NCBI GenBank assembly: GCA_035627515.1
Contig: DASPLQ010000012.1
Span: 455,269-519,268, forward strand
Source of the DNA: Vitreimonas sp.
Lineage (GTDB): Bacteria > Patescibacteriota > Microgenomatia > UBA1400 > PJMF01
Direction: 5' to 3'
DNA length: 64,000 bases
Part shown: positions 1 through 64,000 of the stretch, piece after piece
Layout of the letters: every line of letters begins with the position of its first letter
How positions within the stretch are numbered: the stretch's first letter is position 1
Position numbers and translations under genes: made by a program
The notes under the pieces: generated by a model
The model's input: the letters and a program-made list of their open reading frames with translations, nothing else
Database searches by the model: none
What the model was told of the DNA's origin: nothing

Positions 1-59
1 TTAAGACACAAAAGAGAAGACCTCACAGAACTTTTTTTAACCTACACCGGAGAATTATC

Positions 60-2600
60 TTACAGTGGTCGTGACTTGCGCTCAATGTCAGTCCAAGTAG
101 GGTCGCCAGGACAGCGCCAGAATGAATCCTCATCCCAAGCTTCGACGGCGTATTTGCAGTAACTGACTTGGGTAGTTTTGCCATCGATTTGAAGATTCCC
201 GCCTTTGAGCAATTGAGTTTTGACTTTAGATGCATCGTATTTTTCATTGCTGCAGGGGTTTTTAGCGCTGTTGTAGTAGCCAGCAGCCCGATAGGCCTGT
301 TCATAGGTCCAGTTTTGAGACTCAGGAGCTTTGAGGCCGTTGGCATCAGCTTTACTGCGCAGCATCAGGGCTGCAAAGTGAATCGCGCCTTCGCTACCAC
401 CCTTATCTTTGCCATCGAAGGAACACAAGTTGCGTTCAGCATACGTGGCTGGTCCGCGGCCATGACAGACAGGGACGTTGATCTGCATCGGTCCTACGTC
501 ACCGGTGGAACTGATTTGACAGGAGACTTGTTCGCCAGGTGTAAAGGTTTTTGCTCCGCTATTCAAATAATAATCGTTGGCGTCGCCGCCTTCGATCGAG
601 AATAAACCGCGCAACACGAAGCCGGGCACACGATACTGCCGCGCCGCGCTACAAAAAGTATCTCGCAGTTTTTCTTTAGGTAATAACGTCACTTTCTGAG
701 GGCGATAGAGGGCTTCGCATGATTTGGGAGCGGTGCCGGGCAAGCTATTGCCTTCAGCGGGATCGGTGGTCAACTCTTCATTATCCTCGGCACTACTAGC
801 GGCACATTGGCGTAAGATAAAGGCTTCGTTGCGATTATCTGCGGTCTCTTCGCATTCGCGCAGGACAGCGTTCTGGTCACCGGCAGTCACCGCTTGCTGA
901 GTGGGATAAAAGCTCAAGCCTAAAGGATAACCTACAGTTAAGTCATCGACGTTGGCTTGAGCACCAGGCTCTTCGTAACAGGCATCGGGGTTTTCGGGGT
1001 TGTCGACACAATTGGGTTTGCGGACTTTACCGGCTTTGCCACCACCTCCTTCGAAGTTAATAGGTTGGTTTTGAGTAGAACGGATGCCTTCGCTAATCCG
1101 ATCTTGGTGTTCTTCAGAGTTGGAGATGGAGCTGGCTAAGACGCTTTCCATCGCTTCACGAACTTTGGCGGCATCACCATATTTAGGATCGATATTACTG
1201 AACATGATCAGAGTGACGGTAGGTTGCTCGGCAGGCTTGGTATTTTTACCGAGTACCACGCTACTCAGGAACGACAAACCTTCCCCAACTTTACTAAAGA
1301 TGCTGGAGGCTTTTTCTTTGACACTGGTATTAATATCAAGTTGGCCGCCTAACACTCTGTAGATCGTGCTTTTACCTTCCACGCTGCCCACTTCAGCTAC
1401 TTCTTTGACTTCTTCGTACTCGACGTTTTTGTCGGGTTGGCATTGCTCAGGGTTGATAGTATCCACGGTCATCCATGCCAGTGCTTCCTCAAGTGGCTCA
1501 CAATCCTCAGCATTACAATGCACAATGGGAGAAGCAAGACGGTTTTCTTCTTTTTGTTTCTGAAGTTCGACCTTGAGATCGTCCTGGAGACGGGCAGGCA
1601 ATAAGCTGTTGGCACTTTGACCCATACCAGTCTGGAAAAAGCCATCACCTTGGGCGTCTTGATTACTAATTGTCCCAGCAGGCATTTTGAGAGGCACAAT
1701 TTCCCAACTATCTTGTTGATTACCAGCCAGAGTACTTTTGAGCTTGAAGCGGAGTTTGCTCAGGGCGCCACCAGTTTGATCAGGGTCATCGACGACGTCA
1801 ATTTTGATACCTAACCAAGCTGGATAATACATCCGGTCAAAGTACTGCTTTTGTTCATACATCAGAATATTGCGGAGGGTAAAGAAGTCTCCAGGGAGTT
1901 GAGTTTGATCTTCCAGTTCAGATAACGGCTTAGCATAGTCTTTACAAGTAAAGCTGAGGACGTGGTAGCGTTCGAGAGCTTTAGTGGGCCACCAATCTTT
2001 GACGTTGGGGTAATCGGCATCCAAAGCACAGTCCTTAGGATTAACTAAACGATCACAATGATACTTGGTCATTTCTAAAAGATGCAGCGATTGTTTACAT
2101 TGAAACTCGGCATCGGTTTGGCGGAAAAAAGAGGGTGCAGCCACTAAGCCCTCAGGAGCAGATTTTAGCTCATCCTGGTCAGGATACTCGCTAGTGCGCA
2201 TATCGACGTCAGGTTTATCTTCACTTCGCCACAGCAGCGATTTGAGGCCTTCGGCGTTATCGAGCTTCAGCGATGAGTCAAAATCGACGCGCATATCAGC
2301 AGGAATAGCGTTTTTAATATCTTCGGAAATATTTTCGGTGTGAGTGACGACTTCGGAGCTGGCACAAAAAGCGGTGTAGCCTTTATCGCGCAGGTCACCA
2401 ATGATTTCATTGACTTGTTTACTATCAATGTTGAGATCTTGAAGATAATAATCATCAGGCCCGGGGGGAATACGAGGACTCTCAACTTGGGTTTCTTGAG
2501 CATACGCCACGGTGGAAGTGTTAAACCATATTATACCCAGCCCCATGACCACTAACAGCAGGGCAGTCCACAACACCGACCACAAACGATTTTTGCGCAC
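60..2600 (-). CDS. Large secreted/anchored protein (846 aa) with a C-terminal lytic transglycosylase (SLT-like, VirB1-like) domain. It is the last gene of the pilin operon.
   Basis: N-terminal signal anchor MRKNRLWSVLWTALLLVVMGLGIIWF. C-terminal region has SLT family-1-like motifs: catalytic-Glu context FSIEGG, about 30 aa, then GPMQINV (GLMQ-like), AAGYYNSAKNPC (AYNAG-like) and YCKYAVEAW. Same strand as the pilin array and immediately downstream of it. Confidence 0.5.
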   Translation of the reverse strand: MRKNRLWSVLWTALLLVVMGLGIIWFNTSTVAYAQETQVESPRIPPGPDDYYLQDLNIDSKQVNEIIGDLRDKGYTAFCASSEVVTHTENISEDIKNAIPADMRVDFDSSLKLDNAEGLKSLLWRSEDKPDVDMRTSEYPDQDELKSAPEGLVAAPSFFRQTDAEFQCKQSLHLLEMTKYHCDRLVNPKDCALDADYPNVKDWWPTKALERYHVLSFTCKDYAKPLSELEDQTQLPGDFFTLRNILMYEQKQYFDRMYYPAWLGIKIDVVDDPDQTGGALSKLRFKLKSTLAGNQQDSWEIVPLKMPAGTISNQDAQGDGFFQTGMGQSANSLLPARLQDDLKVELQKQKEENRLASPIVHCNAEDCEPLEEALAWMTVDTINPEQCQPDKNVEYEEVKEVAEVGSVEGKSTIYRVLGGQLDINTSVKEKASSIFSKVGEGLSFLSSVVLGKNTKPAEQPTVTLIMFSNIDPKYGDAAKVREAMESVLASSISNSEEHQDRISEGIRSTQNQPINFEGGGGKAGKVRKPNCVDNPENPDACYEEPGAQANVDDLTVGYPLGLSFYPTQQAVTAGDQNAVLRECEETADNRNEAFILRQCAASSAEDNEELTTDPAEGNSLPGTAPKSCEALYRPQKVTLLPKEKLRDTFCSAARQYRVPGFVLRGLFSIEGGDANDYYLNSGAKTFTPGEQVSCQISSTGDVGPMQINVPVCHGRGPATYAERNLCSFDGKDKGGSEGAIHFAALMLRSKADANGLKAPESQNWTYEQAYRAAGYYNSAKNPCSNEKYDASKVKTQLLKGGNLQIDGKTTQVSYCKYAVEAWDEDSFWRCPGDPTWTDIERKSRPL

Positions 2601-2629
2601 AGTACTATTATACCTGGAAGAGCAAGTGG

Positions 2630-3040
2630 TTATATGGTTAACTTGAACATCGTAAGACTGGGGATGCCAGTGAAGGCGGCAATCAAGTTTAAGATGATGA
2701 AAGCGCTCAGGGCAACGACTAAGCCCACAACCGCGAAGGTGATGGTATTGCGCGCTGCATCAGCGCCTTTTGGATCACTGCCTGAAAGCATGTAGCGAAA
2801 ACCACCAATAATAATCATCACAAAGCCTGCTAACCCAATCAGAGTCAGAGCAATGGACAAAATGTTAGCAATTAAACATTGCAGACCGAGAAAGGTGGCA
2901 ACATCACCCGCCCCAGGAGTGGCGGTGCGATCGGCAATACAGACGCCTGACCAAGCCTTAGTTTGGGCGGCGACAGGTAAAGGGAACATTAATGAGGCGA
3001 CAGTTAGAAGGGGGAGGAAAAAACTCAATTTTTTTAGCAT
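2630..3040 (-). CDS. T4SS-type pilin (TrbC/VirB2-like CPR pilin family), paralog 1. The ORF track extends to 3082, but the internal Met gives a canonical signal peptide.
   Basis: Signal peptide MLKKLSFFLPLLTVASLMFPLPVAAQ, two hydrophobic helices and the conserved core GGFRYMLSGSDPKGADAARNTITFAVVGLVVAL. Confidence 0.6.
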   Translation of the reverse strand: MLKKLSFFLPLLTVASLMFPLPVAAQTKAWSGVCIADRTATPGAGDVATFLGLQCLIANILSIALTLIGLAGFVMIIIGGFRYMLSGSDPKGADAARNTITFAVVGLVVALSAFIILNLIAAFTGIPSLTMFKLTI

Positions 3041-3059
3041 GCACGGTCGATTATACTGC

Positions 3060-3521
3060 TTAGCCTCTGATAGTTCGAGCACTGTCTAAGACATCATTTA
3101 AGTTATTGAATCCTAAAAATCTCACAATCAAGTTGAGGATCGCGTATGACGCTGCCACGATGATCAAGCCAATGACGGCGGCTGTCATTTTACTGCGGGC
3201 TTTTTCAGTGGCACCCTTGTCACCACCAGACATAATCCAGTCAAAAGCGGCTGAGATTAAATAGAAAAAGACCAGTAAAGCCGAGATTACCATCACTAAA
3301 CTCAGGACGGAGTTGAGCCAGCTGCCAAAATCGACGGCAAAACCTCTGGGTAACTCGATGTCACGTGTGCCTAAGTGAAGATTGCCGCGCTGGTTGGTGG
3401 TAGCAGCTGAATTACTAGCTTCACCTGCAGTCGTTTCGGTCGTAAGGTACAAAGCGGCGCCATCTTTTTTAGTGATGACTTGGCCGGGTTGGTTAATTTT
3501 AGTAGTAGTGAGTCCTGACAT
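3060..3521 (-). CDS. T4SS-type pilin-like protein, paralog 2.
   Basis: Core WIMSGGDKGATEKARSKMTAAVIGLIIVAASYAIL with two TM helices. Close paralog of 4146-4553 at both protein and DNA level. Confidence 0.6.
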   Translation of the reverse strand: MSGLTTTKINQPGQVITKKDGAALYLTTETTAGEASNSAATTNQRGNLHLGTRDIELPRGFAVDFGSWLNSVLSLVMVISALLVFFYLISAAFDWIMSGGDKGATEKARSKMTAAVIGLIIVAASYAILNLIVRFLGFNNLNDVLDSARTIRG

Positions 3522-3857
3522 GATAGTGTTTTCTTGATAACGCTTTAATGCGCTTTTGAAACATATTATACCAGATCAGAGAAGATCAAATTTTTTGAAT
3601 AGGGCGGAGAGTCATAAAGTTAAATTTTTCGGCAATTTACTCAAGAATCAAGGAAGTTGATCTTCATTGAGAGTGTGATTGAAATTCTCACTCAAGTCGC
3701 GTTACAAAATGTACATGTCTCAGGTTCAAATTTACATAGATGTTCAATGAAGGATGGTCAATTCTCTGTTATTCCTGAAAGTGAAGATTAATTTAATTTT
3801 CTTACATTTATGCAAGCTTAACGCAAGAATTGTCCGATATATTCAGAAGTTAGAGAT

Positions 3858-4076
3858 ATGCAAATTAACCACCACCCCCAAGATAAACGAATTGTTGCCA
3901 GCATTACTGAGTTAAGAGAAAACTTATTTGAGCTGGTACTGCGTGTGCATTATGAGGAAAGAATTGTGCTTATTAAACGTCATGGCAAAGTTATTGCCAT
4001 GCTGCGCTCATACAATGTTAATCCTTATCGACCGAGAATCCCACCTTGGTTTATTCATAAATACGGTTGGAAGTAG
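3858..4076 (+). CDS. Small protein with weak Phd/YefM-antitoxin-like features, sitting alone in a gap of the pilin array.
   Basis: 72 aa. SITELRENLFELVLRV...IVLIKRHGKVIAML resembles the Phd/YefM N-terminal fold. No partner toxin ORF seen downstream. Confidence 0.25.
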   Translation: MQINHHPQDKRIVASITELRENLFELVLRVHYEERIVLIKRHGKVIAMLRSYNVNPYRPRIPPWFIHKYGWK

Positions 4077-4086
4077 CCACACAACT

Positions 4087-4120
4087 AAAAACCCCGCCCG
4101 GTGCTAAGCACAAGGCGGGG
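4087..4120 (-). terminator. Intrinsic terminator for the minus-strand pilin gene 4146-4553. It lies between convergent genes.
   Basis: Perfect 7-bp GC stem CCCCGCC/GGCGGGG (4092-4098 and 4114-4120) with a 15-nt loop. On the minus strand it is followed by a T5 run (complement of A 4087-4091). Confidence 0.6.
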
Positions 4121-4145
4121 TATAGATTCACACTAAACTAATACA

Positions 4146-4553
4146 TTAGTTATTGTTAATAGTCTTAGGACTGTTCAAAACGTCGTTGAGGTCAGTGAAG
4201 CCTAAGAAGCGCAACACCAAAGTCAAGATAGCGTAGGAAGCAGCCAAAATGATTAAACCGATGACAGCAGCCGTAATTTTACTGCGAGCTTTTTCGGTTT
4301 GGCCTTTGTCACCACCTGAAGTGATCCATTCGATACCACCCCAGATTAAGTACATGAATACTAACAATGCTGCGATCACCATCACGAAACTCAAGACGGC
4401 GTTAAGCAACGTACCGAAGTCGGTAGCGAAACCGCGTCCGGGATCGACGTTGGTAGTAGCCAAGTCCAAAGCGAAAACAGTTCCAGCAGTCATGGCTAAA
4501 GCACTGACGCTAGCGGGAACAGAGAGGGCTAATTTTTGTAAAGTTTTTTTCAT
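4146..4553 (-). CDS. T4SS-type pilin-like protein, paralog 3. Start moved to the internal Met MKKTLQKL; the ORF track gives 4592.
   Basis: Signal peptide MKKTLQKLALSVPASVSALAMTAG. Core WITSGGDKGQTEKARSKITAAVIGLIILAASYAIL. Confidence 0.6.
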   Translation of the reverse strand: MKKTLQKLALSVPASVSALAMTAGTVFALDLATTNVDPGRGFATDFGTLLNAVLSFVMVIAALLVFMYLIWGGIEWITSGGDKGQTEKARSKITAAVIGLIILAASYAILTLVLRFLGFTDLNDVLNSPKTINNN

Positions 4554-4597
4554 TTTACTATTTCTCCTTATGTAGCTGGTTATATTATACATAACAA

Positions 4598-5197
4598 TTA
4601 ACAGGAATTAAAGTCATAGCCTGGTTTTTGTTTGGCAGCGCCACCAATACAATAACAAGGGTCATAGTGATTATATGATAAATGCTTATCAGCTTTGTTG
4701 CAGCGAACCATGGCTGCGCCATCGGTGCAGTAGCCACCCGCTCCACCATCGTTAGACATCTGCCCAACCGTGCAACCACCGCCACCACCAGTCCCACCGC
4801 TGCCTCCGGTTCCGCCGGTGCCAGTTGTAGCTGGAGCTACGATAGCTGCTGGGGTAGAAGACCCTCCCACACCAGCGCCAAAGTTAACAACATTAATGCC
4901 TAAGAAATTTTGTAATACTACAAACAGTGCGATGGTAGAGGCTAAAACGATGATGCCAATGATCGCGCCCGTGATTTTATTACGAGCTTTTTCAATTTGA
5001 CCTTTGTCGCCGCCGGCTGTGATCCAGGTGATCGCACCCCAGACTAAATAGAGGAGGACTAACAGGGCTGCCACCACCATCACGCCACTCAGGACACTGC
5101 CCAGAAAGGCTCCGAAACCGTCACCAGCTTTGGTAACACTGCCATCAACGCCCGGAAGAGCGCCTTGGCCTGCTTGGTAAAAATTGAGTTCATTCAT
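4598..5197 (-). CDS. T4SS-type pilin-like protein, paralog 4, with a Gly-rich and Cys-rich C-terminal extension.
   Basis: Core WITAGGDKGQIEKARNKITGAIIGIIVLAST, followed by a (GGT/GGS)n tract and a Cys-rich tail (CTVGQ...CTDG...CNKADKH...CYCIGG...NSC). Confidence 0.55.
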   Translation of the reverse strand: MNELNFYQAGQGALPGVDGSVTKAGDGFGAFLGSVLSGVMVVAALLVLLYLVWGAITWITAGGDKGQIEKARNKITGAIIGIIVLASTIALFVVLQNFLGINVVNFGAGVGGSSTPAAIVAPATTGTGGTGGSGGTGGGGGCTVGQMSNDGGAGGYCTDGAAMVRCNKADKHLSYNHYDPCYCIGGAAKQKPGYDFNSC

Positions 5198-5212
5198 AAT
5201 TACTATCTTATG

Positions 5213-5623
5213 TTAAATAGTTGGAATAGTTAATCGCAAGATATCGAAATTATTGCCAAAGAACGCCCGACTGATGAAGCCGATGATGAAAAACGATCCT
5301 ACCAATAACACCATACCAATGATGGCATTAGTGATTTTATCGCGGGCTTTTTGAATTTTGCCGCTATCACCACCAGCGTAAATCCACTCTAAACCACCCC
5401 AGAGGAAGTAAATAATCACAGCCAGGGCTCCGACCGCAATCAAACCGCGCCAAATGACGATGAAGTAGCTCATAAAAGTAGCGCCACTTTCAGCTTGAGC
5501 GGGGTTATTCCCTAATTGGCCGGTGACAGGATTTTTGATGCCTTCGAAAGCAGCTTGAACCAGAGAACTGGAACTCATAAATGACAAGATGGCGAGCAGT
5601 GGAGCTAAAAGATGTTTTTTCAT
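5213..5623 (-). CDS. T4SS-type pilin-like protein, paralog 5.
   Basis: Signal peptide MKKHLLAPLLAILSFMSSSSLVQA. Core WIYAGGDSGKIQKARDKITNAIIGMVLLVGSF. Confidence 0.6.
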   Translation of the reverse strand: MKKHLLAPLLAILSFMSSSSLVQAAFEGIKNPVTGQLGNNPAQAESGATFMSYFIVIWRGLIAVGALAVIIYFLWGGLEWIYAGGDSGKIQKARDKITNAIIGMVLLVGSFFIIGFISRAFFGNNFDILRLTIPTI

Positions 5624-5625
5624 GG

Positions 5626-6018
5626 TTAACGATTATTAATGATATCTAGTAATGATTGTCCTGGTGACAAGACATCAATGCCGACGATGCGGCCAATTAA
5701 GCCCATCACACCATAAGCAGCCACAATGATAATTAAGCCCATCACACCTTGAATCATTTGATCGCGAGCTTTACCCACCTTACCACTGTCTCCGCCAGCA
5801 GCAGTCCATTTGAAAGCACCCATCACAAAGTAAACGATGAAAAACAAGGCTGCTAACACAGTCAAAAAGCCTAAAATTTGTGACACAAATAACTCGAGGT
5901 TTTTCAACGCGGTTTCGCGACCGACAGCTGAGTCACCAAATTTAGTGATGTTGAAGTTATCAGCGGCAGGAGTAATGCCTTTTCCAAAGTCAGCAGTTTT
6001 GGCAAGTAACGTTAACAT
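5626..6018 (-). CDS. T4SS-type pilin-like protein, paralog 6.
   Basis: Core FKWTAAGGDSGKVGKARDQMIQGVMGLIIIVAAYGV with two TM helices. Confidence 0.6.
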   Translation of the reverse strand: MLTLLAKTADFGKGITPAADNFNITKFGDSAVGRETALKNLELFVSQILGFLTVLAALFFIVYFVMGAFKWTAAGGDSGKVGKARDQMIQGVMGLIIIVAAYGVMGLIGRIVGIDVLSPGQSLLDIINNR

Positions 6019-6019
6019 A

Positions 6020-6394
6020 TTACGGTCCTTTAATAATCGGATTCAAGATAAAGCCAGCATCATCGAACACAATCAAGCCAATTAAGGCCGCCACGGTGTA
6101 CGAAGTGACAATTAAAATTAAACCAATCACGCTCATGGTGAGACGCTCACGAACTTTGTTGTGAGCACTGGCATCACCGCTCGCAGTAATGTACTCGTAA
6201 CCAGCTAAGATAAATTGAAACATCACCCAGATACCTGCGATGACGGTGGCAACGCGAATAAGGGTGGACATAAAGGCTAAAATACCGATTTGATTACCGC
6301 CTGTGCCACTATAGAGTTGGACACCGGGTGGTGGGGAAACTTTACCAAAGACATTAGCAGGAGGAGCGGCGAGGAAAAAAGAAAAGAGCGACAT
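6020..6394 (-). CDS. T4SS-type pilin-like protein, paralog 7. Start moved to the internal Met MSLFSFF; the ORF track gives 6475, which overlaps the upstream gene.
   Basis: Signal-like N-terminus MSLFSFFLAAPPANVFG. Core YEYITASGDASAHNKVRERLTMSVIGLILIVTSY. Confidence 0.5.
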   Translation of the reverse strand: MSLFSFFLAAPPANVFGKVSPPPGVQLYSGTGGNQIGILAFMSTLIRVATVIAGIWVMFQFILAGYEYITASGDASAHNKVRERLTMSVIGLILIVTSYTVAALIGLIVFDDAGFILNPIIKGP

Positions 6395-6423
6395 GATGTG
6401 AATTATACCATTTTTTATGATGG

Positions 6424-6783
6424 CTAGAACATAATCTCTTGGCCAATGACAATTTCTACCACCTGAACTATCCAATAGGCAATAAACATGATGATATAAC
6501 CAGCCGCGGCGGTAGTGATAATGGATTTGGCTTCATCCTTACCTTTACTACCACTTTGAATAAACTTAAAGCCAGCATAAATAATCAACAAAAAGAGAAT
6601 AATGCCAGCTAACACAAACAAGTTGCTGACCAAAATATTGATGAGTTGAGTGGGTTGAGCGTAAACGCTTTTAACTGTGGCTTTGCCTGGACCAAGTGTC
6701 AAACAATTGCCCAGATCAATTCCCGAGACACCGGGGTCACACCCAGGGGCAGCAGCTAATAAACTTAACGTAGACAACAGCAT
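6424..6783 (-). CDS. T4SS-type pilin-like protein, paralog 8. It is the first gene of the array.
   Basis: Signal peptide MLLSTLSLLAAAPGC. Core FKFIQSGSKGKDEAKSIITTAAAGYIIMFIAYWIVQVVEIV. The C-terminus resembles the orphan pilin at 16159-16599. Confidence 0.55.
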   Translation of the reverse strand: MLLSTLSLLAAAPGCDPGVSGIDLGNCLTLGPGKATVKSVYAQPTQLINILVSNLFVLAGIILFLLIIYAGFKFIQSGSKGKDEAKSIITTAAAGYIIMFIAYWIVQVVEIVIGQEIMF

Positions 6784-6832
6784 ATGTGTGATATTATAAG
6801 TCTTAACTGCTTATTTACCAAACAGGAAACGC

Positions 6833-7387
6833 ATGACTGCTCAGTTGGATACAGATAAGATATTGCTCTCTCGATTAAAAGCGGGTGATCCAGCCGCTGT
6901 CCAAGAGTGGTTCCAAACCTATCACGCTAAGTTAGTCCGTTTTATAGCTGCTAAAGTTACCAATTCCACTGATGCCGAAGAATTAGCTCAAGAAACCTTC
7001 ATCAACTGCTTGAAACATTTACCGTTATTCCGAGGTGAGTCGCAAATTTGGACGTGGATGCAAAGTGTAGCCCGTCATGAAATTGCTGATTACTTCCGTA
7101 AAAAATACGCTAAAAAAGCGTTAAATGTTTTACCTCTCAGTGAGTTAATTGGCACTGAGCCGGTGGCTGATGCTCACGAACTAGCTGAAAAAGTCAAAGC
7201 CACTCTCAAAAAAATGACAGCCGAAGCCCAAGAATTATTGTGGCTGAAGTATGTCGATGGCAAGAAAGTTGCCGATATTGCTCTAGAGTTGGGGCGCAGC
7301 GTCAAAGCCGTGGAGTCAGATTTATTTAGAGCTCGTGTGGAGTTTAAGGCACTATATGCCGAAATCGATACTGCTGCCACCCGCTGA
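6833..7387 (+). CDS. ECF (sigma-70 family, sigma-24-like) RNA polymerase sigma factor, divergent from the pilin array.
   Basis: Region-2-like ETFINCLKHLPLFRGESQIWTWMQSVARHEIADYFRKK. Region-4 HTH LLWLKYVDGKKVADIALELGRSVKAVESDLFRARVEF. Confidence 0.75.
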   Translation: MTAQLDTDKILLSRLKAGDPAAVQEWFQTYHAKLVRFIAAKVTNSTDAEELAQETFINCLKHLPLFRGESQIWTWMQSVARHEIADYFRKKYAKKALNVLPLSELIGTEPVADAHELAEKVKATLKKMTAEAQELLWLKYVDGKKVADIALELGRSVKAVESDLFRARVEFKALYAEIDTAATR

Positions 7388-7553
7388 TTTTTTGGGTAAA
7401 CTGCAAGCTGAGGCTGCGCGGCAAGCTCGGCTGCATGAACATCGTTTTTTCCCCCCGCAACTGGATTTTTTAACCTCGTTTATTGGTCGATATCCCTGGC
7501 AAACGAGTGGAGCCTTAGCGTTGCTAACGGCTTTAGTATTGGAGTTGCTGTGA
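7356..7553 (+). CDS. Small hypothetical protein with a C-terminal hydrophobic segment, overlapping the sigma gene 3' end. Possible anti-sigma factor. Start uncertain.
   Basis: ORF in another frame overlapping the sigma stop. Single TM ALALLTALVLELL. Position immediately after an ECF sigma gene is typical for anti-sigma factors. No motif support. Confidence 0.2.
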   Translation: MPKSILLPPADFLGKLQAEAARQARLHEHRFFPPQLDFLTSFIGRYPWQTSGALALLTALVLELL

Positions 7554-7903
7554 CAAATCGATCTTTACTAAGCTGGAGCTTTTCACTGCTTTATTCCCTG
7601 GCACAAATTACACAGGGATTGTTATTGCACCCTTACCAAACGATGCAGTCTCTGGTTCAGGATAAAGTTTTTGTGTGGATGACACTATTGCCGGCAGTGG
7701 TGTTAGCAATGGTCACAGTTGGATGGCGGTTTGTGATCGTGCCGGTAGTACGATTGGTTTTTTCCTGCCAGGCCACTGGCTTTATTGGATGCGATTTTCT
7801 ACCCTTTATTTCGAATACCCTGACATTCTTCTGTATTTATTGGCAGGTGCTATTGATTTATTTGCTGTTTAGATTTGATTGGGTGTTTGAAAACGACACC
7901 TAA
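7550..7903 (+). CDS. Hypothetical polytopic membrane protein.
   Basis: 117 aa with 3-4 hydrophobic helices. Start overlaps the previous ORF by 4 nt. Confidence 0.35.
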   Translation: MTNRSLLSWSFSLLYSLAQITQGLLLHPYQTMQSLVQDKVFVWMTLLPAVVLAMVTVGWRFVIVPVVRLVFSCQATGFIGCDFLPFISNTLTFFCIYWQVLLIYLLFRFDWVFENDT

Positions 7904-7935
7904 AACCAGCGTGCTTGCCTATGGCCTTGTGACCA

Positions 7936-8337
7936 CTACGCAGCTTTGGGCACAGCGGCAGATGACGGTAAATGCTGTTTGATTTTGGCTAAAATATCTT
8001 CTAACGACATATCGCTTTTGACGATGTAATCAATAGCCCCGAGTTTTAAGCCCTTATCAATATCTTCACGTTGCCCTAAGTTCGAGGCGATAATGACAGG
8101 AATTTTTTTCCAGGTAGGATTACTACCAATATCAGTTAAGACTGAGAAGCCATCTTTAATCGGCATCATTAAATCTAATAAAATGACATCGGGTTGGCTA
8201 ACTTTGAGCGCCTCAATCGCTTCATTGCCATCGGCAGCTAATACTACTTCGTAACCGGCTTTAGCTAACTTTACGCGATAGGCATTGCCTAAAAACTTAT
8301 CATCCTCGGCTACTAAAATCTTAAACATATTTACCAC
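7936..8337 (-). CDS. Stand-alone response regulator receiver (CheY-like REC) protein.
   Basis: ILVAEDD...(phospho-acceptor context)...VILLDLMMPIKDGFSVL...IPVIIASN...DYIVKS. Confidence 0.8.
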   Translation of the reverse strand: MVNMFKILVAEDDKFLGNAYRVKLAKAGYEVVLAADGNEAIEALKVSQPDVILLDLMMPIKDGFSVLTDIGSNPTWKKIPVIIASNLGQREDIDKGLKLGAIDYIVKSDMSLEDILAKIKQHLPSSAAVPKAA

Positions 8338-8349
8338 CCTTTTATTTTA

Positions 8350-8775
8350 TTAATTACTAGTTGCTACAACTGGTTGTTCATCTGATTCTTCTGAAGTAAT
8401 GAAATCTTTAATAATCGCGATAATTTCATCTAACCGGTACTCAGCTTTAAGCAAATATTTTTTTGCACCTAAAGCTAACATGTTATGCACTTTTTCTGGA
8501 TTAGCTGAATTACTGACCACAACTACCGGAATCTCACTCCAACGAGGGTCTTTTTTAAGCTCTTGCATAAAGGAAAGGCCATTCATATCTTTAAGATAAT
8601 AGTCTAGCCAGACAGCGTCAGGTAATTCATCAACATTACTCAGGTAGTCCACTGCTTGTTGGCCACTGGAACAAGATAAAACATCAATTCCCGTCAACTT
8701 GAGTTTTTTAGTGATAGCTTGTAGAAGTAAAACCTCATCTTCAACCACCATCACTGTAGGAAATTTTTTACTCAT
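8350..8775 (-). CDS. Stand-alone response regulator receiver (REC) protein.
   Basis: VMVVEDE...AVWLDYYLKDMNGLSFMQELK...IPVVVVSN...KYLLK. Confidence 0.75.
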   Translation of the reverse strand: MSKKFPTVMVVEDEVLLLQAITKKLKLTGIDVLSCSSGQQAVDYLSNVDELPDAVWLDYYLKDMNGLSFMQELKKDPRWSEIPVVVVSNSANPEKVHNMLALGAKKYLLKAEYRLDEIIAIIKDFITSEESDEQPVVATSN

Positions 8776-9560
8776 AACGAAGGTCTTTCTGTAACTACTA
8801 CTGGGTGGGTCGGAAAAGTTACGGTAAAGGTACTGCCTCTATTTTCTTGTGAATGAAACTCAATGGTAGCCGCTATCATGTCCACTAATAATTTAACTAT
8901 GTACAAACCCATCCCCGAGCCATCAGCTTTAGCCTTGATATTATCAGCTCTAAAAAACTTTGTAAACGTTTGAGACTGCTGGGTTAATGGGATTCCATAT
9001 CCGGTGTCTGTAATCTGCCATTGAATGTCGGCCGCCGTGCTTTTTAGTTTTACGGTGATCTGGCCATCAGCAGGGGTGTATTTAATGGCATTAGAAATCA
9101 GGTGCCTAAAAATAATCTTTACCACCTCTTCAGGATATGGCACTGGTGGCAGGTCGGTTTCATATTCCTCACTCACGTGCTGGTGCGTGTTTTTACCCCG
9201 GAGTTGCAGTTGTTCGGAAATGACTTGCTGTGAAAGGTGAGCCAGATTTATATTCTCCGGTTGGGGAAGTACATGGCCAGCTTTTAAGGTGGCAGAGTGC
9301 AAGAGGTGAGTCAGAACATCGCTGAGACGACGATTGCTGTCATAAATAGAGAGCACATGGTCGTATTGTTCAGGTGTGAGGGGGCCAATATCTCCTGCCA
9401 GTAACAGTTCAGTTAACCATGCCACAGATGAAATGGGGGTTCGTAACTGATGGGAGAGGTGAGTGAGAAATTCTAGTTGGGTACTATCGACGGTGGAGGA
9501 AGAGACGGACATATGATTGTGTGTGACGCGTGACCTACTTTTAATCCAGTGAGACCTCAC
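8772..9560 (-). CDS. Soluble sensor histidine kinase (HisKA + HATPase_c).
   Basis: H-box LSHQLRTPISSVAWLTELLL. N-box NAIKYTP. G-boxes DTGYGIP and GSGMGLYIVKLL. Confidence 0.8.
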   Translation of the reverse strand: MRSHWIKSRSRVTHNHMSVSSSTVDSTQLEFLTHLSHQLRTPISSVAWLTELLLAGDIGPLTPEQYDHVLSIYDSNRRLSDVLTHLLHSATLKAGHVLPQPENINLAHLSQQVISEQLQLRGKNTHQHVSEEYETDLPPVPYPEEVVKIIFRHLISNAIKYTPADGQITVKLKSTAADIQWQITDTGYGIPLTQQSQTFTKFFRADNIKAKADGSGMGLYIVKLLVDMIAATIEFHSQENRGSTFTVTFPTHPVVVTERPSL

Positions 9561-11406
9561 CTTTTTTAGCTATCATCCCAGTCACCGGCAAACTAAACCA
9601 AAAAGTAGTGCCCTTATTTTCTCCCGATTCAAACCAAATCTTTCCTCCAGATGATTCAATGACCGCTTTTACTAAATACAAACCTAAGCCAGTGCCATCT
9701 GACTCAACCTTGACAACATTTTCAGCCCGGAAAAACTTTTGGAAAACTTTATGTTGTTGTTCTTTAGGAATCCCATATCCAGAGTCAGTGACCTGCGAAA
9801 TGATTTGATCATCTTTTTTAGAAATGATGACCGTAACTTCTCCACCAGGTGGGGTGTACTTAATAGCATTAGTTAGTAAGTTCATGTAGACATGACTAAT
9901 TAATTGAGGATCCACATTTATGATAGGTAAGTCCTGATGAGCACTAATGATTAAATTGTGTTTTTTCTCTTGGACTTTTACGTCTAACTCAGTGGCTACT
10001 GTTTGGACTAATTTTAATAAATCAGTTGGTTTGGGATCGACAATAATGCGTCCTGACTCAATGCGCGAGATGTTCAGGAGTGAATTAACGAGTTGAATCA
10101 TGCGTTCCGTAGAGTCAGCAATGTTTTGGGCAAAGTCATGTTGTTCGGCTTCAAGTTTACCGGCATCACCAGCCAATAGCATCTCAGTGAACCATTTGAT
10201 AGCAGATAAAGGAGTACGGAGCTGATGGGAAGCTAGGGAAATAAACTCGGTCTTCATTCTATCGACTTCTTTTTCGTGCGTGATGTCACGAATGATCGTA
10301 ATCGTCCCAATGATCTCACCTTTTTTGACTACTGGCGTAGTGGTGATACTGACGTAGTGTTTATTGCTATCATAATCAATGACATAGCTGCCTTTAATTT
10401 GTTGACCGGTTTGAAGAGCTGTGCTAATTGGTTGAGCATCGGCGGGGACCAGTTGCTGTCTCTCATCAGTAAGGACCATGACGTCATTAATACGTTTACC
10501 TTCTGGATGAGGATCTTTGAGTTTGATGATTTCATGCAAGCGTTGATTAGTGAGCTGAATCCGACCTTCTTTATCAGTCACGATCATGCCATCACCAATA
10601 CTGACCAACATGGCTTCATCTTTTGCCTTCTCAGCTTCGATTTCAAGAATTTTAGTTTCCAACTGCCCGGTGCGTTCTTTAACTAAGGCTTCTAATTTAT
10701 CGCGAGTGGTGTCCACTTCGGCTCGCATTTTTTCAAAAGCAGTGGCCAACTCACCAATTTCATCATGAGTAGTAATAGGAATGCGAACTTTAAGGTTGCC
10801 CTTTTGCATTTCAAGTGCTGCTTCCTTCAAATGACGAATGTTACGAATCACTACTTGGTCAAGGAGAAGGGAAATCAGTACGTAGGCAATTACCATGCCA
10901 GCCAAAGTCAACAGCACCACAAAAATGATGAATTGATTCAAACGCTGAGCAGATTTGTCATTCGATAAAGCTAGGTGAGCGGCTGCCACTACTTTATTAT
11001 TAACCACTACTGGCGAAATGGCTTCTAGAACAGCCTCTCCCTCATGGTACTCATTTTTAATAGTTTCTATGCCATTAAAAGCGTTGTTAACTTCGTCAGC
11101 TTCATCTGCCGTTAATAAGGTTTCAGGCAAATTTTCAGTGGAGTAAATAACGGTATGGTCAGGTTTGAGTATTTGGGCAAAATTAACTTTCTCATCTAGG
11201 AGTGCTTCGAGCTTTCGCCGATCATTAGAGCTCTCAAAACTGAGATCACCACTTTCTAGAAGTGTAATGTAGGTAGAAATTCTATCAAATAACAGTTGTC
11301 TCTCAGTTTGGCTTTTGTTGCGAATGGTCATGCCACCAATCACCATCAGCACGATGAAGACGGGCACCAAAGTTAAAAGCAGAATTTTATTTTTAAGACT
11401 CAGCAT
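9541..11406 (-). CDS. Membrane-bound sensor histidine kinase (TM-sensor-HAMP-PAS-HisKA-HATPase_c).
   Basis: N-terminal TM LLLTLVPVFIVLMVIGGM plus a second TM after about 150 aa extracellular. H-box ASHQLRTPLSAIKWFTEMLL. NAIKYTPPGG, DSGYGIP and GTGLGLYLVKAVIE. Confidence 0.85.
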   Translation of the reverse strand: MLSLKNKILLLTLVPVFIVLMVIGGMTIRNKSQTERQLLFDRISTYITLLESGDLSFESSNDRRKLEALLDEKVNFAQILKPDHTVIYSTENLPETLLTADEADEVNNAFNGIETIKNEYHEGEAVLEAISPVVVNNKVVAAAHLALSNDKSAQRLNQFIIFVVLLTLAGMVIAYVLISLLLDQVVIRNIRHLKEAALEMQKGNLKVRIPITTHDEIGELATAFEKMRAEVDTTRDKLEALVKERTGQLETKILEIEAEKAKDEAMLVSIGDGMIVTDKEGRIQLTNQRLHEIIKLKDPHPEGKRINDVMVLTDERQQLVPADAQPISTALQTGQQIKGSYVIDYDSNKHYVSITTTPVVKKGEIIGTITIIRDITHEKEVDRMKTEFISLASHQLRTPLSAIKWFTEMLLAGDAGKLEAEQHDFAQNIADSTERMIQLVNSLLNISRIESGRIIVDPKPTDLLKLVQTVATELDVKVQEKKHNLIISAHQDLPIINVDPQLISHVYMNLLTNAIKYTPPGGEVTVIISKKDDQIISQVTDSGYGIPKEQQHKVFQKFFRAENVVKVESDGTGLGLYLVKAVIESSGGKIWFESGENKGTTFWFSLPVTGMIAKKGEVSLD

Positions 11407-11433
11407 TTATAGTGTTGGGTGAACTCACTTAAT

Positions 11434-13032
11434 TTATTCTTCGCCACTCGTTTCATTATCAATGGCCTTCATATCTGCCACGATCCGGTTGTAAGCTTGG
11501 TCAGCTGTCATTTTGCCATCTAAAACAGCCACTAAATATTGGCGGAAATCACGAGTCATCTTTTCATATTTTTCACCCAAAATGTAATCTACTGTTTTAG
11601 AATCGTAGACATTGCCACCATATTTATTACTAATGTAGCTAATGTATTTATCAAACTGGTCGGCTTGCTGTGAACTATCACCGGATTCACTTAAATTGCC
11701 TTTGATTCCGGAAGGGCCCTTAGCATAGCGAATCCATTTTTCAGCGTTATTGGGGGTAGAGTACTCCATCAATAAACTGACAGCCTCATCTTTAACTGGT
11801 GAATTTTTCATCACAGCAAACATGGGGTTATACCCACCCATATAGTGAGTTACTGGTTGGTACATAGGCATTTCAACCGGCACCATCTTCATAGTTTTGT
11901 CTTTATCGATGCCCCGCCAGTGACTATACATCCAACTAGCGCCGCCTGAATAAAAGACAGTTTTATTATCGAGAGGATAGTTGCGAGTAGGTACCCATTC
12001 TAAAGTTTCATACTCTGCTACTAAAGGTTCATATTGCGACATGTTCTCCAGCGTGGCGAGCGTTTTTCGCAGTGCAGCGCGTTTGGTCGGGGTGAGTTCT
12101 AGCTTTTTGAGTTCCGTAAGGTCAGAAATTTCTGACCGAAACAAACCTTGGAAAAGGTTAAAGGTAGCATTGCCGTAGCCTACGGTTGCACCTTTCTCAC
12201 TGCCATTGTCATAAAAGGCGCCATACTGTGTACCGTGTTGCTTGTTATATGCTTGAATAGCTTTCAGATAGCCAATGAGATCGGCGTCAGTCATGCCTTG
12301 TTCCTTAATTTTGATCCCCATCAAATCAGTCAATTCTTTGTTATAGAAAAAAGGTTGGTAAAAACCCTCGATAAAAGGTCCCGTAATGGTCCCATTCATA
12401 TGGTTGCGGAATTGCGGGTCACTTAAAACGAAGGGTTTCTGGGTTTCTTTAAATCCCGGGACAGTTTCAAAATCAACTAAGTGATTTTTAGCCCAGTTAG
12501 GATCACTAACACCTTCAGCAACATCACTATAGTTGAAAGGTTCAATCCAAATGACGTCCCACTTGATATCGCCACTTTTGATTTGATCAATAACGGCTTG
12601 CAGAGCTTCAGCCCGACCACCTGGGAAATCAACATTCCATTGCAGATTGACTTTAATATCAGGGTGACGAGCTTCAAATTCCCGGATAATTTCTAACATG
12701 TAATCTTCGCGTTTATCTTCGCCTTTCCAGTGGCCAATCATGTTGATAGTTTTTTGTTGGGTATTGGTGGCAGTTTGAGTGGTAATTTTTTGGCGAGTGG
12801 TGATTTCGTTATTGCAGAAAAAGGAAAAATAACCTAAACCAGCAAGGAGTAATACCAGTACTGTCCCGATGCCTAGTAGTGGCCATAACGTCAATCTACT
12901 TAAAAAGCTGCCTGAGTTAGTGTCAGCAGTGTCAGAATCTGGGAGTGAAGCTGATTCGTGAAGGTTTTGTTCGTTGGGTTTTGTTTCTAAAGAATAATCT
13001 TCTTGTGAAGGTGTGGGAAGGGCAGTGAACAT
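11434..13032 (-). CDS. Membrane-anchored extracellular solute-binding protein (ABC SBP family-1-like), probably a co-sensor or ligand receptor.
   Basis: N-terminal TM anchor LTLWPLLGIGTVLVLLLAGLGYF. Large extracytoplasmic domain with SBP-like layout (HWKGEDKREDYMLEIIREFEARHPDIKVNLQWNVDF...). No adjacent ABC permease or ATPase. Directly upstream of the sensor kinase in the same orientation. Confidence 0.45.
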   Translation of the reverse strand: MFTALPTPSQEDYSLETKPNEQNLHESASLPDSDTADTNSGSFLSRLTLWPLLGIGTVLVLLLAGLGYFSFFCNNEITTRQKITTQTATNTQQKTINMIGHWKGEDKREDYMLEIIREFEARHPDIKVNLQWNVDFPGGRAEALQAVIDQIKSGDIKWDVIWIEPFNYSDVAEGVSDPNWAKNHLVDFETVPGFKETQKPFVLSDPQFRNHMNGTITGPFIEGFYQPFFYNKELTDLMGIKIKEQGMTDADLIGYLKAIQAYNKQHGTQYGAFYDNGSEKGATVGYGNATFNLFQGLFRSEISDLTELKKLELTPTKRAALRKTLATLENMSQYEPLVAEYETLEWVPTRNYPLDNKTVFYSGGASWMYSHWRGIDKDKTMKMVPVEMPMYQPVTHYMGGYNPMFAVMKNSPVKDEAVSLLMEYSTPNNAEKWIRYAKGPSGIKGNLSESGDSSQQADQFDKYISYISNKYGGNVYDSKTVDYILGEKYEKMTRDFRQYLVAVLDGKMTADQAYNRIVADMKAIDNETSGEE

Positions 13033-13197
13033 AGTGGGTGTTTAATAATTTGATATTAAGTACATCATGAAGGCATCTACGTGTCAATGACACCTCCTCG
13101 AGTGTAGTGGGTGTGTATTTTTTCCTTGCATGATTTCCCGAGCTTTTTGCGACTAATTACATACAGCCATGCTATTGACGTGGCTGAGGAGGTGTTT

Positions 13198-13413
13198 ATG
13201 AGCGCACAGGAAAACTGGAGAACCAGACCAGCAACTTGTGGTCATACCGAAATGGTTAATGGCGAATTGGTGTGGATACTAGGACAAGCTCGACAAGCTT
13301 GGACCGAGAAAAAGTTTAAGGAAGAAGGGGAAGCGCGACGTCTAGCTCGGGAAGCAGCCATGGAAGACAGAGCAGCAGAACTGAACCAGGGTGAATTAGT
13401 AGACATTAAATAG
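13198..13413 (+). CDS. Small hypothetical protein. The ORF track starts at 13111; the internal Met MSAQENW was preferred.
   Basis: Only ORF evidence. Charged coiled-like C-terminus. Confidence 0.25.
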   Translation: MSAQENWRTRPATCGHTEMVNGELVWILGQARQAWTEKKFKEEGEARRLAREAAMEDRAAELNQGELVDIK

Positions 13414-13419
13414 GAATCT

Positions 13420-13983
13420 ATGCCTAAAGATGAAGTCATTTTAGTTAACGAGCTCGATCAGGAAATTGGCACCATGGACAAGGTGGAAGCTCATCGTGGC
13501 GAAGGTAAACTCCACCGAGCGATCTCTGTTTACTTGTTTCGTGAGCGTTCTGACTCATCTGGTCCGGAGTTATTAATCCAGCAACGCAGCGCCCAAAAAA
13601 TTGTGGGAGCTGGTCAGTGGGCTAATACCTGTTGTGGCAACGTTCGTCCAGGTGAGAGTTATGAAGACTGTGCGGTGCGGCGATTGAGTGAAGAGTTGGG
13701 GATTACTGGTGTTGAGCTGCAACCACTCTATAAATTTCACTACCATGTACGGTGCAATGATGAGTTTAGCGAACGCGAAATTGATCAGGTTTTTATTGGT
13801 TTTTATGATGAACAGCCGCAGCCAAATCCCGATGAGGTGGCTACAACTGATTGGGTGAACTGGGAAAAGATCACAAATAAAAAACAGCGCTCACAGTTAG
13901 GTAAAGATATTGCCCCCTGGTTTGCAATTATGTTAGATGATCAAAAACTAATCGACAGTCTTAATCACCAATTATCTTTGTAA
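13420..13983 (+). CDS. idi: Isopentenyl-diphosphate delta-isomerase, type 1 (NUDIX fold).
   Basis: Aligns by eye to E. coli Idi: VILVNELDQEIGTMDKVEAH / LHRAISVYLF / LLIQQRSAQKIVGAGQWANTCCGNVRPGESYEDCAVRRLSEELGI. Conserved Cys in the TCCG context and downstream Glu. Confidence 0.8.
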   Translation: MPKDEVILVNELDQEIGTMDKVEAHRGEGKLHRAISVYLFRERSDSSGPELLIQQRSAQKIVGAGQWANTCCGNVRPGESYEDCAVRRLSEELGITGVELQPLYKFHYHVRCNDEFSEREIDQVFIGFYDEQPQPNPDEVATTDWVNWEKITNKKQRSQLGKDIAPWFAIMLDDQKLIDSLNHQLSL

Positions 13984-13990
13984 GGACAGT

Positions 13991-14587
13991 ATGATCACAG
14001 AAAATCGAGTTAAAACCAGTGAAGCTGCTCAACATGCCAAAGAACGAAAAGGGGTCTATTGTTACTTTGTCTTGCCCACGGGCGATGGTGATAAATTAGT
14101 CTTATTTCAATTACCAGAAGAAGATTTTAGTAATGGTGGCAAACAAGAAGGGGAGCCGGAAGTTCATGAGTACTTAATCCCTTTTGCACCGAGCATGATT
14201 AGTTTAGTCAGTGGGGGAGCTAAAGAAGAAAGTGATTTTCATAAAGATATGTTGCGTGAGATTGAAAGCGAAGCTGGTTTAGCACTTCAGCCTGGAGATA
14301 TCACTCGTTTAAGTGAGCAACCTGTTACCTCCACTATTCAAGACAGACGGGATAGAGGGACCTTTAATATTTTAGGTATTCCCTTTTTATACTCTGTCAC
14401 CCCATATGGCCTAGCAATTGCAAAGCTTCATGCTATTCGCCATAAGCAACAGATGGTGGTAGCTACGCCGGCCGAGTTGGTTAATAACGAAAAGTACCAG
14501 TTAAGACCATTTGCTCAAACGGCAGTAAGGGTGTTGCCAGAATTGATGACTAGTAAAACTCACAGTATTGCAGTTGCATCAACATAA
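13991..14587 (+). CDS. Hypothetical protein with a degenerate NUDIX-like box, sitting inside the isoprenoid cluster.
   Basis: GGAKEESDFHKDMLREIESEAGL approximates the NUDIX signature Gx5Ex7REUxEExGU. Confidence 0.3.
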   Translation: MITENRVKTSEAAQHAKERKGVYCYFVLPTGDGDKLVLFQLPEEDFSNGGKQEGEPEVHEYLIPFAPSMISLVSGGAKEESDFHKDMLREIESEAGLALQPGDITRLSEQPVTSTIQDRRDRGTFNILGIPFLYSVTPYGLAIAKLHAIRHKQQMVVATPAELVNNEKYQLRPFAQTAVRVLPELMTSKTHSIAVAST

Positions 14588-14603
14588 TTTAAAATAAAAC
14601 GTT

Positions 14604-15404
14604 TTGTATATGAAAAAATTAACTCTTATCAAACTTGGTGGCTCGATTATTACTAATAAAGAAGTACCCATGACAGTGCGTGAAGACGTGCTGACACGGT
14701 TGGTGCGTGAAATTGCTAAGGCTCAAAAAGAAACCGGTGATGTTTACATCGTGGGTCACGGCCAAGGTAGCTTTGCCCACGCGCCGGCCATGCGCTATCA
14801 AACTATGGACGGTTTTATCAAAAGTGATAGCCGGATTGGGATGGCAATTACGCAAGATAGTGCAGCGCAACTCAATCGCATTGTGGTCAAACATTTTTTA
14901 AATGAACAACTACCTGCGGTCAGTTTCATGTTTAGTAATAGTATGGTGTTGCACAAACGTGAAGCCAAGCACTGGTGTAGCCAAGTCCTCGATCAATATT
15001 TACAAAAGGGTTTATTTCCTATTACTGGTGGCGACGTAATTGTTGATGAAGACCAAGGGTGTACGATTTGGTCCACGGAGCAAGTCTTAGCATATTTAGC
15101 GGAAACGCTTCCCGAAAAAGGCTACCAAGTTGCACGAGTCATCCACGTGGCAGAAGTGCCTGGAGTTTTGGATGCTGAACAAAAAGTAGTGCCCACAGTC
15201 TGCCGGGATAATCAAACTGAAGTCAAAAAATTAATCAATGGCACTAAAGGTTTTGATGTCACTGGTGGCATGTGGCACAAAATTGAAGAGTCATTAGACT
15301 TAGCTGATCAAGGTATTGCGAGCGTAATTCTGTCTGGGATGGAGAAAAATTGCTTGTATAATTGTTTGGTGGGCAAAGATTTTTTGGGCACCTTAATTCA
15401 ATAA
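14604..15404 (+). CDS. Isopentenyl phosphate kinase (amino-acid-kinase fold).
   Basis: IKLGGSIITNK (compare archaeal IPK LKLGGSILSDK). VGHGQGSFAH (compare VHGGGAFGH). FDVTGGMWHKIEE (compare IDVTGGMKYKIE). Confidence 0.8.
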   Translation: MYMKKLTLIKLGGSIITNKEVPMTVREDVLTRLVREIAKAQKETGDVYIVGHGQGSFAHAPAMRYQTMDGFIKSDSRIGMAITQDSAAQLNRIVVKHFLNEQLPAVSFMFSNSMVLHKREAKHWCSQVLDQYLQKGLFPITGGDVIVDEDQGCTIWSTEQVLAYLAETLPEKGYQVARVIHVAEVPGVLDAEQKVVPTVCRDNQTEVKKLINGTKGFDVTGGMWHKIEESLDLADQGIASVILSGMEKNCLYNCLVGKDFLGTLIQ

Positions 15405-15422
15405 TTTTTTTACAGTATTTTT

Positions 15423-16124
15423 ATGAGTAATAACATTGTTTCTGACAAAGTACCACAACATATAGCTCTTATCATGGATGGTAATCGACGGTGGGCCAAG
15501 CAGCATAAGTTAGAAGCTTTACGTGGCCATGAGTATGTAGCAAATCAAGTCATTGAGCCACTGGTAGAACACTGTATTGCTCGTGGTGTGAAGTACCTAA
15601 CGCTCTGGGCATTTAGTACTGAAAACTGGGGGCGTGAAAAAAGTGAGGTGGAAGGTTTGATGAATTTGTTTCGCCACGCCTTCACAAAAAATGCTGAGCA
15701 ATTACATGCTAAAGGCGTGCGTTTAAACACCATTGGCGACTTGTCACGCTTTCCCATTGATATTCATGATAATATCCAAAAATGGTTGGAGACGAGTAAA
15801 AATAATCAACGAATTACTGTGACCTTTGCTTTAAATTACGGTGGTAGAGATGAGTTGGTCAGAGCTATCAATCATTTGCTCGCAGAAGGTGCTAAAACCA
15901 TTTCCGCCGAAGAGATTTCTGCTCATCTAGATACTGCAGCCATGCCTGATCCAGATTTGATCATTCGCCCTGGTGGTGAGCAACGTTTATCGGGGTTATT
16001 ACCCTGGCAAAGTGTTTATGCTGAACTGTACTTCACAGATGTATTAATGCCAGATTTTTCACCAGCTGAATTAGATAAGGCGCTGGCAGAGTATGGACAC
16101 CGAGCACGTCGCTTTGGAAAGTAA
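15423..16124 (+). CDS. uppS: Undecaprenyl (isoprenyl) diphosphate synthase, cis-prenyltransferase.
   Basis: HIALIMDGNRRWAK, LTLWAFSTENWGR and RPGGEQRLSGLLPWQSVYAELYF. Confidence 0.9.
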   Translation: MSNNIVSDKVPQHIALIMDGNRRWAKQHKLEALRGHEYVANQVIEPLVEHCIARGVKYLTLWAFSTENWGREKSEVEGLMNLFRHAFTKNAEQLHAKGVRLNTIGDLSRFPIDIHDNIQKWLETSKNNQRITVTFALNYGGRDELVRAINHLLAEGAKTISAEEISAHLDTAAMPDPDLIIRPGGEQRLSGLLPWQSVYAELYFTDVLMPDFSPAELDKALAEYGHRARRFGK

Positions 16125-16158
16125 AATCTTACACCCACTTTTGCTCTTTGAGAAAACC

Positions 16159-16599
16159 TTAGAAAATGGTGACGCCGAGGATAATCTCCACGATTTGCAT
16201 GATCCAGTAAGCGCAGAATAACATCATGAAACCGAGAATAGCAGCGGTGATGCGCTGGCGACCTGAGTCAATCGATTTTTTAGATGCGGCTCCACTCAGC
16301 ATCTCGAAGCCACCCCAGACAATCATCACAAACAAAATCAGGCCGGCAATGGGGAAGGCAAATAATAAAAACCGAGAGATGAAACCACCGGGGGTGGAGA
16401 GTTCATTAGCAACCGGAGAGTTCATAAACTTCAAGGGGTTTAAGGCGTCGAGAGTAGCTTTATCAACTTTATCGAAGTCACGCAAAGCATCAGCAGGTGG
16501 GTTACTACCCATAGGACTTGCAGCCAAAATCTGGCTGGGTAAAAGCATTGCTAAAAAATTAAGTAGTATAGATAGAGCAATCAAAACACTTTTTTTCAT
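16159..16599 (-). CDS. T4SS-type pilin-like protein, orphan paralog outside the main array. Start moved to MKKSVLIAL; the ORF track gives 16614.
   Basis: Signal peptide MKKSVLIALSILLNFLAMLLPSQILAA. Core WGGFEMLSGAASKKSIDSGRQRITAAILGFMMLFCAYWIMQIVEIILG. Confidence 0.55.
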   Translation of the reverse strand: MKKSVLIALSILLNFLAMLLPSQILAASPMGSNPPADALRDFDKVDKATLDALNPLKFMNSPVANELSTPGGFISRFLLFAFPIAGLILFVMIVWGGFEMLSGAASKKSIDSGRQRITAAILGFMMLFCAYWIMQIVEIILGVTIF

Positions 16600-16603
16600 A
16601 GCT

Positions 16604-17659
16604 TTATGATCCAAAACCAGGAATTTGCAGGATACTAACTCCGATAAATTGTAAGCCGGCTACTGAGAATAATGTGAACAATAAACCTACCACTGCAGAA
16701 GTTAACATATCTTTGGCTTCGCTGGTGCGTTTAGGATCACCCTGACTGATAGCGAACATGAAGCCCGAACTTAGACTCAATAACACCGATGTCCCGGCAG
16801 ATACAGAAATGCCGATCTTGAGAATACTTTGAATTAAGTCAGTAGGATCAGTTGATAAACAACCCACAGCTGTCCAAATACCATCAGACTCTAAGCAGCT
16901 CGTGCATTTGCCATAAGCAGCAGTACTTTCAGGAATCTGTTTACAGAGTTCAAAGTCATAGAGTTCTGAGGAAGCTTTTGCCAGGTGGACACCACAAATA
17001 AATTCATCTTGGCCAGTGATATTGCTGCCTAAAATGCCTCTATTTCCTCGCAGTTCCAGCCGACTAATGTTGTCTTTTTTAAAGTTACCGCTTACGCCTT
17101 CCCACTCAGTGATTAAATAGCCATTATCCCAATTACACTTAAAATTTGAACTTTTACTAATTCCATCCCATTCACCTTCAAACACTTTTTCCAAACCATC
17201 TTCTAATTCACCGGTAACTGCTACACCAACAAAAGTACCTACACCAGGCACCGCAGTCCCAATGGTCCCACCAGCTATGGCTTCTAGTTCTTCAAAACTA
17301 TCATTAGTCCGTTGTTGGCTCACGTGACAGTTTTCAGTTTGTTCATCACTACTCGGTGTGGTGGCTAAGACGGCATATTCCAAAACCATACCTTTTGGTA
17401 ATTGGTGAAGGGTACTGGGTTTGCCGTCGTCCGTAGAACCTTGGGTTTTATAAATAATATCTCCGGTCTTAGTATCACGGAAAATAAAAGTACAATTACA
17501 GGCAGCAGGATTGGTGCTACAACCAAAATCACTCATGGCTGGAGTTTCAGCAAAAACGAAAGAAGGGGTTAGCAAAAGGACACTGGGTACGAAAAGAGCC
17601 ACCAAAAAACGAGCAAGTGAGCGAAAAACTTTTCTTGTCACCCCTGTATTGTATCGCAT
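16604..17659 (-). CDS. Secreted Cys-rich protein fused to a C-terminal pilin-like domain. Possible minor or tip pilin.
   Basis: N-terminal signal anchor, then an extracellular domain of about 250 aa with 14 or more Cys. C-terminus ISQGDPKRTSEAKDMLTSAVVGLLFTLFSVAGLQFIGV matches the pilin core with two TM helices. Confidence 0.5.
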   Translation of the reverse strand: MRYNTGVTRKVFRSLARFLVALFVPSVLLLTPSFVFAETPAMSDFGCSTNPAACNCTFIFRDTKTGDIIYKTQGSTDDGKPSTLHQLPKGMVLEYAVLATTPSSDEQTENCHVSQQRTNDSFEELEAIAGGTIGTAVPGVGTFVGVAVTGELEDGLEKVFEGEWDGISKSSNFKCNWDNGYLITEWEGVSGNFKKDNISRLELRGNRGILGSNITGQDEFICGVHLAKASSELYDFELCKQIPESTAAYGKCTSCLESDGIWTAVGCLSTDPTDLIQSILKIGISVSAGTSVLLSLSSGFMFAISQGDPKRTSEAKDMLTSAVVGLLFTLFSVAGLQFIGVSILQIPGFGS

Positions 17660-17726
17660 TTTTGCAAAAAAAGCCGCAATTCTTTTCAGAGCAGCTAATC
17701 TGAGTCAAATTTGATACACTTGAGGT

Positions 17727-19478
17727 GTGAGAAAAAGCAAAGTTTTAGCAGCTATTGCCATTCTAATCTTGGGATTTGGGATTTGGATTTTAATCTCTCA
17801 AGGTTCCCCTTCCTATGCCATCGACCCCGTCGATGAACTCCAAGGTCAAATTAATGAATTAGCTAATCTCAAAAAACTGTCTGAAGATGCTACAAAACCG
17901 CTGGAGCAAGAATTAAAAAACCTTGACACGCGGATTAAAAATGCTGAAGCTAGTATTGCCCGAGCCAAGAAACAAGCGTCAGATCTAGCTGCTAGTATTG
18001 AAAAGCGAGAAAAAGAATTAGCGGTGCAGTATCAAATTCTCAGTCGGCGGATTGGTGAGCAGTACAAACGATCTCGGACAGCTTCACCATTCCTCATTTT
18101 TTTGAGCAGTGCCGATGCCACCCGTTTGACTCAAGACTTAGCGTATCGTGACTCTATTAAGGCTCAGGATAAGCGCATTATCGAAGATATGGGGGGAGAT
18201 ATTACCCAACTGGAAAAAGACAAAGCCAAACAAGAAAGTGACCAGGTTCGGTTAGCAGCCTTAGAGAAACAACTAGAGGAACAAGCTGGTTTTTTCGAAA
18301 AAGAAATTGCTAAGGCTCGCTCCTATCAGCAAGAATTAAGTGGCAAAATTGCTGCCTTGTCTGCCCAACAACAATCAATTATTAATGCTCGGTCAGGAAC
18401 CTTCATCACCTCAGTGGGTGAGGTGCCGTTAGCCGATGACTTTAATGCTTCAATTGGTTTTAAATCTCAAGCTCCTGGCAACTCATTTGCAGTTTTTAGT
18501 TTTGGCGCATACACGCATCGCAAAGGCATGAGTCAGTATGGTGCCAGAGCGCGGGCGGAAGCGGGGCAATCAGTGGAGGAAATTCTTAAAGCCTACTACC
18601 CCGATGCCACACTCAAAAAAGACTACTCAGCCATGGGCGAAATTGACGTCCAAGGTCACGGCAGGATGAGTTTTGAAGATCGGTATTTGCAAGGTATTTA
18701 TGAAATGCCCGGTGGTTGGCACAGTAATGCTTTGAAAGCCCAAGCTATCGCGGCACGAACGTATGCCATCAAATATACAGACAACGGCAAAAAATCGATT
18801 TGTACCACTGAAGCCTGTCAGGTGTTTAAAAACTCCAAAAAAGGAGGCGAGTGGGAAAAGGCCGTCAATGAAACAAAGGGCTGGGTGTTAGTTGATGGTG
18901 GCGGTAATCCCGTCTCCACGCAATATGCTTCTACTCACGGGGGTTATGCTACAACTTCTGGTTGGGACACCACTGATAAATCAAATAGTGGTGATTGGAG
19001 TAGTCGCTCATGGGAGAATAAAGCCAAATCGCCTTGGTTTTACAAGTCTTGGTATCGGCAAGCGTATTCTTCGAGTAGCAGCAGTTGTGGGCGGCCTCAC
19101 CCATGGCTGTCACAAGAAGAGTTCTCTGATATTATCAATGCCTGGATTGTACGGAAAAATCCTAACGGGGCTGATGTCAGTCGCATTCAACCGGTGACAA
19201 TCAATCAATGTAACGTGGGTGGAAGTGGTGGCAATCCATACTCTATGGAGGAACTGCGTAATTTAGCTAATGGTTCGGGAGGAGCTGTCACCAGTGTGAG
19301 CTCAGTCAGCGTCAGTCACAACGGGAGTGCTCAGACCGACACCGTCACCTTGCAAACCAACCGCGGCGAAATTAAAATTCCAGGCAGTGAGTTTAAATCC
19401 ACTTTTAATTTGCGGGCACCGGGGTATATTTCTATTCCGCAAAGTAGTTTTGCCTTCTTTAATATAGAAAAGACGTAG
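17727..19478 (+). CDS. Membrane-anchored coiled-coil protein with a SpoIID/LytB domain (peptidoglycan-remodelling).
   Basis: N-terminal TM, coiled-coil of about 200 aa, then SpoIID-like motifs GMSQYGARARAEAG and SNALKAQAIAARTYAIKY. Confidence 0.6.
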   Translation: MRKSKVLAAIAILILGFGIWILISQGSPSYAIDPVDELQGQINELANLKKLSEDATKPLEQELKNLDTRIKNAEASIARAKKQASDLAASIEKREKELAVQYQILSRRIGEQYKRSRTASPFLIFLSSADATRLTQDLAYRDSIKAQDKRIIEDMGGDITQLEKDKAKQESDQVRLAALEKQLEEQAGFFEKEIAKARSYQQELSGKIAALSAQQQSIINARSGTFITSVGEVPLADDFNASIGFKSQAPGNSFAVFSFGAYTHRKGMSQYGARARAEAGQSVEEILKAYYPDATLKKDYSAMGEIDVQGHGRMSFEDRYLQGIYEMPGGWHSNALKAQAIAARTYAIKYTDNGKKSICTTEACQVFKNSKKGGEWEKAVNETKGWVLVDGGGNPVSTQYASTHGGYATTSGWDTTDKSNSGDWSSRSWENKAKSPWFYKSWYRQAYSSSSSSCGRPHPWLSQEEFSDIINAWIVRKNPNGADVSRIQPVTINQCNVGGSGGNPYSMEELRNLANGSGGAVTSVSSVSVSHNGSAQTDTVTLQTNRGEIKIPGSEFKSTFNLRAPGYISIPQSSFAFFNIEKT

Positions 19479-19481
19479 TCC

Positions 19482-20600
19482 ATGTCCCGTTTGCTGAACT
19501 TATCATTGACCTATTTTCGCAATCACTTGCACTCACAGTTTCATTTTGAGACTTTAAACACGGTTATTATTGCTCCCAATGCGGAGGGAAAAACGTCGGT
19601 ATTAGAAGCGATCCAGTTACTAGCGACTGGGGAAAGTTTTCGGGCTGACAAGGTAGAAGAGATGGTGACTTTTGACCAGGAACTGGGCAGAATCAAAGGC
19701 ACGGTGGAGTTGCAGCGAAGCGATCAAACCAACCTCGATTCTGAAGATCAGGAACGAGTGGAGCTAGAAGTGATCGCGACCCGAGGTATGGTCCAAGGTA
19801 AAAAAACTCAGGCTCGGCTGTACGCTGTCAACACTGTCCGACGTCGAAAAAAAGATTTTATTGGTCACTTTTTCACGGTTAGTTTCCGGCCAGAAGATAT
19901 GCGGTTGATGGAAGGATCACCTGGTAGACGGCGCACGTTTATGGATACACCACTGGGTTTGCTGAAGCCAAGTTATAGTGAGTCATTATCCATTTACGAT
20001 CAGGCCTTAAAGCGCCGAAATAAGTTATTACAAAGTGTGCGAGAGGGTGAGATGCCGGCTTCTGTTTTAACGTATTGGAACTTGCAGCTGATTAAACATG
20101 GTGAGTTGATACAAAAACAGCGCCGCGACTTTCTGGACTTTTTTTCTGGTGTTGATTTCCCATTAGCATTTAGTATTGAGTATCAACCCTCGGTGATGAG
20201 TGCAGAGCGAATTCAAGAGTACCTCGATCGTGAGATTGCTGCCGGTCATACCTTAATTGGACCGCACAAAGATGATTTTATGGTTTTGCTAAAAACGCAA
20301 CTTAGTAGCATGCCAATGGATATTAGTTTATACGGCTCACGTGGCCAACAACGGATGGCGGTGCTATGGCTCAAAATTGCTGAGCAACGTTTTTTGGAAG
20401 AAAAAGGGGGCAAACTGCCCGTCTTATTACTAGATGATATTTTGTCGGAACTAGATGAACAAGCTCAGGACAGAGTCCTATCATTATTTGGCAAAAATCA
20501 GGTCATTTTAACTACCACCGACGAAAATGTGGTAGCACGTATTAAAACTATCGTTTCACAACTGACGGTTCTCAAATTGGACACTGAGATGAGAAAATAG
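19482..20600 (+). CDS. recF: DNA replication and repair protein RecF.
   Basis: Walker A-like IAPNAEGKTSVLEAI. RecF D-loop/Walker B LPVLLLDDILSELDEQ. Length 372 aa. Confidence 0.8.
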   Translation: MSRLLNLSLTYFRNHLHSQFHFETLNTVIIAPNAEGKTSVLEAIQLLATGESFRADKVEEMVTFDQELGRIKGTVELQRSDQTNLDSEDQERVELEVIATRGMVQGKKTQARLYAVNTVRRRKKDFIGHFFTVSFRPEDMRLMEGSPGRRRTFMDTPLGLLKPSYSESLSIYDQALKRRNKLLQSVREGEMPASVLTYWNLQLIKHGELIQKQRRDFLDFFSGVDFPLAFSIEYQPSVMSAERIQEYLDREIAAGHTLIGPHKDDFMVLLKTQLSSMPMDISLYGSRGQQRMAVLWLKIAEQRFLEEKGGKLPVLLLDDILSELDEQAQDRVLSLFGKNQVILTTTDENVVARIKTIVSQLTVLKLDTEMRK

Positions 20601-20611
20601 CGCTGAATCAT

Positions 20612-21445
20612 ATGAATAATGTCACCCACTACTTACAGCAACTGACAGTACCTGATCCCAGCTCACATAAGGGGCAGAATGGTAAACTGTTACTTATTGG
20701 CGGCTCTGAGTTGTTTCACGCGGCTAGCCGCTGGAGTTTAGAAGTTGCTTCCAAGTGTGTAGACATGGTTTTTTATGCTTCAGTCCCTAGTAATAATGAT
20801 TTGATCCGCGAAGCCAAGGCCAACTTCTGGAACGGAATTGTGATTGAACGTGAGGAGATAGAAGCGTACTTAACTGAAGCTGACTGTGTTTTGATTGGTC
20901 CAGGCATGACGCGGACTGCTGATACTACCGAAATTACTAATCATCTTTTGCAAACCTATCCTCACAAAAAGTGGGTCATTGATGCGGGAGCTTTACAAAT
21001 GGCTGACCCTCACCTGTTTAATGAACAGATGATTATCACACCACATACAGAAGAGTTTGTCAGAGTCATGACCCACCTTGATCCAAGTTATCAAAGTAAA
21101 ACTGAGGTAACAATTGCCGATATTCAAGTTGCCAGCCGACAACTGAATAATGCAACTTTGTTGCATAAAAGAAAAATCGACGTGGTGGCTAATGCCACCG
21201 AGGGAGTCATGGTAGAAGGCGGTAATGCCGGCATGACTAAGGGGGGTACCGGTGATGTGTTAGCAGGTCTTGTGGCTGCCTTGTACTGTACTCATGATGC
21301 TATGACAGCTGCCGTGGTAGGCAGTTACATTAATAAAAAAGCTGGTGATGCGCTCTATAAAAAAGTGGGCCCGTACTTCAATGCCACAGACTTAGTAGCA
21401 GAAATTCCTCAGACTTTGTGGTCCGAGCTGAATTCATTACCCTAA
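20612..21445 (+). CDS. ADP-dependent NAD(P)H-hydrate dehydratase (Nnr/YjeF C-terminal carbohydrate-kinase domain).
   Basis: GKLLLIGGSELFHAASRW, VIDAGAL and the phosphate-loop TKGGTGDVLAGLVAAL. Confidence 0.7.
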   Translation: MNNVTHYLQQLTVPDPSSHKGQNGKLLLIGGSELFHAASRWSLEVASKCVDMVFYASVPSNNDLIREAKANFWNGIVIEREEIEAYLTEADCVLIGPGMTRTADTTEITNHLLQTYPHKKWVIDAGALQMADPHLFNEQMIITPHTEEFVRVMTHLDPSYQSKTEVTIADIQVASRQLNNATLLHKRKIDVVANATEGVMVEGGNAGMTKGGTGDVLAGLVAALYCTHDAMTAAVVGSYINKKAGDALYKKVGPYFNATDLVAEIPQTLWSELNSLP

Positions 21446-22087
21446 TAAATCATAAAGATACGTAAGCATCCGATATTCATCGGTGCCGTCATCAAGCCCG
21501 GTGCCCACCCAAAAGCCCTCAGTGGGCAGCTGTAAAAGAGCATAGGTAGGTAGATAAAGAGACTCGGTTTTTAATTTTCTTTGGTACAGTGAAGCGGTAG
21601 TAATAGCTTGGGCTTGTTCGGACACTAAGCGGTTGACAATGTACGCTAATGTTCGACCCGTATCATTGATATCATCTAAAACCAAAACTGGCCTGCCAGC
21701 CACTGGCTTATCAACCCACTGAAGCTTGTCAGAATTGATCTCACCGAATTGTTTTTGTTCTTTGGTGGCGGTGGTGACACGAATTGGTTCAGCTACTAGC
21801 TCTTTATTAAAGACTCTTAATAAGCGATAAAAATACTCGGCGCCTTTGAGGTTGTACAAAATTCTGGGATTGTGAATTAATATCCCTGGCAAGATACTTT
21901 CAGCAAACCACTGGGCAGCTGCCATTACATCAGTCGCTTCGATGTGGCGACGGAGCTTAGCATGTGGATATTTGTAAGCATCAACTTTAGCAGGGGCTTC
22001 ACTTTTGACCGGATAAATACCATCAGGACTAGAGTAAGGAGAGTAAATTGAGCCGTTTAATTCTTTAATTAAAAGAGGTGCACTCAT
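21437..22087 (-). CDS. Type I phosphoribosyltransferase-domain protein.
   Basis: PRPP-binding motif PVLVLDDINDTGRTL. Confidence 0.55.
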   Translation of the reverse strand: MSAPLLIKELNGSIYSPYSSPDGIYPVKSEAPAKVDAYKYPHAKLRRHIEATDVMAAAQWFAESILPGILIHNPRILYNLKGAEYFYRLLRVFNKELVAEPIRVTTATKEQKQFGEINSDKLQWVDKPVAGRPVLVLDDINDTGRTLAYIVNRLVSEQAQAITTASLYQRKLKTESLYLPTYALLQLPTEGFWVGTGLDDGTDEYRMLTYLYDLLG

Positions 22088-22401
22088 GCAGCTTTCTGAT
22101 CTCGGTTATTTTTTTTTAAGACTTTTTCATTGAGAGCTTCTAACTTACGTTGCACCGCACTCAACTGAGTGGTGATTAATACCGCCAAGACTGTCATAGC
22201 TATTGCATAAATTAACAATGAAATCATGCCACTATTTTTGCCTAAATACGGATCAATATACTCGGCCACTGCTTTTTGAATGACTTCATTCCAGGCCAGG
22301 GCAACGACTACGCCAAACCCACTAGTAGCTAAAGTGACCATATTATTAACAATACTGAGAGGCATTTCTTTGAGGGAAGCGGGAGTTTTAATATCAGGCA
22401 T
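22084..22401 (-). CDS. Small hypothetical membrane protein.
   Basis: 105 aa, two hydrophobic helices. Start overlaps the downstream gene by 4 nt. Confidence 0.35.
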   Translation of the reverse strand: MPDIKTPASLKEMPLSIVNNMVTLATSGFGVVVALAWNEVIQKAVAEYIDPYLGKNSGMISLLIYAIAMTVLAVLITTQLSAVQRKLEALNEKVLKKNNRDQKAA

Positions 22402-22484
22402 ATAAGGGTAATAAATCGTTAGTGCTAGGCGTATTATAAACTATAAATTCCCTGCACTTTTTGCGGGAATTGGGGTAGAATGAG

Positions 22485-22540
22485 GTAAGTAATTGAGTAA
22501 CTTAGTAATTAAGTAACTCGTGATGAATAAATTACTCAAC
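22485..22540 (+). promoter_or_regulatory. Period-8 AGTAA repeat (4 direct units, spacer, then an ATTACT inverted unit) immediately upstream of the Fic gene ATG.
   Basis: gtAAGTAAtt gAGTAAct tAGTAAtt aAGTAAct cgtgatgaataa ATTACTcaaccc ATG. The same motif recurs at 33703-33789 and 50374-50409. Confidence 0.5.
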
Positions 22541-22542
22541 CC

Positions 22543-23634
22543 ATGTTCACTCCCACCTTTAATATCACCAATAACCTTCTGACCTACATTGCTCGTATCG
22601 AAGCGGCAAAATCCATGATTGATCATGCACCGCTGGTGCCAGCCTGGGAAGCAAAATTTCGAGATGAAGCTTTAGCTCGCACGGTCCATTTTGGGACCAA
22701 AATCGAAGGGAATGACCTGACCAAAGAACAAGCCCAGCAAGTAGTGCGTTTAGAGAGTTACTTGGATACGCAGGAAGTGGCACAGAAAACGGGCATCACG
22801 GCTCGTGAACGCGACATCCAAGAAGTCATTAATTATCGTAATGTGATTGTATGGATAGATCAACAGGATTTGAGTAATTCTCGCCGTTTATTTTCGGTAG
22901 ATACACTGAAAATGTTGCATACCTTGACTATGCAACGTTTAATTGATGAAAAGTATGTGGGACAGTATCGTGATAAACAAGTAATTGTTAAAAGCGCGAC
23001 TCATGGTCAAATAGTGTTCCGCCCTCCGGTGTCTGTGGAAATTCCTTATTTAGTAGAAGATTTTTTCACCTGGCTTAATGATGGTGACTCACAATTAATT
23101 CACGCCATTTTTAAAGCAGCCATCACTCATTACCAGTTGGTTTATATTCATCCTTTTATTGAAGGCAATGGTCGTACCGCTCGTGCCATGGCAAGCTTAG
23201 TTTTGTATGCTTCACAATATGATTTCAAACGCTTTTTCTCGCTGGAGCAGTATTTTGATGCCGATGTCGACCAATATTACCAAGCCCTGTTATCGGTTCA
23301 GCAAAGTCAGAATAATGACATGACCTACTGGTTGGAGTATTTTTGTTATGGCCTAGCGATTGAGATTGATAAGGTGAAGCAACAAGTACTTAAACTATCC
23401 AAAGATCTAAAATTAAAACAACAACTGGGTGAACAAGTAGCGTTATCAGAACGACAAATTATTTTATTAGAAATGTTACAAAACCAAGGTGAAATTACTT
23501 CGCAAGATGCCCAAACGGCGTTGCCCAATGTCTCTGTGGATACCATCTTACGTGATCTCAAAGATTTAATTACGAAACGCGTCATTGAAAAATCCGGTGT
23601 CACCAAAGGGGTGAAATATCGGTTGCGCGAGTAG
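22543..23634 (+). CDS. Fic/Doc family protein with a C-terminal winged-helix region.
   Basis: Canonical Fic motif HPFIEGNGRTARAMASLVL. 363 aa. Confidence 0.85.
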   Translation: MFTPTFNITNNLLTYIARIEAAKSMIDHAPLVPAWEAKFRDEALARTVHFGTKIEGNDLTKEQAQQVVRLESYLDTQEVAQKTGITARERDIQEVINYRNVIVWIDQQDLSNSRRLFSVDTLKMLHTLTMQRLIDEKYVGQYRDKQVIVKSATHGQIVFRPPVSVEIPYLVEDFFTWLNDGDSQLIHAIFKAAITHYQLVYIHPFIEGNGRTARAMASLVLYASQYDFKRFFSLEQYFDADVDQYYQALLSVQQSQNNDMTYWLEYFCYGLAIEIDKVKQQVLKLSKDLKLKQQLGEQVALSERQIILLEMLQNQGEITSQDAQTALPNVSVDTILRDLKDLITKRVIEKSGVTKGVKYRLRE

Positions 23635-23668
23635 ATAGCTAACTAGAAAGTATCTGCCCCATACTACT

Positions 23669-25462
23669 ATGCACTTTACAGCTTTTGCTGCTCATTTAGA
23701 AAAACTAGAAGCCACTGCTTCACGGCTCAGTTTGGCAGCTCTACTTGCTGAGTTATATCAGGAACTACAGCCAGCAGAGATCCAGCCCGCTTCATACTTG
23801 CTTCAAGGTTCATTAGTGGCGGAGTACGAATCATTAGAATTTCAGCTCTCAGACAAAATGGTGATCAGAGCGCTAGCTCGGTTGGTGGCAACTCGCGGTA
23901 CAACTTCCAGTGCCACCCAAAGTGATTTATTTGGTGAGAGTGAAGTCAGTGATGCCGAACAACAAGTCGCGGCTTGGTATAAAGAAACAGGAGACTTAGG
24001 TTTAGTTGCGCTCCGTCTCGGTGAAGGCAACGCGAGTGAAATCACGCTCTTAGATACGTATCAACGGTTGCAAGCGATCGCCCAGGAAAGTGGTGCTGGT
24101 TCCCAAGAAAGAAAGCTGCAAGGTTTGGAAGATTTATTATTGCAGCTAGATGCCATTGGTCGCAAAGTAGTTGTCAGAATTATTCTGGGTAACTTGCGCC
24201 TAGGATTTTCCACGATGACGATGCTTGATGCTTTGTCATGGGCAGTCACGGGTGGCAAAACTGAAAATAAAATGCTCGAAACAGCCTACCAAAAGAAAGC
24301 TGATATTGGGGCTTTGGCGGCTGCTTACTTAACGGCATGGCGTGAAGGAGCAGATGCTGCCGCGCGGGCCACTTTGCTGAATGAGTACTCAGTGGCGGTA
24401 GGTGTACCGGTGCTGCCTGCCTTGTGTCAGCGGTTAGAATCGGCGGCAGAAATTATTGAAAAGATGGGTGAAGTCATAGCGGAACCTAAATATGATGGGG
24501 TCCGTGTGCAAATTCACATTATTAAAAAATCTGCTCAGTCTGCATCCTCAACTATCAAAACCTTCACTCGGTCGTTAGAAGAGAACTCTCATCAGTTCCC
24601 AGAATTGTGGTCGATCATTGATGATTTGAAGTGCCAGTCGTGTATTCTAGATGCCGAAGCGATTGGGTTCGATAAGGCCACCGGCAAGCTGTTACTATTT
24701 CAAGACACTATCACTCGTAAGCGCAAACACGGAGTGGAAGAGCGAGCTTCTGAAATTCCATTACGCTTCTTCGTCTTTGACATCATCGAGTTAGATGGTC
24801 GTTCGCTTTTAGACACGCCACTGCAAGAAAGAAAAGAAGCATTGGAAAAGCTTTTTCAAGATAATGAGACCATTCAGCACACACCCTATATTGTGACAGA
24901 GATACCCGAAACTTTACGCGAATTTCACGAAGCGCAATTAGCTGAAGGTTTAGAAGGCGCGGTGATTAAACAACGCTATTCGGGTTACCAAAGTGGACGT
25001 AAAGGATGGAGCTGGGTGAAGATTAAAGAAGCTGAAGGCACCACGGGTAAGTTGCGTGATACGGTCGATTGTATCGTGATGGGTTACTATGTGGGTCGAG
25101 GTAAACGAGCCGGGTTTGGCTTAGGTGCCTTTTTAGCTGGAGTTCTCAATGAACAAGGGATAGTCAAAACTATTGCTAAAGTTGGAACTGGTTTGAGTGA
25201 TGAGCAGTTTGTACAGCTCAAACAACGCACTGAGTCTTTACGCAGTGATGAGCCCCCAGCTGTCTATGATGTCGCCAAAGCTCTCCAACCTGATGTGTGG
25301 TTGAAGCCAGAAGTCGTCGTAGAAATTGCTGCCGATGAGCTGACCGTTTCACCAAATCATACTGCGGGATGGGCACTTCGCTTTCCCCGCTTGGTGAACT
25401 TTAGAGAAGATAAGACTTGGGCTCAAGCCACTACTATCGATGAAATAAAACAACTGGTATGA
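23669..25462 (+). CDS. ATP-dependent DNA ligase.
   Basis: Adenylation motif I EPKYDGVRVQIH with the catalytic Lys. Motif EGAVIKQ. About 600 aa, ligase-like length. Confidence 0.8.
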   Translation: MHFTAFAAHLEKLEATASRLSLAALLAELYQELQPAEIQPASYLLQGSLVAEYESLEFQLSDKMVIRALARLVATRGTTSSATQSDLFGESEVSDAEQQVAAWYKETGDLGLVALRLGEGNASEITLLDTYQRLQAIAQESGAGSQERKLQGLEDLLLQLDAIGRKVVVRIILGNLRLGFSTMTMLDALSWAVTGGKTENKMLETAYQKKADIGALAAAYLTAWREGADAAARATLLNEYSVAVGVPVLPALCQRLESAAEIIEKMGEVIAEPKYDGVRVQIHIIKKSAQSASSTIKTFTRSLEENSHQFPELWSIIDDLKCQSCILDAEAIGFDKATGKLLLFQDTITRKRKHGVEERASEIPLRFFVFDIIELDGRSLLDTPLQERKEALEKLFQDNETIQHTPYIVTEIPETLREFHEAQLAEGLEGAVIKQRYSGYQSGRKGWSWVKIKEAEGTTGKLRDTVDCIVMGYYVGRGKRAGFGLGAFLAGVLNEQGIVKTIAKVGTGLSDEQFVQLKQRTESLRSDEPPAVYDVAKALQPDVWLKPEVVVEIAADELTVSPNHTAGWALRFPRLVNFREDKTWAQATTIDEIKQLV

Positions 25463-26625
25463 GAATTGCCTTTTTTACTGATACCTTTTTCCCCGCTCAT
25501 AATGGTGTCTTAAGTTCTGTAGTTAACTTTGCCAATGGTTTAGTGATGGCTGGTCACCAAGTATTGATTTGCGCACCTCGTCATCCTCAAGCCCAAAGTA
25601 TGGAGTGGGGATTATTACCAGAAGTAAAAGTCTGTTTAGTAAGGGCATTACCCTTGCCAGTTTATCCTGACTATTGTTGGATGATGCCTACGCCTGGTCT
25701 CTTTGAAAAACTCGATGAATTCCAACCTGATATTATTCATACTCATAGTCCTTTAATCGCGGGTTGGATTGGGTTGCGGTATGCCAAAAAACATCACCTG
25801 CCGATCGTGACATCGTATAACGTCAACTTTACCAATCAAGAGCTGATTAAAATTTTGCGAATCACCCCCATGAAAGTGACGCGCTTGATTCACAAACCAA
25901 CCATCAAAGCTGCGGCTAAATTTTATCAATGGCATAACTTGGTCTTGGTACCCACCTTGAGTGTCAAAGAAAGTTTGACTCCTGCTGCAGTGGACAGCCA
26001 AGTTTGTCCCATCCCGGTGCCCGTCACCGAGCTGCAAGCGGCCCGAGGTGGCGGACAAATCTTACGCCAGTCACTCAATGCTCAGCCCAGACTATTATAT
26101 GTGGGTCGTTTGAGTTTAGAAAAAAATCTCGACGCATTGCTGCAGGTTTTTGCTGCCGCTCACCAGTTGTTGCCAGCTTTAGAATTGGTGATTATTGGTG
26201 ATGGTCCCTTGCGATCTCAGTTAGAAACCCGAGCTGAAGAGCTCGGTATCAAAGATCAGGTGAGATTTAAAGGTGCCATTCCGTATAAAAAACTTATTAC
26301 CGAGGGCTGGTTTTATGTGGGTGATGTCTTCATTACGATGTCTAAATGTGAAACACAAGGCTTATCGACGGTAGAAGCCATGGCGTGTGGTTTGCCGGTG
26401 ATAGCGGCTCAGGCTGAAGGTAATACTGATGTAGTAGCGGGGGCAGGTTTATTACTAGCTGATGAAACTCCGGCCAGTGTGGCTAAACAGATTGTTGAAT
26501 TAGTAACCGATACAAAATTGTATCGCCACTATCAACAGCTCTCACGCATAAGAGCAGCAGAGTATTCGCTAGCGACGTGTACCCAACGTTTAATTACGTT
26601 ATACAGCGATTTGCTAAGTCGCTAA
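25459..26625 (+). CDS. Glycosyltransferase family 4 (GT-B fold).
   Basis: MRIAFFTDTFFPAHNGV N-terminus. EGLSTVEAMACGLPVIA C-terminal motif. Confidence 0.75.
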   Translation: MRIAFFTDTFFPAHNGVLSSVVNFANGLVMAGHQVLICAPRHPQAQSMEWGLLPEVKVCLVRALPLPVYPDYCWMMPTPGLFEKLDEFQPDIIHTHSPLIAGWIGLRYAKKHHLPIVTSYNVNFTNQELIKILRITPMKVTRLIHKPTIKAAAKFYQWHNLVLVPTLSVKESLTPAAVDSQVCPIPVPVTELQAARGGGQILRQSLNAQPRLLYVGRLSLEKNLDALLQVFAAAHQLLPALELVIIGDGPLRSQLETRAEELGIKDQVRFKGAIPYKKLITEGWFYVGDVFITMSKCETQGLSTVEAMACGLPVIAAQAEGNTDVVAGAGLLLADETPASVAKQIVELVTDTKLYRHYQQLSRIRAAEYSLATCTQRLITLYSDLLSR

Positions 26626-27824
26626 CTGTTTTTAGCAATTATTTCTGATACCAGTTTCAACAATGTTGCTCGGGCGGCATCATTAAAAGCTGCCATCTTT
26701 TTAAGTGGGGCTTGGTACTCAGCTAGTACTTTAGGATGAGTAATCAAGCGTTCCAGTTTGTGATGAATTTTAAACAAGCGCTCTTCCACTAACCCCAGTC
26801 GGTATTTTTTGATGAGTTCTAAATTGCCATCTTCTTGGCCAGCGATATGGGTGATCGCGAAAAAGGGTGTCAAAGTTTGTGCTGCTTCGAAAATGGTGTT
26901 AGGGCCGGCTTTGCCCACCACAATATCCGCCGCCATCATGTACTCGTGCATATTTTCCACAAACGGGAGAACTACTAACTTAATACTTGAGCTAAAGCCG
27001 GCTAAAATGTGCTTGGTTTTTTTAAGCGATTGATACAACATTTTATTTTTGCCGCACACTAAAATGACTTGGAGGGGCTGGGTAGTTTGCACCAGCAGGG
27101 GTAAAATTTTGAGGATGAGCGCCGAGCCTTCTGAGCCAGAAGCAATCAAGAGAGTGAAGGTATCAGGATCGAGGCCTAGCTGGTCTCGAAAGTAGGGAGT
27201 AGACTGAGTGCGCTGGAATTTTTGACGAACCAGCCAACCTCCAACTTCATAGTGACCACCCGGTTCGAGTTCTTGGCAGATACGGAGTGCGTGCTCATCA
27301 AAAACTAAATTCACCCGCGCTTCTGGGGCAATATGCATGGGATGAATGCTGACAGGATCAGCTAACACATTGATGAATGGCACACCAGTCCGCTGCTGGT
27401 ACGCCTCCAAAGCAGGGTTATACATGAAGTATGTGCTGAGGCATAAATCAGGTTTGACCTTATTCAGAAAGCGCTCAATCCGCTTTTGAGTACGTCGCAA
27501 AAAAAGCTTCTTAATAGTGGGTAAAGTAAGGGCATTTTTAGAGAGGGCGAAAGGGATTTGATTGGCAATCGGTAAGAATTGATAAATGGGTTTATAAATC
27601 GAGAACCACGGGTCTTCAAAATGAAAATGCTCGATGTGATATTGATTAGACAAGATCTCTTGAGCAGCTTGACCAATGCTGAGATGTCCTTGGGGGGCAG
27701 TCAACAGCGCAATAGTTGGTTTTGTTTTCACACCTGGCATTATACTAAAGCCTGATAGAATTAGGGTATGAAAGTGATTGTTGGCCTGGGTAATCCCGGT
27801 GCTGAATATCGAAATACCAGACAT
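26622..27824 (-). CDS. GT28-family glycosyltransferase (MGDG-synthase / UgtP / MurG-like).
   Basis: Two-domain GT-B layout. LLIASGSEG...VILVCGKN and MAAADIVVGKAGPNTIFEA resemble the MGDG_synth N-terminal plus Glyco_tran_28_C arrangement. Confidence 0.5.
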   Translation of the reverse strand: MSGISIFSTGITQANNHFHTLILSGFSIMPGVKTKPTIALLTAPQGHLSIGQAAQEILSNQYHIEHFHFEDPWFSIYKPIYQFLPIANQIPFALSKNALTLPTIKKLFLRRTQKRIERFLNKVKPDLCLSTYFMYNPALEAYQQRTGVPFINVLADPVSIHPMHIAPEARVNLVFDEHALRICQELEPGGHYEVGGWLVRQKFQRTQSTPYFRDQLGLDPDTFTLLIASGSEGSALILKILPLLVQTTQPLQVILVCGKNKMLYQSLKKTKHILAGFSSSIKLVVLPFVENMHEYMMAADIVVGKAGPNTIFEAAQTLTPFFAITHIAGQEDGNLELIKKYRLGLVEERLFKIHHKLERLITHPKVLAEYQAPLKKMAAFNDAARATLLKLVSEIIAKNS

Positions 27825-28301
27825 AACGCCGGCTTTTTAGCGATAGATGAAATTGTGGCTAAAAGACCTGACCTGAAGTACACCAACTCTAAAAAGTGGG
27901 TGGCTGAAGTTTGGCAGGGTCCGGAATTATTATTGATCAAGCCGCAGACTTTTATGAATAATAGTGGCCAAGCAGTCCGAGCTATCATTGAGTACTATCA
28001 TAAATCTTGGTTAGCTCATCACTCAGAACTCAAAAATCTGTACGTGATGCATGACGATCTAGATTTAGAGTTAGGTCACGTTAAGGTGCAGTTTGATAAA
28101 GGCCCGAAAGTCCACAACGGTTTATTGTCATTGGAACAACATTTAAAAACCTCAGCCTTCTGGCATGTACGAATTGGGATTGATGGGCGCCAAGGAGACC
28201 GCAGTTTGCCAGGTTCGGCATATGTGTTACAAGCTTTTCAAGCTGAGGAATGGTCACGCTGCAAACCAGCTTTGACCACTGTCTTAGATCAAATCTTATG
28301 A
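27768..28301 (+). CDS. pth: Peptidyl-tRNA hydrolase.
   Basis: MKVIVGLGNPGAEYRNTRHNAGFLAIDEI. HNG motif present. Confidence 0.9.
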   Translation: MKVIVGLGNPGAEYRNTRHNAGFLAIDEIVAKRPDLKYTNSKKWVAEVWQGPELLLIKPQTFMNNSGQAVRAIIEYYHKSWLAHHSELKNLYVMHDDLDLELGHVKVQFDKGPKVHNGLLSLEQHLKTSAFWHVRIGIDGRQGDRSLPGSAYVLQAFQAEEWSRCKPALTTVLDQIL

Positions 28302-29392
28302 TGATAAAAATGCGCACTCCTTTTGAGATGTTATTATCCTGGTTGGAGTTGGTGTTGTGGTTGTTTGTGCCGGCCATATTACTGGGTCGGTATGAGTGGT
28401 TTTTGACGCCCCTTGTTGCTCAATCGGCAGCATATGATTGGTTATCACTACCGCCGGTCATGGTAATAATCGCTTATTTTTGTGTGGCTGCTGGGGTGTA
28501 TTGGCTAGGGCAACAATGGACCCACCGGAGATTACCCGCGACAGCTTCACCACTCACTGGTATGTCGCGCAGAGTTCAGCACCGGGTTGTAATCTGGCAA
28601 ATACTCAGTTTTTTAAGCTTATTTTTGCTGCTCTTTTTTGCCAGCTGGCGAGCCGCGTGGTTGATTGTGGGGGCTGCGGCTATGCAGGGTCTGTGTTGGA
28701 TACTGAGTGACCTGGGTGGCAGACCAATTTTGCCATGGATGAATTTTTTAAGCTCTCGCATGAAGTTGCCTACTATGGCTCGGGTACTGATAGTTATATT
28801 GATGCCGTTGCTACTCAGTAGTTTGGCTCGTTTAGTAGGTATAGAAGTAGTATGGTTGTTGGGAGGTTTGGGGGCTTTAAGCGCCTTGCTGCTGATACTC
28901 GTCCATTCGGAACTTGCTCAGCTACAAAGCCAAGAGAACGAGCTAGGTGTTACCAGTCCAGCATTGTATCGATTGGGAGAAGGAGCCTGGTGGTGGTATG
29001 TCGTGGGAATAGTCACGCCACCTGATCAAAATGGTTTTCTCTACGGCTTGATTTTATTTTTAATTTTCATGATGACCACTTTTATTCCAGTGCCATCATT
29101 ATCACCACGTAATCAAAGATGGGGAGCAGCCCTTACCCTCATCATCAGTTTTATAGCCAAGTTAACCCATCCCGGCTTACTGGGGATTATTTTGATTACT
29201 GTCATTGATGGAATTATGGCTCAGGTTTTTTGGGGCACACGCCTTCGACCTCGGGGAACTGTCCATGCGAGCGTCCAGTTGGTAATAGTATCGATAGTGA
29301 TGTTGAGTGGCTTTTTTTATCCCTCGCTGATATGGATGCTCTTATTTGGAGGGGCAGCAGTGAGTGTGGCCGTAAACCTCTTTTCAGAGTAA
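28298..29392 (+). CDS. Hypothetical polytopic membrane protein. Start taken at MMIKMRT, overlapping the pth stop (ATGA); the ORF track gives 28250.
   Basis: 8 or more predicted TM helices. No recognisable motif. Confidence 0.4.
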   Translation: MMIKMRTPFEMLLSWLELVLWLFVPAILLGRYEWFLTPLVAQSAAYDWLSLPPVMVIIAYFCVAAGVYWLGQQWTHRRLPATASPLTGMSRRVQHRVVIWQILSFLSLFLLLFFASWRAAWLIVGAAAMQGLCWILSDLGGRPILPWMNFLSSRMKLPTMARVLIVILMPLLLSSLARLVGIEVVWLLGGLGALSALLLILVHSELAQLQSQENELGVTSPALYRLGEGAWWWYVVGIVTPPDQNGFLYGLILFLIFMMTTFIPVPSLSPRNQRWGAALTLIISFIAKLTHPGLLGIILITVIDGIMAQVFWGTRLRPRGTVHASVQLVIVSIVMLSGFFYPSLIWMLLFGGAAVSVAVNLFSE

Positions 29393-29401
29393 ACTACACC
29401 T

Positions 29402-29716
29402 ATGGCTAAAACCGCCAAAACTACTAAGCCCAGTTTTTCTAGTCTCCAAGATTTATTTGCAGATTTCCAGTTGGATGATAAGGGAGGATACATTACCCAG
29501 GAGTTTCAAGATTTTGGCTATCGATTGGCCGTCGAGCTCGATGACTTAAAACACAAAAGCCTCTACATCAAAATGTCGAAAGAACTACCTCGTGGTCTTT
29601 TAGAAACAGCCTTGAGCTTTGTCAGCGATGCCAATGCTCGCAATAAGGCCCGACTCTTTATGTGGAAGGTAAACGACCTTAAAAAGTCATTGCCCTCCAC
29701 CACTAAGAAAAAATAA
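29402..29716 (+). CDS. Hypothetical protein.
   Basis: ORF only. 104 aa. Confidence 0.3.
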   Translation: MAKTAKTTKPSFSSLQDLFADFQLDDKGGYITQEFQDFGYRLAVELDDLKHKSLYIKMSKELPRGLLETALSFVSDANARNKARLFMWKVNDLKKSLPSTTKKK

Positions 29717-29719
29717 CCT

Positions 29720-30940
29720 ATGCCCAGCAAAAACATTCTACTTTTAATTGCCTTTCTGTGTTTATTGGTTGGACTGCTTAGTTATAACTACTATTATCAA
29801 CCGTTTGCTTATTTAGGTGAGTTGAGTTCTCAGTTAAACCTGCCCTCACCGTCACCCAGTGCTCCAGTAACCAAGCAAAGCTCGCCGGCCCTCAATGAAT
29901 ATCTATCAGCCCTATCAACCCGCCAAAAAATTGCACATTTACTCTCAGTACCAGTAACTTTATCCACCACTGAGCCTGCTTCGACATCTGGATCTTTGGC
30001 ACTTAAACAGGCCTGGATAAAACAAGAAGGGCCCGGCATGGTTTTACTTTTTGGCGAAAAAATTTCTCAGCCACTAGTAACAGCCTTCACTACGCAAATT
30101 AATAGCGGTGAAACGAATGCTGCTCAGGTTCTTGCTAGACCATTAGTCGCAGTAGATCATGAAGGTGGCAGCGTGCAACGTTTGAGTGGTCAAGGTTTTA
30201 CAGCGTTGGCGAGTTGGCAAGAGTTGTGTGCTTTGCCGGAAACAACCATGCAAGAACGATTGCAACTGTCGGCACAGGAACTCAAGGCTGCGGGAGTGAA
30301 TGTCGTCTTAGCTCCGATGGTCGACGTGGGTGTCACACCCCACCCAGTTTTGAAGTCACGTCTTTGTTCTGATGATGTCGAAACGACTAAACAGCGGGCC
30401 CAGTTATTCATTGACGCTTTTACCGGTGAAGGTGTGTTACCGACTCTCAAACACTTTCCAGGAATTGGTCGTACCAGCAAAGACCTACATCTCCAATTTG
30501 ATCAAATTACATTTAATGAACAAGAAACAGCTCTGTTTGGTAATTTGCTCGAAAACAATTCCGCCTTAGCCGTGATGACAACCCACGTGGGCTTAACCGA
30601 AGTCACTGGGAGCCAGCCGTGTAGTTTAGATCCGCAGTGTGTAGGTGAACTCAAAAAGGCATATCCACAAGCACTTATAGTTACTGACGCTCTTGAGATG
30701 AAAGCCGCTCAATCAGCTACTACTGCGGCAGAAGTGAAAAATCTAAGTCAAATCAGTATTGCCGCGGTCACTGCGGGCAATGATGTATTGGTATATGGTC
30801 CTGGGGTGAGTACTGCTCAGCTCGACGCCATTATTACTGAGCTAGAAAGTGAGTATCAACGTAATTTGAGATTTAGAGAACAAGTAGAACTGAGCAACAA
30901 AAAAATACTTCACTTTAAAGAACAGTATCATCGTCAATAA
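29720..30940 (+). CDS. Glycoside hydrolase family 3, beta-N-acetylhexosaminidase (NagZ-like), membrane-anchored.
   Basis: GH3 signature KHFPGIGRTSKDLH. N-terminal TM anchor. Confidence 0.65.
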   Translation: MPSKNILLLIAFLCLLVGLLSYNYYYQPFAYLGELSSQLNLPSPSPSAPVTKQSSPALNEYLSALSTRQKIAHLLSVPVTLSTTEPASTSGSLALKQAWIKQEGPGMVLLFGEKISQPLVTAFTTQINSGETNAAQVLARPLVAVDHEGGSVQRLSGQGFTALASWQELCALPETTMQERLQLSAQELKAAGVNVVLAPMVDVGVTPHPVLKSRLCSDDVETTKQRAQLFIDAFTGEGVLPTLKHFPGIGRTSKDLHLQFDQITFNEQETALFGNLLENNSALAVMTTHVGLTEVTGSQPCSLDPQCVGELKKAYPQALIVTDALEMKAAQSATTAAEVKNLSQISIAAVTAGNDVLVYGPGVSTAQLDAIITELESEYQRNLRFREQVELSNKKILHFKEQYHRQ

Positions 30941-30946
30941 CTTTAT

Positions 30947-31378
30947 ATGTTGTGGTCACTTTCACCATTATTTCTAAGCAGCTGGGGAATAATCCTCGGG
31001 ATGGTAATCATGATAGGTGATCAGCTCATTTTTTATCGTTGGTACCAAGAAACTGAAAATCTTACCCATCCTCGACCACCAGTGCTGATGACGCATTCCA
31101 TTTGGTTTATGGCAACATATGTGTTACTGGGTCTATTCATAATGACTTCTGCTGATAGTTGGGTAGGCCGAGGTTTGATTATAGGAATAGGTACTTACCT
31201 TTCTGCGCAGTTATTGATGAAGAGAAGTAACCCCCGTCTTTTTGATCAAACGTTTTTTCCTCATCATGCTTCATCTCCCACGCCCGCTCAGCGTGAGTTA
31301 GTAGTGACAATCATAGTGGGCAGCACACTGTTATGGACGGTAATCATGAGTAGTTTGTTGTTGAAGTTATATTGGTAG
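30947..31378 (+). CDS. Hypothetical membrane protein.
   Basis: 4 hydrophobic helices. 143 aa. Confidence 0.35.
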   Translation: MLWSLSPLFLSSWGIILGMVIMIGDQLIFYRWYQETENLTHPRPPVLMTHSIWFMATYVLLGLFIMTSADSWVGRGLIIGIGTYLSAQLLMKRSNPRLFDQTFFPHHASSPTPAQRELVVTIIVGSTLLWTVIMSSLLLKLYW

Positions 31379-31385
31379 CGATCAT

Positions 31386-32198
31386 ATGCAGTGGCAACTT
31401 CCTGGGCTTGGTGTGACTTTCCATTTGTATGGTCTAATTGTAGGTCTAGCTATGGCAGTGGGAGGGTGGTTGATGGAGCTAAAAGCCAAGCGTGAACACA
31501 TAAATACAACTCAATTATGGCCAATGATCGCCGGAGGTTTACTAGGCGCTTTGATAGGTGCGCGATTGTGGCATGTGGCCACAGACTTTCCACTTTATAC
31601 TCATAACTGGTGGGCGATAGTCCAAGTGTGGCAAGGTGGTTTGAGTATTCTTGGTGCTATAGCTGGAGGGGTGTTAGGCTTAAAGATTACTCGACATTTT
31701 TTTTACAACTCCGAAAACATTTCTTTATCACAGTTGCTTGATTTATCAGTTTATGGCTTACCAGTTGCGCAGGGAATAGGTAGAGTTGGCAATTGGGTAA
31801 ATCAAGAGTTATATGGGTTGCCTACCACTTTACCTTGGGGTATCTTTATTGAACCTCAGCATCGCTTAGCAGGCTATGAAAGCCAGGCCTACTATCATCC
31901 CTTATTTGCTTATGAAATGATATTCACATTAGGTTTTGCAGCGTGGCTGTGGTGGCGAGAATTTAACTTAGTTGCATTTGAAAAAAGAAAAAACAAAAAA
32001 GCAACTTGGTTGCAATTTGGTTGCGGAAATATTTTTACGGTGTATATTTTGTACTATGCAGTTTTGCGGTGGGGACTAGAGTTTTTGCGTTTGGAAAAAG
32101 CGGGAAGTGGCATTTATACTTTGAGTATTAACCAAGTCATTATCACTATCGTAATTTTCTTACTCACCTGGAAGCTATGCCTTGCAAAACATGACTAA
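31386..32198 (+). CDS. lgt: Prolipoprotein diacylglyceryl transferase.
   Basis: Lgt signature GIGRVGNWVNQELYG. Polytopic membrane topology. Confidence 0.75.
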   Translation: MQWQLPGLGVTFHLYGLIVGLAMAVGGWLMELKAKREHINTTQLWPMIAGGLLGALIGARLWHVATDFPLYTHNWWAIVQVWQGGLSILGAIAGGVLGLKITRHFFYNSENISLSQLLDLSVYGLPVAQGIGRVGNWVNQELYGLPTTLPWGIFIEPQHRLAGYESQAYYHPLFAYEMIFTLGFAAWLWWREFNLVAFEKRKNKKATWLQFGCGNIFTVYILYYAVLRWGLEFLRLEKAGSGIYTLSINQVIITIVIFLLTWKLCLAKHD

Positions 32199-32781
32199 AA
32201 CAGAGTTGAAGAATCACTATCATCATTTTTTACGTTTTGAACTCCCCATTTGGGTAGGTGCTTTTTGTTTGTTTGGCGTTTTTCTGTATTATTTCTTTTT
32301 GTCTTCCACAGGTGATGAATTTTTATCTTGCCACCCATCTCTTAGTCGCCATAGTAAGCCCCGGCTAATTTGTGAAAATCATCAAGATTATGCAGCGGCG
32401 GAAGCTGATCACCGATATATCAATCTCACTGTTGGTGATAAAGTTCTCACAGTAGAAATTGTTACTAAGCCTGAAAGCTTAGAGCGTGGTTTAAGTGGCC
32501 GTTCTCAAATTGGCAGTGATGGCATGTTGTTTATGATGCCGAGTCCTCGCCGGCCGCAGTTTTGGATGAAGGAAATGTTGTTCGGTCTCGATTTGATATG
32601 GATTAGCCAGGGACAAGTCAGTGAAATTACTCCCAATGTACCAGCCCCCCAACCACTCCAGCCACTTACACAATTACCTCATTACTCTCCACAGCAACCA
32701 GCCGATGCTGTTCTCGAGGTAGAAGCCGGTAAAGTGGCGGCCTGGGAAATTAAGATTGGTGATACGGTGAGTTTTGAGTAA
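32182..32781 (+). CDS. DUF192-family protein (COG1430-like).
   Basis: GMLFMMPSPRRPQFWMKEMLFGLDLIWIS matches the DUF192 core. N-terminal TM. Confidence 0.5.
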   Translation: MQNMTKTELKNHYHHFLRFELPIWVGAFCLFGVFLYYFFLSSTGDEFLSCHPSLSRHSKPRLICENHQDYAAAEADHRYINLTVGDKVLTVEIVTKPESLERGLSGRSQIGSDGMLFMMPSPRRPQFWMKEMLFGLDLIWISQGQVSEITPNVPAPQPLQPLTQLPHYSPQQPADAVLEVEAGKVAAWEIKIGDTVSFE

Positions 32782-32816
32782 TGACTTGACCTACTTGAGT
32801 AGTTTACAATCAAGGG

Positions 32817-33713
32817 ATGTCAACTGCTGCCTCGGCTGCCGGCCGTCTAAAAGGCCTGCTCAAAACTTCCTTTGCTACCTCTGGTGGAGCTACTAACGTA
32901 CTGCAATTAGAACCCATTCCCGGTGACCCGCCTGTACCTGGATTAGTGAGTGATACTTTATTAAGTACCACTTTTCCCCCGGTACCCATTGGCCTTGGCA
33001 ACAATTCTACTGTGAGTTCGGCTCCTCCTGAGCTTTCTACTCAAGATAAGGTGGAACTTTTTGATCAGGTTCTCAGTGAGATTGAACAACAGCTACCTGT
33101 AGGTGCCCCTCCAGCTGTTTCCGCTGTTAGCCCTGATGCCATTGCCCAGTCAGTTTCGACAGTGCCAGTCACCGCCACACCAGCTGCCCCAGTTAACCCT
33201 GTAGCTTCTGATCTAACTACTCAAGTAGCCGCCCCGCTAACCTCACCTACTCCTCAGCCAGTGCCGGCTGCAGTGGCTCCGCAAGCCGTGCCTTTAGCCG
33301 TGGAACAATCAGTAGCCGCCGCCAGTCTTAATCCCGCTTATCCTACTTCTAGTATCAAAGAAGCTTTGCCATCCATGGTGACTCTCGAAGCACCGAGTTT
33401 TGATTTGCCAGTAGGTGTACAGAGTGTGGAGCATGAACACAGTCCTGAGCTGGGTCCTGAGATCGAGGGCTTTTTACATAAAGTGGAAGATCATCATGAG
33501 CAGCAGCCACATGAAATTGTCGTGGCTGATGGCTCTCAACTGCTGCCAACGCAAAAATATATGGCTCAACCTGTGATTGTGTTACCCGTCACCCCAGAAG
33601 TTGAACAAGAAGGCCAAAGTAAAAACACCACCTTTAGTGTCCGCTGGCTGGTAGAATTCAGTCATAAAATTATGAAGATGTTTAGTGGAAAGGTGATATA
33701 TAGAAGTAATTAA
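32817..33713 (+). CDS. Pro/Ala/Val/Thr-rich low-complexity hypothetical protein.
   Basis: Compositionally biased (PAVSAVSPDAIAQSVSTVPVTATPAAPVNPV...). Its stop overlaps the start of the AGTAA repeat. Confidence 0.35.
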   Translation: MSTAASAAGRLKGLLKTSFATSGGATNVLQLEPIPGDPPVPGLVSDTLLSTTFPPVPIGLGNNSTVSSAPPELSTQDKVELFDQVLSEIEQQLPVGAPPAVSAVSPDAIAQSVSTVPVTATPAAPVNPVASDLTTQVAAPLTSPTPQPVPAAVAPQAVPLAVEQSVAAASLNPAYPTSSIKEALPSMVTLEAPSFDLPVGVQSVEHEHSPELGPEIEGFLHKVEDHHEQQPHEIVVADGSQLLPTQKYMAQPVIVLPVTPEVEQEGQSKNTTFSVRWLVEFSHKIMKMFSGKVIYRSN

Positions 33714-33789
33714 GTAACTAAGTAAATAAGTAATTCGCTGTCGCGCTAATTACTAAGTTACTCAATTACTCACTTACTCACTTACTAAG
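33703..33789 (+). promoter_or_regulatory. Extended palindromic period-8 AGTAA/TTACT repeat directly upstream of the VirB4-like ATPase gene.
   Basis: aAGTAAtt aAGTAAct aAGTAAat aAGTAAtt cgctgtcgcgct AATTACTaag TTACTcaa TTACTcac TTACTcac TTACTaag acc ATG. Four direct units, a 12-nt GC spacer, then five inverted units. Confidence 0.5.
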
Positions 33790-33792
33790 ACC

Positions 33793-36129
33793 ATGCTTGA
33801 TCCAAATCTAATGCTTGCTATGTTGATTTCTTGGTTTTTCACAGCCTTGTGGATACTATTAGCCTTGGTGTTGATTGGTGCTTTGTGCTATGTCTTGTTT
33901 CAGTTTTATCGACATCGCAATCGGGAAGAGTATGCCTTAGATTTTGTGACCTTGATGGTCAGATTACCTAAGGATAATGAAATCAAAATTGATGCCGCTG
34001 AACAAATGTTTGCTGGCTTATACTCACTCAAAAAAACGGGCTGGTTTAGTTGGTTCAAGAATGAAGAAGTGTTCTCGTTTGAAATTGTGGCTCTCAAAGA
34101 AAAGATTGCTTTTTATGTAAATTGTCCACGCAAAATCCGCGATTTAGTTGAGAAACAAATTCACGGTGCTTATCCTAATGCGGAAATTAAAGAAGTAGAT
34201 GAAGTGAATATTTTTAGCGAAAAAGGCAAAGTTGCTTTTACGAGTGTTAAAACTGAAAAAGCAATTTATCTGCCCATCAAAACCTACAAAGATTTGCCAA
34301 CCGATGGTTTATCACTTTTGACTTCAGCATTATCTAAAATGGGCGAGGGTGAAGGAGCAGTGGTGCAAATCTTATTACGTCCAGAGGGTAGAGGTTGGCA
34401 GAAAAAAGGTCGTAATTATATTCAAAAAGAAAAGAAACGTGAGGCCGATCCCGAAAAAGCAACCTATGGTCATGATCCGAAAGAAATGGAAGCTATTGGT
34501 GCCAATGTTGAGAAACCAGGTTTTAGAGTTAGCATCAGAGTAGTAGTGTCATCTCCTAATGAGTACACTGCCGAGTCACATTTAAATAACATTGTCGGTG
34601 CTTTTGCTCAATACACTTCTGCCTACAATAACTTCAAACAAGTGGAACATATTTTCTTAAAGCCACTTTTTATGATTGATTTCATTTATCGTTACATGCC
34701 GATGATGAACATCAACACTTCCATTTTAAATATTGAAGAATTAGCGACACTATTTCACTTTCCCAATAAAACTGTTGAGACGCATCACATTCAGTGGCTA
34801 AATGCTAAAAATGCTCCAGCTCCAGATAAAATTCCTACTACCGGCATGTTGTTGGGTGTATCGGCGTATCGTGGCGAAAAACGTGAGGTCCACATGGATC
34901 TCAATGACCGTCGTCGTCACATGTACATCATTGGAAAAACGGGTACCGGTAAATCAGAGTTTTTAAAAGAGATGATTTTGCAGGACATTGAAGCTGGACA
35001 TGGCGTATGTGCGATCGACCCCCACGGTGAGTTTATTGAAGATATTTTGCAACTGATGCCGCCAGAGCGGGCTGAAGACGTGATTTATTTCAATCCTTCA
35101 GATCTTGATCGGCCGATGGGCTTGAACATGATGGAGGCAGATACCGAAGAACAAAAACACTTTGTGACCAGTTCCATCATCGGTTTGATGTACAAGCTAT
35201 ACGACCCGCACCGCACAGGTATTATCGGTCCGCGGTTTGAGCACGCCATCCGGAATGCGATGTTGACGATCATGAGTAAACCAGGCACCACCTTTATCGA
35301 GTTAGTGCGGTGTTTGACCGATAGTAAATATGTGGAGGAGTTATTGCCTTTTGTTAAAGATCCAGTGGTGCGTCGCTACTGGACTGACCAAATTGCCCAA
35401 ACGTCTGATTTTCACAAATCAGAAGTCTTGGACTACATCGTTTCTAAGTTTGGCCGGTTTGTGACCAATAAAACTATGCGGAACATCATTGGTCAGCCGT
35501 CCAGTGCTTTTAACTTCCGGCAAGCCATGGATGAAAAGAAAATCATTCTTTGTAACTTATCCAAAGGTATCTTAGGTGAAGAAGACGCCAAATTTTTAGG
35601 TCTGATTTTAGTGCCTAAAGTATTGACTGCGGCTATGAGTCGGCAGGATATTGGCATGGACCAGCGCCACGACTTTTTCTTATACGTGGACGAGTTCCAA
35701 AACTATGCTACCGAAGACTTTGCAGTCATTTTGTCAGAGGCTCGGAAATACCGGCTCAGTTTAATTGTCGCTAACCAGTTTATCGGTCAGATTGACGAAG
35801 AGATTAAAAATGCTGTTTTTGGTAACGTCGGTTCGATTGTATCTTTCCGGATTGGTGTTCCCGACGCCAACTTCTTGCAACACGAGTTTAGCCCCACCTT
35901 TAATGAAGGTGACTTAACTAACATCGAAAAATATCACGTCTACATGAAGACCATCGTCAACAACGAACCGGTTCCGCCATTCAGTATGTCACTTGAAAAA
36001 GATATGGACCAAGTCAAAGCTCGGATGAACCCCAAAATGGCTGAGATGATCAAGCAACTCAGTCGTCTCAAATACGGCAAAGATCGCGAGAGTGTAGAAG
36101 CTGAGATGAATGTGCGAGCGAAGTTGTAG
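33793..36129 (+). CDS. Membrane-anchored T4SS P-loop ATPase (VirB4/TraC- or VirD4-like; DUF87/FtsK-HerA superfamily).
   Basis: N-terminal TM helices (LISWFFTALWILLALVLIGALCYVLF). Walker A IIGKTGTGKSEF followed by AIDPHGEF. Walker B FFLYVDEFQNYAT. 778 aa. Confidence 0.6.
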   Translation: MLDPNLMLAMLISWFFTALWILLALVLIGALCYVLFQFYRHRNREEYALDFVTLMVRLPKDNEIKIDAAEQMFAGLYSLKKTGWFSWFKNEEVFSFEIVALKEKIAFYVNCPRKIRDLVEKQIHGAYPNAEIKEVDEVNIFSEKGKVAFTSVKTEKAIYLPIKTYKDLPTDGLSLLTSALSKMGEGEGAVVQILLRPEGRGWQKKGRNYIQKEKKREADPEKATYGHDPKEMEAIGANVEKPGFRVSIRVVVSSPNEYTAESHLNNIVGAFAQYTSAYNNFKQVEHIFLKPLFMIDFIYRYMPMMNINTSILNIEELATLFHFPNKTVETHHIQWLNAKNAPAPDKIPTTGMLLGVSAYRGEKREVHMDLNDRRRHMYIIGKTGTGKSEFLKEMILQDIEAGHGVCAIDPHGEFIEDILQLMPPERAEDVIYFNPSDLDRPMGLNMMEADTEEQKHFVTSSIIGLMYKLYDPHRTGIIGPRFEHAIRNAMLTIMSKPGTTFIELVRCLTDSKYVEELLPFVKDPVVRRYWTDQIAQTSDFHKSEVLDYIVSKFGRFVTNKTMRNIIGQPSSAFNFRQAMDEKKIILCNLSKGILGEEDAKFLGLILVPKVLTAAMSRQDIGMDQRHDFFLYVDEFQNYATEDFAVILSEARKYRLSLIVANQFIGQIDEEIKNAVFGNVGSIVSFRIGVPDANFLQHEFSPTFNEGDLTNIEKYHVYMKTIVNNEPVPPFSMSLEKDMDQVKARMNPKMAEMIKQLSRLKYGKDRESVEAEMNVRAKL

Positions 36130-36131
36130 AA

Positions 36132-37835
36132 ATGCAAGAAAAGCTATTGCCCTCTACTAATATAGAAAAAAGTTGGCAAGAAACACTTAAATCAGATGAA
36201 TTTTTACCTGCTGAAAGAGAATTGTTAACACTCCTATATGACGAAGTAATTAATGGAGAGCCTGAGTTAAGGATTTATACCTACGACGTTTTCATAGATA
36301 AATGTAGGTATTTGAATATTGATCCAATAGTAATTCAGGAAAAAGCTATGAGGCTTTTTCCACAATATGAAATTCAAGCACTTTTCAAACATCTTCCCAA
36401 AGGATTAAAGATTCGAGCGAAAGAAGAACTCTACCATGATGGTACTTCTATTGCTGGGACAATGTTTTTTATAAGAGAATTAAATGAATCTAATCGCCTA
36501 TATCAACGGGATGGTAAAGATTTTGTCAAGCTAAGCCGAGCTGAAGTTAAAAAAATTATAGAAACTGAACTTCCCAATAATAAACCCACTTTTATTAACG
36601 AAACTCTAGGATGGGTGACAGCTGAATCAATTCAAGGATACTCTAACGGTGTTCGCTTATCACAAATAGATGGTGAAGAGACGGACGTTAGCATTGATGA
36701 TACCACTTTTTTTATCATTGAAGGAGCAGATCATAAATTAGCTCAGCGAAGACCACGAGAGATTTATTTTGGTCAATCAGTGCAGGTTTGGGATGCCGAT
36801 ATTCAAAGATGGGTAAGAGGTAGAATTACCGATAGAAAAAATGTAGATAAAATACTTGTTCAATTGGATGAACCAATTGAGAAAACAAATTATTTTGGTG
36901 AACCAAGTCAAGTTAAAGATGCTGAAATTTGGATCGGAGACGTTGCAATCAGAGGATGGAGCGCGGATAAAAAACTACCTTCCCTTGGTTCATCCATGTT
37001 TGAAAGAGAGGAATATCATTTTTTAAATATTGATTTAACTGCTGAACAAGAAAAGGTGCCTTTTGAGCAAATCCCTAAGGAGTTCATACCCGGTACATTG
37101 ATTCGTTTTCCAGGAGGCGGCATAGGTTTAGTAGAAAGAACTAACTCACAAGGTCAGAGTTTTGTTGATGGTGTAAAAGCTGGTGGACAACCATCCTTAG
37201 AAGGAGAATCTGTCAATTGGATGAATTTAGAGCAGTTGCCGATTATTTTGGAATCTACAGAATTTGAGAAAGAAAATAGTGAGTTAAGAAACAGGCGTGT
37301 CAAAATTAATATCAGATCTTTAGAAGGTGAAGAAAAACTTTCATTTCGACAAAGATTTATAACACGTTTACGAAATAAATTTATGGGGCTTTTCTCAGAA
37401 AAGCAGAATAAAAATCAGAGAATCATGAAAGTGGAAAAATTAGTGAAACTAAATAATGAGCCATACGTAATTTTACGATCATTGCCTGTTTTGTTAAGCG
37501 AAGGAGGTAATAAGAATCAGCGTTTATATTATGAGCTGCCATTGCGGGTTTTCAATGAGTTGATAGTAAAGGGGGAATGTGAGCTGAGTTCTAAAGATGT
37601 TACAGAGTCACTTCGCTATTATTTTCCAGATCAATACAAAGATATTATCAATAATATTGATAATTATTTTGGTAGTGTTTATGCAGAGGTGAAGTTGAAA
37701 AACAACCGAGTTATTCTTAAGAAACAATCAGTTTATTTTAATTGCTTGCCTTTTGGTGTATATCTCATTTTCCCCAATGAAGATATTCCGCGCTTAATTC
37801 CTTTAGAGAAGATAGAAAGTATTGAAATCTTATAA
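36132..37835 (+). CDS. Hypothetical soluble protein (567 aa) translationally coupled to the T4SS ATPase. It is compositionally AT-rich.
   Basis: Starts 2 nt after the ATPase stop. No TM and no recognisable motif. Visibly lower GC and Lys/Asn/Ile/Glu-rich compared with neighbours. Confidence 0.4.
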   Translation: MQEKLLPSTNIEKSWQETLKSDEFLPAERELLTLLYDEVINGEPELRIYTYDVFIDKCRYLNIDPIVIQEKAMRLFPQYEIQALFKHLPKGLKIRAKEELYHDGTSIAGTMFFIRELNESNRLYQRDGKDFVKLSRAEVKKIIETELPNNKPTFINETLGWVTAESIQGYSNGVRLSQIDGEETDVSIDDTTFFIIEGADHKLAQRRPREIYFGQSVQVWDADIQRWVRGRITDRKNVDKILVQLDEPIEKTNYFGEPSQVKDAEIWIGDVAIRGWSADKKLPSLGSSMFEREEYHFLNIDLTAEQEKVPFEQIPKEFIPGTLIRFPGGGIGLVERTNSQGQSFVDGVKAGGQPSLEGESVNWMNLEQLPIILESTEFEKENSELRNRRVKINIRSLEGEEKLSFRQRFITRLRNKFMGLFSEKQNKNQRIMKVEKLVKLNNEPYVILRSLPVLLSEGGNKNQRLYYELPLRVFNELIVKGECELSSKDVTESLRYYFPDQYKDIINNIDNYFGSVYAEVKLKNNRVILKKQSVYFNCLPFGVYLIFPNEDIPRLIPLEKIESIEIL

Positions 37836-37848
37836 AAAAAGACTAACA

Positions 37849-38226
37849 TTAAAAATTTGCGTCAGCAGGCGTCTGAGCGGCAGCCTCATACTCTTTAATC
37901 ACCTGTTGGCAGTATTGATAGCGAGCGTACTCAAAGGCTTTTTGGTGGATGGGTTGTTTGTGTTCACCGACTTCCACACTGGAACCAAGGACGTTGCCCA
38001 CGTGTGAACCGACTTCTTGTGAACGTGTAGAAAGTATCTGGAGCTGTGAACCAGCACTGCTACTAAGTTGCGCAACTGGGAGCTTGTCGCGGAATTGAAA
38101 AAGCGCCGTTTGGGCGTTTACCATCACTTGAGCTGGCAACACACCCCGATTTAAAGCGGTATACGCACCCACGCCTAAGATCACGAGTATCAAGCACAGT
38201 AATAATAAAGCTTTAACCATTTTCAT
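37849..38226 (-). CDS. Small secreted or anchored hypothetical protein.
   Basis: N-terminal signal anchor MKMVKALLLLCLILVILGVGAYTAL. 125 aa. Confidence 0.35.
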   Translation of the reverse strand: MKMVKALLLLCLILVILGVGAYTALNRGVLPAQVMVNAQTALFQFRDKLPVAQLSSSAGSQLQILSTRSQEVGSHVGNVLGSSVEVGEHKQPIHQKAFEYARYQYCQQVIKEYEAAAQTPADANF

Positions 38227-38258
38227 GAGCCATTTAGTATATCACTTTGAGAGGAGGC

Positions 38259-39470
38259 TTACTCGTAGCGGAGGGCTTCGATGGGTGAGAGCTTAGCGGC
38301 ACGGCGAGCGGGCGCTGCCCCAAAGACTAAACCAACTACCGTCGAAACACCAAAGGCCAAGATCACGGCCTGCATTGTGACTCGGGCGGGGAAGTAGGGT
38401 TGGATAGCGAGGGAACCTAGATAGGCAATGGCTAAGCCAATCAAGCCACCAATGATGGATAACAAGGCTGCCTCGATTAAAAACTGTAATAAAATTAAAT
38501 TTGGTGTCGCGCCCAGAGCTTTTCGCAAGCCGATTTCTCGGGTACGCTCAGTCACTGACACCAACATGATGTTCATGATACCAATGCCGCCCACCACCAG
38601 CGAGATGGCAGCAATGCCGCCCAAACCAGCCGTCATTGCCCCCAACACACTATTAATCGTGTTCAGTAATTGGGTTTGATCAAAGACGCTAAACTCATCT
38701 TCATCAAGTTCTTTCAGTAAGGTTTTTTCGATGCCAGCTTTGGCTTCCTCTAGTGACTTACCATCTTTAATTTTGAAGGTGAAGTTATCGATCAAATCAC
38801 GATTAAAATCATCGGCCAAAGTCTCGAGTGGAATGTAGATATAGTTATCAAAACTAGGTCCACCAAATCCGCCGCCTTTTTCTTTAAGAACGCCGCTGAC
38901 TTTATATGATCGTCCATCAAGACGAATGGTTTTATTGACGGGATCAACTTCTTTAAAAAGTTCTTCCGCAATTTTAGTGCCTAGCATCACCACCCGTTCG
39001 CCACTGACTTCATCGGTGTCGCTAAACCATTTGCCTTTTTCAGCAGGGCTGTTGGTGAGAATTTCATATTCATTGGTGGTGCCATACAGAGTGACGCGCT
39101 TGGTGACGTTGCGATATTTAGCTTCGCCGGTACCCAACACCGCCGCTGCACCTTCATCGATGTACTCGCGGTTGTTGCGCATCACGTCGTTGAGTTGCCG
39201 TATTTTGAGTAAGCCACGAGTGGTATCAATTAAGGTTTGTTCTTGGTTCCCAAAGCCCCCATCTTCGCCAAACGGATTACCTGGAACTACATAGAGTGTA
39301 TTACTTCCCAAATCTGCAAACTGCTCGGTAATATATGCCTGTAAGCCGGTGCCAATACTCGTTAATAACACCACCGAGCCGACGCCAATAATCACCCCTA
39401 ACATCGTCAGAAACGAGCGCGTTTTGTTGACAAAAATAGCCTTGAGGGCGATTTGGAAAATACTACCCAT
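38259..39470 (-). CDS. ABC transporter permease, MacB/FtsX family.
   Basis: N-terminal TM, large extracytoplasmic domain, then a C-terminal FtsX 3-TM bundle (LGATPNLILLQFLIEAALLSIIGGLIGLAIAYL). Confidence 0.8.
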   Translation of the reverse strand: MGSIFQIALKAIFVNKTRSFLTMLGVIIGVGSVVLLTSIGTGLQAYITEQFADLGSNTLYVVPGNPFGEDGGFGNQEQTLIDTTRGLLKIRQLNDVMRNNREYIDEGAAAVLGTGEAKYRNVTKRVTLYGTTNEYEILTNSPAEKGKWFSDTDEVSGERVVMLGTKIAEELFKEVDPVNKTIRLDGRSYKVSGVLKEKGGGFGGPSFDNYIYIPLETLADDFNRDLIDNFTFKIKDGKSLEEAKAGIEKTLLKELDEDEFSVFDQTQLLNTINSVLGAMTAGLGGIAAISLVVGGIGIMNIMLVSVTERTREIGLRKALGATPNLILLQFLIEAALLSIIGGLIGLAIAYLGSLAIQPYFPARVTMQAVILAFGVSTVVGLVFGAAPARRAAKLSPIEALRYE

Positions 39471-40179
39471 GTTTGCGTTTTCCTGTCAGTTTGCCGGCTT
39501 TGGGCATCTTAGTATCTTTAATAATCACCCCGTCCTTAAACACGACTAGTCGTTTAGCGATGGCCGCCACATCATCCTCGTGCGTAACCATAATGATGGT
39601 ACTACCTTCAGCATGCAACTCAGTTAACAATTTTTTGATATCCTCGCCACTTTTGGAATCAAGATTGCCGGTGGGCTCATCAGCAAAAATTAAACTGGGA
39701 TTATTGACCAGTGCCCGAGCGATGGCCACGCGCTGTTGTTGACCACCGGAGAGTTGGGCAGGTGTATTGTGGAGACGGTCACCTAAGCCGACGCGTTCCA
39801 ACATCGCTTGGGCTCGCTTCCTGCGGTCAGCTTCGCCCACGTTAGCGTAGACCAAAGGCAGCGCCACATTATCCAGCGCCGAAGTGCGAGCTAACAAATT
39901 AAACTGCTGAAACACAAACCCAATCTCTTGATTGCGCAGGCGAGCGCGTTCCACCTCATTAAACTTAGTTACATCTTTGCCTTTGAGTGAAATGACGCCG
40001 GTACTGGGTTCTGCCAGCATACTCGCCACTTGCAAAAATGTTGACTTACCGGAGCCAGACGGACCCATCACCGCCAAAAACTCACCCATTTCCACGTCGA
40101 TGCTGATGCCATCTAAAGCGCGGATGGTGCTATCACCCAGGTGGTAGTGCTTGGTGACGTTATCGAGTGCTAGTAACAT
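39463..40179 (-). CDS. ABC transporter ATP-binding protein (MacB/LolD-type).
   Basis: Walker A MGPSGSGKST. Signature LSGGQQQRVAIARAL. Walker B LIFADEPTGNLD. Confidence 0.85.
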   Translation of the reverse strand: MLLALDNVTKHYHLGDSTIRALDGISIDVEMGEFLAVMGPSGSGKSTFLQVASMLAEPSTGVISLKGKDVTKFNEVERARLRNQEIGFVFQQFNLLARTSALDNVALPLVYANVGEADRRKRAQAMLERVGLGDRLHNTPAQLSGGQQQRVAIARALVNNPSLIFADEPTGNLDSKSGEDIKKLLTELHAEGSTIIMVTHEDDVAAIAKRLVVFKDGVIIKDTKMPKAGKLTGKRKHG

Positions 40180-40207
40180 AGTTGATAAGGTAGTTAGCTA
40201 CAGGTTG

Positions 40208-40618
40208 TTAAGTTGTTAGATAATGCGGCGGGCGGTTACCAGCTTGATACGATAATATTTTATTTAGTATTTTCAAAATTTCGGTGAGATTGCTTTCTAA
40301 GAATGTAAATTTTTCAGTTTTAATGTAATTGAGATGATGAGAAATAATAAGTTGGGTTTCTAATTCAACTGCTGAAGCGTAAGCATAGCGTAGGAACTGA
40401 TGATATTCAGCCATCTTTTTTGATCGACCGCACCCTTCGGCAATATTAGAAGCTACTGACACCGATGCTCTTCGCATCTGTGAGGTTAATCCAAACATTT
40501 CAGTTCTTGGATATACATTTGTAACTGCATAAATATCGAAACAGAGCTGCATAGATTTCTGCCAAACAATTAGGTCTTTATACGATTTAACTTTGGGATA
40601 AGTAGACATTAAAGGCAA
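40208..40618 (-). CDS. Four-helix-bundle protein (23S rRNA intervening-sequence protein family).
   Basis: FGLTSQMRRASVSVASNIAEGCGR plus helical repeats typical of this family. Confidence 0.55.
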   Translation of the reverse strand: MPLMSTYPKVKSYKDLIVWQKSMQLCFDIYAVTNVYPRTEMFGLTSQMRRASVSVASNIAEGCGRSKKMAEYHQFLRYAYASAVELETQLIISHHLNYIKTEKFTFLESNLTEILKILNKILSYQAGNRPPHYLTT

Positions 40619-40735
40619 ATTTTAAAACACAATGGCTTTAAAAGCATTGCTCATCAGCTACCTATCAATTCTATTTCAGCACTTAACTTTTATTCTAACT
40701 ATCTGTAGCTAACTATCTGTAGCTAACTATCTGAA

Positions 40736-41782
40736 TCACTGTGGAATCAACACTTCATCAGTGAGGTTAAGACCCCGCGTGACCTCGACTGTATCTTCAG
40801 TTTCTAAGTCGACCTCAATTTCGCGTTCTTCATAGGTGAACTCACCCGTGCGGACATCAACCACGGTTTTGTCATCGCGGTCGCGCGTGGCATCAAGTGG
40901 AATAACTAATACCTGTTTTCTAGTATCTACCGTAATGTTGACGTCACCATTCATACCCAAGCGCATTTTTTGGAGCGCGTCAGGTTGTTCGATGGGGAAC
41001 TCCACAATAAAGACGGTGCCAGATGAACTTTGGCTGCTTTTGAAATCAATACTTTTGACGTAGGTGGTAATTTTTTCGTCAGGATAGGCATCCAACTCGA
41101 TCTCAGCTACTTGGCCAACTTGAATTTGACTAATGTCTGCCTCATCAATGCCAGCGCGGAAGACTAAGGTGGCAGGATCGACGAGTTCGAAAGCGTCAGT
41201 TAGGCCTAGATTCACGCCAGTGACGGTTGTGGGAGCAGCAGTTAAGATGCCAGCAAAGGGGGCAGTAATGACGGTGTTTTTGATGGCAATGTCACGAATC
41301 TCCACGTTTAATACAGTGTCATCAAGATCCCATTGTTCTTTATCGATGCGGCGACGAGTAGGGAGGGTCTCGACGTGATAATCAGTGGCGTCTTGGGTGG
41401 CTTCCCAATCCCAACGTTCACGCATGTAAGCGTTTAAATCTTGTTGCAGTCGTTTTTCCAGCTCTCTGCGATCGATGGTGGCAATAGTTTGCCATTTTTT
41501 AACCATGTCACCAGGCTGAGCACCAAGGTAAACAACTTTACCTCCCGCCGCGAAGCGGAGGCTGGCTTTTTGTTTGGCATCAACCACACCAGAAACTTGA
41601 ATGGTTTTGGTCAAATCTTGAGTTCGGGGTTTTTCGAAGGTTAAGTCTGGCTTAGCGGCCTCGGCGCGGCGATACTGCCAGTAGCCACCCCCGGCGGCAA
41701 TTAACAGCACAATCAGGATCAGTTTCCAGCGGCGGCGAATGAGGTGCCAAGTTCTAGTAGGCAACGACAGCAAAAATTTCAC
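40736..41782 (-). CDS. Efflux periplasmic adaptor / membrane-fusion protein (HlyD/MacA-like).
   Basis: N-terminal TM. Beta-barrel/lipoyl-like segments. Operon with the ABC ATPase and FtsX permease. Confidence 0.55.
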   Translation of the reverse strand: MKFLLSLPTRTWHLIRRRWKLILIVLLIAAGGGYWQYRRAEAAKPDLTFEKPRTQDLTKTIQVSGVVDAKQKASLRFAAGGKVVYLGAQPGDMVKKWQTIATIDRRELEKRLQQDLNAYMRERWDWEATQDATDYHVETLPTRRRIDKEQWDLDDTVLNVEIRDIAIKNTVITAPFAGILTAAPTTVTGVNLGLTDAFELVDPATLVFRAGIDEADISQIQVGQVAEIELDAYPDEKITTYVKSIDFKSSQSSSGTVFIVEFPIEQPDALQKMRLGMNGDVNITVDTRKQVLVIPLDATRDRDDKTVVDVRTGEFTYEEREIEVDLETEDTVEVTRGLNLTDEVLIPQ

Positions 41783-41924
41783 ATATTAACTATAAACGTT
41801 TTTGGCTATCAAGCCAAGTGGAGGTCGAAGGCGCATCTGGATCATTGTCAAAATACCAGTGGTTTTTTTCAAAACTTTCGAGTGAGAGGTGTTTCATCAT
41901 GACTAGTGAGATTGCTGCAAAAGT

Positions 41925-42240
41925 CCGCCTGGGGTGTGTACAAAATGTACGTTTTGACTGTAATGACGTGTATCCAGGCGAACTTCTGAAGCAAGGGTGG
42001 AGGGAATAGCTGAAAGTCCTTTAAGAAGTTTTCTCAAGGTGTGCGAAAAAAGGGCTTAGCTTTTTTGTTTGATAGTGGTTGTTCAAAAAGTGAACTTTGT
42101 GAAGGTTGTGCGATTTTTGTTAATAAACGCACAATCGATAAAAAAAACAGGTTTATGAAGATGAGTCCCTGCTAAGGTCTTTTTCGTAAAAGGAAGTTTT
42201 GTGTCTGTTGTATGATTTTTGCCAATATTCATACAAGCGA
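41925..42240 (-). repeat. Copy A (reverse orientation) of a structured intergenic module also found upstream of lepA and the J-domain gene.
   Basis: Contains a long stem-loop flanked by the inverted repeat ccgcctgg/ccaggcg (41925-41983). Contains the palindrome TTGTGCG-N15-CGCACAA (42106-42134) and a match to cttgtatgaatattggcaaaaatcata (42211-42240, reverse complement). It points toward the efflux operon start at 41782. Confidence 0.6.
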
Positions 42241-42322
42241 AAAAAGAGACTTAATCAGAAAACTCTTTTCCCCCCCAGCTCACTGAGCTGAAAAGCTTTC
42301 CCTTCCCATGACATAATTAGGA

Positions 42323-42347
42323 CACGATTGTGGCACAAATATGCCAC
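42323..42347 (+). promoter_or_regulatory. 25-nt element cacgattGTGGCAcaaatatGCCAC, identical to 58706-58730.
   Basis: Exact 25/25 identity between two intergenic sites. Perfect 6-bp inverted repeat GTGGCA/TGCCAC with a 7-nt spacer. Confidence 0.45.
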
Positions 42348-42413
42348 GAGTAAATTGGTGCGCTCTGTGAAGGTACCGCGGCCAAACTCCTGATATAATT
42401 ACGGCTGTTAAGC

Positions 42414-42486
42414 GAGCCGATAGCTCAGCTGGTAGAGCAGAAAGCTTATACCTTTCCGGTCGGGGGTTCGAGTCCCTCTCGGCTCA
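42414..42486 (+). tRNA. tRNA with anticodon UAU. Formally tRNA-Ile(UAU), decoding AUA.
   Basis: Manual fold: acceptor GAGCCGA/TCGGCTC (7 bp, perfect). D-stem GCTC/GAGC with loop AGCTGGTA. Anticodon stem GAAAG/CTTTC with loop cTTATAc (U33, anticodon TAT, A37). Variable CGGTC. T-stem GGGGG/CCCTC with loop TTCGAGT. Discriminator A. CCA not encoded. Confidence 0.7.
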
Positions 42487-42561
42487 CACATTCACTTTTC
42501 CCTTCATACAAAAAACCCTGCAGTGTTACCACCGCAGGGCTCAATTTCAAAACTATTCAGC

Positions 42562-43491
42562 TTATAAAATCAGTAAGGCAAGGACTGCTCCACCGACAAT
42601 GGCGAGTAAGCCTGGGCCGATGAACTTCTTGAAGGTATCAGCTGCACCTGAGCGAGGTAACTCACTTGGTAAGGGCTCGGTTCCATCAACGGTTTGAGTC
42701 GGCACGTAGGTGGTTGTAGAAGGTGGCGTACAAGAAGCACTTTCTGGATTAGACTCTAAGCGACAGACGCGACCTTGGTTGGTGTCATAACAGGCATGAT
42801 CAGGATTACTACAGTCACTATCAGTACCACAGGCTTGGTTACAGTAAGCGGTACTACAGCTGGCGCTGGTTGGATTAGTAGCTAAGCGACAGTTCCCGTT
42901 GTAACAGATGAAGTTACTATTGGCTTGAGCACATTGTGTGTTGTTCTGACAGGTACTGTTACAAGAGTAGGTTGTAGTTGTCGTTGGTGATGGCGATGGG
43001 CTCGTACTTGGTGAAGGACTTGGGCTCGTGCTTGGTGAAGGTGAAGGGCTAGTACTCGGTGATGGACTAGGACTGGTGCTCGGTGATGGGCTGGGTGAGG
43101 TAGATGGTGAGGGACTTGGAGAACCAGCCACTACAAATGATAAGGAACAATTGGCAGTTTGAACCACTGCAGCTTGAGGACGTGAGTCTGGAGCAGTAGG
43201 AGCGACCGGAGTTTGATCCACGCGTTGGCGGATGGCAGTTAAGACACCGGCCATGGATAACACAAAGAACAGGGTTAAGCCCAACACAGTCATCACTGAC
43301 CGAGCATCTATTCCGAAAATTTTGCGAGGTTGTTTACCAGCAGCAGGGAAGCCCTTGAAGTTGGTACCACCGGCATTACCACCACCAGCGCCACTAGCCG
43401 TCATGACTGGTGTGGCAGGAGCTACCGGAGCAGCGCCAGTAGTAACTGGTTGTTTGGTGTAGCTAGTTGGTGTTGGTGTCGCGTTAATCAT
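42562..43491 (-). CDS. Surface protein with an N-terminal signal anchor, a (SPSPSPST)n linker, two Cys-rich modules and a C-terminal hydrophobic anchor preceded by LPRSG.
   Basis: TM VMTVLGLTLFFVLSMAGVLTAI. Repeat SPSPSTSPSPSPSTSPSPSPSTSPSPSP. Modules YSCNSTCQNNTQCAQANSNFICYNGNCRLATNPTSASC and NQACGTDSDCSNPDHACYDTNQGRVCRLESNPESASC. Tail ELPRSGAADTFKKFIGPGLLAIVGGAVLALLIL. Confidence 0.5.
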   Translation of the reverse strand: MINATPTPTSYTKQPVTTGAAPVAPATPVMTASGAGGGNAGGTNFKGFPAAGKQPRKIFGIDARSVMTVLGLTLFFVLSMAGVLTAIRQRVDQTPVAPTAPDSRPQAAVVQTANCSLSFVVAGSPSPSPSTSPSPSPSTSPSPSPSTSPSPSPSTSPSPSPSTSPSPSPTTTTTYSCNSTCQNNTQCAQANSNFICYNGNCRLATNPTSASCSTAYCNQACGTDSDCSNPDHACYDTNQGRVCRLESNPESASCTPPSTTTYVPTQTVDGTEPLPSELPRSGAADTFKKFIGPGLLAIVGGAVLALLIL

Positions 43492-43507
43492 GATTGGTAT
43501 CCATTAG

Positions 43508-46500
43508 TTATGGTGTTACCCCTGTCCCAAACGGGTTTTCATATGAGTGACAACTGGTATCATCTTGAGTGGTACAGATTCGGCATTGTGCAGCGTGCAG
43601 ACCAGTCTTGGTGATCGTGTAATTATTAGACACTCGACCAGTCATCTGTAAGTTGACGAGCACACCATCTGGCTCTACGATCCGGGCTTGGTACTTACCA
43701 CTTTGAGTGATGGCAGCTACTTCGCCACAAGTAATGCGGATGGCGTTGCCCATGGCAGGGTCTTGAGTAGCTGGAGCACTTGGGTTGGTTACATTAGTCA
43801 TTTGAATTGACAAACATTGTGGTCCGACTGGTGCCTGACAACTACCACTGGTTGGATTCTCAGGTAAGCGGCAGCGTTTGCCGGTGGCGCCCGTGTCGAT
43901 ACACTTCAGGCGGGAGTCAGCAGTGGCACATTGAGCATCATTTCCACATTCACTGTTACAGAAGTACCCAGGTGGTAAGGATGGAGGAGGACTCTCCTGA
44001 GTTACTGTTACTGGAGGTATGTTAGGCGCTGGAGGCTGGATCACTGGAGGTTGAGTACTACAGTTCGCAGCACATTGGTAGATAGTCATGGTGCCTTCAC
44101 CTGGTTTGCCCAGAGCACATTCTTTTCGACCATCGCCGTTGACATCTTTACAAACGTAATCATTAGGATTATCGCGGGTGGTACAAGAGTACACAGTGGA
44201 GTTGAAGCCACCACCGTCAGTGCGAGTATAAGAACCACTGCCGTTGAAGGTACCGCGACAGTCACATTGAATGACACCACAGCCGCTTGGCAGTTGACTC
44301 TTCATGTTCGCAGAGTTTGGTAAAGGTCCATTAACAAAGCCAGAGCCAGTGAATTTCCCGGTATTACAAGCACCGCCGAGACTACCATCGCAAGCATAAC
44401 AAGCATATTCACAAGTTTCGCCAACACTACCACCATAGGTAGGTGTCCCACCAGCAGAACTAGCACAATAACCAGCTCCATCACCAGTAAGATCACAGCG
44501 ACCACTAGCGCACTGATTACTCGTAGAACAGAGACAGTTGCCACCACGGCCGGTCGTAGCACTACAGTTAACATTATTACCAGTAGTGTTAGTGCCCCCG
44601 CTAACAACTCTTACACACTCACCATTTTGATAATTAGAACCGTTAGCACAAGCGCGAGTCAAAGCACCAGTTTGGGAATGATAACACTCCCAACTATTAG
44701 CTTTATTATCACTAAAAGTTGCTCCTTCACACACATTTCCTTTTTTACAACCACCGCTTGTCCAGGCACAGCCAGGATAAGCATTACAGGCAGTAGCACC
44801 AGAATCAAAGTTTCCACAGTTGCCGTTTGGATCACTGCCAATAGGTGTATTACATTCACCATTAGTCATCACCCAACCTTCTTTACATTGGAACTCAATT
44901 GATTTGCTTGAGCCTGTGCCTACAGTACAGCGTTCTTTGTTAGGACCACCGTCACTGGTGCCAGAGTCACGGGTACAAGCTTTTATTTCTTTACAAGAAT
45001 TGTCTTCAAAAATACATCCAGACCGTGCGTTACAAGCGCTGGCGCTGGTATCGTAGTTACCACATGAGCCTTGGGGATCTTGGCTGGTGGCTACACAACT
45101 CCCTGCATTATTTACATAACCAGTCTTACATTGTGCAGTAGTGGCACCGGATGATTGATGAACACAGAGTTCACCATTTGCAGGTGCGTTTAAGCCAGAA
45201 ATTGAAATAGTTTGTTTAGTACAGTAAGGTAAACCATTGGGAGCAGTACCTGTTGGATTAAGTTCGACGTTATTACACTCTTTAGGTAAAGTAGAACTAA
45301 TAGAGAAGGTGTGCTTAACTCCAGCAGTGCCGCCATTTTTACCAGTTTGAGTACACTCACAAGTAGTGTCATTGAGTTTAGTAGCTCCACCAGGACAAAC
45401 TACGTTTACAGCTTGGGCACAAGTTTGCCCATTAGTAGCCACTTTACCTGTGTTAGGACCAGAACTACAAATACAGCCATTTGGATTAGTACAAGTAGCA
45501 CCCTCTGGGATGAGACTTCGAGCATTAGGATCAACGCCGCCAGTGGCACTGCTGCGACAAACTCCGCCATTAGACATAATCTTGCCCGCATCTAATCCAC
45601 CAATACATTTACAGCCGCCAGCATTGTTACACGTTTCGCCAGAGTTAATTTCCTTAATAGTGGCAGGTGCGGTGGAAGTTGCAGCTTTACAACTAGTTCC
45701 ATAACCAATCACTTTGCCTTTATCTGGGCCATCTAAACACTCACATCCAGGAGTTTCTAAACACTGTCTGCCAGCTAAGATACCAATTCGCCCTGAAGGA
45801 GTGGTGGTGCCACCAGTTCCTGTGCTAGGAGGAGTTGTACCGCCACCGCCACCACCACAAGTGGCGCCGTTAGCAATTGAACCACGCGTGTTGTTAGCGC
45901 TACACAAACAGCCCCCGGCATTGTTACACACAGCGCCAGGACCTAAATCACCTGCACATTGATACGTACAGGAAGCGGCACAAACGCCCCATTGACCATC
46001 GGCGTTACCACTACAGTTACCAGTTTTACATTCTAAGACACCGCCGCGACAACAAGCGCCGCCAATATCTACACTATTAGGGGTGCCTGAGGCTGGATTA
46101 CAAGCTGAGCCAACAGCGCCACCGCCACCACCCGTAGCTGGAGGAGTTGTTGTACCACCTGTAGCTGGAGGAACTGTGCCACCACAAGCGACACCAGTAT
46201 TAGTCCACCAACCATTACAATTTGATCGATCACAGCGCCACATGGTCTTAGAATCAGTATTACAACGACTTTGACCTGTAGCTACGCCATCACAATCATT
46301 GGGATTACCACAACCACCGCCACCCCCACCGTTGTCAGCAGGAGGAGGTGGCGGCGGAGCGGGAGGGGATCCACACGTACCAGTTTCCTGCCAAGAGCCA
46401 TTATTACAACGAAAGGTTTTTCCTAAAGCAGTATTACAATGTTCTGAACCTGAAGTTGCCCAGCCATCACATTTAGCGCCAGCAGCTTGGTTCACAATAT

Positions 46501-46720
46501 TAGTGTCATTTTGAGTCAAATAAAAGCCTGCGCCTGCACCTAAGAGGACTAAGACTAAAACAGTCACACCGGCGAAGATCTTCCAATATTTTTTTAGTGC
46601 CGCAAAGCGACTAGGAGTTTTGTTAAAGGAGCTGCCCATACTACTAGTAGGGGTGCTTGAAGAGGGAGTGCTTGGCATTCCGGAAACTGAGTTTGGAGCA
46701 GCGGTAGTGCTGTTTAACAT
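43508..46720 (-). CDS. Giant (1070 aa) Cys-, Gly- and Thr-rich secreted protein with internal repeats. Likely a surface adhesin or structural protein.
   Basis: N-terminal TM anchor YWKIFAGVTVLVLVLLGAGAGFYL. More than 100 Cys residues. Recurring CNNAGGC[KL]C...G.[IV]..NG..C units. C-terminal module YFCNSECGNDAQCATADSRLKCIDTGATGKRCRLPENPTSGSC shared with 42562-43491. Confidence 0.55.
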   Translation of the reverse strand: MLNSTTAAPNSVSGMPSTPSSSTPTSSMGSSFNKTPSRFAALKKYWKIFAGVTVLVLVLLGAGAGFYLTQNDTNIVNQAAGAKCDGWATSGSEHCNTALGKTFRCNNGSWQETGTCGSPPAPPPPPPADNGGGGGGCGNPNDCDGVATGQSRCNTDSKTMWRCDRSNCNGWWTNTGVACGGTVPPATGGTTTPPATGGGGGAVGSACNPASGTPNSVDIGGACCRGGVLECKTGNCSGNADGQWGVCAASCTYQCAGDLGPGAVCNNAGGCLCSANNTRGSIANGATCGGGGGGTTPPSTGTGGTTTPSGRIGILAGRQCLETPGCECLDGPDKGKVIGYGTSCKAATSTAPATIKEINSGETCNNAGGCKCIGGLDAGKIMSNGGVCRSSATGGVDPNARSLIPEGATCTNPNGCICSSGPNTGKVATNGQTCAQAVNVVCPGGATKLNDTTCECTQTGKNGGTAGVKHTFSISSTLPKECNNVELNPTGTAPNGLPYCTKQTISISGLNAPANGELCVHQSSGATTAQCKTGYVNNAGSCVATSQDPQGSCGNYDTSASACNARSGCIFEDNSCKEIKACTRDSGTSDGGPNKERCTVGTGSSKSIEFQCKEGWVMTNGECNTPIGSDPNGNCGNFDSGATACNAYPGCAWTSGGCKKGNVCEGATFSDNKANSWECYHSQTGALTRACANGSNYQNGECVRVVSGGTNTTGNNVNCSATTGRGGNCLCSTSNQCASGRCDLTGDGAGYCASSAGGTPTYGGSVGETCEYACYACDGSLGGACNTGKFTGSGFVNGPLPNSANMKSQLPSGCGVIQCDCRGTFNGSGSYTRTDGGGFNSTVYSCTTRDNPNDYVCKDVNGDGRKECALGKPGEGTMTIYQCAANCSTQPPVIQPPAPNIPPVTVTQESPPPSLPPGYFCNSECGNDAQCATADSRLKCIDTGATGKRCRLPENPTSGSCQAPVGPQCLSIQMTNVTNPSAPATQDPAMGNAIRITCGEVAAITQSGKYQARIVEPDGVLVNLQMTGRVSNNYTITKTGLHAAQCRICTTQDDTSCHSYENPFGTGVTP

Positions 46721-46898
46721 TGTTTAAATTTTCTTTAACACACAACAACGCCAAGAAACTTGGCTGAGTATCAGAATACAAAGTTTTCGATACCCGAGTC
46801 AAGGGGGAGAATGGGGTATTTTCAGGCAGAAAAAGCCCAAACAGATCACAATATATGTTCAATCTGTGACAGAGTATATCAACAATGAAAAGATGAAG

Positions 46899-48581
46899 TT
46901 ATTCGCAAGAAATTTCCTGAGCTTCTTCAATCTGTTGAGCCAACCAGAAACTCCACGCACCAGCTAGGATGAAGAAGAATCCCCCGACCAACAATGCTAA
47001 GGTTGTTTCAGTAGAACCTGAGACCGGAATGGCACTCTTCGTAGAAGGAATACTCGTTCGGCCGGAACTAGTAGCAGTGCTCGATTTAGTAGCCGTTTGG
47101 GTACTCTTAGTAGCCGTGCCGCCGATGGGGAAAGGATTACCAGAACCAAAAGGTGAAGGGCTGGGCGAAGGTGAAGCTTTAGCACTACTCGTCGAGGTTT
47201 TAGTGGTGCCACCAGTGCCAGGGGTACTAGCTTGAGCTAAGGTCGTTTTTGGTTGCACTGTGAAGGTTTGAGTCTTAGTCACTTCTTTACCTGTGGCAGG
47301 ATCGGTATACGAATAGGTGACAGTATGTTCACCAGGCTCTAACTGTTGAGAAAGAGTGGCGATATCAAGAGAGAAGCCACCGTTACCATCGGCCACCAGT
47401 TCTTCATAAATTTGGGTTTCAGAATGAACTTCAATTTTGACACGGACACCAGGGGCAGCTTTACCAGTGATCACTGGAGTGGTGGTGGTTACGATTTGCT
47501 CAGTGGTTTTTTGCAAGTCCACTACGGTAGCAGTAGTAGTAGAAGCAGAAGCCGAACTACTCGTACTGACTGTGGCACTGCCGCTACTGACACGAGTGAC
47601 AGTTGAACTGCCACTAGAAACTGCAGTAGTTGCAGCGGCACCGCTGGCATTGGCTAAATCAGACAAACCGCCACCTTGAGTACTGACAATGGGACTAGGT
47701 GAGGGCAAGATGGCTGGCTCGGCGCTAGCCATGGGCGTAGTACCCGTTGGCGTACCATTCGCTGTGGTCATGGTATTAATAGGGGCAGCGGGAGCAACAG
47801 TGATAGCTTGACCAAAGGTGATGTTAGGGACAGGTTGAGCTTGAGCCACGGTCGTGTTTAATTGAGAGGTTTGGGTGGTTGAGGGGCCTTGGACAGTAAT
47901 ATTCAGATTATCAGTATCGGTGACTGTAGCGTAGCCCGAACCATCAGCTAAGCGAGCATTTGACAACGGCACGGCCCAACTACATGAAGATTTGACGAGT
48001 GAAGACATCTCGCCCATACTCGGCATCGAAACATACACCACGCTGCCTTCAGCCGGGGTGCCAGCTTCAGTGTTGACACAACCATACACTGTTTTAGCCG
48101 CGGAAGGTGTGCCACTGCGCTTGGCAGTCGTGATGGTAAACGGAGCGCCATTATTATCAAATGTCGCACCGGAACCGGTGCCTAAAGTGTAGTAGTAAGT
48201 GACACCAGGCTCCAGACCGCGGACGGTAACGTGATGAAGGGGATAGCTGCCCACATTACCGGAGAGTTGATCACGATCGTCGCTAGCTTGGGATTTAAGA
48301 CTCTTACTGTCTTTACCATATTTAATAAAACCCGCTGTACTCTCATCGGTTAAAAATGAAACAGTAAAACTGGTATCAGATACATTGGAAACGCGAATAT
48401 TTTTAGGTGTAGTCTGTGGGGTAGCTCGAGGGGAAAAATTTAAGCCATTGCCACTACTAAAGAAAACCAAACCAGCGCCGAGGGCGACCACTAACACAAA
48501 CAACCCCAGCAGGGTAGGAATTTGCTTTTGCAAAAACGACTTTTGAGTAGGCAGCGTCGGCATAAAAAACACAGGCATCAA
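46899..48581 (-). CDS. Surface protein with an N-terminal TM, FN3/PAP-N-like beta domain, Ser/Thr-rich stalk and a C-terminal TM anchor.
   Basis: IRVSNVSDTSFTVSFLTDESTAGFIKYG...HHVTVRGLEPGVTYYYTLG (FN3-like). Long S/T/A-rich low-complexity region. C-terminal LALLVGGFFFILAGAWSFWLAQQ. Confidence 0.4.
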   Translation of the reverse strand: MMPVFFMPTLPTQKSFLQKQIPTLLGLFVLVVALGAGLVFFSSGNGLNFSPRATPQTTPKNIRVSNVSDTSFTVSFLTDESTAGFIKYGKDSKSLKSQASDDRDQLSGNVGSYPLHHVTVRGLEPGVTYYYTLGTGSGATFDNNGAPFTITTAKRSGTPSAAKTVYGCVNTEAGTPAEGSVVYVSMPSMGEMSSLVKSSCSWAVPLSNARLADGSGYATVTDTDNLNITVQGPSTTQTSQLNTTVAQAQPVPNITFGQAITVAPAAPINTMTTANGTPTGTTPMASAEPAILPSPSPIVSTQGGGLSDLANASGAAATTAVSSGSSTVTRVSSGSATVSTSSSASASTTTATVVDLQKTTEQIVTTTTPVITGKAAPGVRVKIEVHSETQIYEELVADGNGGFSLDIATLSQQLEPGEHTVTYSYTDPATGKEVTKTQTFTVQPKTTLAQASTPGTGGTTKTSTSSAKASPSPSPSPFGSGNPFPIGGTATKSTQTATKSSTATSSGRTSIPSTKSAIPVSGSTETTLALLVGGFFFILAGAWSFWLAQQIEEAQEISCE

Positions 48582-48681
48582 AATATGCCTTCACTAACTC
48601 TAGAGAAATTATTGAGTGCGCGCAACGCGAAAATTTACCGAAAGCCAAATAAAACCTGATATATAAAACCATTCACCGGAT

Positions 48682-49092
48682 TTAAATTTGAATGATTCCT
48701 TCTGAACCACTCACCGGTGATGGTGACGGGGAGGGACTAGGGCGGACGGTAGAAGGTGAGGCTGGTTGGCTTAAAATTACATCTGCCTCTTGGAGGGTAG
48801 TGACGCGGGCATCCCCTTCTTTAGTAATAATTAAAGTATAAATGGGAAAGCGAGCCAACTCTTGAGCAGTGTAAACGCGTTTTTGTTCGAGTCGGTCCAG
48901 GACTTGGCGATTAATAGTCGGCGTCAAAGGTTTGGCCAGCAAGAGCAGCTGTGGCGAAATTTTAGTTTTATTTTGTGAGCTCAGCAAACTGATTACCACC
49001 CACACTAAAATGGTCGCAAAAGTAAACAACATTAAGTAAAGTAAATGTTGTTTGCGTCGCAGGCCGGTAAGTTGAGTTTGTAAGAGGTTCAT
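48682..49092 (-). CDS. Small bitopic protein (possibly PilP-like or an accessory pilus-assembly component) with a (SP)n tail.
   Basis: N-terminal TM LLYLMLFTFATILVWVVISLL. C-terminal SPSPSPSP. Overlaps the upstream gene by 4 nt. Confidence 0.25.
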   Translation of the reverse strand: MNLLQTQLTGLRRKQHLLYLMLFTFATILVWVVISLLSSQNKTKISPQLLLLAKPLTPTINRQVLDRLEQKRVYTAQELARFPIYTLIITKEGDARVTTLQEADVILSQPASPSTVRPSPSPSPSPVSGSEGIIQI

Positions 49093-49718
49093 GATTCAGC
49101 TCCAGCTTTTTCACCAAAATACGGCACACCAATGGTAATGATGGCATTCAGTTTTTTCACCCCCCGTTCCTCACCCGTCGAGAATACGATACTTTCAACC
49201 AGGAAAGCCCGGCGGGAGTTTTTAATATCATCGAGAAAAGCCTTAATCAATGGATAATCACCAGTCACTATAACTTTGAGAGCTAAGTTTTGTCGGTTGA
49301 GCGTGTCGCCTTGGGGGACAAAAGGAGTTTCAGGGGGAATTTCACTGACACTCAGATTAACGATCACTAATCGCCGATCACTAGCCAGTTTTTCCACAAT
49401 TTTAATGACTTCGACTAAGTTGGGCTGAGACGGAATGGCTTCATCTAAGACAGCTAAGCGTGATTGTAATCCCAAGTACTCTTCTTGAGCTGATTGGAGA
49501 GCGGCATATTTTTGGGCTAATTTTTGATCGAGCTCCCGCTTATCATTAATTTCTTTGATCAGATCAGACATGGTCAACAACGTGGGGCGAATCGCGAACA
49601 AGGCAAAGAAAATAATGGCACCGATCGATAAGAATAGCTCCAAAGATACCTGGGCTACTGGCCGTTGGTAAAACTGGGTGAGGGCGGTGGTGAGCTGCTT
49701 ACGATTGAGTGATTGCAT
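49089..49718 (-). CDS. PilO-like type IV pilus assembly protein (bitopic, coiled-coil, alpha/beta core).
   Basis: Short cytoplasmic N-terminus, TM SLELFLSIGAIIFFALFAI, coiled-coil (KRELDQKLAQKYAALQSAQEEYLGLQSRLAVL), then a core domain of about 90 aa. Follows the PilN-like gene. Confidence 0.4.
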   Translation of the reverse strand: MQSLNRKQLTTALTQFYQRPVAQVSLELFLSIGAIIFFALFAIRPTLLTMSDLIKEINDKRELDQKLAQKYAALQSAQEEYLGLQSRLAVLDEAIPSQPNLVEVIKIVEKLASDRRLVIVNLSVSEIPPETPFVPQGDTLNRQNLALKVIVTGDYPLIKAFLDDIKNSRRAFLVESIVFSTGEERGVKKLNAIITIGVPYFGEKAGAES

Positions 49719-49721
49719 AGC

Positions 49722-50345
49722 TTATAAGCCCTGAGTCCGATCTAAAATACTGCCATTCTCGGTAGTTCCAGTTTGATTTTTAATAGTTTGCACTTGTTTA
49801 GTATCAAACCGAATTCGGAACATGAAACCAGCTTCACTATCATCATTAGTGTTAGCTTCAATCCGATCGACCGTCACATTTAAAAATTCTTTACTAAGTT
49901 GCAAGTTGCTGATTAATAAATTGAGAGAACTTTGGGAAAGGGTGGTGCCTTCCAAACTGACCGAAGTGGGGTTAATCAGCAATTGATCGAGGCGAACATC
50001 TCGGGGTGTGATGGCACTGAGTTTAGGAAAAATGTCAGATAAATTACCTTGTTGTTCGATTTGTTGATACTGATCAATTTTTTGTTGGGCCAGGCGAACC
50101 TTTTGTTCCAGGTCGCCATACGAAGTAATTTGAGTTTCTTTTTGTAACAAGGCAGTATTGAGATTAGTCAGTTGGCGATCGAGGTAAAACCGTGACCCAA
50201 AACTGGTGATGACGACGAGCTCAGTGAAAATCACGATATAGCGGCCCACTGATAACGCCCAGCGCAACACCTTACCGAGAGGCGTCTCGAAAAATGGATC
50301 TTTGGGCACCAGGTTGATCCGGAGCGGGGCAGCTTTCTTGGACAT
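49722..50345 (-). CDS. PilN-like type IV pilus assembly protein.
   Basis: N-terminal RINLVP (PilN INLLP-type PilM-binding motif), TM YIVIFTELVVITSFGS, then a periplasmic coiled-coil. Confidence 0.45.
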   Translation of the reverse strand: MSKKAAPLRINLVPKDPFFETPLGKVLRWALSVGRYIVIFTELVVITSFGSRFYLDRQLTNLNTALLQKETQITSYGDLEQKVRLAQQKIDQYQQIEQQGNLSDIFPKLSAITPRDVRLDQLLINPTSVSLEGTTLSQSSLNLLISNLQLSKEFLNVTVDRIEANTNDDSEAGFMFRIRFDTKQVQTIKNQTGTTENGSILDRTQGL

Positions 50346-50373
50346 ACGCTTTTATCATTGTAGCAGGTTGGGA

Positions 50374-50409
50374 ATGAGTAATTAAGTAACTGAGTAATTA
50401 AGGAACTTA
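50374..50409 (+). promoter_or_regulatory. Third copy of the period-8 AGTAA repeat, between the murJ stop and the start of the PilN-like gene.
   Basis: gAGTAAtt aAGTAAct gAGTAAtt aAGgAAct. Relative to the downstream minus-strand gene it is in inverted orientation compared with the Fic and ATPase copies. Confidence 0.4.
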
Positions 50410-52104
50410 GGCGCCCAGTTCGCTTTGAGCTGGAGCTTCAGATAAAACCTCGGGGGTTTTGGCCAAGGTTTTTTGCCAGGGGCCAAAGGAAGTAACGAGT
50501 TGAGTAAAGTATGTCAGCTCTTTGATATCAAATAGCGCGGCAAAATAAATATAGACGAGCACCCCAATCGTACTGGTGGTCACGGTCAGGACAATTAACT
50601 CAATTGTGCGGGAAGTTTCAAAAACTAACTCATCTAAGATTCTGAATGGTAAGTATAAAAAGACGGCCATCAAGAAACTAGCCGCGGTCATTTTAATTTG
50701 TGGCACCCAAAAACCTTTTTGATTAAAGCCTTTGACCTTGTAATCTAACAATAACAACAACACTAAAAACTCAAGCAAAGCACTAATAGTAATGGCTAAA
50801 CCAATACCCAGAATCCCGAGTTTTAAGCCAAAGACGAAGATGCTGCACAAGCCTAAGTAAACGATCACATCAAGGAGAGAGACAATGAGTGGAGTTTTGG
50901 TGTCTTTGAGGGCATAGAAAGCCCGGACGACTAACGGGGCCATGGCTTGGACACCAATCGAGATGGCTAACACAGCCACTAAGCGGCCCACGGTGAGAGT
51001 ATTTTGCCAAGTAAACTCGTCAGTCCCAAACGCCAACCGCACCAGTGGTACGCGCAACACTAATAACAATACGGAAGCAGGGAAGCTGAAAAAGGCAATT
51101 TGGTGCAGCGACTGCAGCACTAATTGACGAAAAACTTGGCGATCTTTTTCCTCGGCTTCATCGGAGAGGAAAGGTAAGGCAGCTTGGCCAATGGGAACGC
51201 CAAAAAATCTAATCGGTGTCACAATCAGCATTAAGGCCATTTGAATTAAGCCATAGGTTAAGTTGCCCGCCACCGAAGTGGCGAAGAAACCTAAGAATAA
51301 CTTTCTGATTTCATTAGCACCGATAGCCAGCGCACGTGGTGGCATCAGCTGGAAAAACTCTTTCACACCCGGCAAACCCATATTGAGCGTAAATTTGTAC
51401 CGATACCCAAGTTTAAGCACTGAGGGGACTTGGACAATCATGTGCAAGAATGCCCCAATGATAGTTCCTACTCCGGCAGCATACACACCAATCATCGGAC
51501 TAAAAGCCAACACCCCGATCAAAATTCCGACATTATATAAAACAGGTGAGAGACTGGAGACTATAAAGCGTTGGTACGACTGCAATATTCCCGACATGAA
51601 GCTAGAAATGGCAAAAAAGAACTGAGACAGCAACATGATGCGCGTCAGGTTGGTCACCACCTCGATTTGCTCTGGGGTGAACTCATGTCCAGTGCGCCAG
51701 CGAGTGATGGGCTCAGCAAATATAAAAACTGGGACAGCTACAATCACAAACGTGAGGAGTAACACATTCATCATGATCGAGCTCATCCGAAAAGCTGTTT
51801 GTTCGTCTTCTTTTTTGTATTTAGAAAAAATCGGGATAAAAGCTGCCGACAGTGCTCCTAAGATCAGGAGTTGAAACATCGTGTCGGGAATTTGAAAACT
51901 AACCCAGAGCGCATTAAGCAGTTTCTCGGAGCGTTCGGTGCCATCGAGGAAAACAGAGTTAAAGACCCATTGTTTGGCAAAGCCAGCCGTTGCCGACAAG
52001 ACATTAGAAACCATGATCACGGCCGCAGCGGACAAAATAGTGTTTTGTTGCTTTTCAATCCAGGCCATGTTTTTGCCAAACAGTTGAGGAAGATGGAAAA
52101 TCAT
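50407..52104 (-). CDS. murJ: Lipid II flippase MurJ (MviN family).
   Basis: 565 aa with about 14 TM helices. N-terminal AVIMVSNVLSATAGFAKQWVFNSVF is typical of MurJ/MOP superfamily exporters. Confidence 0.6.
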   Translation of the reverse strand: MIFHLPQLFGKNMAWIEKQQNTILSAAAVIMVSNVLSATAGFAKQWVFNSVFLDGTERSEKLLNALWVSFQIPDTMFQLLILGALSAAFIPIFSKYKKEDEQTAFRMSSIMMNVLLLTFVIVAVPVFIFAEPITRWRTGHEFTPEQIEVVTNLTRIMLLSQFFFAISSFMSGILQSYQRFIVSSLSPVLYNVGILIGVLAFSPMIGVYAAGVGTIIGAFLHMIVQVPSVLKLGYRYKFTLNMGLPGVKEFFQLMPPRALAIGANEIRKLFLGFFATSVAGNLTYGLIQMALMLIVTPIRFFGVPIGQAALPFLSDEAEEKDRQVFRQLVLQSLHQIAFFSFPASVLLLVLRVPLVRLAFGTDEFTWQNTLTVGRLVAVLAISIGVQAMAPLVVRAFYALKDTKTPLIVSLLDVIVYLGLCSIFVFGLKLGILGIGLAITISALLEFLVLLLLLDYKVKGFNQKGFWVPQIKMTAASFLMAVFLYLPFRILDELVFETSRTIELIVLTVTTSTIGVLVYIYFAALFDIKELTYFTQLVTSFGPWQKTLAKTPEVLSEAPAQSELGA

Positions 52105-52184
52105 AAGGGTGTTTTATTATCACGTATTATAGTTGCCAGCTCTCCAGTTGAAAATCAGGCAGTTGTCTAGTACAATCTCAGCCT

Positions 52185-52418
52185 ATGCCAATTTTGAGTA
52201 ATGCCAAGAAAGCCTTACGCAGTAGCGAACGCAAAGCTGCCGTGAATCGCGTGGTCAAATCTAAATTAAAAACTGCGTTAGACAAAGTTAAAGCCGCTCC
52301 TACCGCTGATACGCTCAGCACTGCTTTCTCTGCACTTGATAAAGCCGTCCGTCGCCATATGTTGCACCGCAACAAAGCTGCTCGGCTCAAGAGTCAAGTC
52401 AGTAAGCTGGTTAAATAA
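52185..52418 (+). CDS. rpsT: 30S ribosomal protein S20.
   Basis: MPILSNAKKALRSSERKAAVNRVVKSKLKTALDKV... Basic helical protein of 77 aa, matching bS20. Confidence 0.85.
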   Translation: MPILSNAKKALRSSERKAAVNRVVKSKLKTALDKVKAAPTADTLSTAFSALDKAVRRHMLHRNKAARLKSQVSKLVK

Positions 52419-52704
52419 GCTTTTTTTCTGTTTGATTGGGTGAAGTAAGGCCTTTAAGTAAAGGTTTTAATTACTGCGGCATCTGACTTTAGAGCCGGCA
52501 TTTAATTTTGGCTGTGTCCGGCGGAATTCATTTTTAAATTGTTTTCTTTCCCTATATCTTTCCAACCCCTTCACTTTTCGTATAGCCCAAAGTGTGCCTA
52601 AAAAAGCACTAAAGTGACACCAAACTGTACCCACGAAAAAAATGAGTGTTAAGAGAAGGTATCGGGATGAACCCTACTTCCATAAAGTGGAAAATTTTAT
52701 AGCT

Positions 52705-53060
52705 TGTATGAATATTGGCAAAAATCATACAACCTTCATAAACCTCTTTTTTATTCATTGTGCGGATATTAACAAAAATCGCACAACGTAGAAAAAGCTA
52801 CCATTTTGAACAACTACTGCCAAATAAAAAGATAAGGTTCTTTTTTCACGCCCATTAAAAAAACCTTCTTAAAGGCCGTTCAACTATCAGCCTTTAACCC
52901 TTACTTCAGAAGTTCGCCTGGTGACACGTCATTACAGTCAAAACGTACATTTCGTACACAATGTACACAGTCCAGGCGAACTTTTGCAGCACCATCACCA
53001 GCCACGATAAAGTACCTCTCTCTTGCTTGTGCCATTATTAACAAAAACCGCACAATCAAA
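52705..53060 (+). repeat. Copy B of the structured intergenic module, within an 800-bp noncoding leader upstream of lepA.
   Basis: cttgtatgaatattggcaaaaatcata (52707-52733). Palindrome TTGTGCGG-N13-tcGCACAA (52758-52786). Long stem-loop ttcgcctgg...ccaggcgaa (52913-52980). Second palindrome TTGTGCCa-N13-CCGCACAA (53027-53055). Confidence 0.6.
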
Positions 53061-53227
53061 AAAAACCATCTTATTGGAGGTCTGTCTAAGGTATCAAAAC
53101 ATTAGATCAGACAAAACGTCTCAACACTCGTTGGGATTTTTTGTTTCAGTGCCACGTTATTGCCATCATCTTCACTAGCTTTAAACCCACCAAGCAATCT
53201 GATTCAACTTGAGGTAGAATAACCTTC

Positions 53228-55069
53228 ATGCCTGAAACAACCCTGGCCTCTCAGACGGCCAGTCCCATCTATCAACAAAAACTGCGCAACTTCTCAATCA
53301 TTGCTCATATCGATCATGGCAAAACGACCTTAACTGATCGCTTTTTGAAAATGACCAACACTGTCAGTGATCTGGATTTTCAAGAGCGAATGATGGATAG
53401 TAACCCCATTGAGCGTGAGCGCGGTATTACCATTAAGCTAGCGCCTGTGCGGATGGAATGGCGCCCTCCGGGCGCCCCCGCTGACCAACCACCCTACATT
53501 CTTAATCTTATCGACACTCCAGGTCATGTAGATTTCGGTTACGAAGTCAGTCGTTCTCTCGCAGCCTGTGAAGGTGTTCTGCTCGTTATTGATGCTACGC
53601 AGGGTGTCCAAGCTCAAACACTTTCTAATTATCAGAAAGCTCTTGATCTAGGGCTAACAGTCATTCCAGTCGTCAATAAAATTGATTTGCCCTCAGCTGA
53701 TCGGGAAATGGTTAAGCTGGAGTGTATGGAAACATTTGGCGTGGATGAGCATGACATTATCGAAGTCTCTGCTAAAACCGGTCTCAACATGGATTTGTTA
53801 CTCCAAGCCGTAGTAGAGCGTATCCCGGCTCCCACCGGTTTGCCTCAAGCCCCATTACGATCTTTAATCGTTACCTCACACTTCGATCAACACCGTGGAG
53901 CAATTGCTTTAGTGCGAGTGATGGATGGCATTCTGACTAGAGGAAAACTGCACTTTATGGCTTCTAAAACAGACTTTTCACCAATCGAAGTCGGTTTTTT
54001 CACGCCCAAGATGGTCAAGACTGATCAGTTAGTGGCGGGGGAAGTAGGATATGTGGCAACTGGTTTGAAAGACATTAAAATGCTCAAGGTAGGAGATACC
54101 ATCACTACCGTCGATAACAAGACTACCGTGCAGCCGCTGCCTGGTTACCGTGAGCCAACCCCGATGGTGTACATGGAGCTGTATCCGGTGGATGGCGATG
54201 ACTTCACTTTATTGCAAGATGCGGTATCTAAATTATCGCTTCATGATGCTGCCCTCCAATTTGGCGGGACACATTCTCAGGCTTTGGGGAATGGCTTACG
54301 GGTGGGCTTTTTGGGAATTTTACATGCAGAAATTGTGTTGGAGCGGTTGCGCCAAGAGTTTGACCTCGACTTAATTGCGACTGCGCCTACTGTTACCTAT
54401 GAACTAGTGCTCACCAATGGGCAAAGAATTACTATTCATACACCGGGAGAAATGCCTGACCCCAGTCAAATTAAAGAAATCCATGAACCGATGACCAAAG
54501 CCATGGTGTTTTGTCCAGAGCGATTCATGGGTCAAGTGATTAAACTCTGTCGCGAGCGGCGGGGCGAGTTACTCAACTCCACCTTTATTGGTACCCGGGT
54601 CAAAGGCGAGTTTGAGATTCCCTTAGCTGAAATCATTACCGACTTTCATGATACGTTGAAGTCACTGACCTCAGGGTTTGCTTCTTTGGAGTATGAATTA
54701 ACTGGTTATAAGATGGTGGATGCAGTCAAGGTCACAGTTTTACTCAATCATGAGCCAGTGGAAGCTCTCAGTTTCATCACTGTCAAAGGTGATGCCGAGT
54801 TCCGCGGTCGCCAACTGGCCGCCAAGCTCAAAGAGGTCATTCCTCGGCAACAGTTTGAAGTGCCGATTCAAGCCGCCATTGGTGGCACGGTTATTGCCCG
54901 CGAGACGCTTAAAGCCTTCCGCAAAGACGTGACCGCTCATCTCTACGGAGGTGACGTGACCCGTCGTCAGAAATTGCTCAAGAAACAAGCTAAAGGCAAA
55001 AAGAAGATGAAACAGATTGGAAAAGTGGAGCTCAATCAGGAAGCATTTTTAGCAGTGCTGAAGAGATAA
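53228..55069 (+). CDS. lepA: Elongation factor 4 (LepA).
   Basis: FSIIAHIDHGKTTLTDR (G1), LNLIDTPGHVDF (G3), NKIDL (G4) and the LepA-specific C-terminal domain ending KKQAKGKKKMKQIGKVEL. Confidence 0.9.
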   Translation: MPETTLASQTASPIYQQKLRNFSIIAHIDHGKTTLTDRFLKMTNTVSDLDFQERMMDSNPIERERGITIKLAPVRMEWRPPGAPADQPPYILNLIDTPGHVDFGYEVSRSLAACEGVLLVIDATQGVQAQTLSNYQKALDLGLTVIPVVNKIDLPSADREMVKLECMETFGVDEHDIIEVSAKTGLNMDLLLQAVVERIPAPTGLPQAPLRSLIVTSHFDQHRGAIALVRVMDGILTRGKLHFMASKTDFSPIEVGFFTPKMVKTDQLVAGEVGYVATGLKDIKMLKVGDTITTVDNKTTVQPLPGYREPTPMVYMELYPVDGDDFTLLQDAVSKLSLHDAALQFGGTHSQALGNGLRVGFLGILHAEIVLERLRQEFDLDLIATAPTVTYELVLTNGQRITIHTPGEMPDPSQIKEIHEPMTKAMVFCPERFMGQVIKLCRERRGELLNSTFIGTRVKGEFEIPLAEIITDFHDTLKSLTSGFASLEYELTGYKMVDAVKVTVLLNHEPVEALSFITVKGDAEFRGRQLAAKLKEVIPRQQFEVPIQAAIGGTVIARETLKAFRKDVTAHLYGGDVTRRQKLLKKQAKGKKKMKQIGKVELNQEAFLAVLKR

Positions 55070-55090
55070 TCAGGCTGTTATAATACTCAT

Positions 55091-55777
55091 ATGCCCGATA
55101 TCTTTGATGCATCGCGACGCAATCGGGGTGATGACACCCCCAAGAAACATAATCCTCATCATGGACCGGCTCGGGATGTGGATGAGTATTCCCAGGTCAT
55201 GAAGGATGAAACTCCCTCCAGTAATCCTTTTCATGCTTTTGCTCCCAAACCTGAACAAATCTTTTTTGATTCCCAGTTAAAAGGTGAGCGTGTGATTTTA
55301 CTATTACGCCAACACCCTATTACTCAACTGCCTTGGGTGTTGACCGCGGTGGGTTTGGCTTTGGTGCCGATCTTATTTAATGTTTTTCCGTTTTTAGAAT
55401 TATTACCCGCTCGTTATCAGTTTGCAGGGTTGCTGGGATGGTACGCCTTAGTTTTTAGCTTTATCTTAGAATCATTTTTGATGTGGTTTTTCAATGTTTA
55501 CCTGATCACAGATGAACGGATCATCGACGTTGATTTTTATTCTTTAATTTACAAGAACATCTCTGCCGCTAAACTCGATAACATTGAAGACGTCTCGGCT
55601 GCGACGGTAGGCGCCGTGGGTTCAATTTTTAACTATGGCACTATCCGCATTCAAACCGCTGGTACCAATACTGAGTTTGAGTTTGCTAACGTTCCTCAAC
55701 CTGCCAAGGTGACGACCTTGCTCAATGAGTTGTTAGTAGAGGAAGAACAAGAAAAATTAGATGGAAGAGTAAATTAA
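55091..55777 (+). CDS. Membrane protein with a bacterial PH-like (bPH_2/YdbT-like) domain.
   Basis: Two TM helices followed by YLITDERIIDVDFYSLIYKNISAAKLDNIEDV, typical of bPH_2 domain proteins. Confidence 0.45.
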   Translation: MPDIFDASRRNRGDDTPKKHNPHHGPARDVDEYSQVMKDETPSSNPFHAFAPKPEQIFFDSQLKGERVILLLRQHPITQLPWVLTAVGLALVPILFNVFPFLELLPARYQFAGLLGWYALVFSFILESFLMWFFNVYLITDERIIDVDFYSLIYKNISAAKLDNIEDVSAATVGAVGSIFNYGTIRIQTAGTNTEFEFANVPQPAKVTTLLNELLVEEEQEKLDGRVN

Positions 55778-56050
55778 ATGAGTATTCTCACCACCTTACT
55801 ACAGACAAACTTTGGCTTGGTTTCACCGCCCTTATTGAATACTGAGGCAGCAGGTGTGGCTTTGGGTGTGATTAAGTTAATGTTTATTGTGGCGGGGTTG
55901 TTATACGTCACCTTTGCGGTGATCGTCACCCGCCAAGTCCACGTCATGAAAAATACCTTGATGACCACCTTCTCACCCATGGTGCAGTTGTTGGGTTATA
56001 TTCATTTAGTGGTCGCTATCTTAGTGTTAGTCTTCTTTTTAGGCTTATAG
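55778..56050 (+). CDS. Small hypothetical membrane protein.
   Basis: 90 aa, 2-3 hydrophobic helices. Starts 1 nt after the previous stop. Confidence 0.35.
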   Translation: MSILTTLLQTNFGLVSPPLLNTEAAGVALGVIKLMFIVAGLLYVTFAVIVTRQVHVMKNTLMTTFSPMVQLLGYIHLVVAILVLVFFLGL

Positions 56051-56079
56051 ATCCAGATCACATTTTCTGTTAGAATAGT

Positions 56080-58095
56080 TTGATGCACAAAGTGCAGTCT
56101 ACACCACTGGTGGGTCTGCCACAGCAAAAGGGCTGGTCCCAAGTTTTAACTAAGAATGATCCTCAGGTCGTATATGTAGTGGCCATTCAAGGGGTTAATG
56201 CTAGCAATGTCGGACGAGACGTCATTGATACTTTATCTCAAGCCCAGTTAGACACTCCCGTTGATTTTCATACCGTCGTGACGCAAGTATTAGGCGAAGT
56301 CCGCCACAAAGATTGCCAATTACAGCTAGCAGCGGGTTACTTTACCGATGATAAAAGCTTTTTCTTAGCCGTAAATGGCAGTGTATTGTTAAAACGTGCT
56401 ATCAAAGTTGCTGAGTTGGTGGTGTCGAGTGGGGAAGTTAAGTTGATTCAAGGTCGCCGCCAGCCAGATGATGTAGTGGTGTTACTGACTGATCAAGCTC
56501 GCTCCTTCAACGAAGAAATTATTCAGAAATTTTCACAAGGGTATGACGTCGATACGGTCATTACTTCGATGGTGCCTCGTTTACATGGTCAGGCTGATTC
56601 GTCTTTGAGTGCGATTGCCTTTATTAGCGCTGCTCCGGAACTGGCTTCGGTGGCTGCTGAACCGGCTCCTGAAGCTAAGATCACTCTAGAAGAGTTGGTG
56701 GCTACTCCCGATGAGCCAGAAACCGATGCTTTATCTCTCAGCGAGTTAACCTCACCCACCCCGGTGGTCAGTCCCAGCTTCGATTCTACTCCAGTCACAC
56801 CGACTCCGAGTTTGTTGCGACCTCTTGAGTCTTCGGGGCAACTGGCACCTGCCGTGCCGGTGACTACCCGATTAAAAACAGCTAGTCTGGGTTTATTTTC
56901 TCGTCTCCAGCACTTCAAACAACCTAGTTTCTTAAGTGGTGGCGTAGCTCGTTACAATCCGTTTTCTCGAGATGTATATGTTGATCGTGATTCACGACGC
57001 AAAGCCGTACGCTGGCTATTGCCGGTAGTGATTGGTTTGGTAGTGGTGGGGTTGGGGATCATGATTTATCGATCTAGAATTCAGCAACAAGTCCAAGCCT
57101 TAGATGAAACAATTGCCCCATTTAAAGCATCAATTGCTGAAGCTCGCCAACAAGTTGATCAAAATCCGCTGCAAGCACGTGAGCGAGTAGCCACTGCCAT
57201 CACGCAAATGGAAGCAGCCCGGACCACGTTTGCTGGCCAAAGTTATGCTTTAAAAAAGCTGGAAACCGAGTTGAGCGCTGCGCAGCAGGTGTATCAGGAG
57301 ATCTCAGGCAAAGAGGAGCTCAATGAGTTACCCACTTTTTATGATCTGCGCTATGCCCAAACTGAGTTTGTGACGAGTACAGCGGTGGGGAAAGCTAAGC
57401 GCGGCTTGTTTGTGGATGCAGAAAAAGGTCGAGTCATTAGTTTAAATCTCGAGAACCAGCAATTTCAACTTTTTGAACCTGGTGCCCAACCCCGAATCCA
57501 GGATGTGTCCCTGTATGACGATCGGATCTGGATGTTGGGAGGAGGTTTGCGGAGTGTATCGGTGGTGGGCACGGCTTCAGCCACCGTGGTTAAAGAAGAA
57601 GGTGAGTCCAATCGAGCAGGACAATTTATCGAACTTTACAATCGCTATATTTATATTTTTAATCCTGAGAAGCGAAATATTTACCGATACGCACCCACTG
57701 CCGATGGCTATACCGACCCCATTGGCTGGCTGACCTCCTCCCAAGGTTTGGATTTCGCTCAAGTCACTTCGCTATCGATCGATGGAGATATTTGGTTAGG
57801 AACTAAGACAGGCGAAATCAAGAAATTTACCACTGGGCGGCCAGCTGAGTTTACGCTCAAAGGGATGACTGAACCGTTTGATTCTTCGATCATAGTGTAT
57901 ACCAGCGAAGAGCTGCAGAATCTGTACGTTTTAGAACCCAATAAACAGCGGGTGGTGATTTTGAGTAAAACAGGGGAGTTTCTGCGCGAGGTCCGCAGTG
58001 TCTCCTTGGCGTCGGCAACGGGCTTGATTGCTGACGAACAACTCCAGCGCATTTTTCCAGTCAGTGGTTCGATTATTTTCCAGATCCCTCTCTAG
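56080..58095 (+). CDS. Hypothetical 671-aa protein with a central TM helix.
   Basis: N-terminal soluble domain of about 200 aa, low-complexity P/S/T linker, TM LLPVVIGLVVVGLGIMIY, coiled-coil and a beta-rich C-terminal domain. No motif recognised. Confidence 0.4.
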   Translation: MMHKVQSTPLVGLPQQKGWSQVLTKNDPQVVYVVAIQGVNASNVGRDVIDTLSQAQLDTPVDFHTVVTQVLGEVRHKDCQLQLAAGYFTDDKSFFLAVNGSVLLKRAIKVAELVVSSGEVKLIQGRRQPDDVVVLLTDQARSFNEEIIQKFSQGYDVDTVITSMVPRLHGQADSSLSAIAFISAAPELASVAAEPAPEAKITLEELVATPDEPETDALSLSELTSPTPVVSPSFDSTPVTPTPSLLRPLESSGQLAPAVPVTTRLKTASLGLFSRLQHFKQPSFLSGGVARYNPFSRDVYVDRDSRRKAVRWLLPVVIGLVVVGLGIMIYRSRIQQQVQALDETIAPFKASIAEARQQVDQNPLQARERVATAITQMEAARTTFAGQSYALKKLETELSAAQQVYQEISGKEELNELPTFYDLRYAQTEFVTSTAVGKAKRGLFVDAEKGRVISLNLENQQFQLFEPGAQPRIQDVSLYDDRIWMLGGGLRSVSVVGTASATVVKEEGESNRAGQFIELYNRYIYIFNPEKRNIYRYAPTADGYTDPIGWLTSSQGLDFAQVTSLSIDGDIWLGTKTGEIKKFTTGRPAEFTLKGMTEPFDSSIIVYTSEELQNLYVLEPNKQRVVILSKTGEFLREVRSVSLASATGLIADEQLQRIFPVSGSIIFQIPL

Positions 58096-58112
58096 GGGGT
58101 ATACTACACCCC

Positions 58113-58565
58113 ATGCTCTTGTTGTTGAATAAAAAAGCTCGTTTTGATTACACCATCGCCCAGACCTATCAGGCGGGGGTGATTTTGACGGGTGGAGAGG
58201 TCAAAAGCTTGCGCAACAAAAGTGGCAGTTTGACCGGCAGCTTTGTCAAAGTCATTGGTGACGAGTTATTTTTACTAAACGCCCAAATCACCCCTTATAA
58301 ATTTGCTGATACGCGGGAGTATGACCCTAAACGGACGAGGAAGTTATTGCTGAAGCGTAAAGAAATTATCCAACTCAAGGAGTGGAGTGAACAAAAAGGT
58401 GCGGTCTTAGTGCCGTTATCATTTGAGGTAGCTGGCAGGAATATTAAGTTAACTCTGGGGGTAGGTCGGGGCAAAAAGCAGTTCGAAAAACGCGCTGAAC
58501 TGCGACGCAAAGACGTAGAACGAGATGTGCAGCGGGAGATGAAGGGGAAGATTAGGGTGCGGTAG
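58113..58565 (+). CDS. smpB: SsrA-binding protein.
   Basis: YTIAQTYQAGVILTGGEVKSLR...KFADTREYDPKRTRKLLLKRKEI...GKKQFEKRAELRRKDVERDVQRE. Confidence 0.85.
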   Translation: MLLLLNKKARFDYTIAQTYQAGVILTGGEVKSLRNKSGSLTGSFVKVIGDELFLLNAQITPYKFADTREYDPKRTRKLLLKRKEIIQLKEWSEQKGAVLVPLSFEVAGRNIKLTLGVGRGKKQFEKRAELRRKDVERDVQREMKGKIRVR

Positions 58566-58705
58566 TTCCATGGTCGTTAAAGTGTTTCGCAAAATGGCTT
58601 TCTCTGTAAGGTGTTTTGGTTTTTTGCGGCATATAGTTTTTTGATTTATAGGTTGGTGGAGGTATGTCGTTGGGCGGTCTCCAAAAGCTGGTGGCATAAA
58701 TAGTG

Positions 58706-58730
58706 CACGATTGTGGCACAAATATGCCAC
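58706..58730 (+). promoter_or_regulatory. Second copy of the 25-nt GTGGCA-N7-TGCCAC element.
   Basis: Identical to 42323-42347. Confidence 0.45.
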
Positions 58731-58875
58731 TGTAAAAAGGGGTGTCTGGAGGAAGGGTAGCCAACGAGTATGGAGAAGTGAAAATAACGGGACCTTTTTG
58801 GCGCCTCGTTATTATCTCCTTAAAGGTATAACTTCTTGTCGGTAAGCTCTCATAATGACAATCACTACAAAAGTT

Positions 58876-59010
58876 CCCCTGGACACACGTCATTACAGTC
58901 AAAACGTACATTTTGCACACAGTCCAGGCTAGCTTTTATACACATACCACCAGCCACGATAAAGCACCTCTCTCTTGATTGTGCGGATATTAACAAAAAC
59001 CGCACAACCA
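58876..59010 (+). repeat. Copy C of the structured intergenic module, immediately upstream of the J-domain gene.
   Basis: Stem-loop cctgg-acacacgtcattacagtcaaaacgtacattttgcacacagt-ccagg (58877-58927). Box ccaccagccacgataaagcacctctctcttg. Perfect palindrome TTGTGCGGatattaacaaaaaCCGCACAA (58979-59007). Confidence 0.6.
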
Positions 59011-59043
59011 CAAAAACCTCATCAAAATTGACATGGTAAGATA

Positions 59044-59403
59044 ATGTTTATGAATAGGGAAAATCCTTTTAAAGGTATAAGTGCCGATACAGATTATTAT
59101 GCGGTGTTAGGAGTCTCTCCTGATGCGGATGCTAAGGGGATAAAAAATGCTTTCCGTGAAAAAGCTCGCGAAACGCATCCTGATGTTAATCCAAGTTCAA
59201 GTGATGCTACGAGCAGGTTTCAACAAGTCAATGAAGCGTATGAAGTTCTTTCTGATGCCCAGAAGCGTCGGCAGTATGATCAATTGAGAGTGTCTAAAAT
59301 TGATTACCAGCTCAACCTTCTAAATCACGTCGCCATTCCCAACCAGCCACAGGTCAACCTAGTTCCACAGAACCTAAAAAAGCTGCTGAGTCACCAGAAG
59401 TAG
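59044..59403 (+). CDS. J-domain (DnaJ-like) protein.
   Basis: DYYAVLGVSPDADAKGIKNAFREKARETHPDVNP...FQQVNEAYEVLSDAQKRRQYD, with the HPD motif. Only 119 aa, with no Gly/Phe or zinc-finger regions. Confidence 0.8.
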   Translation: MFMNRENPFKGISADTDYYAVLGVSPDADAKGIKNAFREKARETHPDVNPSSSDATSRFQQVNEAYEVLSDAQKRRQYDQLRVSKIDYQLNLLNHVAIPNQPQVNLVPQNLKKLLSHQK

Positions 59404-59468
59404 ATAATTTTAAGAAACATCGAGAGTTCTTAGTCAGTTTAGAGCTGTCACTTAAAAATGCCAAAAAT

Positions 59469-59771
59469 TTGAAAGAAGTTTTAAGTATAGTGCATGGGAT
59501 TCATGAGAGACTATGGACAACAAATGCTGCTGACCGGCAATTTTTACAAGAGCTTGGTCAACTGGACAAAACGTTTAGTTCTCTAAATGTTGACCGAGTG
59601 CATATCGAAAATTATCGATTAGCCAGGAAATATATTTTTGATAACGGCACAATTGGCAGACCCATGAGTGGAACACACGAGCTGGATAAACTAGCTGAAA
59701 AAATCACATATAAACCTCTCCATGACCGAATCCTGGAAATGTACCAGATAGTAGCTGCTTCGATGAAGTAA
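59469..59771 (+). CDS. Hypothetical protein.
   Basis: ORF only. 100 aa. Confidence 0.3.
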   Translation: MKEVLSIVHGIHERLWTTNAADRQFLQELGQLDKTFSSLNVDRVHIENYRLARKYIFDNGTIGRPMSGTHELDKLAEKITYKPLHDRILEMYQIVAASMK

Positions 59772-59842
59772 CCCATGCTATAGTCTGGACTGAAACTCAG
59801 TTTTGGTGTTTAATAATACCTATCCGCCGTAGTGTTAGTCGC

Positions 59843-60127
59843 GTGCGAGGTAAAACAAAAATACAAAGGAATCTGCCTATGCCTAAAAGAGTTTTTTGGC
59901 CAGTCGCCCTGATCGTAATGGGTTTAATCTTTTTAGCTTCAAACTTACGATTACTCCCTGATCAATTTTGGAATTTATGGCCGTTAATTTTAATTGTGGT
60001 AGGTTTGGGTGGTTTAGTAACCTCTGATCGTGAGGATTGGGATGTGATGAAAGAAATGAGATCTACCCGCCGGCCTGCTACCAAAGCTGCCTCCAAAACA
60101 CCGGCTAAAAAAGCCAAACGCAAGTAA
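59843..60127 (+). CDS. Small membrane protein with a Lys-rich C-terminal tail.
   Basis: Two TM helices (FWPVALIVMGLIFLASNL and LWPLILIVVGLGGLV) followed by KAASKTPAKKAKRK. Confidence 0.4.
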   Translation: MRGKTKIQRNLPMPKRVFWPVALIVMGLIFLASNLRLLPDQFWNLWPLILIVVGLGGLVTSDREDWDVMKEMRSTRRPATKAASKTPAKKAKRK

Positions 60128-60150
60128 TAGCCAGATTTAGAAGGATATCT

Positions 60151-60837
60151 ATGTCGTTTCACATTGCTATTGATGGGCCGGTTGCGGCTGGAAAAGGAAC
60201 TGTTTCCAAGCTCGTTGCCGAGCGTTTAGGCTTTGTGTACATCGACACCGGAGCCATGTACCGTATGACGGCATATTTGGCCAAACAAGAAGGAGTAGCT
60301 TGGGAAGATGAGCTTGGGTTAGCGAAGATGGTAGCCGCCGCCGAAATGGATATGCGTGCTCCCGTCGATGAGGAAAGAGATGGCCGCTTGTCGACGCAGT
60401 TACTCAATGGCGATGACGTGTCATGGAAAATCCGCACCGAAGAAATAGGGACTGGAGCCTCACAGGTTGCTCAGCTGAGTGCTGTTCGCGCCGAGTTAGT
60501 TAAGAAGCAACAACAAATTGCCGTGGGCAAAGACGTAGTCATGGAAGGCCGGGACATTACGTACCGTGTTTTGCCAGGCGCCCAACTCAAAATTTATTTA
60601 ACCGCTTCCGATATTGTCCGGGCCAAACGCCGACACCTGCAGCTACAGACCAAGGGTGAAGATGTGTCTTTGGAGACTGTGTATGCCGAATTGGTGGAGC
60701 GTGACAAACGCGATATGGAGCGAAGCGTGGATCCTTTACAGATTGTAGAAGGGGCGTGGGTAGTCGACACCAGTGATTTAAATATTGATGAAGCTGTAGA
60801 GTTAATTGTGGCTCGCACCAAAGCGCTCAAAGGGTAA
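60151..60837 (+). CDS. cmk: Cytidylate kinase.
   Basis: IAIDGPVAAGKGTVSKLVAERLGFVYIDTGAMYR. P-loop and the CMP-binding region. Confidence 0.85.
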   Translation: MSFHIAIDGPVAAGKGTVSKLVAERLGFVYIDTGAMYRMTAYLAKQEGVAWEDELGLAKMVAAAEMDMRAPVDEERDGRLSTQLLNGDDVSWKIRTEEIGTGASQVAQLSAVRAELVKKQQQIAVGKDVVMEGRDITYRVLPGAQLKIYLTASDIVRAKRRHLQLQTKGEDVSLETVYAELVERDKRDMERSVDPLQIVEGAWVVDTSDLNIDEAVELIVARTKALKG

Positions 60838-60847
60838 CAGTTGCGAT

Positions 60848-61066
60848 ATGCCAAAAAATGTAACTTTAGCTGAACTTGAAGCTGCCGAAGAACGGGCGCA
60901 AGAAATTGAAGATGAAAGAGAAGCTAAAAAAGCTGAACGCGAAGAAAAAAAGCGTCTCAAAGAACTCAAGAAAAAACGAGAAGCTCAAGAAAAATTGGTA
61001 GCACCCTTTTTATTATTCCTCTCAATTGTTGTTTCCTTGGTCTTGTATATAATCTACGGCAGATGA
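60848..61066 (+). CDS. Small Lys/Glu-rich protein with a C-terminal TM. Start taken at the internal Met; the ORF track gives 60806, which overlaps cmk.
   Basis: MPKNVTLAELEAAEERAQEIEDEREAKKAEREEKKRLKELKKKREAQEKL, then the hydrophobic tail APFLLFLSIVVSLVLYIIYG. Confidence 0.35.
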   Translation: MPKNVTLAELEAAEERAQEIEDEREAKKAEREEKKRLKELKKKREAQEKLVAPFLLFLSIVVSLVLYIIYGR

Positions 61067-61599
61067 AGCGCACCAAGATAGCTCCCTCGATTATTATTAG
61101 TGTTATAGCCTTAGGAGTGGTGACGGGCTTATGGTTGAACTCGACAAGTAATTCACAAAATCCAGCTACTGAACTGAATCTCACCCAAGAAACATCACGA
61201 CAGCTGACACCTGATCTTGCCATAGGGCCCGAACGAGTGGTGAGTTTCACGAGCATCGCTTTGCCCAGTACTGCTTCAGTCAGTGCTGCTGTAGAACAGC
61301 ATGGTCACGACACCTTAGTTCTTTATAAATTGAGTATGCCCACCCTGCAGGTAGAGCCGTATCTCAAAGAACTGCGCGGACCCGCTCAAGCCTTACAAGG
61401 AGTGGGTTGGGAACGTCACATTGAGGACAATTTCGATGACTCACCGTTAGCTGAGCAGTACGAATGGTGGAATGTGCGTGAGTATGAGCACGCTCGCAAA
61501 ACTACTTTCAGCAATCAAGAACTCAATCGCCACTATCGCGCTTACTGGGTGGAAGAAGGCGAACACAGCTGGCTGTTTGTGGAAGTCCACAATACTTAA
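61063..61599 (+). CDS. Hypothetical anchored protein.
   Basis: N-terminal TM IAPSIIISVIALGVVTGLWL. 178 aa. Confidence 0.35.
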   Translation: MKRTKIAPSIIISVIALGVVTGLWLNSTSNSQNPATELNLTQETSRQLTPDLAIGPERVVSFTSIALPSTASVSAAVEQHGHDTLVLYKLSMPTLQVEPYLKELRGPAQALQGVGWERHIEDNFDDSPLAEQYEWWNVREYEHARKTTFSNQELNRHYRAYWVEEGEHSWLFVEVHNT

Positions 61600-63992
61600 A
61601 TACTTTGACCTTGGAGAATTTGATCACGATTAGCATCAGTTGGCTGAGGAGAGGCTTTGGGTCGCGGGGCAAACTGAGCCGGATTACAAGCTTGAGTTGG
61701 TTGGGTGCCAGGTGTGAAGTACTCATCGCGCACAGCTGGGCAGCCGCGGCAAGGTAATGTGCCGGTACGGGCACAGATCTGAACTTTAATTAAGCCCTCA
61801 GGTGTGCCAAATGTGTGAGGATTTTTATCATCCAGTAATAAACGCATGATGTAGTTCCAAATTGGTGAGGCACCAGTTACACCAGAAGCTACATAACTCA
61901 TCGAGGTATTGTCATTATTGCCGACCCACACTGCCACTAAGCGGTCAGTAGTGTAGCCAAAGGTCCAGTTATCGCGCAGATTATTGGTCGTGCCAGTTTT
62001 GACGGCTACTTCCTGGCCCGGAATATGCAGCACCGAGCGAGCACCAAACGCTGGAATTCGAGCGTTATTATCTTTCAAAACATCTGTGATTTGGTAAGCT
62101 ACGCGAGTATCAAGGGTTTTGCGCTTAGGGCAACCTTCTTGTGCGATGGCGCAGTCGTTAGTATATAATGTCTCACCTTTGGAGTTTTTGACTTCCATAA
62201 TCGGATTGATATCAGTGGTGTATCCTTGATTAGCAAAGGTGCCATAGACTTTAGCTAAGTCGAGCATTAACACTTCGCCACCACCCAATGTCAGTGATAA
62301 GCCGAAGCGTTGGCGGTCTTGCCAGGTGGTAATACCCATTTCTTGACCTTTATCAATCACGGTATTGATGCCGGATTGAGCAAGGAGTTTGACAGCGGGA
62401 ATGTTATAAGAAGATCCCAAAGCCTCACGTAACGTCACTCTGCCATGGAACTTACCGTCATAGTTTTTAGGTGAATAGGGTTTGCTGCCAGGAATATGAT
62501 AGGTAATAGGGGCATCATCTTCTACTGAAGAAGGGTTTTTGCCCCGTTCGAAGGCCACGGCATAGGTAAGTGGCTTAATTGAAGAACCAGGCTGGCGAGG
62601 TCGTAAGACGACATTTACTTGCCCATCATGTTCAAAATCAAAGTAGTTTTTGGAACCAACCATCGCTAAGATCTCGCCGGTTTGAGGGTTGGTGACCAGG
62701 GCTGCACCGTTATTAATTCGTAAGCGGGCTAATTTATTTAACTCATCTGTGACGAGCTTTTGGACCTGTTTTTGGAGTTCCAAATCCAGGGTAGTTCGGA
62801 CTTCTAGACCACCTTCTTGAAGTAATTCTTCACCATACTGCTCTGCTAACATTTGTTTGACGTACATCACAAAGTGAGGCGCTTGAATATCGACCGTATC
62901 AGGTTTGAACTGTAAGATCTCTTGTTTGGCTTGATCAGCTTGTTCCTGAGTAATGTACTGATCTTCTACCATCCGGCGTAAGACTTCTTCTTGGCGAGCA
63001 TACGAGGCTTCAGGATTAGGTCCATAAGGGGAGTAAACTGATGGTGCTTGAGGCAAGCCAGCTAAGAGAGCGCTTTCGGCTAGTGTTAATTGACTGGCTG
63101 ATTTCCCAAAGTAACGTTGAGCAGCCTCTTCGATACCATAAGTAGAGCCACCATACGCAACTTCATTGAAGTACATTTCCAAAATTTCTTCTTTAGTATA
63201 CGTTCCGTCTACTAGTACAGACAGAACAATTTCGCGAATTTTACGACGAATGGTTTTTTCGGGAGTGAGTAAACGATTTTTCACGAGCTGCTGAGTAATA
63301 GTCGAGCCACCTTGCTCATACTCTTCACCTTCAATGTTGGCCAACATGGCCCGGGTGATACCTTTAACTGAAAAGCCATGGTGGTTGTAAAAATTCTTGT
63401 CTTCAATTGCAATGGTAGCGTTGATTAAGTGCTGAGGTAAACGCGAGAGGGGAATCAGCGTCCGGTTTTCATCTTTATAAATTCTAAACAGTAGTTGGCC
63501 GTTGCGATCCAGGATTTTGGTCGTCAACACTTGTTCTTGTTTACTAAGCTCTTTGGGATCAGGTAAGTCTTGAAAAACATAGGTGAAAAGACCATAGGCA
63601 CCACCCAAAATAAAACCAGTCACTAATAAAGATAAAAACGTTTGCCAGGGAAATTTGCGGAAGACTATGGCATAGGGTTTAAAGCTCAGCCGAATAGTTT
63701 TAAGATAGGCTTTGAAGTGTCTCAAGCCTCGGCGCTTTCGGCGGGGGGATTTGCTACTAGAGTTGCTAACATCTGGCTGAATATTAAACAGTTCATTGAT
63801 CTCAGCTCGCACTTGGGAGCGAGTGGAACTAATTTTTTCTCTGAGTGTGGGCCACCATTTGTGCCAGCGACTTTTTTGCGTAAATAAGGTGCCTGATGTT
63901 TGAGTAATAGTAATCGTTTTTTCAGATTGTTTTTTGGTGGTTTTCTTCGCGGGAGTTGCTTTTGCTTTTGGCCACTGGGGCAATGAGGGCAA
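61596..63992 (-). CDS. Class A penicillin-binding protein (bifunctional GT51 glycosyltransferase / transpeptidase, PBP1A-like). The start is near the window edge and may extend beyond it.
   Basis: GT51 motifs EDKNFYNHHGFSVKGITRA and GGSTITQQLVKN. Transpeptidase SSIK (SxxK), SYN (SxN) and KTGTT (KTG). N-terminal TM anchor. Confidence 0.85.
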   Translation of the reverse strand: MPSLPQWPKAKATPAKKTTKKQSEKTITITQTSGTLFTQKSRWHKWWPTLREKISSTRSQVRAEINELFNIQPDVSNSSSKSPRRKRRGLRHFKAYLKTIRLSFKPYAIVFRKFPWQTFLSLLVTGFILGGAYGLFTYVFQDLPDPKELSKQEQVLTTKILDRNGQLLFRIYKDENRTLIPLSRLPQHLINATIAIEDKNFYNHHGFSVKGITRAMLANIEGEEYEQGGSTITQQLVKNRLLTPEKTIRRKIREIVLSVLVDGTYTKEEILEMYFNEVAYGGSTYGIEEAAQRYFGKSASQLTLAESALLAGLPQAPSVYSPYGPNPEASYARQEEVLRRMVEDQYITQEQADQAKQEILQFKPDTVDIQAPHFVMYVKQMLAEQYGEELLQEGGLEVRTTLDLELQKQVQKLVTDELNKLARLRINNGAALVTNPQTGEILAMVGSKNYFDFEHDGQVNVVLRPRQPGSSIKPLTYAVAFERGKNPSSVEDDAPITYHIPGSKPYSPKNYDGKFHGRVTLREALGSSYNIPAVKLLAQSGINTVIDKGQEMGITTWQDRQRFGLSLTLGGGEVLMLDLAKVYGTFANQGYTTDINPIMEVKNSKGETLYTNDCAIAQEGCPKRKTLDTRVAYQITDVLKDNNARIPAFGARSVLHIPGQEVAVKTGTTNNLRDNWTFGYTTDRLVAVWVGNNDNTSMSYVASGVTGASPIWNYIMRLLLDDKNPHTFGTPEGLIKVQICARTGTLPCRGCPAVRDEYFTPGTQPTQACNPAQFAPRPKASPQPTDANRDQILQGQSI

Positions 63993-64000
63993 TTTGAAGC

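Follow-up and report, generated by a model that had tools for sequence, protein, structure and literature searches.

In the 64,000-nucleotide stretch analysed here (the window), a gene encoding a 778-residue ATPase is followed on the same strand by an AT-rich open reading frame of 567 codons, referred to below as ORF567. The features considered are listed with positions in the window:

2630..6783, minus strand: eight tandem VirB2-like T4SS pilin genes (PF18895 T4SS_pilin, E 1.3e-9 to 1.7e-5)
32817..33713, plus strand: upstream neighbour, a 298-aa Pro/Ala/Val-rich low-complexity protein, conserved partner, with 55 related loci showing it directly 5' of the ATPase gene
33793..36129, plus strand: ATPase gene, an ORF for a 778-aa membrane-anchored P-loop ATPase
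33802..33912, plus strand: N-terminal hydrophobic anchor, residues 4-40 (Kyte-Doolittle scan; helix 4-40 in the AF2 model)
33913..34827, plus strand: N-terminal DUF8128 domain of alpha/beta type, spanning about residues 41-345 (PF26449 in the precomputed annotation of every homologue; alpha/beta in the model)
34933..34956, plus strand: Walker A GKTGTGKS, residues 381-388 (translation; invariant in 27 homologues)
35017..35031, plus strand: DPHGE box, residues 409-413 (translation; invariant in 27 homologues)
35686..35697, plus strand: Walker B VDEF, residues 632-635 (translation; invariant in 27 homologues)
36132..37835, plus strand: ORF567, 567 aa, AT-rich, probably horizontally acquired, of a rare uncharacterised family, predicted soluble and multi-domain
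37849..38226, minus strand: convergent, conserved 125-aa protein with an N-terminal TM/signal-anchor (TM residues 1-30), bounding the far side of the presumed ORF567 insertion

The ATPase stop codon TAG occupies positions 36127-36129 and is followed by the dinucleotide AA and the ORF567 start codon ATG at 36132, leaving the 2-nt gap that the initial annotation had reported. The closest promoter predicted on the plus strand near the junction lies at 35623-35652, and terminator prediction found none in the interval between the two genes. Based on this gap and on the lack of a nearer promoter or a terminator, ORF567 is probably expressed by read-through of the ATPase transcript, and the spacing by itself would be consistent with translational coupling. 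On the other side, the ORF567 stop lies 13 nt from the convergent 125-aa gene. In 42 loci a homologue of that gene is convergent to the ATPase gene, and in about 20 of these 9-55 bp separate it from the ATPase stop. The 298-aa upstream protein had no match in Pfam or NCBIfam, and its C-terminal motif SVRWLVE(W/F)S.K.MKMF.GKVIYR is kept in the alignment of its homologues. In loci of the Falkowbacteria type, a different gene of 194 aa stands 3' of the ATPase gene, with a 3-nt gap.

The TM anchor, the GKTGTGKS and VDEF motifs and the DPHGE box noted initially were all located by translation, hydropathy scan and structural modelling (AF2 model of moderate quality, pLDDT 67, pTM 0.46). Residues 4-40 are the sole hydrophobic stretch and form one long helix in the model, and the basic stretch RHRNRE after the anchor suggests, by the positive-inside rule, that the ATPase domain is cytoplasmic. 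The modelled ATPase domain contains a helical block between Walker A and Walker B. The protein is ordered as a TM helix, the DUF8128 N-domain and an ATPase domain of the VirB4/VirD4 (T4CP)/HerA-FtsK superfamily. By analogy with this superfamily, it would most likely assemble as a ring on the membrane's inner face, with ATP powering either the movement of a polymer (DNA or protein) or an envelope machine.

In profile searches, the ATPase matched Pfam DUF87 (3.7e-9) and TrwB_AAD_bind (1.1e-7) above cut-offs, in the Walker A region only, and gave weak NCBIfam matches to TraD, VirD4-like and CedD models (e.g., 43.7 bits versus a cut-off of 366). The highest HMM score over all libraries came from PADLOC mad8, a defence-system component (2.3e-16, residues 364-674), and several PADLOC HerA models also matched. 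Sequence matches in the PDB were to HerA, DotL and TrwB. A Foldseek search with the AF2 model placed TrwK/VirB4 (1.7e-13) ahead of HerA (3.6e-8), DotL (1.4e-7) and TrwB (1e-6), with Cag-beta also among the best matches and all TM-scores low (0.3 or less on the query). This order is suggestive, not decisive, in ranking VirB4 above VirD4 and HerA for the predicted fold; full-length VirB4 outscoring the matches confined to the ATPase domain suggests a VirB4-NTD-like fold for the DUF8128 domain. Membership in the VirB4/VirD4/HerA-FtsK superfamily is supported, in agreement with the VirB4/VirD4/TraC placement made initially: the best structural matches are T4SS ATPases, and neither profile nor Foldseek classification assigned the protein confidently to a non-T4SS family. 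In precomputed annotation, more than 7,000 homologues combine PF26449 (DUF8128), PF01935 (DUF87) and PF10412 (TrwB_AAD_bind), and those with a named source are from Pacebacteria, Woesebacteria or Patescibacteria. The ATPase is the Microgenomatia orthologue of this DUF8128 plus DUF87/TrwB-like membrane motor, which spans the ultrasmall Patescibacteria.

Each known relative shares part of this arrangement. The top Foldseek match, TrwK/VirB4 of plasmid R388 (PDB 8rtd, 7o43), extends over about 800-870 aligned columns and implies a common layout of an N-terminal alpha/beta and a C-terminal RecA-like ATPase domain, at an identity of 10-13% and a TM-score of about 0.3 on a moderate model. Unlike VirB4, however, the ATPase has no Pfam CagE_TrbE_VirB or AAA_10 match and has a TM helix of its own at the N-terminus, whereas VirB4 depends on VirB3 for its anchoring; genes for VirB3, VirB6 or VirB8 are not adjacent. 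The coupling proteins TrwB, VirD4, DotL and Cag-beta have in common with it an N-terminal membrane anchor and the helical block between Walker A and B, with target-normalised TM-scores of 0.41-0.49; TrwB/TraD/VirD4 models match its Walker A region and DotL its C-terminal ATPase part. In contrast to canonical T4CPs, it has a domain of about 300 residues (DUF8128) between anchor and ATPase, a single hydrophobic stretch instead of the usual two TM helices, and no relaxase or transfer genes adjacent. The likeness to HerA/MADS mad8 consists of the DUF87 and mad8 matches and of HerA structures at E ~1e-8, but the HerA type is a patchy defence-island gene whereas the ATPase is membrane-anchored and its gene is core and syntenic, and no NurA, Sir2, DUF4297 or other MADS genes lie nearby.

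Across 59 GTDB species the ATPase has a median identity of 78%, compared to 42% for Lgt, 44% for DUF192 and 60% for MacB, and the gene order Pth-GH3-Lgt-DUF192-unknown-ATPase-(convergent small gene)-MacB/ABC/MFP recurs unchanged in six contigs. The nearest sampled relatives are about 83% identical in the ATPase, the sample holding no truly close genome. The ATPase gene therefore belongs to the chromosomal core, with purifying selection on it being very strong, and not to a mobile conjugative element. The initial statement that the sequence shows a transfer or secretion motor over-reads a core gene in housekeeping synteny that is far more conserved than its neighbours. Patescibacteria were reported to carry 5,713 VirD4-like T4CP homologues in 2,918 genomes, only 148 of them near virB4, and one such homologue is non-essential in S. 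epibionticum; these homologues are mostly unlinked to virB4 and were suggested to be "exapted" (Quinonero-Coronel et al. 2025, PMC12102498). Like these near-universal homologues, which lie away from virB4 and without a relaxase, the ATPase corresponds to the catalogued "orphan VirD4-like T4CP homologues" and is a putative member of the 5,713; its family and theirs also share the annotation [quoted passage not shown]. Three findings made here are additional to that paper: DUF8128 as the N-domain, the constant Lgt-DUF192-unknown-ATPase gene order and the extreme conservation of 78% versus 42% (Lgt).

ORF567 differs sharply in composition from the genes around it. Its GC content is 34.5%, where the other 61 ORFs average 44.6% (z = -3.0), and its GC3 is 25.5% versus 42.5% (z = -3.0), both the lowest of 62 in the window, with GC1 at z = -0.9; among 21 long genes it also deviates most in codon usage (RSCU distance 4.41 versus 2.2-3.5 for the rest). 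The AT-richness noted initially thus stands, whereas the accompanying Lys/Asn/Ile enrichment is mild (22.0% versus a mean of 15.9%, z = 1.7, rank 60 of 62) because the ATPase itself reaches 20.2%. A 567-codon frame would stay open by chance at this composition with a probability of about 4e-19, and ORF567 is a real gene, given homologues along its full length and a confidently modelled fold. At a distance of 2.4 kb, a bAvd/23S-IVP-like gene forms a second AT-rich insertion.

ORF567 is missing 3' of the ATPase gene in 81 of 81 related loci from dozens of species, and in about 17 loci other, unrelated genes occupy the gap before the convergent gene. A search of 1.84 billion representatives gave only about 11 distant relatives, at 24-37% identity. 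The genomes carrying these homologues have 33-41% GC, and the homologue's own GC is normal there; one host contig, typed via SerRS, is from Microgenomatia. Their neighbourhoods differ (GreA/beta-lactamase; MurE-FemAB-TrmD; NusA-IF2-S15; PIN/PhD toxin-antitoxin pairs), two of the loci (L008 and L009) probably representing one ancestral locus, and none with readable context has the ATPase alongside. A search of the ORF567 flanks for an integrase, a clear target-site duplication or inverted repeats found none. Taken together, it is likely that ATPase and ORF567 are neighbours by accident and that ORF567 is acquired cargo at a variable junction, not a conserved T4SS factor; of the roles first proposed for it, recent acquisition is thus favoured by composition, absence from related loci and homologue contexts. 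ORF567 would have come horizontally, most likely from a lower-GC member of Microgenomatia, and would have inserted precisely into the narrow space that separates the ATPase gene from the convergent small membrane-protein gene, a junction that varies among related genomes. It would not be a dedicated partner of the ATPase.

As first noted, ORF567 has no TM segments by scan and no known motifs: Pfam, NCBIfam, PADLOC, PHROG and PDB sequence searches, and comparison with phage and plasmid sequences, gave zero matches. Its AF2 model is confident (pLDDT 82.6, pTM 0.77) and predicts a soluble, multi-domain, non-enzymatic-looking protein built around SH3-like (Tudor/KOW/Agenet-like) beta-barrels; no recognisable catalytic set or motif was found among its invariant residues. 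The sole structural matches, weak and at domain level, were tandem Tudor/Agenet/KOW arrays (Spt5 KOW domains, AGDP3, SETDB1, 53BP1), at E 1e-4 to 1e-2, TM-scores of 0.2 or less and 10-15% identity. Several small SH3-like barrels in tandem are common to both, and the pattern RRPRE-Y-G--V-VW----W--G and an internal 42-aa repeat (family D1) are compatible with such barrels. By contrast, Pfam Tudor, Agenet and KOW have zero matches in 11 family members, and the N-terminal helical and C-terminal alpha/beta domains match nothing; the overall architecture is undescribed. From the weak fold matches and the few neighbourhoods, we would tentatively guess at a cytoplasmic binding or adaptor protein for nucleic acid or for a component of transcription or translation.

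The rarity and 24-37% divergence of this sporadic family would also suit a stand-alone "conflict" gene without a link to transcription or translation, serving anti-phage defence or anti-defence or being selfish, as would its foreign composition, its insertion at a variable junction, the two toxin-antitoxin pairs adjoining one homologue (L088) and the second AT-rich insertion nearby. We consider this unlikely, since ORF567 matches no defence, phage or plasmid entry, shows no nuclease, ATPase, TIR or Sir2-type motif or conserved catalytic set, and most homologues sit among housekeeping genes. The pair could instead be a two-gene defence system, with the ATPase as a HerA-like component and ORF567 as its effector: mad8 is the top HMM score, DUF87/HerA models match, HerA chains are among the good Foldseek matches, and in HerA defence systems the effector that accompanies the ATPase does vary (the Foldseek structures include Sir2-HerA and DUF4297-HerA). 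Yet this ATPase is universal, syntenic and about 78% identical in Microgenomatia in a housekeeping context, the opposite of patchy; it carries a TM anchor, its E-value to full-length VirB4 is five orders of magnitude better than that to HerA, PADLOC found nothing beyond generic MacB matches among its neighbours, and ORF567 is missing from every other ATPase locus, leaving that reading with a very slim chance.

Spacing is what would speak for ORF567 as an adaptor, substrate or regulator that serves the ATPase in this lineage, the 2-nt gap then meaning stoichiometric co-expression. T4CP adaptors are typically lineage-specific and without known domains (DotL/IcmSW type), the genes share a strand with no close promoter or intervening terminator, and the Falkowbacteria-type gene shows that the downstream position can host co-expressed genes. 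Nevertheless, the pair recurs in 0 of 81 loci, no ORF567 homologue with readable context lies near such an ATPase, conservation of the ATPase is about 80% whether ORF567 is there or not, the foreign composition indicates recent arrival, and genes in this compact genome normally lie close together (e.g., the 13 nt to the convergent gene). The T4SS substrate-recruitment or regulatory role offered by the initial annotation therefore fails on synteny and homologue location, and the adaptor reading is highly improbable. We also give very little credence to ORF567 being ancestral at this site and lost in relatives, its AT-richness reflecting protein composition or local mutational bias: even the nearest sampled relatives reach no more than about 83% identity in the ATPase, and the typed homologue-bearing contig is also from Microgenomatia, but loss would be needed in every sampled locus across dozens of species and the homologues occupy different loci in genomes of matching GC. 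Moreover, GC is most depleted at third codon positions, which is not an effect of protein composition.

Elsewhere in the window, about 27 kb from the ATPase gene, lies the array of eight pilin genes, seven of which exceed the PF18895 gathering score. The earlier statement that partners, named there as VirB6/VirB8-like, were not visible in the window is corrected by these T4SS genes, and T4SS pilin arrays have been described for Microgenomatia (PMC12102498).

The P-loop ATPase gene occupies positions 33793-36129 of the forward strand and encodes 778 residues, as placed by the initial annotation. Its GKTGTGKS (residues 381-388), DPHGE (409-413) and VDEF (632-635) motifs were confirmed in the translation and are invariant in 27 homologues, and the N-terminal transmembrane (TM) anchor corresponds to a single hydrophobic stretch (residues 4-40) followed by a basic one. 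The moderate-quality AF2 model (pLDDT 67, pTM 0.46) predicts a RecA-like domain together with the following elements:

Residues 4-40: long N-terminal helix
About residues 51-320: alpha/beta domain
Residues 452-566, between Walker A and Walker B: all-helical block, almost purely helical

Pfam returned DUF87/HerA (PF01935, E 3.7e-9, 37.5 bits, cut-off 23.2) and TrwB_AAD_bind (1.1e-7, 31.5 bits, cut-off 20.5), the latter spanning profile positions 9-98 of 387 only. FtsK_SpoIIIE and TraG-D_C matched weakly, TraG-D_C under its cut-off, and Pfam T4SS-DNA_transf gave no match. The NCBIfam TraD, VirD4 and TrbC models scored 30-44 bits against cut-offs of 250-800, and the NCBIfam matches as a set (TraD, VirD4-like, TrbC, CedD) lay at least ten-fold under their cut-offs. 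PADLOC matched mad8 (2.3e-16) and HerA models, and sequence matches in the PDB were HerA, DotL and TrwB. Judged from these comparisons, sequence models pick up the P-loop neighbourhood of the ATPase only. The homologues number more than 7,000; the best 120 have 77-83% identity at 100% coverage, and all of these 120 carry precomputed PF26449 (DUF8128), PF01935 and PF10412. Named sources among the homologues are Pacebacteria, Woesebacteria, Microgenomates and "Patescibacteria group", and the family alignment has a mean column identity of 83%. With the same architecture and a full-length alignment, the ATPase belongs to the DUF8128-DUF87 family of Patescibacteria, a family already catalogued, functionally uncharacterised and present in nearly every genome of the phylum. 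A literature search for DUF8128 found no paper.

Domain models, PDB sequence searches and Foldseek all place the protein in the VirB4/VirD4/HerA superfamily, in line with the VirB4/VirD4/TraC superfamily proposed from its motifs. In Foldseek searches against the PDB, the best 13 chains were full-length TrwK/VirB4 of R388 (E 1.7e-13 to 7e-9, about 815-894 aligned columns), followed by HerA (3.6e-8), DotL (1.4e-7), Cag-beta and TrwB (about 1e-6) and the VirB4 C-domain alone (3.5e-6). TM-scores against TrwK/VirB4 were about 0.3, in a whole-protein comparison with a model of pLDDT 67. Since targets consisting of the ATPase domain only score alike, the lead of full-length VirB4 must stem from the N-terminal domain, and DUF8128 therefore probably adopts a VirB4-NTD-like fold, as far as a moderate model and low TM-scores indicate. 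Sequence models do not recognise it as VirB4: the Pfam VirB4-type models (CagE_TrbE_VirB, AAA_10) had no match at E ≤0.01, and the sole NCBIfam match to VirB4, NF045975 VirB4_plasma, reached 21.6 bits where the cut-off is 590. No VirB3, VirB6 or VirB8 gene was found among the flanking genes or in the conserved synteny. With the coupling proteins VirD4/TrwB/TraD, the ATPase shares an N-terminal anchor, a predicted cytoplasmic nucleotide-binding domain, and FtsK/HerA-type Walker A and B motifs with an all-alpha domain inserted. However, its anchor is one long segment, whereas canonical coupling proteins have two TM helices, and the helical insertion does not discriminate because VirB4 C-domains carry one too. 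Over most of the model length the protein falls under the curated thresholds of these families, and its immediate neighbours are Pth, GH3, Lgt, DUF192, MacB, ABC and MFP, with no relaxase or T4SS channel locus among them.

Gene order is identical in six contigs with close ATPase homologues, running Pth, small ORF, GH3, small ORF, Lgt, DUF192 and, in its second half, a 231-298-aa hypothetical protein, the ATPase, a convergent 111-128-aa membrane protein, MacB, ABC and MFP. Across 59 GTDB species (loci L012-L070), the median identity of the ATPase to the protein studied here is 78% (range, 65-85%); that of its neighbours is 42% for Lgt, 44% for DUF192, 60% for MacB, 41% for the upstream hypothetical protein and 33% for the small membrane protein. 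The ATPase is a core gene and not the motor of a mobile element. The upstream protein (32817-33713, forward strand, 298 aa) is Pro/Ala/Val-rich and of low complexity, lies directly 5' of the ATPase in 55 loci, and has a strongly conserved C-terminal motif in the alignment (SVRWLVEWS.K.MKMF.GKVIYR); we regard it as a candidate for a true partner. In Falkowbacteria-type loci (L071, L073, L074), a low-complexity upstream gene is kept and the fused gene of 861-864 aa is followed by a conserved 194-aa gene, unrelated to the AT-rich ORF considered below, across a gap of 3 nt in L073 and L074. Three loci labelled Giovannonibacteria, Paceibacterota and Saccharibacteria at source (L076, 5848-8942; L077, 4651-7653; L078, 102-3045) have a 411-433-aa gene directly 5' of a separate 560-603-aa ATPase gene devoid of the N-terminal domain. 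We read these Paceibacteria- and Saccharibacteria-type loci as a split of N-domain and ATPase into two adjacent genes, the upstream one encoding a putative DUF8128.

This core-gene picture fits a published survey in which 5,713 VirD4-like T4CP homologues were found in 2,918 Patescibacteria genomes, only 148 of them close to virB4, and in which the homologue was non-essential in S. epibionticum; its authors propose possible exaptation (PMC12102498; see also PMC12857230). Because these T4CP homologues are unlinked to the essential T4SS, the role of the family is an acknowledged open question. The extreme conservation of the ATPase, its fixed, envelope-related synteny with a conserved candidate partner upstream and its putative VirB4-like N-domain are leads on these orphan homologues and could inform experimental work on the few Patescibacteria that can be cultivated. 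The protein would be a ring motor of VirB4/T4CP type that works at the membrane in a core, probably envelope- or transfer-related process. A bolder version, to which we give little credence, holds that it is not a coupling protein at all but a self-anchored VirB4-like paralogue, exapted by Microgenomatia as an essential, non-conjugative housekeeping translocase that works with the low-complexity protein upstream and the small membrane protein downstream; such a role would account for its conservation above Lgt or MacB.

Directly downstream lies the 567-aa ORF (ORF567; 36132-37835, forward strand), confirmed as placed, with a gap of 2 nt between the ATPase stop codon (TAG, 36127-36129) and its ATG (36132). 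The opposite strand of the 33793-37835 region contains no ORF of at least 80 aa, and the chance of an open 567-codon frame at this composition is about 4e-19. The AT-richness noticed by eye held when computed: GC (34.5%) and GC3 (25.5%) are both the lowest among 62 ORFs (z = -3.0), GC1 is near normal (z = -0.9), and codon usage is the most deviant among 21 long genes. The reported Lys/Asn/Ile richness exists (22%, z = 1.7) but is mild, the ATPase itself reaching 20%. ORF567 lacks a TM segment and, as had been suspected, any match in Pfam, NCBIfam, PADLOC, PHROGs or the PDB by sequence or profile. A word-indexed search of 5.8 billion proteins returned only ORF567 itself and proved insufficient; the family was detected solely by HMMER, run exhaustively against 1.84 billion representatives, with ten full-length relatives sharing 29-37% identity and a further one sharing 24%. 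These unnamed proteins all come from metagenomes, fall into tiny clusters and align end to end with conserved motifs including AEPIQGY, RRPRELYPG, LPELGS-FE and LPFGIW. Neither tblastn against phage and plasmid collections nor pattern scans of IMG/VR and JGI metagenomes found a close relative, and the one contig that a profile-pattern scan retrieved from metagenomes was of an already known type. BLAST detected no paralogue or internal repeat except a 40-nt, 73%-identical internal DNA repeat. ORF567 adds a new member to a very rare family of hypothetical proteins that has not been described before, and as one more such protein it has little weight at present.

The AF2 model of ORF567, built on an alignment of 11 sequences, is confident (pLDDT 82.6, pTM 0.77) and predicts a multi-domain, barrel-rich fold comprising, from N to C terminus, a helical domain, a small alpha/beta domain, several small beta-barrels, a variable helical insert and an alpha/beta region. 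The internal repeat, with a spacing of 126 nt, is consistent with duplicated barrels. Foldseek gave weak domain-level matches only (E 1e-4 to 1e-1, TM ≤0.2), to the tandem SH3-like barrels of Spt5 KOW domains, Agenet arrays, and the Tudor domains of SETDB1 and 53BP1, and no meaningful match among viral structures. The invariant residues (Q69, Q168, R175, R207, E210, W227, D239, E291, N460 and others) form no recognisable catalytic set. ORF567 would be a non-enzymatic cytoplasmic binding protein. On the strength of its putative Tudor/KOW-like barrels and of the neighbours that recur beside its homologues (GreA, NusA-IF2-S15, TrmD), we offer the low-confidence guess that it possibly acts on nucleic acid or on the transcription or translation machinery. 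The neighbourhoods of these homologues, by locus or contig, are as follows:

L008: GreA, beta-lactamase-like, Lon
L009 and L010: GreA, beta-lactamase-like, response regulator
L087: MurE, FemAB, ORF, TrmD
P0129: NusA, IF2, ORF, S15
L088: two toxin-antitoxin pairs and LytR

L008 and L009 probably descend from a single ancestral locus, which makes the neighbourhood evidence thinner than the list suggests. None of these neighbourhoods contains a DUF8128 ATPase. Conversely, tblastn with all 11 family members found an ORF567 relative in 0 of the 81 loci with ATPase homologues. The suggestion that ORF567 is a T4SS factor or partner of the ATPase fails on both counts, and the pairing is accidental. 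No terminator-like site is predicted between the two genes, and the nearest forward-strand promoter-like site (35623-35652) lies about 480 nt upstream of the junction; Shine-Dalgarno complementarity is weak genome-wide, unremarkable upstream of ORF567 and neutral on coupling. With no intervening terminator and a distant promoter-like site, ORF567 is likely transcribed by read-through from the ATPase gene, and putative termination-reinitiation coupling is possible. Nor is a terminator predicted in the 13 nt that separate ORF567 from the convergent gene. Genes generally lie this close together in so compact a genome, and the tight spacing is hence no evidence for a functional link, a caution that extends to other compact genomes.

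The alternative origin proposed by the initial annotation, recently acquired cargo, agrees with the foreign composition of ORF567, its rarity and its lack of linkage to the ATPase. In about 20 of the 81 loci, 9-55 bp separate the ATPase stop codon from the convergent small gene, and in about 17 others the gap is filled by 0.4-4.5 kb of unrelated, mostly ordinary-looking genes of host-like GC; the junction therefore represents a breakpoint in synteny at which genes are gained and lost. We considered a specific integration hotspot and rejected it on the ordinary character and host-like GC of most genes found there. Homologues of ORF567 (GC 36-42%, GC3 24-35%) match their host contigs (33-41% GC), whereas ORF567 itself lies 10 points under its host, and on one homologue-bearing contig the SerRS has its nearest matches in Microgenomates and Blackburnbacteria. 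On the simplest account, ORF567 arrived fairly recently from a Microgenomatia donor of lower GC and settled in the gap that separates the two convergent genes, which indicates that AT-rich orphan genes can pass among Microgenomatia. No integrase, adjacent tRNA, inverted repeat or convincing target duplication was found around ORF567; an 11/14-nt direct repeat (36156 and 37842) was judged a chance match in AT-rich DNA rather than an insertion scar.

Other readings were weighed against this history. Ancestral presence of ORF567 at the site with loss in relatives is made less likely by its absence from all 81 loci and its foreign composition. A T4CP adaptor is less probable because homologues occur in unrelated neighbourhoods. 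As an addition to the VirB4-like translocase reading, and less likely than it, ORF567 could be a client or regulator of the motor newly captured in one lineage. The toxin-antitoxin pairs in L088 recall a stand-alone conflict gene, also a less likely reading of a protein devoid of PADLOC matches. Finally, the two genes could form a HerA-type defence system, for the ATPase shares the DUF87/HerA domain of such ATPases (including mad8 of MADS). However, the partners of those systems (NurA, Sir2, DUF4297, other mad genes) are absent nearby, PADLOC matches among the neighbours are of MacB type only, and HerA-type defence genes are patchy and island-like, whereas the ATPase is universal and syntenic; this pairing, too, is the less likely explanation.

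The initial annotation, which saw no VirB6/VirB8-like partners in the window, overlooked an array of pilin genes of the VirB2-like type reported for Microgenomatia and Saccharimonadia. Features elsewhere in the window are listed below:

60-2600, reverse strand: 846-aa N-terminally anchored protein adjoining the pilin array, Cys-rich, no Pfam match
2630-6783, reverse strand: eight tandem pilin genes, 119-199 aa, PF18895 T4SS_pilin (E 1.3e-9 to 1.7e-5)
40208-40618, reverse strand: 136-aa 23S-rRNA-IVP/bAvd-like four-helix-bundle gene, PF05635 (2.8e-36)
42414-42487, forward strand: tRNA-Ile (anticodon TAT; ARAGORN and Rfam), the only RNA gene detected
42562-46720 and 46899-48581, reverse strand: large proteins of 309, 1070 and 560 aa encoded one after another, second-position GC unusually high (0.57-0.65)

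The pilins are the only T4SS genes here, 27 kb from the ATPase, and neither a VirB4 nor a second P-loop transfer ATPase is present in the window; remaining T4SS genes may lie just past its start. The 846-aa protein has a C-terminal "GPMQINVPVC" motif whose SLT-like "GPMQI" recalls lytic transglycosylases, and it may be a VirB1-like cell-wall hydrolase. Wedged between ABC ATPase and HlyD-like adaptor genes, the bAvd-like gene (GC 35.3%, GC3 28.5%) forms a second AT-rich insertion at a distance of 2.4 kb from ORF567; the same position lacks it in L001-L006, and no reverse transcriptase was seen nearby. The three large proteins are Thr/Ser/Pro/Ala-rich and probably surface proteins, the first two with a membrane anchor and no Pfam domain, the 560-aa protein with fn3, Big_13 and purple-acid-phosphatase-N domains. 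NCBI gives the source contig (about 1.41 Mb, locus tag VD999_02580) the label "Vitreimonas sp.", and several relatives are labelled Pseudomonadales, Limisphaerales or Methylococcaceae; these are taxonomic mislabels, since all gene content and homologues indicate Patescibacteria (Microgenomatia).

Follow-up and report, generated by a model that had tools for sequence, protein, structure and literature searches.

The ultra-small CPR bacteria (Patescibacteria) presumably live in attachment to other microbes and, to our knowledge, few of their attachment molecules besides pili have been characterised. The 'Pam' pili, which occur in CPR including the Microgenomatia, rely on strand exchange, and their anchor PamR has an N-terminal strand (10.64898/2026.03.03.709456). 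In the Peregrinibacteria, large exported Cys-rich proteins that vary among strains have been proposed for attachment, and the genomes of these CPR also encode a sortase (PMC4736985). Sortase is near-ubiquitous in the Microgenomates, and CPR are enriched in the disulfide machinery MdbA/VKOR (PMC6744442). The locus described here encodes two neighbouring exported proteins, B1070 and A309, which we consider moderately likely to form a two-part cell-surface adhesin in a Microgenomatia-type Patescibacteria (CPR) bacterium.

Organisation of the locus

In the window, the 64-kb stretch of DNA analysed as a whole, a preliminary description had recognised three minus-strand open reading frames (ORFs) at 42562-43491 (309 aa, A309), 43508-46720 (1070 aa, B1070) and 46899-48581 (560 aa, C560), all of which are present with correct coordinates. 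All three proteins have an N-terminal hydrophobic helix (hydropathy scan), and by the same scan A309 and C560 also carry a C-terminal one. The extracellular, membrane- or wall-associated nature ascribed to them is supported. The ORFs on the opposite strand, previously taken for repeat shadows, are contained wholly in long ORFs for which homologues exist, consistent with shadow ORFs. Some 'hypothetical' proteins of CPR, seen in the loci L031 and L033, are mis-called as shadow ORFs. The three genes had been presented as a single island with a common Cys module; they fall instead into two units, C560 being devoid of the module. The actual unit is the gene pair of B1070 and A309, probably a two-gene operon, in which 16 bp separate the first gene from the second, and it comprises the following features.

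46773..46802, minus strand: promoter-like site, by consensus match only, ahead of B1070
43508..46720, minus strand: B1070, the 'head' protein, 1070 aa with 87 Cys (ORF and Cys count)
46517..46582, minus strand: N-terminal transmembrane (TM) helix of B1070, aa ~47-68 (hydropathy; aligns with the TM helix of the L031 orthologue)
45404..45958, minus strand: type-I repeats of B1070, four diverged copies with a period of 44-46 aa, aa ~255-439 (self-diagonal scores)
44615..45223, minus strand: type-II repeats of B1070, two full copies and one partial copy with a period of 82 aa, aa ~500-702
43838..43966, minus strand: 6-Cys module of B1070, aa 919-961 (regular expression, BLAST; profile match P0001, E 7.4e-12)
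43511..43837, minus strand: C-terminal ('CT') domain of B1070, aa 962-1070, an FN3/Ig-like beta-sandwich
42562..43491, minus strand: A309, the 'stalk-anchor' protein, 309 aa with 13 Cys (2 x 6 + 1; ORF)
43228..43296, minus strand: N-terminal TM helix of A309, aa ~66-88 (hydropathy; 'LFFVLSMAGV' conserved in orthologues)
43129..43149, minus strand: conserved strand C115-S-L-S-F-V-V of A309, carrying its sole Cys outside the modules
43003..43122, minus strand: (SPSPSPST)x5 linker of A309, aa 124-163 (regular expression)
42730..42969, minus strand: two tandem 6-Cys modules of A309, aa 175-212 and 213-254 (profile match P0030, E 1.9e-25, two stretches)
42565..42660, minus strand: sorting-type signal of A309, LPRSG at aa 278-282 and a 27-aa segment (aligns with the family tail)
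42513..42542, minus strand: strong terminator-like hairpin of 13 pairs, 7 of them G-C, followed by a T-run, 20 nt past the A309 stop

The 6-Cys module

The module spans ~40 aa with the pattern C-x3-C-x5-C-x5-8-C-x3-10-CRLxxNPxSxxC, the last interval being C-x10-C. In the form Y-x-C-N-S-x-C...C-R-L-x-x-N-P-x-S-x-S-C it occurs once in B1070 and twice in A309, as had been reported. When a module profile of 40 positions was searched against 1.84 billion protein clusters, it recurred far above chance: 387 protein clusters matched with an E of 1e-3 or lower, of which 138 reached 1e-10 and 17 reached 1e-30. Family proteins usually carry two to eight copies in tandem, all six Cys are present in 295/295 distinct full-length copies, and in all architectures observed the module lies beside an anchor to the wall or membrane. 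It has no match in Pfam, NCBIfam or the PDB, and the earlier suggestion of an undescribed shared domain thus stands. Neither an EGF nor any other Pfam match fell on the module in the 16 proteins scanned, and its Cys spacing differs from that of EGF. The fold is confidently predicted (pLDDT ~95 for the module in the B1070 model, 87 for those in the AF2 model of A309) and appears only faintly knottin-like, the best Foldseek matches being knottins and Dkk domains at a weak E of 0.7-8 and an rmsd of 1.2-1.9 A over ~30 residues.

The head protein B1070

B1070, which is identical to P0001 in NCBI, begins with a signal-anchor, continues with a Cys-rich ectodomain specific to the lineage and a single 6-Cys module, and ends in an FN3-like domain. 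Its 87 Cys amount to 8.1% of the residues and fall short of the more than 100 initially claimed. Comparison of the protein with itself reveals two kinds of internal repeat above shuffled controls. Type-I repeats follow the pattern x-G-x-x-C-x-N-x-x-G-C-x-C...G-K-[IV]...N-G-x-x-C and score 78-85 on the self-diagonals, with 64-65 for the first copy, against a shuffle maximum of 64. Type-II repeats contain G-x-C-G-N-[YF]-D...A-C-N-A...G-C, and the diagonal pairing residues 548-582 with 630-664 reaches 110 and that of the third copy 65, the shuffled null again peaking at 64. The exact motif CNNAGGCxC, described before as part of a recurring unit, occurs only twice and belongs to a diverged four-copy repeat.

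Relatives of B1070 were found for aa 915-1070 only. Its nearest orthologue can be aligned over no more than the C-terminal 145 aa (53% identity), while the transporter proteins encoded in the same genome remain 54-76% identical to those of the window, and the head, a Cys-rich ectodomain of ~830 aa made up partly of internal repeats, is therefore, as judged from these sequences, hypervariable between close relatives.

For the conserved CT domain, 22 homologues were identified in the loci and in family proteins, and its five Cys (C969, C998, C1046, C1049 and C1057) are invariant in the alignment. Pfam fn3 was not found in B1070. Foldseek returned FN3 domains for all of the best matches to the CT domain, with E values of 7e-3 to 0.1 and TM scores of ~0.5-0.6 (top match E 7e-3, TM ~0.58). 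The AF2 model shows six strands of at least three residues, whereas FN3 has seven; the last block of the domain has a pLDDT of 58, and a short seventh strand may have been missed by the model. B1070 has no anchor of its own, a trait shared by the B-like proteins.

The stalk-anchor protein A309 and its sorting-type signal

The A309 orthologues P0056, P0085, P0136, P0027, P0019 and P0026 share its architecture at 42-49% identity. The motif around C115 was recovered as C-[TS]-L-[ST]-F-x-V in 70 distinct sequences, in which the Cys is invariant (100%), F(+4) is kept in 80% and V(+6) in 86%; the hydrophobic residues of the strand alternate. The Ser/Pro-rich linker was correctly noticed in the preliminary description, but it comprises five rather than four copies of SPSPSPST and is only 76-81% repetitive in its DNA (TRF periods 24/48). 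An AP-x-AP-x-S-x-P-x-A site by the N-terminal signal-anchors is not canonical for signal peptidase.

The C-terminus of A309 is as formerly described, LPRSG being followed by a tail that is hydrophobic from ~aa 289, ends in ...LALLIL and has no positively charged terminus. Its resemblance to a sortase signal proves to be family-wide, LPRSG being a diverged copy of the tail consensus LPxTGxxDWxxWLKAGL...LLLLL, likewise with no basic end. Of the 150 top-ranking family proteins, 92 end in LPx[TSA]G, as LPxTG in 53, LPxSG in 25 and LPxAG in 11; exactly 25 residues follow it in 72/92, and K or R occurs within the last eight residues of 3/92 tails. Named genome loci with this variant tail are labelled Woesebacteria, Pacebacteria or Patescibacteria. 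Against the TIGR01167 LPXTG_anchor model (cut-off 15.9 bits) the tail of a typical relative passes with 16.8 bits, P0026 scores 15.5 and P0016 13.7, and the tail of A309 itself, with S where T is usual, gave no match. Of the traits of the LPXTG class, A309 thus has the N-terminal export helix and the pentapeptide with a hydrophobic tail, and is without the basic C-terminus. Relatives carry DUF11, RrgB-type isopeptide, DUF7927 and AgI/II (C2) domains, a set typically found in sortase substrates that supports the reading of the tail as a sorting signal. Pfam detected no sortase or Dsb/VKOR gene in the 64-kb window; nor was one seen in the regions flanking the first 30 related loci, for which the test, phmmer with SrtA, was weak.

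Gene pairing and Cys parity

Most of the 29 species loci, and L031-L034 besides, have a gene for a CT-domain protein directly followed by one for a tail protein; across most loci the two genes are separated by a few to ~30 bp. The tail partner in such a pair carries the N-terminal C-[TS]-L-x-F-x-V strand, the tail proteins after CT genes in L016, L018, L021 and L028 being without the motif. Cys parity was counted on the ectodomains, both in the 29 species loci together with the window and in a representative set; as the loci are phylogenetically related, the counts of pairing and parity are dependent events. Complete CT proteins have an odd number of Cys in 24/24 cases in the loci and 11/11 in the representative set. 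The tail protein after a CT gene is odd in 23/24 cases in the loci, and A-type tail proteins are odd in 50/50 of the representative set. Single-chain proteins that unite head and tail are even in 11/11 cases in the loci (nine even and two odd in the representative set), and the TM-anchored group 2 is even in 36/37 (representative set). The odd-Cys rule is therefore confined to the CT and tail classes and does not extend to their paralogues. In 17 cleanly delimited CT proteins, five Cys fall within the CT domain and an even number within the remaining ectodomain. Four further proteins have six CT Cys and an odd remainder, read here as a domain boundary that catches one module Cys. The preliminary description had overlooked the pairing of head and stalk, the odd-Cys rule, the conserved FN3-like C-terminus and the hypervariability of the head.

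Since each partner keeps exactly one Cys after pairing, we infer a covalent joint between A309 and B1070. In the proposed mechanism, the signal-anchor of A309 would carry the protein across the membrane and LPRSG with the hydrophobic tail would act as a sortase-type signal fixing it to the wall. The flexible (SPSPSPST)5 linker and the two rigid 6-Cys modules would form a stalk, the C115 strand would dock onto the C-terminal domain of B1070 and a single inter-chain disulfide would lock the two chains together, such that the anchored stalk displays a variable head that may bind host or partner cells. The disulfide and the docking are suggested by parity, adjacency and a monomer model. Third-gene paralogues, in which a head of like kind is joined directly to modules and tail, also speak for such a coupling. 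More tentatively, the A309 N-terminal strand could complete the six-stranded CT domain of B1070 by donor-strand complementation, locked by a disulfide from C115 to one Cys of the C-R-I-C strand, a refinement that is possible but doubtful.

The alternative that survives best, unlikely though by no means negligible, is that these are independent surface proteins, with the spare Cys serving as free thiols, in homodimers or in other chemistry, and with adjacency due to a duplication or recombination hot spot. Such a hot spot would accord with the one to three module proteins held by each locus, the type of which varies by species, and with their very fast divergence; moreover, the third-gene paralogues act as single chains. 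The CT-then-tail order and its short gaps are, however, retained in most loci, and odd numbers occur in exactly two classes even though Cys counts span 7 to 87. Independence would also leave the B-like proteins with no anchor of their own, and the lone Cys of the A-type proteins lies within a conserved strand motif.

Neighbouring clusters and further alternatives

The genes flanking the pair belong to two other conserved arrangements.

46899..48581, minus strand: C560, with FN3/PAP_N at aa 58-144, Big_13 at aa 359-442 and N- and C-terminal TM helices (Pfam)
40736-41782, minus strand: HlyD-type adaptor (NCBIfam, Pfam)
39463-40179, minus strand: ABC ATPase (NCBIfam, Pfam)
38259-39470, minus strand: MacB/FtsX permease (NCBIfam, Pfam)
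37849-38226, minus strand: 125-aa protein, end of the conserved downstream block 37849..41782

C560 has three Cys and no 6-Cys module. It was rejected as a member of the module pair, being the last gene of the order MurJ-PilN-PilO-136aa-C560 (PilN and PilO by Pfam matches), which is kept in 11/11 metagenome loci where the locus is complete. None of these eleven loci contains a module or CT protein, and C560 is absent beside module proteins in other loci. Conserved co-location thus places C560 in the neighbouring pilus-platform cluster.

Downstream, the order adaptor, ATPase, permease and 125-aa protein recurs on the same strand after the genes for module proteins in the window and in the majority of the 29 species loci, and the pair might on this ground depend on the neighbouring MacB-type ABC system, as its cargo or clients, for export, membrane release or assembly. 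This is improbable: the terminator hairpin, an opposite-strand tRNA-Ile and ~780 bp lie between A309 and the adaptor gene in the window, seven unrelated genes intervene in L031, and the proteins bear Sec-type N-terminal helices of their own. Genes farther away (VirB4-like ATPase, LGT, GH3) are also conserved, and the arrangement may be inherited gene order.

Still less probable is self-assembly into a paracrystalline, S-layer-like coat, as the preliminary description had proposed for these large exported proteins, given that neither an SLH nor an S-layer domain was detected by Pfam or NCBIfam, that the hypervariability of the head among close relatives is unlike lattice-forming proteins, and that a stalk with an anchor is an architecture typical of adhesins. 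The least credible reading is that the 1070-aa ORF arose from repeats collapsed or joined chimerically during assembly or from faulty annotation, for although B1070 is repetitive and of low complexity and JGI metagenome contigs gave no close relative, the DNA repeats within 42562-46720 are all short and 62-83% identical, which makes mis-assembly unlikely, the ORF is intact across 3.2 kb, and its N-terminus, module and CT domain correspond, in the correct order, to their counterparts in orthologues.

Comparison with known systems

Among described domains, the module resembles knottins, Dickkopf/colipase and EGF-like repeats in its ~40 aa, six Cys and short helix with a beta-hairpin, and EGF repeats also in its tandem use as a rigid spacer. 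Its Cys spacing and CRLxxNPxS signature are nonetheless distinct, and neither fold nor sequence searches gave a significant match (E >= 0.7). It thus represents a lineage-wide, undescribed 6-Cys stalk domain, and HMMs would improve the annotation of thousands of 'hypothetical' CPR proteins. The Cys-rich proteins of the Peregrinibacteria belong to another CPR lineage, for which no module, sorting-signal variant or paired-gene rule was defined (PMC4736985). A hypervariable head is as expected of a surface for host recognition or immune evasion.

Like the sortase-anchored LPXTG adhesins and pilins of Gram-positive bacteria (MSCRAMM, AgI/II, RrgB-type), the pair has an N-terminal signal for export, then a functional region and a stalk, and LPx[TS]G with a hydrophobic C-terminus. 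It differs from them in the family tail, fixed at 25 residues with a conserved DWxxWLKAGL and an LLLLL end free of basic residues, in a stalk that consists of disulfide modules, not of isopeptide or Rib/SHIRT-type domains, and in the distribution of head and anchor over two polypeptides. The LPXTG-type signal with no basic end could be used for listing sortase substrates of the Microgenomatia.

Donor-strand pili (chaperone-usher Pap/Fim, Pam) provide the parallel for the proposed joint, in that the CT domain is Ig-like and apparently without its last strand (six in the model), while the partner A309 has an N-terminal strand of alternating hydrophobic residues followed by an anchor. Unlike in these pili, no chaperone-like gene adjoins the B1070-A309 pair and the proposed complex would have a 1:1 stoichiometry instead of forming a polymer; a disulfide lock, not reported for the Pam pili, is proposed here, the Cys arithmetic of the conserved head-plus-stalk pair predicting a covalent heterodimer. 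If the donor-strand reading is true, the pair would represent a new type of surface display in which two mechanisms known only separately are combined, and hypervariable heads could be swapped onto a conserved, anchored stalk.

The surface-protein genes and their repeats

The preliminary description placed three genes for membrane-anchored extracellular proteins on the minus strand of the region, and all three ORFs were found at exactly these coordinates:

42562-43491, minus strand: A309, ORF of 309 aa
43508-46720, minus strand: B1070, ORF of 1070 aa
46899-48581, minus strand: C560, ORF of 560 aa

The more than 100 cysteines attributed to B1070 proved to be an overcount, with 87 Cys residues (8.1%) being present in this protein, 13 in A309 and three in C560. 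Hydropathy analysis places a single, N-terminal helix in B1070 and an N-terminal as well as a C-terminal helix in both A309 and C560. The (SPSPSPST) linker of A309 (aa 124-163) is a perfect array as described, but comprises five rather than four copies, its coding DNA being merely 76-81% repetitive. The internal repeats of B1070 are real though diverged and score above shuffled controls, with a period-82 unit reaching 110 and a four-copy repeat of period 44-46 reaching 78-85, against a maximum of 64 in 30 shuffles. The recurring unit reported as C-N-N-A-G-G-C-x-C belongs to the latter repeat, in which the exact CNNAGGCxC form occurs just twice. All DNA repeats across 42562-46720 are short and share 62-83% identity; mis-assembly of this region through repeat collapse or expansion is therefore disfavoured and appears unlikely.

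A six-cysteine module in B1070 and A309

The motif Y-x-C-N-S-x-C...C-R-L-x-x-N-P-x-S-x-x-C, which marks a six-Cys domain of about 40 aa (the module), is present in one copy in B1070 (aa 919-961) and in two in A309. When the whole of B1070 was searched against a word-indexed set of 5.8 billion proteins, the sole non-self relative was P0002, a protein carrying six module copies in tandem. With the same search the module alignment gave no candidates and aa 310-890 of B1070 missed even the identical self protein; its null results for Cys-rich or low-complexity queries do not equate to an absence of relatives. A JGI metagenome scan with B1070 returned no relative. A 40-position profile (A1), built from nine copies in B1070, A309 and P0002, was searched against 1.84 billion representative proteins, of which 387 match at E<=1e-3, with 138 remaining at E<=1e-10 and 17 remaining at E<=1e-30, so that the recurrence proposed for the module is clearly borne out. 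Matched proteins mostly contain two to eight copies, and each of the 295 distinct full-length copies that were taken from the best matches has exactly six Cys, with the spacing C-x3-C-x5-C-x5-8-C-x3-10-C-R-L-x2-N-P-x-S-x2-C.

Pfam and NCBIfam scans of the window proteins and of ten relatives gave no model covering the module, and PDB sequence searches gave no match to the module profile, even at E<=10, or to B1070. A Pfam match to NpwBP below the cut-off (E 0.007) and NCBIfam matches of the Pro/Ser linker to TonB and SdrC were dismissed as compositional. AlphaFold2 predicts the module to fold as a short helix and a beta-hairpin, with a pLDDT of ~95 within a B1070 construct and a mean pLDDT of 87 for the two A309 modules. 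A Foldseek search of the PDB with the module model found nothing significant, knottin toxins and the Cys-rich domains of Dickkopf heading the list as weak matches (E 0.7-4, with an rmsd of 1.2-1.9 A across ~30 residues). The module is a new domain family, undescribed in Pfam and NCBIfam.

Module architectures and the sorting signal

Module proteins show three architectures, in all of which the modules adjoin the anchor, a placement that fits a rigid stalk or spacer. In the first, represented by A309, the protein ends in a conserved LPXTG-like tail with the consensus LPxTGxxDWxxWLKAGLxxLGxGAxLLLLL, which is found in 92 of the best 150 module proteins. The pentapeptide among these 92 is LPxTG in 53, LPxSG in 25 and LPxAG in 11; 72 have exactly 25 residues after the G, and only three have K or R within the last eight residues. 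The tail of a typical relative, scanned alone, scores 16.8 bits on the TIGR01167 LPXTG_anchor model (curated cut-off 15.9), and the diverged A309 tail (LPRSG...) gives no match to this model. Domains of the A309 relatives include DUF11, RrgB-type isopeptide, DUF7927, bMG10 and AgI/II C2, a content that is usual for sortase-anchored adhesins and pilins. Nothing convincing was found for a sortase in the window and the first 30 related loci by SrtA phmmer search and the TLxTC motif, and Pfam searches detected neither a sortase nor Dsb/VKOR within the 64-kb window. The lipobox consensus is L-[AS]-[GA]-C, and the N-terminal Cys of A309 was rejected as a lipobox since the preceding residues (e.g. 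TAN-C, NNY-C) are unlike it.

The second architecture is that of B1070, with a conserved C-terminal domain of ~100 aa (CT). In the third, the TM-anchored group (P0074, P0099, P0110, P0130 and about 40 others), an N-terminal helix precedes a beta domain and three modules; a TM helix then leads into a long, Pro-rich cytoplasmic tail, near the C-terminus of which S-M-[LMV]-[DE]-R-[LI]-K-x-K-G-[IV] is conserved.

A juxtamembrane motif, ...[YF]-[LM]-[ST]-Q-x-[ST]-Q-[DE]-[LI]-R-Q-[QK]-A, lies immediately after the N-terminal helix in the B1070-type proteins of loci L001-L029 (for example L001, 10001-11938). It is carried by head proteins and by single-chain tail proteins, is looser in several TM-anchored proteins (P0099, P0110, P0130) and is degenerate in B1070 (FYLTQNDTNIVNQAA); it may be a lineage-specific processing site.

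The C-terminal domain and variable head of B1070

Only aa 915-1070 of B1070 have relatives, and for segments of aa 70-900 a comparison with the first 30 related loci and with some 155 family proteins gave no match. The nearest orthologue is a 648-aa protein in locus L031; the genome of origin codes for transporter proteins with 54-76% identity to those of the window. As the two orthologues are alignable only over the last 145 aa (53% identity) and the TM helix, sequence comparison shows the presumed head of B1070 to be hypervariable in both sequence and length (1070 versus ~648 aa). Five Cys are invariant in the CT domain, for which the model is a beta-sandwich of six strands, each at least three residues long, with a low pLDDT of 58 at its end. 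Its top PDB matches are all FN3 domains, although weak (E 7e-3, TM ~0.58).

Among the nearest relatives, the B1070 orthologue of L034, one of the two closest, lies at 1227-3183 (plus strand) in two overlapping frames (1227-2543 and 2338-3183), which could reflect a frameshift, a pseudogene, a sequencing error or phase variation. At L031 8022-9995 and L033 1507-3480 (plus strand), the JGI gene calls give short ORFs in other frames instead of the intact 648-aa B1070-type ORF, and the Logan call for L032 gives the full gene; this is a case of Cys-rich, low-complexity CPR genes being mis-called.

Cysteine parity of the partner proteins

When Cys residues between the first TM helix and the tail are counted, complete CT proteins have an odd number in 24/24 cases in the species loci and window, as does the tail protein following the CT gene in 23/24, counts which overstate independence as the loci are phylogenetically related. 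The representative set likewise gives odd numbers in 11/11 CT proteins and in 50/50 A309-type tail proteins. Paralogues combining a B1070-type N-terminus, head, modules and their own tail have even numbers in 11/11 cases in the species loci and window, and nine are even and two odd in the representative set, where the TM-anchored group is even in 36/37. Parity is kept although the Cys counts span 7 to 87.

In 17 CT proteins with clean domain limits, five Cys fall within the CT domain and an even number elsewhere in the ectodomain. Four further proteins have six Cys in CT and an odd remainder, which is taken to mean that the boundary drawn for the domain has included one Cys of a module. In A309 the sole Cys outside the two modules is C115. 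The corresponding strand in 70 distinct A309-type proteins, C-[TS]-L-[ST]-F-x-V, conserves C in 100%, F(+4) in 80% and V(+6) in 86%, with AP-x-AP-x-S-x-P-x-A before it and a Pro-rich linker after it; the motif is missing in some partner proteins (L016, L018, L021 and L028). The parity counts show what would be one unpaired Cys in each of the B1070-type and A309-type partners.

Organisation and neighbourhood of the gene pair

B1070 and A309 are separated by 16 bp and are flanked by the following features:

Upstream of B1070: promoter-like site
After A309: hairpin with a 13-bp stem and T-run
42414-42487, plus strand: tRNA-Ile, anticodon TAT (UAU), converges with A309 and separates the pair from the gene for the HlyD-type adaptor

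The pair thus looks like one transcription unit. The tRNA-Ile(TAT) is the sole tRNA in the 64-kb window. The majority of the 29 species loci, together with L031-L034 from the nearest relatives, have a CT protein gene immediately followed by a tail protein gene, and the next genes in most loci code for an adaptor of the HlyD type, an ABC ATPase, a MacB/FtsX permease and a small protein (37849-41782 in the window). Since a terminator and the tRNA intervene in the window, and seven genes in L031, the link between the pair and the transporter genes may be one of inherited gene order.

A 23S_rRNA_IVP (four-helix-bundle) gene is located at 40208-40618 (minus strand), between the adaptor and ABC ATPase genes of this MacB-type cluster. 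The latter two genes abut in most related loci, leaving no room for it, and no 23S_rRNA_IVP match was seen in any related locus. Just upstream of the pair in L031 (5414-7960, plus strand), an ORF with 40 Cys codes for a protein of ~830 aa with two six-Cys modules and Hint/PT-HINT (stored Pfam matches).

C560 and the pilus-platform cluster

C560 had been grouped with the other two genes in a single island, from which it must be removed. Full-length C560 homologues (42-49% identity) occur in 11 metagenome loci, all of which keep the order MurJ-PilN-PilO-136aa-C560 where the locus is complete (46899-52104, minus strand, in the window). None of the 11 loci contains module proteins, and none of the 29 module loci contains relatives of C560, PilN, PilO or MurJ. 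Given this conserved order and mutual absence, C560 is, on comparative grounds, the last gene of a putative pilus-platform cluster which merely abuts the pair in the window. Pfam detects PAP_N/fn3 and Big_13 in C560, and its homologues combine FN3-like and Big_13 domains with a TM helix at each end; they may belong to the type IV pilus platform of CPR bacteria as an uncharacterised component. The "IPVSG" of C560 was rejected as an LPXTG-like motif as it is not conserved among homologues.

Provenance of the window

Eight T4SS_pilin (PF18895) paralogues are encoded in the window, seven in tandem at 2630-6475 and an eighth, exactly at the Pfam cut-off, at 16159-16614 (all minus strand). Together with a VirB4/TrwB-like ATPase (33793-36129) they look like a CPR-type type IV secretion set. 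PilN and PilO occur without PilQ nearby, and the GC content in 2-kb windows is 36-49%, mostly 41-48%. The 29 GTDB-species loci with the tail have titles naming Woesebacteria, Pacebacteria or Patescibacteria, or bear evident mass-submission labels. On these features of gene content and related loci, rather than phylogeny, the window probably derives from a Microgenomatia-type CPR bacterium. Many of the syntenic loci (L002-L030) are labelled 'uncultured Pseudomonadales' (including HK-STAS-PATE-15) and one 'Limisphaerales'. These labels, and the 'Vitreimonas sp.' of the window's MAG, look wrong, the gene content and synteny matching Woesebacteria, Pacebacteria and Patescibacteria loci.

A proposed two-part surface adhesin

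B1070 and A309 are very probably anchored surface proteins built around a genuinely new module. The existence of single-chain paralogues comprising head, modules and tail argues, on the fusion or "Rosetta stone" principle, for a joint function of head and stalk, and a two-part surface adhesin is the somewhat favoured overall explanation for the pair. A309 would be anchored to the wall by a sortase, its N-terminal strand would dock on the CT domain of B1070, possibly as a missing seventh strand, and a disulfide would join the two chains in an assembly acting as an adhesin. The disulfide-locked version of this two-chain design, with both strand and disulfide, is put forward only tentatively. The observations in the preliminary description thus stand in part, with miscounts corrected and C560 excluded, and the interpretation given there finds partial support. 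The two proteins would represent a new form of sortase-type surface adhesin. Strand exchange with an anchor protein bearing an N-terminal strand has recently been described for the "Pam" pili of CPR bacteria (10.64898/2026.03.03.709456), which provide a precedent for the pair in mechanism only.
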